From contig CM097883.1 in the NCBI GenBank assembly GCA_044892505.1, positions 238,886,001 through 238,950,000 of the forward strand: 64,000 bases of DNA, read 5' to 3'. The stretch is from Schmidtea nova. Taxonomy: Eukaryota. Both the position numbers and the translations under genes were made by a program. The notes under the pieces are model-generated. The model saw only the letters and a program-made list of their open reading frames with translations. It was not told where the DNA came from and made no database searches. Of the stretch, positions 1 through 64,000 are shown piece by piece (position 1 is the stretch's first letter; every line of letters starts with the position of its first letter).

Positions 1-23092: not shown

Positions 23093-23551
23093 ATGGAGAA
23101 CAAAATAAAAGAAATGCAAATGTTTTTCGAGACAAACAACGAGACAGTGGAGACAATAACGGGAAAGCTAAGACGACTCGAGGTAATAGAATACCATGAA
23201 CCGACAAACAACACAGAAAGAGCCGAAATGATGATGAGCATAAGTGAAAATAAGAACACGATTGATACAGCAACACGATATAAATGGTACAGAGAGCGAT
23301 TGGACAACCCTGTAATGAATATCGAGTGCCACAGGCTAGAACAACAAATAGTAACGAAACACGAAGAATGGATTAAAACAACAACAGAACATACGAGACA
23401 GTATCTGACGTGTTACATCTGTGAAATGAATAAGATACAGATAATGTTGTTGCAATGTGGGCATTTTCGATTTTGTAATGACTGTAAAATCAAGGAACGA
23501 TGTTCTATGTGCAACCTTCCAGTATCTGAAAGAATAACAGTGTACTCGTAA
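23093..23551 (+). CDS. 152-aa protein with a C-terminal IAP-type C3HC4 RING (putative E3 ligase), no BIR
   Basis: CYICEMNKIQIMLLQCGHFRFCNDC...CSMCNLPVSERITVYS at the extreme C-terminus, as in IAP RINGs. Confidence 0.85.
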   Translation: MENKIKEMQMFFETNNETVETITGKLRRLEVIEYHEPTNNTERAEMMMSISENKNTIDTATRYKWYRERLDNPVMNIECHRLEQQIVTKHEEWIKTTTEHTRQYLTCYICEMNKIQIMLLQCGHFRFCNDCKIKERCSMCNLPVSERITVYS

Positions 23552-24200
23552 TAGAAATAAAGTTTTGAACAAGTGCAATTGTTGTTGAAATTATGAGGGT
23601 TTAATAATGATATGGTAAAAATGACCTAAATAATTATGAGCTACTTACGAATAGTCCGGTAAGCACCCATTGGGGGAACCCACTGATCAACTTACCCGAG
23701 ATGTGTAGAAAGGGGCCAATCGCGGAAATTGGAAAGCTCTTGTGATGTGACTGATCACCACATCTCGCATCAGTGGACCAATGCGATCTTTTTATATGTT
23801 TTGGTTGGGTGAAAGGTAGGAACAACTCAATGAGGTTTAGGCGCGCGCAGGAAAATATAAAAATAGGATGTTAAACTGATCAGTAAAGAGAGAGAGAATG
23901 ATGAAATGAATAAGATGAATGGAGAAATGTAGTATATGACGAAAGGCACGTAGTCAGCTCGCATAAAATAAAATCAAGTAGAGAATTTGAGGAATCAATA
24001 GTAGAATAAAGGAGTTGTTATAAATAGGCCGAGTAAATGGAAAACTCGAAGCTAAATGAAGTCCTTGAAAGAAAAGAAATAATAAAGGGGTTCTAAAGGG
24101 AAAGGATTCGCCCATAGTTCTTGAAACATAGGACTCAACGAAACGCGATAATACATTCTCCGAAGAAGCATAAGCAACCACTGAGAGATGATATTTCGAT

Positions 24201-24485
24201 TTCTCGTTAGTGAGCATAGTTCTCGTAGTGAGCATAGGTCTCGTTATTGAACATAACCTCGTAGTGAGCATAGTTCTCGTTAGTGAACATAGTTATCGTA
24301 GTGAGCATAGTTCTCATCTGTGAGAGTATCTCTCGTAGTAAGCATAGTTCTCATCAGTGAGCTTAGTCTCGTAGTGAACGTAGTCCTCATCAGTGAGCAT
24401 ATTTCTCGTCAGTGAGCATAGTTCTCGTCAGTGAGCATAGTTCGTGCTAGTGAGCCCAGTTCTCATCTGTGAACATAATACTCGT
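24201..24485 (+). repeat. Tandem array of about 15 units of 18-19 bp (TTCTCGTAGTGAGCATAG)
   Basis: Directly visible, in the leader of the giant element. Confidence 0.9.
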
Positions 24486-24830
24486 TCGAATAGAATATTG
24501 AGAAAAGCCCACGAGAAAGACAGCGAAGTGAGGCAAATGAGGACTAAATGAAGTATAAAACTATCCGGATAGTAGAGATGAATAAGTGATAAGGGAGATG
24601 AATAAAGGATAATAGAGATGAATAACCGATAATGAGACGGATAATGAATAGTAGAAAAGAATAGTGAATAATGATGAATAACGGTTGAAAGAAACCGAAT
24701 TGATAATGAGAGATTTAAAGGTGCGCACCAGGGGTATTGAAGAATGCGAGTAAAGCCGATTACGTGGCCTAGTGATATTAAAGTATGTATACAGTGAAGA
24801 GTAATAAAGTAAAATGAGTAAATGAAAGGT

Positions 24831-25297
24831 GGTGACTGGAAAACTCAGCAGACCATGGGATTAGACGAGAATAAAAGGAAACCGGTTTGTCAGGACAGAT
24901 AAAGTGGTAAAGACGCTGACTGGAAAACCCAGCAGGTCAATGGTAACGGTCATAGAAGATAGAGAGAATAAAAGTGAGTAATAATAGGAAAAGTGGTGAA
25001 ATTGAGGACGCTGACTGGAAAACCCAGCAGGTCAAAAGTGATGATCATCGGAGTAAAGAGGAGTTAAAAGTCGATAGTAAAGGGATAAATGAAAGGTAAT
25101 AAAAGCGCTGACTGGAAAACCCAGCAGTCTAACGAAACGACAATTAGTGTCGAGAATAACGAAGCAGAAGTAAAAGGTGAGATTAAAAGTGCTGACTGGA
25201 AAACCCAGCAGGTTAACGAGATAATGAGTGAAGTCGAGGGAAACAGAGCTCGAGACAAAAGGTGAGATTAAAGGCGCTGACTGGACAGCCCAGCAGG
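24831..25297 (+). repeat. Six interspaced hairpin repeats GCTGACTGGAAAACCCAGCAG
   Basis: Copies at 24831, 24915, 25010, 25107, 25191, 25276 (spacing 84-97 nt). Confidence 0.9.
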
Positions 25298-25818
25298 CCA
25301 ACGAGAGATGTCAGTTGAATTAAAGGTGAGTAGAGATGAGAGTTGAAATGAAGTAGTAAACGCAGTTAAGAGTGCGAATAAGAAATAGAGTGAGTAGTCG
25401 AGAAACAGAGTAGTCGATAGATAAGGGGAAATTTGAACTCATAGCCATAGAAGCTTGAGAAAAGTAAAGGGAATAATAAGAACGTGGAGCGACAAAGTAA
25501 TTAGGGAACTGGGGAAAAGTAATTGGTGTAGTTGATAAAGTATAGATAATTGATACGACTGCCTAGATAATTAATATAGACTTAAAATCAGGGGAAATGG
25601 GACAAATGGGGATCTTCATGAATTATGACTACACCCGTGAGAGGGACGAGAAATACGATAACGGGGACGTATCGTGTAAGTGATTATTTGTTTTAAGGAA
25701 ACAAATCAATCAAGCAATTCAAAGCAATCTAGCAGTCAAGGCAATCAAAAGAAACAAATCGAAGAAGAAGCAAATCAAAAGCGAAGTAGATAACCAGTTG
25801 AGAATATAAGAAGCTGAG

Positions 25819-28643
25819 TAGTAGACAAAATTGCGGAACAAGAAACAAGAGCAGGTACAATACCAATCCTAACAGAAGCAGAAAGAAAAGCAGCAAAAAA
25901 GGCAAGAGCCAGGAATAATGCAGCGCAACTAAAGAATAAACTAGTAGAGATCAGTGATAACTCGAGTAACAAAGAGAACCAAGAAGAAACCCCAGAGAAT
26001 CCAGAAGTACAAAACGAAGTGGAAACGAGAGACGGTGAATTAGTCAGAGAAAATAATACAAACAGCGAAACAGAGGATAACGAACCAGAGAGTAACGAAG
26101 AAGAGGAATCTAACCCAGAAACAAGTGGTGAACTAGAAGCAAAGAGAACTAGTACAGCATTCCAAGACAGTGGAATCGGGATGAGTGATCACAGAGCGGA
26201 TCTGAGAGAAAAATTAAAGGGCGAATCGTTTAATGGAGATGCCAGCAGACTAGATACGTTTCTAAAAGAATTAGGCATATTCGTGGATATATGTGGATGG
26301 AGTGCGGAAACGTTGGTGAATCGAATCCCGCTATACTTGAAAGATTGTGCGTTGGATCTGTATATTGAAAAGAGATCGGGAAGTAGTCCACCCAGAACGT
26401 GGGAAGCGATCAAGGAGTTCTTCCAACAGACGTTCGGGATAAACAAAGTATTGAATGAAGCATTCGATGAATTCTCCACGAGAAAACAGAAGAGAAATGA
26501 TTCAAATGCGGTATACGTAAGTGAATTAAGAAAGTTGGCTAAACTGGCATTCAACAGAGGAAGTCCAGTAGACGAAGAATTGATGACAGCATTTTTCGTA
26601 CGAGGTCTCAGGAGACCTAACATCAGAGCACAAGTAGGATGCAAAGGATGTAAAGCGGTGGATGAAGCGTTGGAAGCAGCCAACCTTTTCGAATTGCATA
26701 TGGCAATGAACGATATGAGGATTACGGCAGTAATGGGAAAAACGACGGAAGATGAAAAACAAGGAAAAAGAAACATGAATCAAAGTATTCCCCATTCGCA
26801 GAGATTGTTCAAGGAACCGCCAGCGAGGAAAAATAACGGATATATCATGGTAAACACGAATAGAGGAAACAGTTACAACGACAGGCAGAATAGGCAATGT
26901 CAGACGTGTGGGAAAAGCGGACATTGGCAACAAGATTGTTTTCAGAATGTAGCCTGTTTATTGTGTGGACAAAAAGGTCATTCAGAGAATCGATGTTACG
27001 GGAAAACGTGTTACACATGTGGAAAAACCGGACACATGTCAAGAGAGTGTAATCAGCAGAGAAGCTGGTCAAACAGTGGAAATAGACAGAATTAAGGAAA
27101 TCGACCAAGCTATGGGAATCAGAGTCAACAACGGAACAACCAAAATAGCAATGCAAACGAAGCCAGTATGAAAGAAGCCAAGTTGAGACAGGAGGTATCC
27201 AGATTACACGAGATAATCGAAAGCATGGCAAAGGGAAGCCAGCAAGCTGCTCAACCGAAGATAAACATGATCCAATTAATAGAAGCCGAGGCCGAAAGAG
27301 AAAATAAAGAGAGTCAACAGAAACATAATCAAGAATGGGCCAGAATACGACGAGAAGAAGAACAAGTCAGACAGCAATGGCTACAACAGTTGAAAATGGG
27401 AAATCCAAGGATCAACATGATACGAGCAATAATGAAGAAGAAGCAGCAAGATAATTCGGAAGAAGCTGAAGTTGAAAGAAAAAGAAACGAGGAACAGAAA
27501 CAAGAAGAAGTGAATCGGGAAGTAGAAACCGCAGAGCAGAATCAAAAAGATGAAGAAACAGAAAAAGAGACAGAAACAGAAAAAGAAACAGAAAAAGAAG
27601 CGAATCAAGAAACAGAAGTGAGAATCAAACAAAGAGGAATGTTGGTGATCATGCCAAATGATCACGTGTTTCGATTCAAATATGATGTAAAAGAAGAAGT
27701 GGGAAGACTGTTCAATAAGGTAAATGAGATGATTCCGAGAGTGACAAAACTGCCTAGAGAAGCATTCCTACAAACAGAAGATCTACCGGAAGTGAAGCTG
27801 AAGATGACTGATATATGGGAAGATATGGGAGTAACAGAGACGAAAATAAACGTGATGATCATCAGAGAGGTGGAACCGGAGAAAATCCCACCACCAGTGA
27901 AACATGAAACTCGAATCAGTCGGATATTCAAAGGGAAAATAAGACGAAGACGGTTGGAAGAAATATATGAGTTGGAGAAAAGAATGGGAAAAGTTGAGAT
28001 AAAAAGAAACGAGAGTGAACCAACACAGGAAATTATCAAAAACGAAGCGAGACCAACCGCACATATTGGGATGCTGAGACACACAAGACAAGATTTGTCA
28101 GATGGAGAAGACGACAGCGAAGTTAGCAGTCTGGCAGGAGACATGCTAAAGGAACCGGAAAACGAAGATAAAAAGATGGAAGTAGTTGAGACGATGGAAA
28201 CAATGTCAGTAAAGGAAGACGAAATTCAGAAGTTGATGAATAATGCGTTGGAAGTGATCCATAACGAGGAGTTTACCGACAAGAAACGATACCGAAAGTT
28301 TATACGAGCAGTAAAGCAGATGAAGCATAAAGAATGGTTACAGGAAAGAGAGGTGAGAGTAATACAAGAATACGTGGAGAAGTTATTAAAAGAACCACTC
28401 AACGAATACGTAATACAAATATGGTTAAACGAGTGTACACCGAGAATCTGGATAAAGAACCCAATGACGGATGAAATTTACCGATGGGTTGAAGACAGAT
28501 TGGGAAGCTCATACAAAGACAAGTTCATATATTCGGAAAACGGATCGGTGGAAAAAGGAACGCATATGATAGCCACAGGCATATGGCCAGGAGAAATAAC
28601 AACGTTATTATACAACGTTATTAACAACGGAATTATACTTTAA
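25819..28643 (+). pseudogene. Giant Gag-containing ORF (capsid-like region, 3 CCHC knuckles, long charged coiled-coil) with one in-frame TAA at 27093-27095
   Basis: Listed ORFs 26019-27095 and 27168-28643 share one frame that is open from ~25819. Knuckles CQTCGKSGHWQQDC, CLLCGQKGHSENRC, CYTCGKTGHMSREC. The last ~10 codons come from the adjacent LTR. Confidence 0.85.
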
Positions 28644-31600
28644 CATAATGTGCACTTAAAACCTGATACTACATAAAAACGTAAATGTCAATTCATCCAT
28701 CGATGTCTTTTCCATTATATAATTTATCTGTATAAGAATATTTTACTCGTCGTTCGCCTTCATTCTCACAACAATTGTCATCTTATCCGAAAACACAAGT
28801 AAAATAGAAGCTAATATTGAAAAGAGAATCGTTTAAAATAATGCTCAAAGCTGATAAAATGATCACGAAATGAAACGAATTATGAAGACAAGTATTGATT
28901 GATCTGAATTAAACCTCATTAATTATCTAAATAATTTTTCTCCAGTGAACCTTGTTTTCTGGAGCCTGAAGTTCCCAAGTGGAGTGTCTCGAAAAATTCG
29001 CGCGCACTTTGGTTGGGAAATTCATGCTCGAACGAAACCGAAATTCACCTTACTTGATGTCGAAAACCATTCTTTGAAAAAATTTACAATTTATTTTGCT
29101 TTTATTTTATTTAGTATATAAAATTTTTTTTTAGATTAAATTCTTATTTGGATTACGAAATTTTTGGATAAAGATTTATTATTATGTAGATTTCGTAGTT
29201 GATCATAAAAATAAAATTTACTTTTTATTATATTGCGAAAAATTTATAATGAAAAAATTGTAAACCAAAAATTTTCCTAGGAGTTTGTAAATCAAAAATT
29301 ATATTGGAACACATGAAAATTATAAATCGAAAGTATTGTTATTATATCAAAAATTTTATCATTTTATAAAATTCCAAATTCGAAATTTCATAGAAAAATT
29401 TACAATTAGTATGTATATCCTTAAACTATAAAAATTAGAACCCAAAAATTTATATTACAAAAATTTGAAATTTTATTGTTAAATAATATTTATAAAATTA
29501 TTTTAAAATCTAGTAAAAAGAATTGTGAAATTACTATTATTATTTTAATTCTAAAAATATTTTATATATAAATATATATTGTTTTATAAAATACCCCCCC
29601 CACGATATCACCAGTCATATTACATCCATATTTGCAAAACAATACATCCATTTCATTCAATAACACCATCCATACTAATACCACATGCGACATATACTTA
29701 AATACAACACAAACACATACACTACCACATTTCAATCAATAGGATCTTCTATGCTAAATAATACAATAGACAATACATCCACTCACCAACATACACAACG
29801 TGATTTCATCTCACAGTATTCACTAGCATCATACATCCATACGATCCCCACAAATATTCATACAATCACATCCATTGTTTATCGCCTATTATAGTAGTAT
29901 CATTCCCAACATACAAACACACGCAATCACATAAATTCATAACAATAGGGCATTCATTTCAAACGTACTATAGAATATACATACACACACCTCTTAACTT
30001 ATTTCAATTTACCTCACCGAACTACAACACGCCCCATATCCATACAAATTCGATTATAATTCACTTCGACAAAATTGGTTTTGATATGTACCCATTAGTA
30101 ACCCAGCTAACCCAACAAAGACCCCTGGGATAATAATTGACCCCTAAAATAAACTCCGAAACCAGAATTACCTCTCCAAAATCGACCATAAACGTTACCT
30201 AGTATCCGAAGCATAGTTCAAACTACTCAGTAATCATAATATACAACAATCAGTAGGAAACCAAAAATTATTAGTCAAAGGAGCACATATGAGTATAACA
30301 TATTTTGTTGTAATAAATTTTATCGAGATTCGGCAAATTGAACTTTAATTAGTCCCAAAAAAACCCCCGGAAAATCTGCAAATCAAGAACTCACATTGTA
30401 AGTCAACGTCATATGAAATCTAAGTCCCATTCATTTGTTAACCTGCTAACGATTTGTATCCATACCTAATAGCCAGCTTTATTAATTTAAAAAAGTTTTT
30501 TTTGTGTCGTACCACTTAAAAAACGATCCAACCGATTCACAATAAAATCATAGAGTATTACTAATAATGATAAAAATAAAATCAAATACATTAAAGAAAA
30601 TTTTATTTATAAATTTATACAATAGAAAAAATTACAGTAAATCGTATTAAATTCATCAAAAGTGAAACCATAGAAAATTGGTAAAAGAAATCACGTAACT
30701 AACCGTGCCAGAGAATCTAACAAGGAAGGGCAGATTAAAATCCAAAGCGAAAAAATTTATATAACCAAAAAATTTCCAAACGAAACCCAGTAAATGTGGA
30801 GAAATCTCAGAGTAAATTGATGCTAAAAATCAGAATTTCAATAATAAACCAAAGAGAAATAATATGGAAGTTACTTTAGTTCGGAAATCATTGAAGTTGA
30901 TTTTTGATTATCTGCTGATAGGCGAGAGCAGCTATTTGCATTGACGCTTGCTGCAGTTCTGTGGAGAAGTGATCATCCACCTCAGGAGATTTGAGTCGCT
31001 AAAAGGAGAAAACTGTAATTATAAACATAAAAATTTGAATGTGACTTACCAGCTTGAAAATCAAAATTGAGGGAAATCTTCTTCCTAAAAATAACTAAAA
31101 TCGATAGTTATAATATAGAATTTAAATTTTCATAATAGAAATTACCCAATAGGAATTAAGAAATCTTGCTTCCCCACTTATATAGTTTTCTTCTTTTACG
31201 GGGGAACGGCGTCGTTTTCAGGGGTATCTTGATTCGAGTTGAATTTCCTAAAATAAAATAAAATTTAGAATTAGAAAATATAGGAAATATTCGGAATTAA
31301 AAGATATTAATAAAATCAAATTTACTTAATATTTAGGAAGTTTATATTGATACCGTTGCCAATGCCTCGGTGAGAATTCAAATGTTAAAATCATCAAATT
31401 TTAATAAAAAATATAATTAAACTTATAAAGCAAGATAGACATTAGGTATAGGGGATTAAAATTCTTATTGAGACTTTAATAAAAGGAAAAAAACTGTAAT
31501 AGAAAAATCTTAATCAATCATTATAAAACATAATTACGATTAAATAATTATTCCCGCAAAATATATGTTTTCGGTTGAAATCTAGCTTCCCGAATTGAGT

Positions 31601-32839
31601 TGGCGATGGTATACTTGAGTATAAGCTTGTAATTAATGATGAATGCGCAAATATTCCTGTGTTTTGAGATAATATTGTGTATAATAGTTGGTTGTGAAAA
31701 ATCAATAAATGTTCATCGATAAAATTATTGTATCTTACTAATTTAAAATGAATATTTAAAATTAAATTATAATGTTAGATGAAGACTTAAATGTTTTTTT
31801 GAATGTGTGATTTTAGATGTCAGAAATGAACCTGGACCAAAAATTTGAAGAGATGCACCGGTTGATTTTGGAAAATGCCCGACACAATCGCCGGGTGGAT
31901 CAGTGCTTCGCCGAGCTAAAAAGGCGAAAACATCAAATTCCGACGCGTTGCAAATTATGACCTCCCGGATGGAGAAATTTCGAGCGTGGTGCAGGGATAT
32001 GGAGTCGACCTGGTCGGACAAGGAGACCGTCGACAAACTGAAGAAGCAGAACCAGATGCTTCTACAACAGGCTGCGGAAGACGCAATGAGATTGCGCGCA
32101 TGCCGTGTCACGATGCGAGAGCAGGAGCTCTTGATCGAGAAATTGAGGGTGGATAGAGGCATTATCACCGCCATCTTGCCGAAATCATCGTTGCCACCCC
32201 AAGAATTGTTTCCAGTGAGGGTCGAAGAAGAGATCCTGACGCCTCCGGTTCCGGTGAAATTGACGTGGCAGAAACCCAATAAAGGAGTGAGGGCTCGACG
32301 AAGACGTCGTCAGGAAGCGAAATTGCTGGGGCAAATACGCAGAGTCCTCAGAAGTGATTGACATTACGTTATTGTGATTTGAATCGAACAAATAATATTT
32401 CATCTTGTAAATAATGTTATATTTATTACCATACTTTGTAGTTTATGTTATTGTTTTATTGACATTAAAGTTTTTCTTTTGTGTTTGAAATATTTAATTG
32501 TTTGAATGCGTGAAGGGAATAAATTGAATAAGATCAACTGAGGTTCAGTAGTAAATTTTAATTCGATATAACTTATGATTTTTTTTAATTAAATAATGCA
32601 TAGGAGGGACAAAATGGGCATTAAACCTTCTATCGGTAGCCCTTGGACCCAGGAGATATTCGGTCAATCATAGGTTCGTATTGACGACGCTCACTGATTG
32701 CGAATACCCACCCATTTGTTGCATTACCAACGTTACATTGTGACGGGCAACAAGATGGTTATTTCAATGTTTTGTATGTTGAGTTGTTCATACGAGCCAT
32801 AGCAACGTCAAGGTCATATTGACGATCAGCAACCCACCA
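28630..32839 (+). repeat. Giant LTR family 2, 5'-truncated copy (~4.2 kb)
   Basis: Reverse-complement homologue of 39727-~43870; ends AACCCACCA. Confidence 0.88.
31817..32361 (+). pseudogene. LTR-encoded coiled-coil/Arg-rich protein, family 2 (frameshift near 31925)
   Basis: TTTTAG|ATG MSEMNLDQKFEEMHRLILENARHNRRV..., then ORF 31903-32361 ending KGVRARRRRRQEAKLLGQ. The copy at ~40272-40815 keeps one frame with two stops. Confidence 0.78.
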
Positions 32840-32862
32840 TAATTGATGATTAGAATTTAGAA

Positions 32863-34789
32863 TTATTTAGCTTTATTTAAAAAATAATACTTTAAGAAAA
32901 TTAGTGCATTTAATGATTCAAAGTTTAAGCGGCTTCTTATTTTGGTCAAGAAATTTCCTGCTGTTGAGAAAACCTTTTCTGTAGCGGTAGATGTTGGTTT
33001 TATAGTTAATAAGGCCTCGTATAATCGTTCAAGATTCTCAGTACGCTTTTTGGTTCCATCTAATATTTTAAAATCTGATTTCAAGTCTCTTATATTTTTT
33101 TCCAGTATTAGAACTATTATTCATTAAAATTTCTTCCAAAACTACCTCATTTTCTTCTTTATAAATATCGAAACAACCAATATCATTCGGTGCTTTCTTG
33201 ATACATTCTTTCAATTTTAAGAAACATTCAATCATTGGGATAAGAGAATTCCAGCAGGTTTTACAATCCAACATCAAACTCAAATTTTTGCCTTCATGGT
33301 CTGTGACATAATTTTGCAAAATTGAGTTCCTTACTGGTGAATTTTTAAATTCTTTAATAACGGTTCTGGTTTCTGCTAATGTTTTACCAATATCTGGTCT
33401 AAAAGTTGTAATTATTTCTTCAACATCATCAAAATTTATGTTTGCATTTGTATCCAAATTACTGGGATTTTCTTCACTGTTTTCATCACTGTCATAATTA
33501 TCTTCACCTTCACTTAAAATTATGTTTTCGTTTACAATTTTTTTCTAAAAAACATCAATCACTGCTAGGTGAATAGAATGATTGAAACAAAGTTGGCATA
33601 TAGCTTCTATTAACCTTCCATATTTTTGCATGACTGTAGCTCCATCGTTTGTGGAAGCGATAATGTCTTACGCAAATTTCAGATAAAAGCAAAGTAATTT
33701 TTCATCAACCAAATTTTTCAAGTTAACTGTTTTGCACAAACCATCAATTGGTATCAAACCTAATACATGCTCTTTATTTTTACTGTGTAAGGTTACGTTC
33801 AAATATCATTTAACATTTCTGCCTGTCCATTCGTCTACGGTAATAATAAATTTTTGTCCATTAGTTTTTGAATTCGAGGTCGATAAGTATTTGGCCAGTT
33901 CTGTTCTTTTCTGTACAGCAAAATCTTTAATGTGATTCATGATGGATGTATTACTTTTTGGCATTTCATAACCACGATATTGAACAAATCCCTTTAGAGC
34001 TGAAGAATTTTTAATATCATGTATGGAAAATCCATCCACAGCAGCACATTTTGCTAAAATTTCCCTCAGCGAGTCTCGATTCACGTAATTGCATAAATTA
34101 CCTTGTTCAGTTTTAGTTTTTTTGGCGCACACGGAACCAGTGGATATCATCGGAAGTTCTTCTGAACCATTTCGCTTTTTATTAATAAATATATCGTGTC
34201 TTTTAAAGTGGTTGATCAATGCGGTTGTGGATGACCCTTTACAGAAGATAACATTCCCACACTTCAAACATTTTGCGTCTTCATTATTTTTATTTTTACT
34301 AAAAAAATTCCAGACTTTAGACTTTTTATTTGAGTTCTTGGTTGACATGGCTATTTTAGAAAATTAAATTGTAACTACACTACAAGTAACCTCACAAAAT
34401 ATAATAAACTTACCATCAATTTGTCGAATAAACCTATATCTTCAAAATTAAATATGAAAAAGAAAAACCAATACTATTTTATTTAAATTTATCATAAGTG
34501 TAAATTAATTTTAAACAAATATTTTCGATATACAATTCATTTATTTAGCTCTTGCAATTGTTTACAAAATTAAATATGAAAAAGAACTATTTTATTTGCA
34601 AAGCTTACTATTTTATTTAAATTTATCATAAGGATAAATTAATTTTAAGCAAATAATTTTAAACAAATATCCTGCAATTGCTTAAATAATAACCGAGTAT
34701 TAATGGTAAAAACCGAGTTACCGAGTAACTTATCAAACAGAGAAATAACCGAGTGACCGAGTACTCGATAACCGATTATGGAAACCCTA
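32863..34789 (-). mobile_element. Degenerate hAT transposon, one end lost
   Basis: BED finger (KSKVWNFF...CLKCG...HFKRH), TVDEWT, LDCKTCWNS, PTSTATEKVFSTAG; terminal GGAAACCCTA with ACCGAGT subterminal repeats. Confidence 0.9.
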
Positions 34790-35529
34790 ATGGTGACTGA
34801 GTTCACTGCTTACAGCTTGAGGGAGAGTTTTGAGAGGCCAGGTGACCGGCATATCCATCTTCCCGTTTCGAAAATAGCGAGGAATTTTCGATTTAATTTG
34901 ACGCGATTCGTTTTTGGATAATGAATAGAAAAAACGTTGTTGTGAAAATAGAATTGCAATAAAAAAATAACAAGGAATCTATACAGTTTGGCATTTATAA
35001 ATTTCGCTGCCGGTTGGTTCGATGCAATTTGGGGTGTGCACTGGTCTGCGATGTTATGACTCGGAATCCCTGACAGGAGTATTTAATCGATGGTTGACCC
35101 AATTCAACTGTTGCCTAATCATTATCCCAAAAATTCATGCCGAGTGATCCTTAGTTTACTTAGTGCAGACAATTTGTTTACATCTTCAATTCACTATCTG
35201 GTAACGATGTGGTTATTCGAGTCATCCGAGGTGTCGGTGGGAAATATATGCCCCTCAGGCAATAGCTAACTTGGTTATAGCAAATTTTAAGTAACTGGTT
35301 ATTCGAGACTGATCTCATTCGTTGTACCCTCTTTGCCCACATGTAAGTTAGACCTGATCTGACTGACTATGTTACGTAACTGTGATGGAATAATCATCCA
35401 ACTATTCATTATACATCGATCCAAATCAATTATAACGAAATGAAACAATGTTGCGCAAAAACTGATGTTTGATTTAATGGCGCGGTGATGCAGCGTGTGG
35501 AGACCGCGCAGGAAGAAGATTTAAAGTTC

Positions 35530-36370
35530 TGTGGGCCAAAACATCAAGTACAGCCCAGTAACAGCAGAACACGTGAAATGGTTGATTAAAGCACGAGACG
35601 AACAAAGGCGCCTTGAGTGTCCACGTGGAAAACACATGTATAGAGTGGAGGCATTAATTGTGTAATGGAATGGCACAATGGGAAGAATTGATATCTTTTC
35701 GGGAGGAAATTTTCGAATTTTGGTGTAGAAATTCAAGAAATACGAAAGAGAATAATTTTGGTTAGAGATTATGATAGACGAGTTAAATTGGGGAACACTT
35801 TGATTTAGAAATGAAATTTTAGATCCAAAGTGAATTATTTAGAGTTTATTTAAAATTTTATGCAGTGGTAATAATTCAGTTTTGCGTAAAATTGTTGAAG
35901 TTGATTTTCAAGAATCGGAGAAATCCTTCTGGAGCAGTTTGTTTTGATGCATTGACGAAGGTAGTAGTTTGAGCAACTATATATACCGCCATCAAAATGG
36001 ATTTCATCAGAATTTTCCGGAATTTTGTTGCTAAAGATTTTGAAACGTTTTTAGCAGTAAAATTTTTAAGAGAGAACTTTGCTTAAAATCATTTGATTGA
36101 ATTCTCGGAAGGCGAATCCCTTGAAAGATTTCCCGAAAGCGCATCCGGACCAAGTGGAGAAGTTATTCGATTATATAAGGATCATGAATTTTATGTAATG
36201 AAGGCTAGCAATCATGCCTTGTTACCCTGCCGTAGGTATTCTGATTTGATTATTATTTTTATTTAAAGTTTGATAATGTTTTATCTTATGGTTAAATATG
36301 TAATGATTATTATAATTTTTTTTATTATTCAAGTTTTATTTTTACTTTGATCATATTTTCTCACAATCTA
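35530..36370 (+). repeat. 5' fragment of a family-2 giant LTR, possibly a 3' LTR preceded by a PPT-like GGAAGAAGA
   Basis: Starts TGTGGGCCAAAACATCAAGTA; ~35880-36070 aligns by eye with the reverse complement of ~44600-44790. Confidence 0.65.
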
Positions 36371-36390
36371 ACATCCTTATAATGATATTC

Positions 36391-36393
<3 letters not shown>

Positions 36394-36436
<43 letters not shown>
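36394..36436. repeat. (TA)n microsatellite
   Basis: Directly visible. Confidence 0.98.
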
Positions 36437-36440
<4 letters not shown>

Positions 36441-36854
36441 TAATTAAAACCATTTCCATACGTCTGATGATGGTCCACCTAGTCGTCGTACCGTCATCAG
36501 TCGCTTTGGTGAGTCATCAGTTCGCTAGATTAAACTTTAGTAGAATGATTGTAAAAGATTAAATATTATTAAGCATAGGTAAAAATTGTATTCTATCACT
36601 TTTGAAGCGAGCGTGGACATATAATGTAGAGATGGCGCAAGAAGTATACTCAAATATCTGAGAAAAACACCAAGTAAACAAAAATAATTAAAACAAAATT
36701 TAAATTTAAAGTGAACAAATGTAAGAAGTAAACACGAAAAACACAAACAAAACAAATTAACAAACTTATAAAAGAATTAGGTAAATATAAACATTCAAAA
36801 CATTTTATAAATAATTATTTTAATTTTAGAGTATAAAATGGTATTAAATTAATT

Positions 36855-36961
36855 AATAAATAAGTAACAAAATAAGCCTTTGCTGCAAAAATAATTTTAT
36901 AAATTTTCTCACTTAATAAAATTATTTTTGCAGCAAAGGCTTATTTTCTTACTTATTTATT
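36855..36961. repeat. ~107-bp palindrome (hairpin)
   Basis: Arms AATAAATAAGTAA...GCCTTTGCTGCAAAAATAATTTTAT and their complement flank a short asymmetric loop. Confidence 0.88.
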
Positions 36962-37043
36962 ATTTTAATTTTAATAGTATAAATGTAAAAAGGCTAAAAT
37001 ATTTTGTTTGGTACTATAGTATTATAGTACTATAGTTCTGTAT

Positions 37044-37215
37044 TGTTGGTACCATAGCTGGATGTTATTTTATGGCGACCAAATAATTATTGATGTAACC
37101 GATTAGTTACCCGTTGCAGGCAGCGTTGGTGCTGTAACTATTGGGTGCAAATACTCGCAAAAGGTGAGAGCTGCTACTAGAACTGTAATTGCTCGAGTAC
37201 TTTTGTTGGGGCTAT
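37044..37215 (-). repeat. 3' end of a third related LTR family
   Basis: Reverse complement reads TTGCGAGTAT...CACCAACG...TTATTTGGTCGCCATA...GCTATGGTACCAACA, matching ~46586-46802. Confidence 0.65.
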
Positions 37216-38286
37216 GGACTGTTGTTAAAAAAAAGTATTATTGTTATTAGCAATGACTACAATCCATATCTATTAATAAATGTTAAACTACATCACTCGT
37301 GCACCCATAGTTATTCATAGTTAATCATACATATGTGAGTTAAATTTCAAACATAATTTTTGTATTCTTTTCTATAACTTTGATTATTGGAGATTTTTAG
37401 AATAAATCATCGATTCCACAAGATCCGAAATAATGTTTGGAAAGTCTTGGAAAATTTTAATACTGTGACAATTTTACAAGAAATGTTGATGGTGGGATTA
37501 TTATTCAAATATATGTTTTCGTTTTATTTTATCTTCTTTATTAATGACGTAAAATCTTTAAATAAACTAATTGAACATTTATAAGACGAAGTTGGATCAT
37601 TGCATTTTTAGGAATATGTAAATTTCAAATTGGTTGTTAGACTTGTCAAATGTTACGCTCAAATTTGAATCAATCTTTAGATATTTTAATGTATGAATCG
37701 AATCATTAGGTAACATGTTAACCGAAATAATAATCTCATTGATTGTTAAACTTTAAGCAATATTTTCGACTTTTAATCAACACAATAATTTAGAAAACAT
37801 CGCAATCTTCATGACATTTTCTCAGCTCTCTTTTATCATTCGTCATTACTCTCACATTTCTTTTGTGTCACTTTCTAAAATCACCAATATGTTACGCATG
37901 TGTTTAAATTTTTAAAGAAGATTTTACTTTGAACAAAAACAAAAATAATTTCAATTAAAAGAAGTTTAATTATTATAAAAACCTTGCGGATCTTCGTTCA
38001 TGTCATTCTCTCTCATCTGCGAAGAGTATGAGGCCAAACTTGGGGGGTCGCTTTAACAACATGGAGACGGATAGTGCAAGAGAATCCACTCCGCACATGT
38101 TAGCCCACATTGACTACCTGCACTATAACAATCTTGGAATGTCTCAGCAAGATTATATCTCGAAAAGTCAAGAAATCAAAATAAATTCATACAAAGAAAT
38201 ATGATCATTTTAGTGCATGTATCGAGATTTTCTTGATCGAAGTTTTTGGTTCAATCACAACCAAGCCGTCGTTAGAGGGTTTTTCG

Positions 38287-38448
38287 ATCTATTTGGTTTT
38301 TTCCGATCATTTTGGAATTAAATTAATTAATTTATTAATTGATTTAATATTTTTCAATCAATTTCGATATTTTATCAATCATTTTGGAATATCCCAAAGG
38401 AAATGATTTTCCAAAATTCCAAAATGATCGGAAAAATCCAAATAGATC
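38287..38448. mobile_element. Small MITE with ~34-bp inverted repeats
   Basis: GATCTATTTGG...CCGATCATTTTGGAATT versus AATTCCAAAATGATCGG...CCAAATAGATC. Confidence 0.7.
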
Positions 38449-38599
38449 AATTACTACAGAAGATTTATCAAAGAATACACTAAAAAGGCAAAGATTCTAG
38501 AAGAGGTATGCTAGTTAAACAACAAAAAAATAATTTGGACAGATTGCTGCAACATCGCATTCGAAAATATGAAAAATGCTCTAATGTCCTCATTTATTC

Positions 38600-41500
38600 T
38601 ATAGTTTCCAGATTTCTAAAGAAAATTCATTCTGGAGACAGATGCTAGTTTTGACAATATTGGTGCTGTATTATCACAGAAAGATGACATTGGGTGTGAA
38701 AAGAAAATAGCATACGGTTCTCATGCAATGTATAATCATGAAAAGAGATATTACATAACAAAAAAGAGTTGCTGGCAATTTATTATTTTTGTCAACACTT
38801 CAATTATCTGGAAAACGGTTCACTTTGAGAACGAATCATAAAGCTATCACGTTTATGTTATCTACAAAGAAACCAATAACAACGCAATTTCAGACAGGGA
38901 TTAACTACCTCAGTAGTCTGGATATTAAAATAGAGTATAAATTATTACGGATCATGCAAATGCAGACGTCTTGTCAAGGAGCATATGTGAAACATGCACA
39001 CAATGTTTATTGGCACACGAAGACGCAAAATTGTAAAGAATGAAAACTCGAAGAATAAACACGATGGAAAAAACTGAAAATTATAAGTGGCAAAAAATTA
39101 ATACAGAAATAAAACAAATAAAAAGGAAATAGCACATGGTACTAGTTGGAAATTTATACTGGTAGACAATGTGGTGAAGACTATAGAGGGTAAGGTATGG
39201 ATACCTAGAGACAAAAGACAAGAAATGATAAAATGTATACATATTTTGCTATCACACGCAGAAGCAAAAAAGTGATTAAATATGTAGCATACAATTACGA
39301 TATGAGAGACATAAAAGAATCAGTAAAAGAAACAATTGCTCATTGCGAAGCATGTCAAAGAACGAAAGTTTTGACAACGAAGATTAGGGAAGAGACAATA
39401 AAACTGACAGTAGAAGAACCGTGGGAAAAAGTGTACATTGATATATATGGCCCATTGTAGAAAACATTCAGAAAGAAAAGATATATAATCTCAATTATTG
39501 ATCAATTTAGCAGATATATTCTCTGACGGCTGTCGCTAAACAGGACGAGGAAACGGTGAAGGAAACAATACTACAAAAATGGATTCTTAAATTTGGAGCA
39601 CCAACAGAATTTTACACAGATTATGGAAAAGTATTTGAATCCAAGATGATGAAAGATTTTACAAAATCAATGGGAATACACTTTGCTTTTCAAGTCCATA
39701 CCAGCATAATACAAATGGTTTGATAGTGGTGGGTTGTTGATCGTCAATATGATCTTGACGTTACTATGGCTCGCATCAACAACTCATCATACAAAACATT
39801 AGATTAATCATCTTGTTGCCCGTCACAATGTAACGTTGGTAATGCAACAAATGGGTGGGTATTCGCAATCAGTGAGCGTCGAAAATTCGAAACTATGATT
39901 GACCAAATTTCTCCTGGGTCCAAGGGCTACCGATAGAAGGTCTACTGCTCATTTTTGTCCCTTCCTCTATAATTCAGCTACCAATTTTTATAGGTAATTA
40001 GCGAAATAAAAGTTTCATCGGCTAGTATTTATTAATCTATCTCAATTGGTCTTTTCCTACCAATCGCTATCCGTTTTCACAAAGTATTCTCATCACACAT
40101 TCCACAGTCAAACAATAATTCAAGTTAATACACAATTCAAAAATTTAATATAATTAAAAGGAAATACATACAATACATATCACAATAAAACATTAAAGAC
40201 AAAAAATCACTTGTCAACAACAGAATTAGTCAAATTTGTTAAATTAAATAATAGTCAGGTCAAATTAATGTTTAGTCAAGAAACTCGGTGGATTCTTTTT
40301 GGAATTGGCCCAATAGGCAAACTTCCTGGCGACGTCTTCTTCGCGCCCTAACCCCTTTACTGGATTTCTGACGTTTAGACCTTTCCGGAACCACAGGCGT
40401 TTGAATTTCCTCCTCGACTCTGGCAGGAAATAGTTCTTGAGCCGGTTGGGGTATCTTCGGCAGTACGGCTACAATGATGCCACTGTCTGCTTTCAACTTA
40501 TCAATCAGCAAGTCCTGTTCCCGCATGGATACTCGACACGCGCGCAACCTTAACTAGTCTTCGGCAGTCTGATGCAGAAGCAATTGATTCTGCTTCTTCA
40601 AATTATCGACGGTCTCCTTGTCGGACCATGTCCATTCCATTTCCCGACAGCGAGCTCTGAATTTCTTCATTCGGGAGGTCGTTATTTGTAGGGCGTCTGA
40701 ATTTGATGTTCCCCTTTATTCCAGTTCGGCAAAGCAAGGGTCTATTTTTCGGTTATACTTCGCGTTTTCAAGGGATAATCGAAACAGTTCGTCGATCTTT
40801 TGCTCAATGTTCATTTCTAGAAATGGGTATATGATATTTAAAACACATTTAAGTCACTATTTAGCATCAAGGCATGTCAACAAAAAACGTTATTTCTACA
40901 TGCAATTAATTATCTATCTTGGGAAAACATAGTTTTTCCCTCATCACTCCTCAATTCGGAAAAAATATCACTAAAAGGACCTGGGAAACAATCTATTCAC
41001 TCGCTATCTTTCCCTATTCGGCCTTCAAAATTTTGATTTTAAATTTCCTATATCTTTGTATGTAGAAGTTTAGTCGAAAACTCGCTCTGAATACCAGTCC
41101 TAATGTCTATCTTGCTATTTATTCTTAGAATCTTATTAAAATCTGAACTTTTATAATTTAAATTTTCATCGAGGCCTTAGTAACGGCAACGGTGTAGATT
41201 TTTCTAATGTTATATTAATTTAACCTTATAAATTTAGCTATGATTATGAATTTTTATACTAATTTCAGATTTCAGACGAAATTGTAAATTAGAAAATTTA
41301 ATCTCAAACGTTCTTAGGCCAATTTCTTCGACTACAAGCTCCGTAAAGGAAAACTATATAAACGTAAGTACAAGATTTACTAATTTTAATTGGTTAATTT
41401 ATTTTATACAAATTTAATTTATATTAAGAAAATTATTGATTTTTCTTTTCAGTTATTTTGGTAGAGGAACCCCTAAGAAAACGTTGGTAATTATTACATT

Positions 41501-44500
41501 AACGAGTGGGATTGGTAATTTTGTTTTAACAATTTTCTTAAAATCTAATTGTTATTTGTAGATTATTCCACTTTATCAACTCTCAGATATACGAAAATTC
41601 CCAATGGTTGAAATTGTTCAGGTAATTTTCTGTAAGCTTAGTTGCAATTTACATTACGTGACAGGTATGAACTTAGAGATTTAAATCGTTCGTCTTGGAT
41701 TTCCTCAGGTGAACTAAAAGAAAATATGGATTTATTCCTCGAGCGATCTCAATTCTATCTAGTGGGAATATTTTTGACGCTCTAAAATTAAATGGAATTT
41801 TCTCATTCTTGGAAATTTCTCTTCCAACTTTCAAGCAGGGTTCGTGTATCGTCTCACGAATAATCAACTTTGCTGTTAATCTTAGCATGGAAAGTTTTAT
41901 AACAATTTCTATACAATTGACACTTTTGAATTATCAACTTTCGAGTTGTTTCTTCCTTTTAAAGTTTATCAATGGAAATTTTAGGTACTTTAAATTTTCA
42001 ATGAGATCATCGACTCATCATTAAAAATATTTTTATTGATGTGAATTTAACTCTGAACAGAACATACTTCATGCTGAACTTATGAATGCGCGAATGATTT
42101 ATTCAAGTATATACTCTAACAATTCACCAATTTTTCGATTTCCCTTTTTCGAGCCGCTGACGACGAGATTTGTTGATTACACCCATCGGAACAAAATTGA
42201 TTGTTTATATGATAAAAATATATATTAATTCGTGGTTCTTTATTTTTTATTTTTACTGAAATTTTGGATAAAATAAATATCGATTTTGGTTTTTTGTGGT
42301 TGTTGGTTCTGATTTTTACCGGTAGCTTTTGATCGATTTTATAATATAAAAAATAAATAATAAAACGAATATGATGTTTTGTGGTAGTTGAATGAATGAA
42401 ATTTTGGCATTGTCTTGTTGGAGGCGTGCATGTTTATGTATGATGTGGGAGGCTATAATTTCGAGTTTTTATGTTGTTATACTTTTATGGGTTTATTATG
42501 AATTTTCACGGTGATAGTTGCAGGATATTGTATGTGATTAGGTGTTATTGTATGTGTCTGTATGTTGAATTTAATGCAGAATAAAAACGAGTAGTTTAAT
42601 GGTGGGTGAGATTGGATGAGTGCTTGTGAGATCATCTGGATGTATGATGCAGACACATGCTATCAAATGAATTTTTGGGTGTGAATTTTAGGGATGTTTG
42701 ATGCTGATGGACGTTAAAGAGTGAGACGATGTTGTGTGTGTATTATAGATAAATAAGTTTTGTATGTGTTATTAGATATGGATGATGTTATTGAACGGCA
42801 TGGATGTTATTGATTTGCAAATATAGGTGTTTTATATCTTTTGTAATATCGTTGGGGTTAGTTTAAAAACTAATAAATTACATAAAGATAAATAAATTTT
42901 ACAATAAAGTAATAATTCTAGTATCCATCAATCTTCTTAGTTAAATTTTTAAAATTTGAATTTTATAAAGTAACAATAAAATTTTCGATTTATACTTTTT
43001 ACATTTTAATATAATAAAAATATTTTTAATTTTACAAGCTAATAAAAGGACTCGATTTATAAATTTTTACTTTTTTAGGAGAAAAAAAAGATTGTATTTT
43101 AAATTTTCCCAGGATATAATTCCTATAAAAGTAAATTTTGGTTTTATAATTAAAATTTGCAATTTCCATGAAGTTTACACAATAAATAAAATTTTCAATT
43201 CAAAAATTTTCCTAAATAAATTCAAATAAATAAATAACGTAAAATTTATCCACCGTTATACAAAGGTTTTTATAATAGAATTCTTGATTGGTAATTTTTC
43301 AAAGGGATTTGAATCTGCTGATCTAAAGTAATTTTCACAAAGATATTGAGATTTCAGCTTTTGTATCTTCGTTCGGTAATCATTCAAAATCAACTCTCTA
43401 ATTCATAATAGTTTTCGACATCAAGTGAGGTGAATTTTAGTTTCGTTCGAGCGTGAATTTCCCGAACAAAGTGCGCGCGAATTTTTCGAGACACTTCACT
43501 CGAGAACTTCAGGCTTACGAAACTAAAGTTCGCTGGAGTAAGTTATTCAGATAACTATGTATTTAATGAGGTTTAATTCAAATAAATCAATACTTGCTCT
43601 CATATTTTGTTTCGTGGTAAATATTTTTATCTGTTTTGAGCATTAGTTTGAACGATTCCCTTTAATAATATTGACTTTTATTCGACTTGTAGATTCTGAT
43701 AAGATGACAATTGTTGTGAGAGTGAAGGCGAGTAACGAGTTGGATATTTTGTGTTGACAAATTCCGTGGTTGGAAAGACATTAATGGATGTATTAACGTT
43801 AGTGTTTTTTGCTGAAGTATCGGTTTTTAATTGCACAATATGTTATAAAATATAGTTCGGATAAAATACATTAATATAAATTGCTGATCATTAATATTAA
43901 AACCTTGCCCTTGGCCAAGCCACTGTTCCCCAGTTGGGATGAAGTGATCATGGATGTTTGGGCGTATCACCTGGAGTCGGAAAAATGGACTGATCGATTA
44001 CGAATCGAACCAACGATCCGCTCAGGCTACTTCCATTCGTTCGGCACGAGGCCTGAACGGATATCAGAGGGTATGGGAGCAAAAAAAATTATTTTTATTT
44101 GTCATAAAACAGTAACTATTGCATGTAGGCTAAGAAAATTTTATGTTTGAAATGGGAATTTGTGACAACTAAAAGGAATATTAGCATAAAATAAAAGTAA
44201 ATGCATATAATTAAATGAATATTTTCATTTAAAATTTTATTAACGAGTTATGGATAAATAATAAATAAATAGAAATAAAACAAATAAATATAAAAGTGAC
44301 CAAGTTGCTGGGCATGGGATGATCAACGGGCATGACGGTTGATGATACCATACCAAAATAAAGAAAAATTCTCACATTAGTATTCACGATGTAGGATCTT
44401 TTAGCAGTGTCCTTCTTCGACTTGGCGATTTAAATCAAAGAACCAAATGATATCTTCTTTAATGAAATTCTTCTGCGAACTATTGAATTCAGGAGGCTTG

Positions 44501-45690
44501 AGTTCAGTCATGGTTCTTTTGAGAATCGATAGAACTAATGTAATTTCTTCTCGAGTGGTTAATTATGGCGACCGGTTAAAAATTATTTTTCTTTTCTCTC
44601 TTTCTGTAATAATTCTTCTGCGACCAAAAAGAAATAAAATTTTCTCACAAATTCTGCCTTCTGCTATTTTGATGGAAGTATATATACCTCGTTCTATGTG
44701 TTACCTTCGTTGATGTATTAAAACAAATTGTTCTAGAAGGAGTTTCTAATTTTCTCGAAATTAATTCCAACAATTTTCCGCAAAATTAAGTTAATATTTT
44801 TACATCAAATTTTCATAAAACTTTAAATAATTTATTTTTAATCCAAAATTTTACTTTTGAATTAAAGTTTATTCTAATTTGATTTAATTTGTTGCATTTT
44901 CGATCAAAATTACTTTCTTTTATATTTTTATGCATTTTCAATATGAAATCGTGATCTTCCTTCTAAAAACATGCTAAATTTCCACAACTGAGGTTTTATG
45001 ACGTGAATGCGTTCACCAGGAGCATATTCAATGTGTTTTCGGCCTATTCTAGCTATTTAAACGTTCTTATTTTAACCAATTTTTGTTCTACTTGATGTTT
45101 TGGTTTATGGGCCTGTAGATTAGAACTTCGCGCGTTCTCTACTTGTTAGTGCGCTTTGCCCGCTTTAATATTTAGGTGTGTTTTCACTTAACTACTTCGA
45201 TTTTACTTGATGTTTTGGTTAAATTAGAATCTTGCGCGCTCTCTACTTATTGTTTTACCGCTTTATTTAAACAATTTGCAGTTTTGGCCCAACAATAGAA
45301 TGTCAATTCAGGACAATAAGGGACTATATAAATACGTCATTAAAAGGGAAAAGTAGAACAGATTGGGCAGAGAGCATACCAGAGATTGAATTTACACGAA
45401 TGCAACGTTTCAGAAATCTTCAAATAACATTTTCCGGAATTAAAATATTTAAAATTTAAAATATCATAAAAAACGGAAGCAAACACAGCACAGTCTTTTT
45501 GTCTTCAGGAAGCGATTATCACAGGGTTGAGGATATGTCTTACGTCAATAAACGTTCCGAGTTGGTTCACGACAAAATGTTTAAGGAGAAATTTTCTAAA
45601 CATGAATGCATGAAAACCTTTGCGTTTTTGGGACTAATTAATTTTGTTTTCTCTGACAATCAAGGTTTTAATAACCACGATTGATGGTAC
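38600..45690 (+). pseudogene. Degenerate Ty3/Gypsy RNase H-integrase (38600-39726 plus 45299-~45690), split by a solo LTR
   Basis: FILETDASFDNIGAVLSQ, TNHKAITFM, EPWEKVYIDIYGPL, FGAPTEFYTDYGKVFES. The motif HNTNGLI|ECQFRTIRDY is restored across the insertion. Confidence 0.88.
39727..45294 (-). mobile_element. Complete 5568-bp solo LTR (giant family 2)
   Basis: Termini TGGTGGG...CCCAACA on + strand, 4-bp TSD ATAG (39723-39726 and 45295-45298), no gag/pol inside; LTR-ORF remnant at ~40272-40815. Confidence 0.9.
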
Positions 45691-45789
45691 CATTCATTTT
45701 AGACGCTCTAGGTCGTTTTAAATAATCTTCCAATCTGACTGAGGGATTGGTAAACTAAAACAAGAAAAAATCTTTCAAAATTCGAAAAT

Positions 45790-46236
45790 TAGGACACTTT
45801 TAGGACAAATGATATTAATAATTTTGTTTTGTTTGTTGTTGTGTTATGTGTATTTAAAAATGATTATTGAATGAAATTAAGGTTTGTAAAAGTTTTGATG
45901 CTTAGAATGATCAGTTTTGATGTATTAATAAAATCCTATTGATGTGATTATTTATTTTAAATTGCCGATCAAAAACCTTAATGTATATTTGTGTATTAAA
46001 TGTTGAGTATTGGACTAAGAAATGGGCATTGAACCTTCTATCGGTCGCTCTTGAACGCAATGTGATGTTTGGTCGATCATAGTTTAGATTTTTCGACACT
46101 CACTGTTTGCGGACATCCGTCCATTTGCTGCATTACCAACGAGAAACAAGATGGTTTTAACTTATGTTTTATGTGTTGAGTCGTTGATATGAGCCATAGA
46201 AACGTCAAGGTCATATTGGTGGTCAACAATCCACCA
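45790..46236 (+). repeat. 3' fragment of a family-2 LTR
   Basis: AACCTTCTATCGG core at ~46042; ends CAATCCACCA. Confidence 0.85.
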
Positions 46237-46585
46237 ATAATGAGAAATAATCAGACTAACCATGAACGATAAAAAACTTTCTTATCATATAAAAATTTAA
46301 AGTGAATGAACAAAAATCAAATCATTAAAAACTTTATTTTCATTAAATATAGTTACCTCATAACATAAATAATCTTTGAAAATATTCCAACGGAACGAAA
46401 CGTCATCGGATTATAGCTTGAAACCGACGAAATCTGCAATGTAAAGAATCTACAGAAGAAAAAGAAATCAATAAATATATTTAAACTAATAATCTTACCG
46501 GTTCACTAATTTTCTTGGATAGTAAAAACAATAGTAAAATAATTAGAAAGTTAATGCAAATTTTATAAAAAGTTAAAGTATTATT

Positions 46586-46802
46586 GTGAAAAAAAGGGAC
46601 CATACGGCGAAATGAGCGCATATCTTCTATCGATAGCTCTTGAACCCACAGAGATTACTCCAGCACTTATTGTTCTGAAAACAGCGCCTACTTCTTGCGA
46701 GTATTTTCGGCCATTAGATACATTACCAACGTTGCTTACAACAGTTAAATAAGTATTTCTTATTTGGTCGCCATAGAATTTGATCCTGCTATAGTACGAA
46801 CA
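46586..46802 (+). repeat. 3' end of a family-3 LTR
   Basis: AGGGAC...CTTCTATCGATAGCTCTTGAACCC...TTGCGAGTAT...CATTACCAACGTT...GTACGAACA. Confidence 0.65.
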
Positions 46803-46821
46803 TATCTAATGTTATTAAATC

Positions 46822-47750
46822 ATGAATTATTTACGGAAGAACAATACCGAAACTTGACTCGAGACTGATTTTATTTTACAGAAACAACAAAGCACCTATA
46901 GAGCAACATGCGTATTTTGCAAACAAGAAATAAAACAATGAATGACTAATGATGATTTACTTAAAGAGCACCAAAAACATTCACCAACTTGCTCATTTAT
47001 TTTCAATATTTGTTCAGGAAATCAAACATAGACAATCATGAATAACAACTAAAAAATCACAATATATAAATATGAGAAAGAGAAGAAAAAAGCATAGCGA
47101 CAGTAAAACCAGTGAATCAATCATAATTCTTTTTCCTGATAACAGAGGCAGAAAGAACAATGAAAGGAAGAATCGAGACATTCAAGGACAAGAAACTAGA
47201 AGTAAGAATAGCTATTGAAAAATTAACTATTGAACAAACTATTGAATGAATGGAATGAGGAATTTAACATCAATTACCAAAAGAAGAGGAAGAGTACCCG
47301 AAACATCGAGGTTATTGTGGTTTCGTTGAAAAATAATATGACGATTAGGAACCAATAAACAATTAAAACCCGGAAATTACTTTCACAGAAAGAGAAGTAG
47401 TAAGAATACTAGACGAACCAAAAACTGAAGTTCAAAAATGAAGTATTTATAAGAGAATTGATCAGAGAAAGATTATAAGGAAGCAGAGAAAATTGTTGAA
47501 TAAACCTATGTTTTAATTAAATCAGTAACCCAATTCACAAGAAAATAATAAACCAGTCTACCAGCATCATGCTTAAGGAAAGTGATATTAAGTAAATATT
47601 TGTGTTCGATATGTTGGATATATAAGGTAGAAATAATTCATACTCGTGTGATCATGTCAGCATGTGCATAATGTAGTAAAGGGTTAAGAAGTTATCCTAT
47701 AGGCAAACAACCAATCGACAAACGGATTAAAAGATTACATCGTGTTGAAC
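46822..47750 (+). pseudogene. Degenerate inhibitor-of-apoptosis (BIR plus RING) gene
   Basis: TCVFCKQEIKQ*MTNDDLLKEHQKHSPTCSFIFNICSGN (BIR with W changed to a stop). RING remnant LCSICWIYKVEII...SACA*CSKGLRSYP...IDKRI near 47600-47740. Confidence 0.8.
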
Positions 47751-47862
47751 AATAATTAAGGCAATAAAATCATATATAAAAGTAGTAGTTTATAAATAAA
47801 GCTTGTTACCAAAAGTTAAATGAAAAGAAATCATAAATATTATAATTTAGAAATTAACATAA

Positions 47863-49365
47863 TGGTGGGTTGTTGATCGTCAATATAACCTTGACGTTAC
47901 CAAGGCTCGTATCAACAACTCAACATACAAAACATTGAAATAACCATCTTGTTGCCCGTCACAATGTAACGTTGGTAATGCAACAAATGGGTGGGTATTC
48001 GCAATCAGTGAGCGTCGTCAATACGAAACTATGATTGACCGAATATCTCCTAGGTCCAAGGGCTACCGATAGAAGGTTTATTGTCTATTCTGTCCCTTCT
48101 TGCATGATTTATCTATAAGTATTCAACAAAATTTTATCGGCAATTCAACATAAACATTCTACATAACTATAAATTTATTATTGCATCCAAATAAATTATT
48201 CCGAGCAGCAAAAACACATACTTAACCTTAAATTTTTCGAATATCGAAACTAATGATAATAAAAAAAAAATAAAAATTCTTTACAATAAATTTTCAATTT
48301 ATATTTGAAATTTTAAGACCTCAATTTTCATTCTATGCACGAAAATTTTATTTATAAATTAAACCAAAAAAAAATTCCCTTGTTTAAAATCACCAATATT
48401 CATCTTCAAGGAAAAACAAAATTCCAAAAAATCATCAAGAGTAAGTTAAATAATATGAATTATGCAATTAAAAAACAATTTAACGTTTAGATAAACAACA
48501 GGCTGGCATCGTCGGGGGATGTGGAAACAGAAGCGGACTCTCTCCCCGAAAATAATTCAAAAGAAACTAGAATTTCATCCCATACAAAGCACAAATGCCA
48601 ATTCTATCGCAAAGTTAGTATTTATAATTATTTAAAAATTATCATTAATCTGCTTTATTTTAAATTTAGAAGTTTTGAAGAAAATTAGTCGAGATTTGGA
48701 ATAGCAAGGGTTATAAGAAAATCCTCGCTACCACAGCCACAACGAAATTCTAGACGCTTTGATGAAGACCGTCAATTATGATTCAGAAAACTTTTAAATT
48801 AGATTAATTTATCTTCTTTTTAATGATATAAATAAAAATATTTTTCTTTTTATTGTGATATTTTCAACTTCCTTTTATGATAGTAAAATTGTAAGAGCTT
48901 TTATTTAATGGTGCGTAGAATGGTAAAACTGACTGGAGAAATGCATGCTTGTATTGTTAATTCGAAACATCCCGGTATGCTTGAAAATGGATCCGGTATG
49001 GCTCTTAGGAATATTGATTGACGGGGAATTTTCCGTAGGAAGTTGATGAGGGAAAACTACTAGTTTAAATTTGAATATATATGGATGATAATTTTGGTAA
49101 ATCATTTGACTATAGTATGCTGTATTTTGTAATGACATTTCGGTATAGGAGGTAGATTGTTGATTTTCAAGTTTGTGTGTATGTATACTATTATAGATTT
49201 AGGATATATTTTCTATTGTCATGATTATTTGCGATTGTATGTTGGGTGAAATAAGGGATTCAGTGAATGGGTGTGAATGCTTGTACAGTTTCTGGATGTA
49301 TGATGCTAACTAATATAACTGTGTAGATTTTCTGTATGAATTGTCTGGATGTAAGTAGGTAGATG
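47863..49365 (-). repeat. Internally deleted family-2-like LTR fragment
   Basis: Starts TGGTGGGTTGTTGATCG with the full U5 module; ~49150-49350 resembles ~42500-42700. Confidence 0.8.
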
Positions 49366-49369
49366 TGTG

Positions 49370-50530
49370 GAGCCGGGAACAAAGACATTATGACTCATTG
49401 CGTGGGCGGGGGAAAAAGAACAAAGACACCCCGTCCCCCACCGGGGGAGGGGGGTAGAAAAAATTTATGACTCATCGATGACTCATTTCAAATTTGAATT
49501 TTATGACGTCATCGATGACTCATTTCAAATTCAAATTTTAAATTTGAATTTCCAAAGGTTAAATAAGGTCAAACCTTCAAACAAGGGTATCATTCGAAAG
49601 GTCTTGGAGAGGTCTATACAATGGTCATACCCTCGAAGGTCTATGGTGGGTGCTCAACCTTCAAAGGGTGCGAAACCTTCAACCTTTTTCAAACATTATA
49701 ATATATGTATCATTCGAAAGGTATTTGAGAGGTAGGTATGCTGGTCATACCCTCGAAAGTCTATGGTGGGTGCTCAACCTTCAAAGGGTGCAAAACCTTN
49801 NNNNNNNNNNNNNNNNNNNNNNNNNNNNNNNNNNNNNNNNNNNNNNNNNNNNNNNNNNNNNNNNNNNNNNNNNNNNNNNNNNNNNNNNNNNNNNNNNNNN
49901 NNNNNNNNNNNNNNNNNNNNNNNNNNNNNNNNNNNNGAGGTAAGTATGTTGGTCATACCCTCGAAGGTCTATGCTGGGTGCTTAACCTTCAAAAGGTCAA
50001 AAACCTTTAACCTTTTTTAAACCTTGTGTGTAATATATCAAACAAAAGGTAATTGAGATGTGCACACAATGGTCATACCCTCGAAGGTCTATGATGGGTG
50101 CTTAACCTTCAAAAGGTCAAAAACCTTTAACCTTTTTTAAACCTTGTGTGTAATATATCAAACAAAAGGTAATTGAGATGTGCACACAATTGTCATACCC
50201 TCGAAGGTCTATGATGGGTGCTCAACCTTAAAGGGGTCAAAACCTTCAAATTTTTTCAAACCTTATAATATATATATATCAAACAAAAGGTTATTGAGGT
50301 GTGCACACAATGGTCATACCTTCGAAGGTCTATTGTGGGTGCTCAACCTTCAAGAGGTCAAAAACCTACAAATTTTTTCAAACCTTATGTGGATGTCTTA
50401 TTTTATGTTTATTTTACGTCATTATTCGTTAAAGAGTTTGTAAGCGCCGTCATTACTATGGTCGGTGCCGTCGGTCACCGGGGCCCCCCTTTTTTTCCTG
50501 CGAGTGTTGATCTGATTATTATTATTATTA
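49370..50530. repeat. Unclassified element: GC-rich block with clustered TGACTCA/TGACGTCA motifs followed by a ~120-bp tandem array
   Basis: Units begin at 49623, 49743, 49951, 50071, 50191, 50312, with a gap inside. Confidence 0.85.
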
Positions 50531-50549
50531 TGTACATTATTAGTTAATT

Positions 50550-51090
50550 CAAAATTCAAATTTGGCTTGCTATAGCAAAAGCTATAGTAAGCCAAATTGA
50601 AATAATTACAAATAGAAATTTAAAAAAAAAATCGATTTAAAAAATTAAATAGCCAAGAAGTCAGAACATTATCCAAAAACTGACGAAAGTCAAAGTACAA
50701 GCGAACTTATTGTCCGAATTTATTATCCGAATTTAATATCCGAATTTATTATCCGAATTTAATATCCGAACTTATTATCCGAATTTAATATCCGAACTTA
50801 TTGTCCGAACTTATTATCCGAACTTATTATACGAACTTATTGTCCGAATTTATTATCCGAACTTAGTATCCGACTTATTATCTGAACTTACTACCCGAAC
50901 TTATTGTCCGAAATTATTATCCGACAACTTATTACCTGACTTTATTTCCGAAATTATCTAGAAATTATACCGAAACAATCAAGTACATTATTCAGACCTT
51001 CATCCAAGAACTCTGTTCAAAACTTACTAAATTCCTCTATCCCCCAATACCAACTTATCCACTCCAACTTATCCCCTCCGACTTATCCCC
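50550..51090. repeat. Palindrome plus 13-bp minisatellite (CCGAACTTATTAT)n
   Basis: AATTTGGCTTGCTATAGC-AAAA-GCTATAGTAAGCCAAATT, then about 18 units at 50700-50960; Helentron/HINE-like layout is a guess. Confidence 0.75.
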
Positions 51091-51529
51091 TCCAAATTTA
51101 AAGTAATAGTTAATATTTTTAACTTTGTAAAACTTTATTTGTGATCGTTAATTTTACCTGAGTGAATAATTAATTTTATATTTTATTATTGCGTTGTTTC
51201 TATTTCAAACACTACACAGCATACACCCCGAGTGTCTGCACACAAATACGCAAGACTCTCTCGGGATCTACAATCTTCTTATCATACTAGTTAAACTCTA
51301 ACGATATTTAGACCTATAATAACTGGTGTCAGAAGTCAACACAATACACACACACACTCGCCGTTTTTTTTTCTCAAACGTTAACGCCTTTAGCATACCT
51401 ATTATAGAGGTATAAGGATTAACGTCACTTTTAGCCGAACACAGTAGGCTATATCCTTCAGTTAATCTCATTTTTTTCTGCACATTTAAAAAAAATGAAG
51501 AAACAAAACAACGCTACACATAAAGATAA

Positions 51530-52588
51530 ATGGCATCAAACCAACAAAATCTAACAAACAATCCCCAAACACACGACTACGAAACCATACCCAATCAACA
51601 AGAGAATACCAGCTACTTTTACACCCCTGAAAACCACCACACCATAAATTCGATAATAAACCCCAAGGCAAACATTCCAAACTACTTTACAGATGAGAAC
51701 GGCACACCCCAAAAATGGCTAGAGTTCTCAAAACTAACATTGACACTGTCAGGAATCAAATCGACAAAAAGCTTATGCTCCAACATAATAGCAGCTCTTC
51801 CTAGCAATATTCTAAATGAAATTGCAGATCGAATCGACGAAATAGCGAATAGCGACGACCCATTTAACCTACTATACACAACCTTAGTAAATAGAAATAA
51901 GGTGAACAGGAGGGAGGTTTTGGAGTCTTGTCTTAAAGATATACAGCTTGGAAATGACAAACCAAGCGAATTTCTGCGAAATCTGAAAAGCAAACTGGAA
52001 TTTTTGCAACCCAAAATCACAAGTGCGGGTCAAAATGATTTCGTGAAAGACCTATTCATGAGGGCAATGCCGCAAGAAATAAGACGCATCTTAGTGGCAA
52101 ACGACTGCACAGACCTCGACAAAATAGCCGATATCGCGGACAAAATTAATGACGAAATATTCCCAACTGTGTGTAGAACATACCGAAAACAACACCCGTG
52201 GGAAAACAAACAAGAAAACCGTCAAGAACGAGTTAACCCAAACAATGATACAAATCTACTGCTGAACTCGTTAATAAAAAAAGTTGACGAGGTCCTAACA
52301 GAAAACAAGAACCTCAGAAATGACTTACAAGAGGCACAAGCGAGAGAAACCAAAAGAAACCAAATCAATCAAAACAACCGGTCAGAACAAAACCCTAACT
52401 TTAACCGTTACCAAAATAACCATAACAACCCAACAGAGCAAAAACCAAATTTTAACCGATATAATAACCCAAACAACAGCTACATACAAAATGAAAATTG
52501 GTGTTATTTTCACAATAGATTTGGAGACAAGGCGTACAAGTGCAACGCACCCTGCACTTTCAACAATAAAAAGCCGGAAAACATATAA
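51530..52588 (+). CDS. gag: Gag of element A (352 aa)
   Basis: QLGNDKPSEFLRNL, LFMRAMPQEIRRIL...IADIADKI, WCYFHNRFGDKAYKCNAPC. Confidence 0.93.
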   Translation: MASNQQNLTNNPQTHDYETIPNQQENTSYFYTPENHHTINSIINPKANIPNYFTDENGTPQKWLEFSKLTLTLSGIKSTKSLCSNIIAALPSNILNEIADRIDEIANSDDPFNLLYTTLVNRNKVNRREVLESCLKDIQLGNDKPSEFLRNLKSKLEFLQPKITSAGQNDFVKDLFMRAMPQEIRRILVANDCTDLDKIADIADKINDEIFPTVCRTYRKQHPWENKQENRQERVNPNNDTNLLLNSLIKKVDEVLTENKNLRNDLQEAQARETKRNQINQNNRSEQNPNFNRYQNNHNNPTEQKPNFNRYNNPNNSYIQNENWCYFHNRFGDKAYKCNAPCTFNNKKPENI

Positions 52589-54445
52589 AGTCACCAATGA
52601 TCGCACCGACCATTGGTGACAGCCAAACATTCACGGTGCACAGCAACGGTATTAACTTTCTCGTTGATACCGGTTCAATAATTTCCTTATTGCCGAACTA
52701 CCTCTACAAAAACACAAAAACAGAAACCACAAGTTTATGTGCAGCAAACGGCAGCCCTATCAACACATTCGGAAAACAAAACATCGACATTTCCGTCAAT
52801 AATATAAAATACAAGTGGCATTTCACCATCGCAGAAGTGAAACAAGCCATATTAGGAGCAGATTTCCTCGCAAGATACAACTTACTAGTCGATTGTAAAA
52901 ATGGGAAAATTATATCAAACAATTCAAATAACTCAACCACCAAAAGTAACCAATCAACAAAACAAACCAACTGCGACATTGGAGTGATAACAGCTCTACA
53001 CGGTGAAATAAAAACGAATGAGCAGAAACTAAAATCAGAAAACAAGGACGAACATATTCCTAATGAAATCATGAAACTGATACAAACAATGCCAAACATA
53101 ACAAATAAACTACAAACAATTAGCGAAACTAAATGCATAACTGAACACGCAATAATAAGCAATGGAAATCCTGTGCATGCAAAAGTCAGACAGTTGGACA
53201 AAAATAAACTCGAAATAACAAAGAAAATATTTGACGAATTATTAGAAAACCAAATCGTCAAACATTCTAATTCAAATTGGTCCTCAGCTCTCATGCTTAA
53301 AGAAAAAGCAAATGGTGAATGGCGTGCCTGTGGAGACTACAGAGCACTAAACAGCATCACGACACCTGACAAATATCCAATTCCTATCATAAATGATATA
53401 ATTAACCGATTCAACAAACCCAAACTCTTCAGCAAAATCGACTTGGAAAAAGCCTACCATCAAATACCCGTCAAAGCGGAAGACATAAAGAAAACAGCGA
53501 TCATCACACCCTTAGGCCTCTATGAATACAACAGAATGCCTTTTGGTTTAAAAAACGCTGCGGCAACGTTTCAGCGTTTTATGGACCAAATCCTGCGAAA
53601 CCAACGAAATACAGTCGCTTACCTAGACGACATACTTATTGCGTCCACAACCAAATCGGAACACATCGAAAACATAAGAAATGTGTTGGAAATACTCAAC
53701 AAACACGAACTAAAAATTAATACAAAAAAATGCCAATTTTTAAAAACTGAAATACAATTCTTGGGTCACTTGTTGAATGAATCGGGAACAAGACCACTAG
53801 AGGACAAGATAAAAGCAATAAAAAACTACCCATTACCCAAAACAACAAAAGAACTAAGACGATTCCTGGGGATGATCAACTTTTATCACAAATACATACC
53901 AAAATGTAGCGAAATGTTAGCCCCTCTCAACGAATTAAACAAAATAAAGAGAAATATTAAAATAAATTGGAACGAAAATCTAATAACAGCCTTTGAACAA
54001 GCAAAGGAAAATCTGAAAAATGCAAGCATCCTAAGCTACCCTAATCAGGAATTACCATACATAGTCAACACAGACTGTTCAGGACTAGCAATGGGAGGTA
54101 CCATATTCCAAGAGGAAAACAATGAAAAACGACCCATAGCATTCTTTTCAAAAAAATTGAAAACGCATCAAATGAGATACTCTACCTTCGACAGGGAGTT
54201 ATTAGCGTTACACGACACGATCAAGCACTTTCAATACCTATTGGAAGGTAAAGAATTCGAGGTTTATACTGATCATAAACCCCTAATAAATGCAATGAAT
54301 ATGAGAAATCCTTCACCGAGACAAATACGACAATTGAATTATATTTCACAATTCAATTGTAAAATTAAATACATAGCAGGATCAGCTAATATAAGTGCAG
54401 ACGCATTATCAAGAATCGAGACTGATATCAACGCACTAAACATAC
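52570..54445 (+). CDS. pol: Pol of element A, protease-RT-RNase H part (-1 frame to gag)
   Basis: FLVDTGS, RMPFGLKNAAATFQ, YLDDILIAS, TDCSG...DRELLA...TDHKPL. Confidence 0.95.
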
Positions 54446-54746
54446 TGTAATGTTCTTTGGACACCATAAATAGATGTTCATGCGTGTTTTATGTACCTCC
54501 GAAATTGTGTGAATCGGAGTTGTAAAAAGGTTGTTAGTCATGTGAAAATTTTATTATTTGTAAATTTTATTGTACATTGTTTAGGATTATGTGAAAGAAT
54601 TATTAAATGTGTAAAAATTTTATTATTTGTATATTTTATTGCCCATTGTTTAAAAGAGATTGTTAAGCGGTTAACCCGCGCACAAATTAATACAAAATAA
54701 ATATTTTAAACAAATTTATCAAAACTTATTACTAATCGATTTTATT

Positions 54747-57476
54747 ATGATAAAATTAATTTATATTTTGGAATTCATCCACAGTATCTTTACAAACAAC
54801 TTGTTGCCAGCAGATATTAGACTGACAGACATCGCCAGGAATATTGAATCTGTTAATGCTACGGCAACTTATAATGTTGAATTTGTCAATATGAAGTGGA
54901 AAATAAACGTCTTTTATTACAAATTCTTTCTAGATGTCAGACCATTGAAAGTTTCAACTAACGGTAAATGTTTGGAAGTGCCTATCAATTCCTATGGATA
55001 CATCACTACGGAGTCCAAGGAATCAATGTCGGGATATTTCCGCATCAATGATAAACATGGAATCAGCAGATTAGTTGAATCGCATGATAAGCGCTATCCG
55101 CCGATTTACATCGCTAACGTGCCAGTGATTATTCTGCCTGAAATCCCAGAAATAGTCGCCTTAGAAATGAAGGGATTTATGGAACCATCTAAAACTTTAA
55201 AACTAAATATTTTTAATAAACAATGCTATGCCAAAGTTGTTATTGTGCTCTACTTTTATGTCAATCTTAGTGATAACATTGAATTTGTTACCGAGAGAGA
55301 GAAATTTATAAAGATCGAAATATGTGTACAGAATATATTTCTCCGTTTAAAATTGATATTTAATCAACTCCCGTGGGAAATAAGGATCGAGTTCTTGGTG
55401 GATAACTTGCCTATTTTGACTCCAAAAATGTGCTTGAGTGACTTTAAAGGCCCCCGTTATCCGGTTTCAGTGAATAGTTATGGCAGATTGAGTTTAAGTG
55501 CCCAGGAATTGCTCGAACCTTTTAAAAGTGATTCATCTAGTAGATGTTTTAAGTCGGAAGGCCAAATGCCGTTCACCGGTATGGCTTTAATGTTGAATGC
55601 TACTCTCTATAGTTCTTTGACAATGATCGTCCAACATTATTACATCGACATTATTTTCGGATTGTTTGTATTCATTGTCTGTACAATATGCATTTTTGAA
55701 GGTTCTTATATGATGAACTTATTAATCTTAAGAAAATTACGATTTTATTGTCAGTTGATGTCCTATCAAGATCCGAAAGTGAATGTAGTTAGCGTATGTA
55801 CTGTACTATCAAATCCATGTGTGTATCGTTTTTACGTGGTTATTCAATCTTATGAGATCCTCCTTGGGAGATTACCCGATGGTTTCGATAGAGCTTTGAT
55901 TCGACCCGGCATCCTACTTTCCCTGTTATCCGACAAAACTAAAGTACCTTCATATTTTTTTGTAAATTTATGTAAATTAATCAGCCAGGGAACAAAGATA
56001 AAATTGATGAATCGGCAACCACACCAAAAATCTGAATACCTTGGTGTGGTTTCCGGTTCATCAAATTGGTGTCAGAAGTTACTCCCTCCCTCCAGTAACA
56101 TTTATATTATCCTAAATAACACTTTATTTTATTCTATTCCCACATTTATTATTTTTCCTATTCCTTCCCAAATGAAGGCGCTACAACCCTGGGCGGGACT
56201 AACTGAATTGACGGTACATGGAAACCACATCATAAGAACAACCGGGTTTTTAAACATTAAGAGGAAACAAGTATCACACAAGTTCCTCTTCCGGTGTCCT
56301 AACAAGACTTCCGGATGGCAACCTCTGTGTCCGACGAAGTCACATTTGTCCTCAATGTCTTCATTGCTCCTAGCAATTGGCGTCCCAAAGGAAACACACC
56401 GCCACTTCTTTGTCAAGAAGTCCCAATCGGCGACACATACCCCAGTCATCACCACCTATTTCGACATTATTCCCCGTTTGACTGGAGGAATGCAAACTGA
56501 TGAGGCTAACACAGACTGTGAAATCAGTCACATACAACCGCCAACACAACAAACAACACCAGTTATTACCCCAATACCGTTTTTCCTAGACGGCGTTGGC
56601 TCCCCACAAACGTGGTTCCTGGCACTAGAAGTGACTCCAACCTTTCTACCCACTCAATCTCAAGGGCAGAAGTTTGGTGCACTCTTGTCCATGCTTCCAA
56701 GCACTATTTACACCACATTGTCCACCGCCATTGCAACCGCAGCCACAGCAAGTGAGCCCTACAACTCACTGAAATCGGCAGTGCTAGACGCCTACCGACC
56801 AAAATTAGATCATTTATATGAGGCTTGGTTCCGAAATCAACCTCTCAATAATGAAAGACCAAGCGCCTTTCTCAAGCGAGCCAAGGAACAACTCGAGAGG
56901 ATCCAGGCTGGTCTTACCAAAGACGACGCTCTACTCCGTAGGTTCTTTCTAAAAGCACTACCTACATCAGCACAGTCCATTCTGGCCGTTGTTCCAAACA
57001 CAACATTGGAAGAACTGGCCAAAATTGCCGACAAGATCGTGGAAATCAACACGTCACCTGTTACTCCATCACCGGTAGTCGCAACAACAAGCCTCCCACA
57101 CGCCGAATTAGGAGCACTAGTCAGCGCCATAGCTGCTTTAACAGCGAGGATGGACAATTTAGACGCAAGTCTACACACCCGAGGTCGAAGTCGAACAGAC
57201 AGTCGTGACAACAATCAAAAACGACATCGGTCCACATCTGCACGAGGGCTCATATGCTCCTACCATAAGACGTATGGAGACAAAGCCCAACATTGCTATG
57301 TCGGTTGTAGGTGGAACAACCGACTTCCAACATGCCTGCCTCGCAACCTTTGCATCTATCACGCAATATTTAAGACCGAGGCCAAAACATGCTTGGAAGG
57401 CTGCCGTTTCCATACTGGTAATCACAATACCAGTAAAGTTAATCAAAATTCGTATAATAAGCCTTCGGAAAACTGA
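54747..57476 (+). CDS. 909-aa ORF: LTR-encoded putative membrane glycoprotein (aa 1-439), leader-derived linker and Gag (from Met ~56490)
   Basis: No stop across LTR, PBS and leader. Hydrophobic N-terminus, sequons NAT37/NLS173/NAT284, TM-like IDIIFGLFVFIVCTICIF (~300-318). Gag motifs ERPSAFLKR, FLKALPTSAQSIL...LAKIADKI, CSYHKTYGDKAQHC. Confidence 0.8.
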   Translation: MIKLIYILEFIHSIFTNNLLPADIRLTDIARNIESVNATATYNVEFVNMKWKINVFYYKFFLDVRPLKVSTNGKCLEVPINSYGYITTESKESMSGYFRINDKHGISRLVESHDKRYPPIYIANVPVIILPEIPEIVALEMKGFMEPSKTLKLNIFNKQCYAKVVIVLYFYVNLSDNIEFVTEREKFIKIEICVQNIFLRLKLIFNQLPWEIRIEFLVDNLPILTPKMCLSDFKGPRYPVSVNSYGRLSLSAQELLEPFKSDSSSRCFKSEGQMPFTGMALMLNATLYSSLTMIVQHYYIDIIFGLFVFIVCTICIFEGSYMMNLLILRKLRFYCQLMSYQDPKVNVVSVCTVLSNPCVYRFYVVIQSYEILLGRLPDGFDRALIRPGILLSLLSDKTKVPSYFFVNLCKLISQGTKIKLMNRQPHQKSEYLGVVSGSSNWCQKLLPPSSNIYIILNNTLFYSIPTFIIFPIPSQMKALQPWAGLTELTVHGNHIIRTTGFLNIKRKQVSHKFLFRCPNKTSGWQPLCPTKSHLSSMSSLLLAIGVPKETHRHFFVKKSQSATHTPVITTYFDIIPRLTGGMQTDEANTDCEISHIQPPTQQTTPVITPIPFFLDGVGSPQTWFLALEVTPTFLPTQSQGQKFGALLSMLPSTIYTTLSTAIATAATASEPYNSLKSAVLDAYRPKLDHLYEAWFRNQPLNNERPSAFLKRAKEQLERIQAGLTKDDALLRRFFLKALPTSAQSILAVVPNTTLEELAKIADKIVEINTSPVTPSPVVATTSLPHAELGALVSAIAALTARMDNLDASLHTRGRSRTDSRDNNQKRHRSTSARGLICSYHKTYGDKAQHCYVGCRWNNRLPTCLPRNLCIYHAIFKTEAKTCLEGCRFHTGNHNTSKVNQNSYNKPSEN

Positions 57477-60400
57477 AAACGCCATCGAACTCCCCCACAG
57501 TTTTTGATGGCGATCCCATAACCTGTGGACTCTTTTCTGTTCCCGCCGTACCTCATTCCCAGAACTCTAATGAAGTCGATGCCCCCATTCACTTCGTTAT
57601 CGATAGCGGTTCCATCATCTCATTCCTACCTAATCGGTTCGGAATTGATAATAATCAAAAAAGGTCCTTCCGGACAGCCAGTGGCGAAAACTTTTCCACT
57701 ATTGGAACAAAAAACTTAATATTCCAAATTCCTGGTCTGTCCAAAACTTTTTCATGGACATTCCAAGTCGCCGAGGTGATTCATCCACTCTTAGGTGCCG
57801 ATTTTCTTGATGCCGAAGGTTTACTCCCTGATTGCAGAGAACGCAAATTAATCCTCTCACAGCACACACCTAGAGCTCAAGTTCTTGACCACCTCTGTAG
57901 CGACGCCCTCAATGTCTTACCCGCCACACCTTGCTATATACAACAATTACTAAAGACGTTCCCAAACGTCGAAAAGAGATCAAACAATCACAAACAAACT
58001 CCCTCTTTTCTACACGTCATAGTCACCAATAACGGTATGCCTAACAGAGAACGTATGCGACCACTCGCGCCCGAGAAGCTCACACTTGTCAAGGAAGAAT
58101 TCAATAAGCTACTCGAAGCCGGTACTATACACCGATCGAATTCCCCTTGGGCATCACCCATCCATGTGGTTACAAAAAAAGACGGATCTATCCGCGCCTG
58201 TGGTGACTACAGACGCCTCAACAAAGTCACTATACATGACTCTTACCCCATGCCACTTATATCAGACGTTCTTTCGAGATTACCTGAAGCTACAATCTTC
58301 TCCACTCTAGATCTAAAAAAGGCTTACCACCAAATCCCGGTAGCACCAGAAGACATCCCGAAGACCGCTGTTATCACCCCTTTTGGCTTGTTTGAATACA
58401 AATACATGCCATTCGGTCTCCGAAACGCAGCTCAAACGTTCCAGCGCCACATTGACAATATTTTAGGAGACAAGAAATACATGGTGGCATACATCGATGA
58501 CATCCTCATCGGGTCCAAAGATGCAACGGAACATCTTGAACATATCAAAGAAGTGTTCAGGTTATTGCACAATAACAATTTGCAAATTAACTTGGACAAA
58601 TGTTCCTTCTTTCAATCGGAAATAAAATTCCTTGGACACCTTGTATCGACGTCCGGAGTAAGACCACTTCCAGAACGCCTAGATACAATCCGCAATTTTT
58701 CACGACCAAATACAGTTTCCCAAATGCGCAGCTTCTTAGGAACTGTTAATTTCTGTCACCGATTTATTCCAAGGATATCCGAGGTCACCGCACCTCTTTC
58801 CGCTCTCTGTAGCGGCCCAAAACACTCTCTCCTACCGTGGAATGACGAACTGGAAAGAGCTTTTCAATCCGTCAAAGACGCAATGTCGACAGCACAATCT
58901 TTGTCATATATAAAGAACAATCTACCCCTATTTTTAACTACCGATGCGTCCAACATTGGCATTGCTGGAGTTCTCGAACAGAACAACACAGGGTGTCAAG
59001 AGAAAATCGAATTCTTTTCACGCAAATTAACCACACAAGAACAACGCTATTCCACGTTTGACCGCGAATTATTAGCGATTTATGAATCAGTCCGCCACTT
59101 CCGCTACTTACTCGAAGGCAGATCTTTTTCTATTCAGACGGACCATAAACCGCTAGTTCACATGATGGAAATGAAGACCCCTTCACCAAGACAGGGACGT
59201 CAAATCAGCTACCTATCAGAATTCGCGTTCACTATCACCCATCTCCCAGGTCGCCAGAATATTGTAGCAGATTATCTATCGCGAAATCTTGTTGCAACGA
59301 TCACTACTGAGCCGATCTTCACTGACGACGTTCTCAGGTCTCTACCACCTTCCCCAAAAGACCTGTCATTCTTCCAAAATACAACGGTTTTCGATAAAGG
59401 CATCTACTACGACAACGCCTTATCTGGAAATATCCGCCCAATTTTGCAAGAAAAGTTAAGGCGCGAAGCTTTCAACCACACCCACAATCTTCACCATCCG
59501 GGCACGTCTGCAACATACAATCTACTACGTTCTCGTGTCATTTGGCCAAGTATGAGACAAGACGTAAAAGACTGGTGTGAATCTTGCTTAGGATGCCAAC
59601 AACACAAAATCCACCGACATACTCGACCACCCTTACATAACTTTCCAACGGGAAACCGTTTTGAAGTGGTGCATGTCGATCTAGTTGGACCTCTTCCTCC
59701 AGACAACGGTTACACACATATATTAACCATGCTGGACAGAAAAACTCGTTTTCCAGTCGCTGTTCCTTTAAAATCCATTTCTGCCTATATTGTAGCATCG
59801 GCGATCATAGAACATTGGATCTCGATATTTGGTGTCCCTCTACATTTCATTACCGATCAAGGACCCCAATTCGAATCCCATCTTTTTAAACAACTTTCGA
59901 CACAACTAGGAATTAAACACCTGAGGACTAGTACCTACCACCCACAAACAAACGGAGCTGTCGAGCGGTTTCACCGCACACTCAAGACATCCCTCCGAAT
60001 ACTTTCTACTTCAAAGAACTGGACAAAGGCCCTACCTTTTGTTCTACTAGGATGGCGCAATACGCCATCAAAAACAACAGGTTCGTCTCCAGCTCAACTA
60101 CTGTTCGGCACTAACGTCATGTTACCAAACGAACTTGTCGAGCTAAACGGCGAACCAACTTTAGAAAATCTAGCGGATGCAAGAAACCATTTCCTATCTT
60201 TGGACTCAAACCCAAATTTTTCAATGTCAAACACTTACAAACCATATATTCCAAGATCTTTTGATCGCGCAACTCATGTATGGATCCGCTCAATTGCCGA
60301 TATCGGCCTAAAACCACGCTACGAAGGACCGTATTCCCTTCTCCAAATACTTGATAACGGCACTGCAAAAGTTTCCATTAATGGAATGGATACAATTATA

Positions 60401-60958
60401 AATCTAGCCCGTCTCAAGCCAGCTTTTGGTTATATGGAAGAAGACCCCAGTCCTACAAATATCACATCGCATGCTGAGACACAAGACTTTACACCACCAA
60501 ATCCTCCAGACCCCATACAAACCCATAATCTGCAGAGGGATAACCCGACCGTCGTTCGCTTACCTCAGCAATTTTTATCATCACCGAAATTACTTCCAAT
60601 CAAAAATGAAATCACTCCATCCCTCATAACTAATCACCCCACCACTCAGTTACAAATCGAAAACCCATCACCCAGCACATTACAACCAATAGCTAACCAG
60701 AAACAAATACCAATACAGAGAACAACACAATCATCGCAACCAGATAACACATGGTTTATCCCGGCAACTATATTGGATCAGCAAACTCAATCAACTCCTA
60801 CTTCAAAATATACTCTGAAACCCATCCTAAAATCATCGAATAAGATACCCAAGGCACAACAAATTAAGAAAGTGCGTATAGCAGAATGGCACCGAACTAA
60901 AAGAATCGGCGAAAACCCAAACTTACCAATCCGCCTATCTAGAACTAACGACTTGTAA
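57461..60958 (+). CDS. pol: Pol of element B (PR-RT-RH-IN plus P/T/Q-rich tail), -1 frame to gag
   Basis: The frame is open from ~57461 and includes FVIDSGS upstream of the listed 57776 start; YIDDILIGS, TDASNIGIA, HVDLVGPLP, TDQGPQFES, NGAVERFHR, YEGPY. Confidence 0.96.
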   Translation, partial: AFGKLKTPSNSPTVFDGDPITCGLFSVPAVPHSQNSNEVDAPIHFVIDSGSIISFLPNRFGIDNNQKRSFRTASGENFSTIGTKNLIFQIPGLSKTFSWTFQVAEVIHPLLGADFLDAEGLLPDCRERKLILSQHTPRAQVLDHLCSDALNVLPATPCYIQQLLKTFPNVEKRSNNHKQTPSFLHVIVTNNGMPNRERMRPLAPEKLTLVKEEFNKLLEAGTIHRSNSPWASPIHVVTKKDGSIRACGDYRRLNKVTIHDSYPMPLISDVLSRLPEATIFSTLDLKKAYHQIPVAPEDIPKTAVITPFGLFEYKYMPFGLRNAAQTFQRHIDNILGDKKYMVAYIDDILIGSKDATEHLEHIKEVFRLLHNNNLQINLDKCSFFQSEIKFLGHLVSTSGVRPLPERLDTIRNFSRPNTVSQMRSFLGTVNFCHRFIPRISEVTAPLSALCSGPKHSLLPWNDELERAFQSVKDAMSTAQSLSYIKNNLPLFLTTDASNIGIAGVLEQNNTGCQEKIEFFSRKLTTQEQRYSTFDRELLAIYESVRHFRYLLEGRSFSIQTDHKPLVHMMEMKTPSPRQGRQISYLSEFAFTITHLPGRQNIVADYLSRNLVATITTEPIFTDDVLRSLPPSPKDLSFFQNTTVFDKGIYYDNALSGNIRPILQEKLRREAFNHTHNLHHPGTSATYNLLRSRVIWPSMRQDVKDWCESCLGCQQHKIHRHTRPPLHNFPTGNRFEVVHVDLVGPLPPDNGYTHILTMLDRKTRFPVAVPLKSISAYIVASAIIEHWISIFGVPLHFITDQGPQFESHLFKQLSTQLGIKHLRTSTYHPQTNGAVERFHRTLKTSLRILSTSKNWTKALPFVLLGWRNTPSKTTGSSPAQLLFGTNVMLPNELVELNGEPTLENLADARNHFLSLDSNPNFSMSNTYKPYIPRSFDRATHVWIRSIADIGLKPRYEGPYSLLQILDNGTAKVSINGMDTIINLARLKPAFGYMEEDPSPTNITSHAETQDFTPPNPPDPIQTHNLQRDNPTVVRLPQQFLSSPKLLPIKNEITPSLITNHPTTQLQIENPSPSTLQPIANQKQIPIQRTTQSSQPDNTWFIPATILDQQTQSTPTSKYTLKPILKSSNKIPKAQQIKKVRIAEWHRTKRIGENPNLPIRLSRTNDL

Positions 60959-61348
60959 CTTAGAGCGGGCACCAATACTAACACCTCTAAAATCTTTTTT
61001 TTGTTTTCTTTTAAGAAAAACGCTCCGCGTTACTGGATGGGGGGTAATGTAATGTTCTTTGGACACCATAAATAGATGTTCATGCGTGTTTTATGTACCT
61101 CCGAAATTGTGTGAATCGGAGTTGTAAAAAGGTTGTTAGTCATGTGAAAATTTTATTATTTGTAAATTTTATTGTACATTGTTTAGGATTATGTGAAAGA
61201 ATTATTAAATGTGTAAAAATTTTATTATTTGTATATTTTATTGCCCATTGTTTAAAAGAGATTGTTAAGCGGTTAACCCGCGCACAAATTAATACAAAAT
61301 AAATATTTTAAACAAATTTATCAAAACTTATTACTAATCGATTTTATT

Positions 61349-62665
61349 ATGATAAAATTAATTTATATTTTGGAATTCATCCACAGTATCTTTACAAACA
61401 ACTTGTTGCCAGCAGATATTAGACTGACAGACATCGCCAGGAATATTGAATCTGTTAATGCTACGGCAACTTATAATGTTGAATTTGTCAATATGAAGTG
61501 GAAAATAAACGTCTTTTATTACAAATTCTTTCTAGATGTCAGACCATTGAAAGTTTCAACTAACGGTAAATGTTTGGAAGTGCCTATCAATTCCTATGGA
61601 TACATCACTACGGAGTCCAAGGAATCAATGTCGGGATATTTCCGCATCAATGATAAACATGGAATCAGCAGATTAGTTGAATCGCATGATAAGCGCTATC
61701 CGCCGATTTACATCGCTAACGTGCCAGTGATTATTCTGCCTGAAATCCCAGAAATAGTCGCCTTAGAAATGAAGGGATTTATGGAACCATCTAAAACTTT
61801 AAAACTAAATATTTTTAATAAACAATGCTATGCCAAAGTTGTTATTGTGCTCTACTTTTATGTCAATCTTAGTGATAACATTGAATTTGTTACCGAGAGA
61901 GAGAAATTTATAAAGATCGAAATATGTGTACAGAATATATTTCTCCGTTTAAAATTGATATTTAATCAACTCCCGTGGGAAATAAGGATCGAGTTCTTGG
62001 TGGATAACTTGCCTATTTTGACTCCAAAAATGTGCTTGAGTGACTTTAAAGGCCCCCGTTATCCGGTTTCAGTGAATAGTTATGGCAGATTGAGTTTAAG
62101 TGCCCAGGAATTGCTCGAACCTTTTAAAAGTGATTCATCTAATAGATGTTTTAAGTCGGAAGGCCAAATGCCGTTCACCGGTATGACTTTAATGTTGAAT
62201 GCTACTCTCTATAGTTCTTTGACAATGATCGTCCAACATTATTACATCGACATTATTTTCGGATTGTTTGTATTCATTGTCTGTACAATATGCATTTTTG
62301 AAGGTTCTTATATGATGAACTTATTAATCTTAAGAAAATTACGATTTTATTGTCAGTTGATGTCCTATCAAGATCCGAAAGTGAATGTAGTTAGCGTATG
62401 TACTGTACTATCAAATCCATGTGTGTATCGTTTTTACGTGGTTATTCAATCTTATGAGATCCTCCTTGGGAGATTACCCGATGGTTTCGATAGAGCTTTG
62501 ATTCGACCCGGCATCCTACTTTCCCTGTTATCCGACAAAACTAAAGTACCTTCATATTTTTTTGTAAATTTATGTAAATTAATCAGCCAGGGAACAAAGA
62601 TAAAATTGATGAATCGGCAACCACACCAAAAATCTGAATACCTTGGTGTGGTTTCCGGTTCATCA
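61349..62665 (+). CDS. Second copy of the LTR-encoded glycoprotein-like ORF (3' LTR)
   Basis: Identical to 54747-56063 except S265N and A280T; no stop inside the LTR. Confidence 0.65.
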
Positions 62666-62672
62666 AACATAC

Positions 62673-63956
62673 CACCAATCATAGAGTTAGAAAATCTAAA
62701 AACTATACAAAAACAAAACATAACAGAGTCTCCGAGGATGAACTCGCTCAAATTGGAAGAAATAGACGGAATCTGGTACGACACTTCAAACGACAATAAT
62801 AAAAGAATCATTGTACCGCCTGAATTACGCGAACAGTACCTACAGAAATATCACAACCTTTACCACCCAGGAAACAAAGCCACATATGAACTTTTGCTTA
62901 CCAAAGTAATCTGGCCTTATATGAGAAGGGACGTAAAAACCTTCGTTAGAAAATGCCCACAGTGTCAAAAGAACAAAATAACGAAAAAACAATTTAAAAC
63001 AACGGTGGTACAATTTCCCAGTTCGGAACCTTTCGAAACAATACACATCGACATAGTCGGACCTCTACCACCCAATAACAAACACAAGTATTTGTTAACA
63101 ATAATAGATCGCAAAACAAACTGGTTTGAAGCCATACCCATAAAGGAAATATCCGCAGCAAAGATTTGCAACAAATTAGAACTAAATTGGTTCGCACGGT
63201 ATGGTTGCCCAAAAACTATAATCAGCGATCAAGGTAGACAATTTGAATCCGACATTTTTAAAGGACTGTGTAATAAATATAACATTACGAAAAACAGAAC
63301 AACAGCGTATAACCCCCAATCAAACGGAAAAGTGGAAAGATTACACAGATCTATAAAACAAGCAATCAGAACAAAAACGAACAATAACGATAACTGGTTG
63401 GGAAAATTACCAGAAATTTTGATAGGATTGCGCAACAACCCTTCAAGCTCAAACAACAAAAGTCCTAGCCAATTGGTATTTGGACACAACACAAACCTGC
63501 CAAACTTAAAAGACGAAACAGAAAACAAAGCGGAGGCAAACTACAAATTCAACGAACCACAAATGACCAAACTAAAAAACACCCTGAAAAAAAAACAGTC
63601 AACAAACACAAAATCAAACCAGACTAATAATAGACAAAGTCTTAATAAAGAAACCTTTCACAAGTGGTTTCGAAACAAAATACGAAGGTCCATACAAATT
63701 ACTAAATTTGTACAAAAACGTCGGCACAATCGTAAAAGACAACAAGTCAATTAAAATAAACATACGCCGATTAAAACCATTTTATGAAAACAAACTAACA
63801 CCATCCAACAATGACCACAACCAAAACCCTCCAGACAAAACCCCAAGAAAACAAAAACACATCTCATTCAACTCCAAAAACTCAATAAGACTATTCGACA
63901 AAGACACAATAATCACACCCCTATACAAAAAACGATATAGCGAATGCCTCAAATAA
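62673..63956 (+). CDS. pol: Integrase of element A; one frameshift at the A9 run 63587-63595
   Basis: HNLYHPG...CPQCQ, HIDIVGPLP, SDQGRQFES, SNGKVERLHRS; the shifted frame gives DKVLIKKPFTSGFETKYEGPY. Confidence 0.92.
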
Positions 63957-64000
63957 AATACATAAACATACACAAGCAAACACAGGCACAACATAGCTAA

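Follow-up and report, generated by a model that had tools for sequence, protein, structure and literature searches.

At the right end of the multi-kilobase LTRs of Burro-like giant gypsy elements is a module of about 240 bases, present in eleven copies in the window, the 64,000-nucleotide stretch of Schmidtea nova DNA analysed here (Table 1). The copy at 32603–32839 (237 nt) is of the solo or 3′ type and lacks a primer-binding site (PBS) behind it. A profile built on 26 natural copies, two of them from the window, recovered all ten copies listed in the original prediction and added the one at 17677–17886, which it matched over 17794–17886. Run on 40 genome stretches of 10 kb each, taken at even spacing, the same profile gave 12 matches, against none in the reversed control, which corresponds to roughly 30 copies per Mb (12 matches per 400 kb) and makes Burro-like elements very abundant here. 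The module sequences form about 13 clusters; of 204 distinct profile matches, 175 were parsed for structure and 29 were dropped.

Table 1 Module copies and associated features in the window, with blastn identities to the copy at 32603–32839
Position	Strand	Feature	Remarks
525..771	+	Family-1 module copy	
1148..1327	+	Family-2 module copy, 5′-truncated	87.6% over 1152–1327
9281..9500	+	Family-5 module copy, decayed	
17677..17886	-	Further-family module copy	Ends AGCA; absent from the original list
22290..22527	+	Family-1 module, end of 5′ LTR	Ends AGCA
22528..22533	+	Spacer of 6 nt, from att CA to PBS	
22534..22551	+	18-nt PBS	Complementary to the tRNA-Pro 3′ end in this genome
25818..27095	+	gag (Retrotrans_gag, CCHC knuckles)	Downstream of PBS 22534..22551
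28630..32602	+	Upstream subfamily-specific part of same LTR as next row (putative U3)	Left part missing
32603..32839	+	Family-2 module	Right end (putative R/U5) of Burro-like LTR
32616..32644	+	P1: short stem, internal loop, 2–3 bp, near-invariant 7-nt loop	Loop 32628–32634
32645..32650	+	Conserved GRACCC motif	Pairing partner differs among families
32657..32706	+	P2: long hairpin, near-invariant 1x3 U/CAC internal loop	CAC 32692–32694
32712..32758	+	P3: outer stem, 4-nt bulge, invariant CC/GG, AAC bulge, inner hairpin	
32770..32839	+	Terminal stem: U-rich strand, the predicted partner of att CA and (5′ LTRs) of the spacer	
32806..32824	+	Family-2-only hairpin, supposed T arm	Inside terminal stem
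32833..32839	+	att end of LTR	Imperfect inverted repeat of left end
37044..37212	-	Family-3 module copy	Ends AACA
39727..39962	-	Family-2 module copy within solo LTR	91.5%
39727..45294	-	Family-2 solo LTR, 5.6 kb	4-bp target duplication CTAT
46020..46236	+	Family-2 module copy, older	75.7%; P3 inner hairpin deleted
46586..46802	+	Family-3 module copy	
47863..48097	-	Family-2 module copy	94.9%

The placement at an LTR 3′ end, made originally from the letters of one stretch, is borne out by the termini of the repeats, which start with TGTTGGG, end with CA and are flanked by 4-bp target duplications. These ends and duplications were found in all four paired LTRs (3.3–3.6 kb) and in six solo LTRs (3.8–6.0 kb) in 10 stretches. 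Among the 30 best genomic matches, likeness ends directly after CACCA, and no two have common downstream sequence there. Upstream of the module at 32603–32839, the 170-residue open frame at 31849–32361 has no Pfam match.

Burro-like elements are proposed proviruses, and BURRO1 rises when smedwi-2 is knocked down (PMC8532177). Those bearing the module encode CCHC Gag, a viral fusion protein, protease, RT, RNase H, integrase, ankyrin, MATH/TRAF, BIR and RING domains. At locus L294 the order is CCHC, fusion glycoprotein and protease, and the fusion domain is also found in L180 and L295; RT, RNase H and integrase followed by ankyrin repeats, together with MATH/TRAF and BIR cargo, occur among L293, L180 and L291 (RT), L172 and L179 (MATH), and L178, L283 and L285 (BIR). 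In the covered parts of three family-2 elements, each only partly covered, Gag, protease and cargo are present and no RT or integrase was found. The published account of Burro/GYPSM1, the giant gypsy-like LTR retrotransposons of planarians, describes the same set, with CCHC Gag, a mononegavirus-type fusion protein before the protease, RT, RNase H, integrase, ankyrin, MATH/TRAF, BIR, RING and multi-kilobase LTRs (PMC6431247); the elements are called Burro-like here by domain content compared with that description. Burro elements exceed 30 kb in total, whereas many copies here appear shorter, measuring 9.8–43.6 kb from junction to junction (most 13–24 kb) plus two LTRs, and the longest may contain nested insertions. 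One family-2 element also contains, on its opposite strand, a frame of 1,360 residues (L285:2640–6719) that weakly matches Endonuclease VII (E 1e-4) and is itself probably a nested insertion.

Conservation and fold of the module

The module is more conserved than the LTR sequence around it, as originally proposed: in the same 5′ LTR copies its identity is 0.957, against 0.707–0.767 in four upstream bins and 0.716 in the leader that follows the PBS (30 copies, selected by nothing but their final 10 nt and the PBS start; 120 of 435 pairs; reversed control 46–63%). Because module and flanks were measured on the same copies, copy age is controlled in this comparison; exchange between copies is not. 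Such exchange is suggested by mosaics, since each of the two family-2 module haplotypes is combined with several U3 types and a single U3 type bears both, which is what strand transfer at R would produce by attaching the same R/U5 to many different U3s. The high family-2 identity may reflect R/U5 exchange as much as selection. Just upstream of the module, a 13-nt stretch (32590–32602) is common to copies with different U3 types, and R may start within it. The core running from AGGGAC to TGGACCC is indeed kept while flanks diverge, but the AGGGAC start is absent in some families.

Three domains, referred to here as P1, P2 and P3, make up the core. P1 carries a C-G/T-A double change between families. 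The apical loop of P2 is GNRA in most families other than family 2, where it has 4–6 nt and is not GNRA; 92 of the 106 copies having a four-base P2 loop fit GNRA. The outer stem of P3 is the upstream second stem noticed at the outset. Lying between P1 and P2, the GRACCC motif resembles the tRNA-Pro 3′ end and, by eye, could pair at five of six positions with the PBS; it may occupy the primer-binding site before the primer binds.

The prediction of a covarying RNA structure holds for the core stems. With 18 named pairs in 26 aligned copies, 83.2% of cells are paired, compared with 66.8 ± 1.2 after shuffling (0/500) and 30–45% when slid. Among 14 lineage representatives, 86% of cells in 28 pairs are paired and 20 of the 28 show a double change, the helices having been drawn by eye from the same families used for counting and the P3 register picked by best pairing, which fell on GG in 14 of 14. 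Twelve of these 28 pairs pass both covariation filters, as against 21 of 756 non-cognate column pairs; none of 20,000 partner permutations reached 12 and none exceeded 6, by a statistic that ignores the tree. Folding energies agree in direction, with sense z of -1.6 to -4.2 in nine young copies, 0.0 to -2.3 for antisense and -0.2 to +2.2 for flanks, the sense strand folding better in 9/9. Taken alone, the copy at 32603–32839 folds unremarkably (z -1.52) and has two stem-weakening changes. The strand test within families, its counts coming mostly from old families, is flat, with 11 recurrent G-U, 9 A-C, 20 other breaks and 9 Watson-Crick changes.

The P3 loop has a loop-loop match of at least 6 bp with the terminal domain in 49/49, 7/7, 1/2 and 8/18 copies of four groups, copies that are not independent, against 4–18% in shuffled sequence. 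The match is seen repeatedly in families 1, 4 and 5; families 2 and 3 lack both of its strands. The Rfam search that had been suggested gave no match over the module. Pattern scans listed at least 2 loci in viruses and at least 80 in metagenomes; among those listed, likeness to the module profile was limited to the pattern (best E 0.0056), and we read these matches as chance. Contigs of four sequencing runs from other organisms gave coverage of AT repeats or none at all.

The best-supported structure is the P1–P3 core together with the att-spacer stem described below, both seen in part in the original prediction. We are much more confident that the fold is real than of any statement of its role.

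The LTR end, spacer and primer site

Between the att CA and the PBS is a spacer of unusual length. Family-2 LTR/PBS junctions number 2,130 (control 0), and of the 100 that were listed, 99 have a 10-nt spacer; in the other families seen it measures 6 nt. Exact 18-nt tRNA-Pro primer sites total 2,927, with matching tRNA-Pro genes found in the genome. Conserved in most families is a U-rich motif, the predicted partner of CA and spacer: at 65 of 66 5′ junctions the att C and A are predicted to pair with this strand (group means 0.90–1.00), and the predicted stem leaves 2–3 free bases before the PBS (group means over the same junctions).

No polypurine tract precedes the 3′ LTR, the longest purine run within 45 nt being 6–7 nt (L172, L178, L283). 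In its place is a perfect, conserved 7-bp hairpin (3,185 genomic matches), followed by a GC block that, by eye, could pair at 8–9 of 9 positions with the PBS start. The elements with 10-nt spacers, and no others, have a hairpin-to-LTR distance that is longer by 4 nt (61/61 and 18/18, or 79/79 paired rows out of 89 primer-site rows, 10 being unpaired). As this 4-nt covariation of both junctions marks one lineage, it counts as one evolutionary event.

Less likely than not, in our estimate, is a further reading in which Burro-type cDNA ends are formed unlike those of textbook retroelements. The R/U5 RNA would set a 6- or 10-bp extension, the hairpin with its GC block resembling a tRNA 3′ end would replace the polypurine tract and set a matching extension, and integrase or a helper nuclease would trim both; family 2 would have lengthened both by 4 nt, apparently borrowing enzymes. 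Among integrated end-to-end junctions searched for the extensions, 39 family-2 matches included none with both spacers, and the 6-nt type gave 0. One of 30 family-1 loci (L150) ends three bases early, at an upstream CA, through alternative processing or a small deletion.

Two further forms of primer contact were tried and rejected. Pairing of tRNA-Pro beyond the 18-nt PBS reached at most 7 nt in 6 loci, and for priming by pre-tRNA through complementarity of spacer and trailer, the trailer in the L121 array is mismatched (1/1,106 sites). The tRNA-Pro genes at L121–L140 lie in a long tandem array of 308-bp units (1,106 pattern matches), one unit of which, in L121, is called tRNA-Ile by ARAGORN.

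In family 2 the terminal domain had been read as an acceptor plus T-arm minihelix with an unpaired ACCA, from which RNase P/Z would excise a CCA-ended RNA of about 60 nt. The stems of this description exist, with an 11-position outer stem, a 6-bp hairpin stacking directly on the outer stem's 3′ strand, and the 7-nt loop GGTCATA in 55 of 61 copies. When the last 63 nt are folded alone, ACCA is partly open (P unpaired 0.22–0.93). The outer stem nevertheless runs over the terminal CA (T-A in 61/61 and G-C in 60/61 copies, and likewise with RNAalifold), and with spacer and PBS attached, as in a 5′ LTR, three of the four ACCA bases are predicted to be paired in 6/6 copies. In tRNA the T-loop motif is TTCRANY and the acceptor and T stems stack to 12 bp; the family-2 loop matches this motif in 0 of 61 copies, the stacked helix has 11 + 6 positions in place of 12 and continues over the LTR end, and the 6-bp hairpin shows no double change among 61 copies. 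Nor is such an end common to the families, as had been claimed: ACCA and this arm are confined to family 2, family 1 ending in AGCA, family 3 in AACA and the others in AGCA or AACA, and their terminal folds differ. At the att end, ACCA is the inverted repeat of the TGTTGGG with which the LTR begins, and the 4-bp duplications lie right beside it; the original caveat had named the att end as another explanation of CCA. ARAGORN called 0 tRNA genes over the window, and with the lack of an Rfam match the tRNA mimic failed every test run (T-loop, helix length, free ACCA, ARAGORN, Rfam); we regard excision of such an RNA as barely credible.

Possible roles of the module

On balance we favour the reading that the module is a folded R/U5 leader with its main role in getting reverse transcription started. 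Of the functions first suggested for an RNA element at this place, primer placement is thus the one we prefer, and a free-ACCA substrate of RNase P/Z is not retained. Transcription would start near the module's 5′ edge, from which it would follow that the module is R/U5. The terminal stem would keep att end and spacer fixed immediately 5′ of the tRNA-Pro primer site, beside the tRNA duplex, and would in this way organise primer placement and the start of reverse transcription. P1–P3 may be recognised by the element's Gag or RT, also on behalf of families seemingly without their own, and first-strand transfer at R would join the module to many U3 types. Linear cDNA would carry 6 or 10 extra bp beyond CA, to be trimmed before integration. 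P1–P3 themselves could serve reverse transcription, but also export, packaging or 3′-end control.

The fold might mainly control the fate of the RNA, acting in nuclear export, packaging or dimerisation, or in hiding and showing a poly(A) signal, like retroviral TAR, the poly(A) hairpin and response elements. Invariant unpaired bases (the 7-nt loop, U/CAC and AAC) resemble protein contacts, the loop-loop match in four groups lies above shuffled levels, and 2 of the 14 representatives have AATAAA within P2. The poly(A) hexamer, however, has no fixed place across the 14, and such control leaves unexplained a terminal stem that tracks the spacer up to the PBS. We consider it unlikely as the main role; it can coexist with one in reverse transcription. 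Quite improbable, in our estimate, is that conservation stems from homogenisation by strand transfer together with DNA-level promoter and att motifs, pairing being incidental or confined to single-stranded cDNA. The U3/module mosaics, the flat G-U versus A-C count within families and antisense z values down to -2.1 to -2.3 in family 2 would suit it, but between-family double changes in 20/28 pairs, the GNRA loops and stronger folding of the sense strand in 9/9 copies argue against it.

HDV-like ribozymes are nested double pseudoknots of P1, P1.1, P2 and P3 with a catalytic C in J4/2, and a self-cleaving core of this or a new kind could make the RNA 5′ end. The 3-bp stem of the module's P1 with its 7-nt UUC loop, and the GG and later CGAA of family 2, recall such cores. 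Across 14 representatives the descriptor fails: P1.1 GG is present in 1/14, there is no G-started P1 partner at a fixed place, and P2 forms 2–5 of 6 pairs. CGAA is paired inside the module's P2, and no Rfam ribozyme matches over the module, so that we hold cleavage by P1–P3 to be very improbable. The covarying fold with its invariant loops offers direct targets for probing the priming, packaging and trans-mobilisation of these elements.

Known systems and other features of the window

The retroviral U5-IR/U5 stem lies beside the PBS and includes the att end, and Tf1 reportedly has a similar structure. The predicted stem here resembles it in holding att directly 5′ of the PBS (65/66 5′ junctions) and differs in also taking in most of the 6- or 10-nt spacer and in standing behind a three-domain core that has no Rfam match. 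Retroviral integrase removes a dinucleotide (PMC8149907); the 6- and 10-nt spacers and the missing polypurine tract would imply cDNA end formation outside this two-nucleotide rule.

Ty1 RNA has a folded 5′ end with a 5′-terminal pseudoknot that is needed for reverse transcription and bound by Gag (PMC4974528). If the module is indeed at the RNA 5′ end, the two are alike as folded cis elements of LTR retrotransposons, with no sequence or topology shown to be shared. Additional contacts with the tRNA are made in Ty1 and Ty3, whereas none were found here in 6 loci. Helenus elements are shorter than 1 kb and hold a recognisable tRNA sequence with Pol III boxes in animal gypsy-type LTRs (PMC10886601). 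They are similar to the present elements in carrying a structured-RNA-like segment inside the LTR and in their 4-bp target duplications, and different in that the LTRs here span 3.3–6.0 kb with no tRNA detected by ARAGORN or Rfam.

A folded leader in an LTR element is thus of an already known kind, and the module fold is one without an Rfam family. Apparently new are the fold, the 10-nt and 6-nt LTR-to-PBS spacers and the left-junction hairpin in place of a polypurine tract, the long paired spacers and the missing tract being the part likely to surprise specialists. Section 7 of the Burro description is silent on the RNA structure of the LTRs, the primer site, any spacers and the priming of the plus strand (PMC6431247). 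Our literature search found nothing on Burro LTR structure, cis-acting RNA or long LTR-PBS spacers; the original Burro paper of Grohme (2018) and its supplements, the Repbase entry and the 1998 paper of Lin and Levin lay outside that search and may note the primer site or spacer. Spacers of this length and the missing polypurine tract would make standard LTR annotators miss or misplace primer sites.

The window also holds other mobile elements. Two nested small gypsy elements with a DUF7041 gag occupy 51530–63754 without a module copy, and within them a 1,623-bp repeat of 99.8% identity holds a long open frame. Pieces of hAT transposase and a transposase frame that we take to be Tc1-like are found among 4213–7431, 33068–34363 and 18530–19489.
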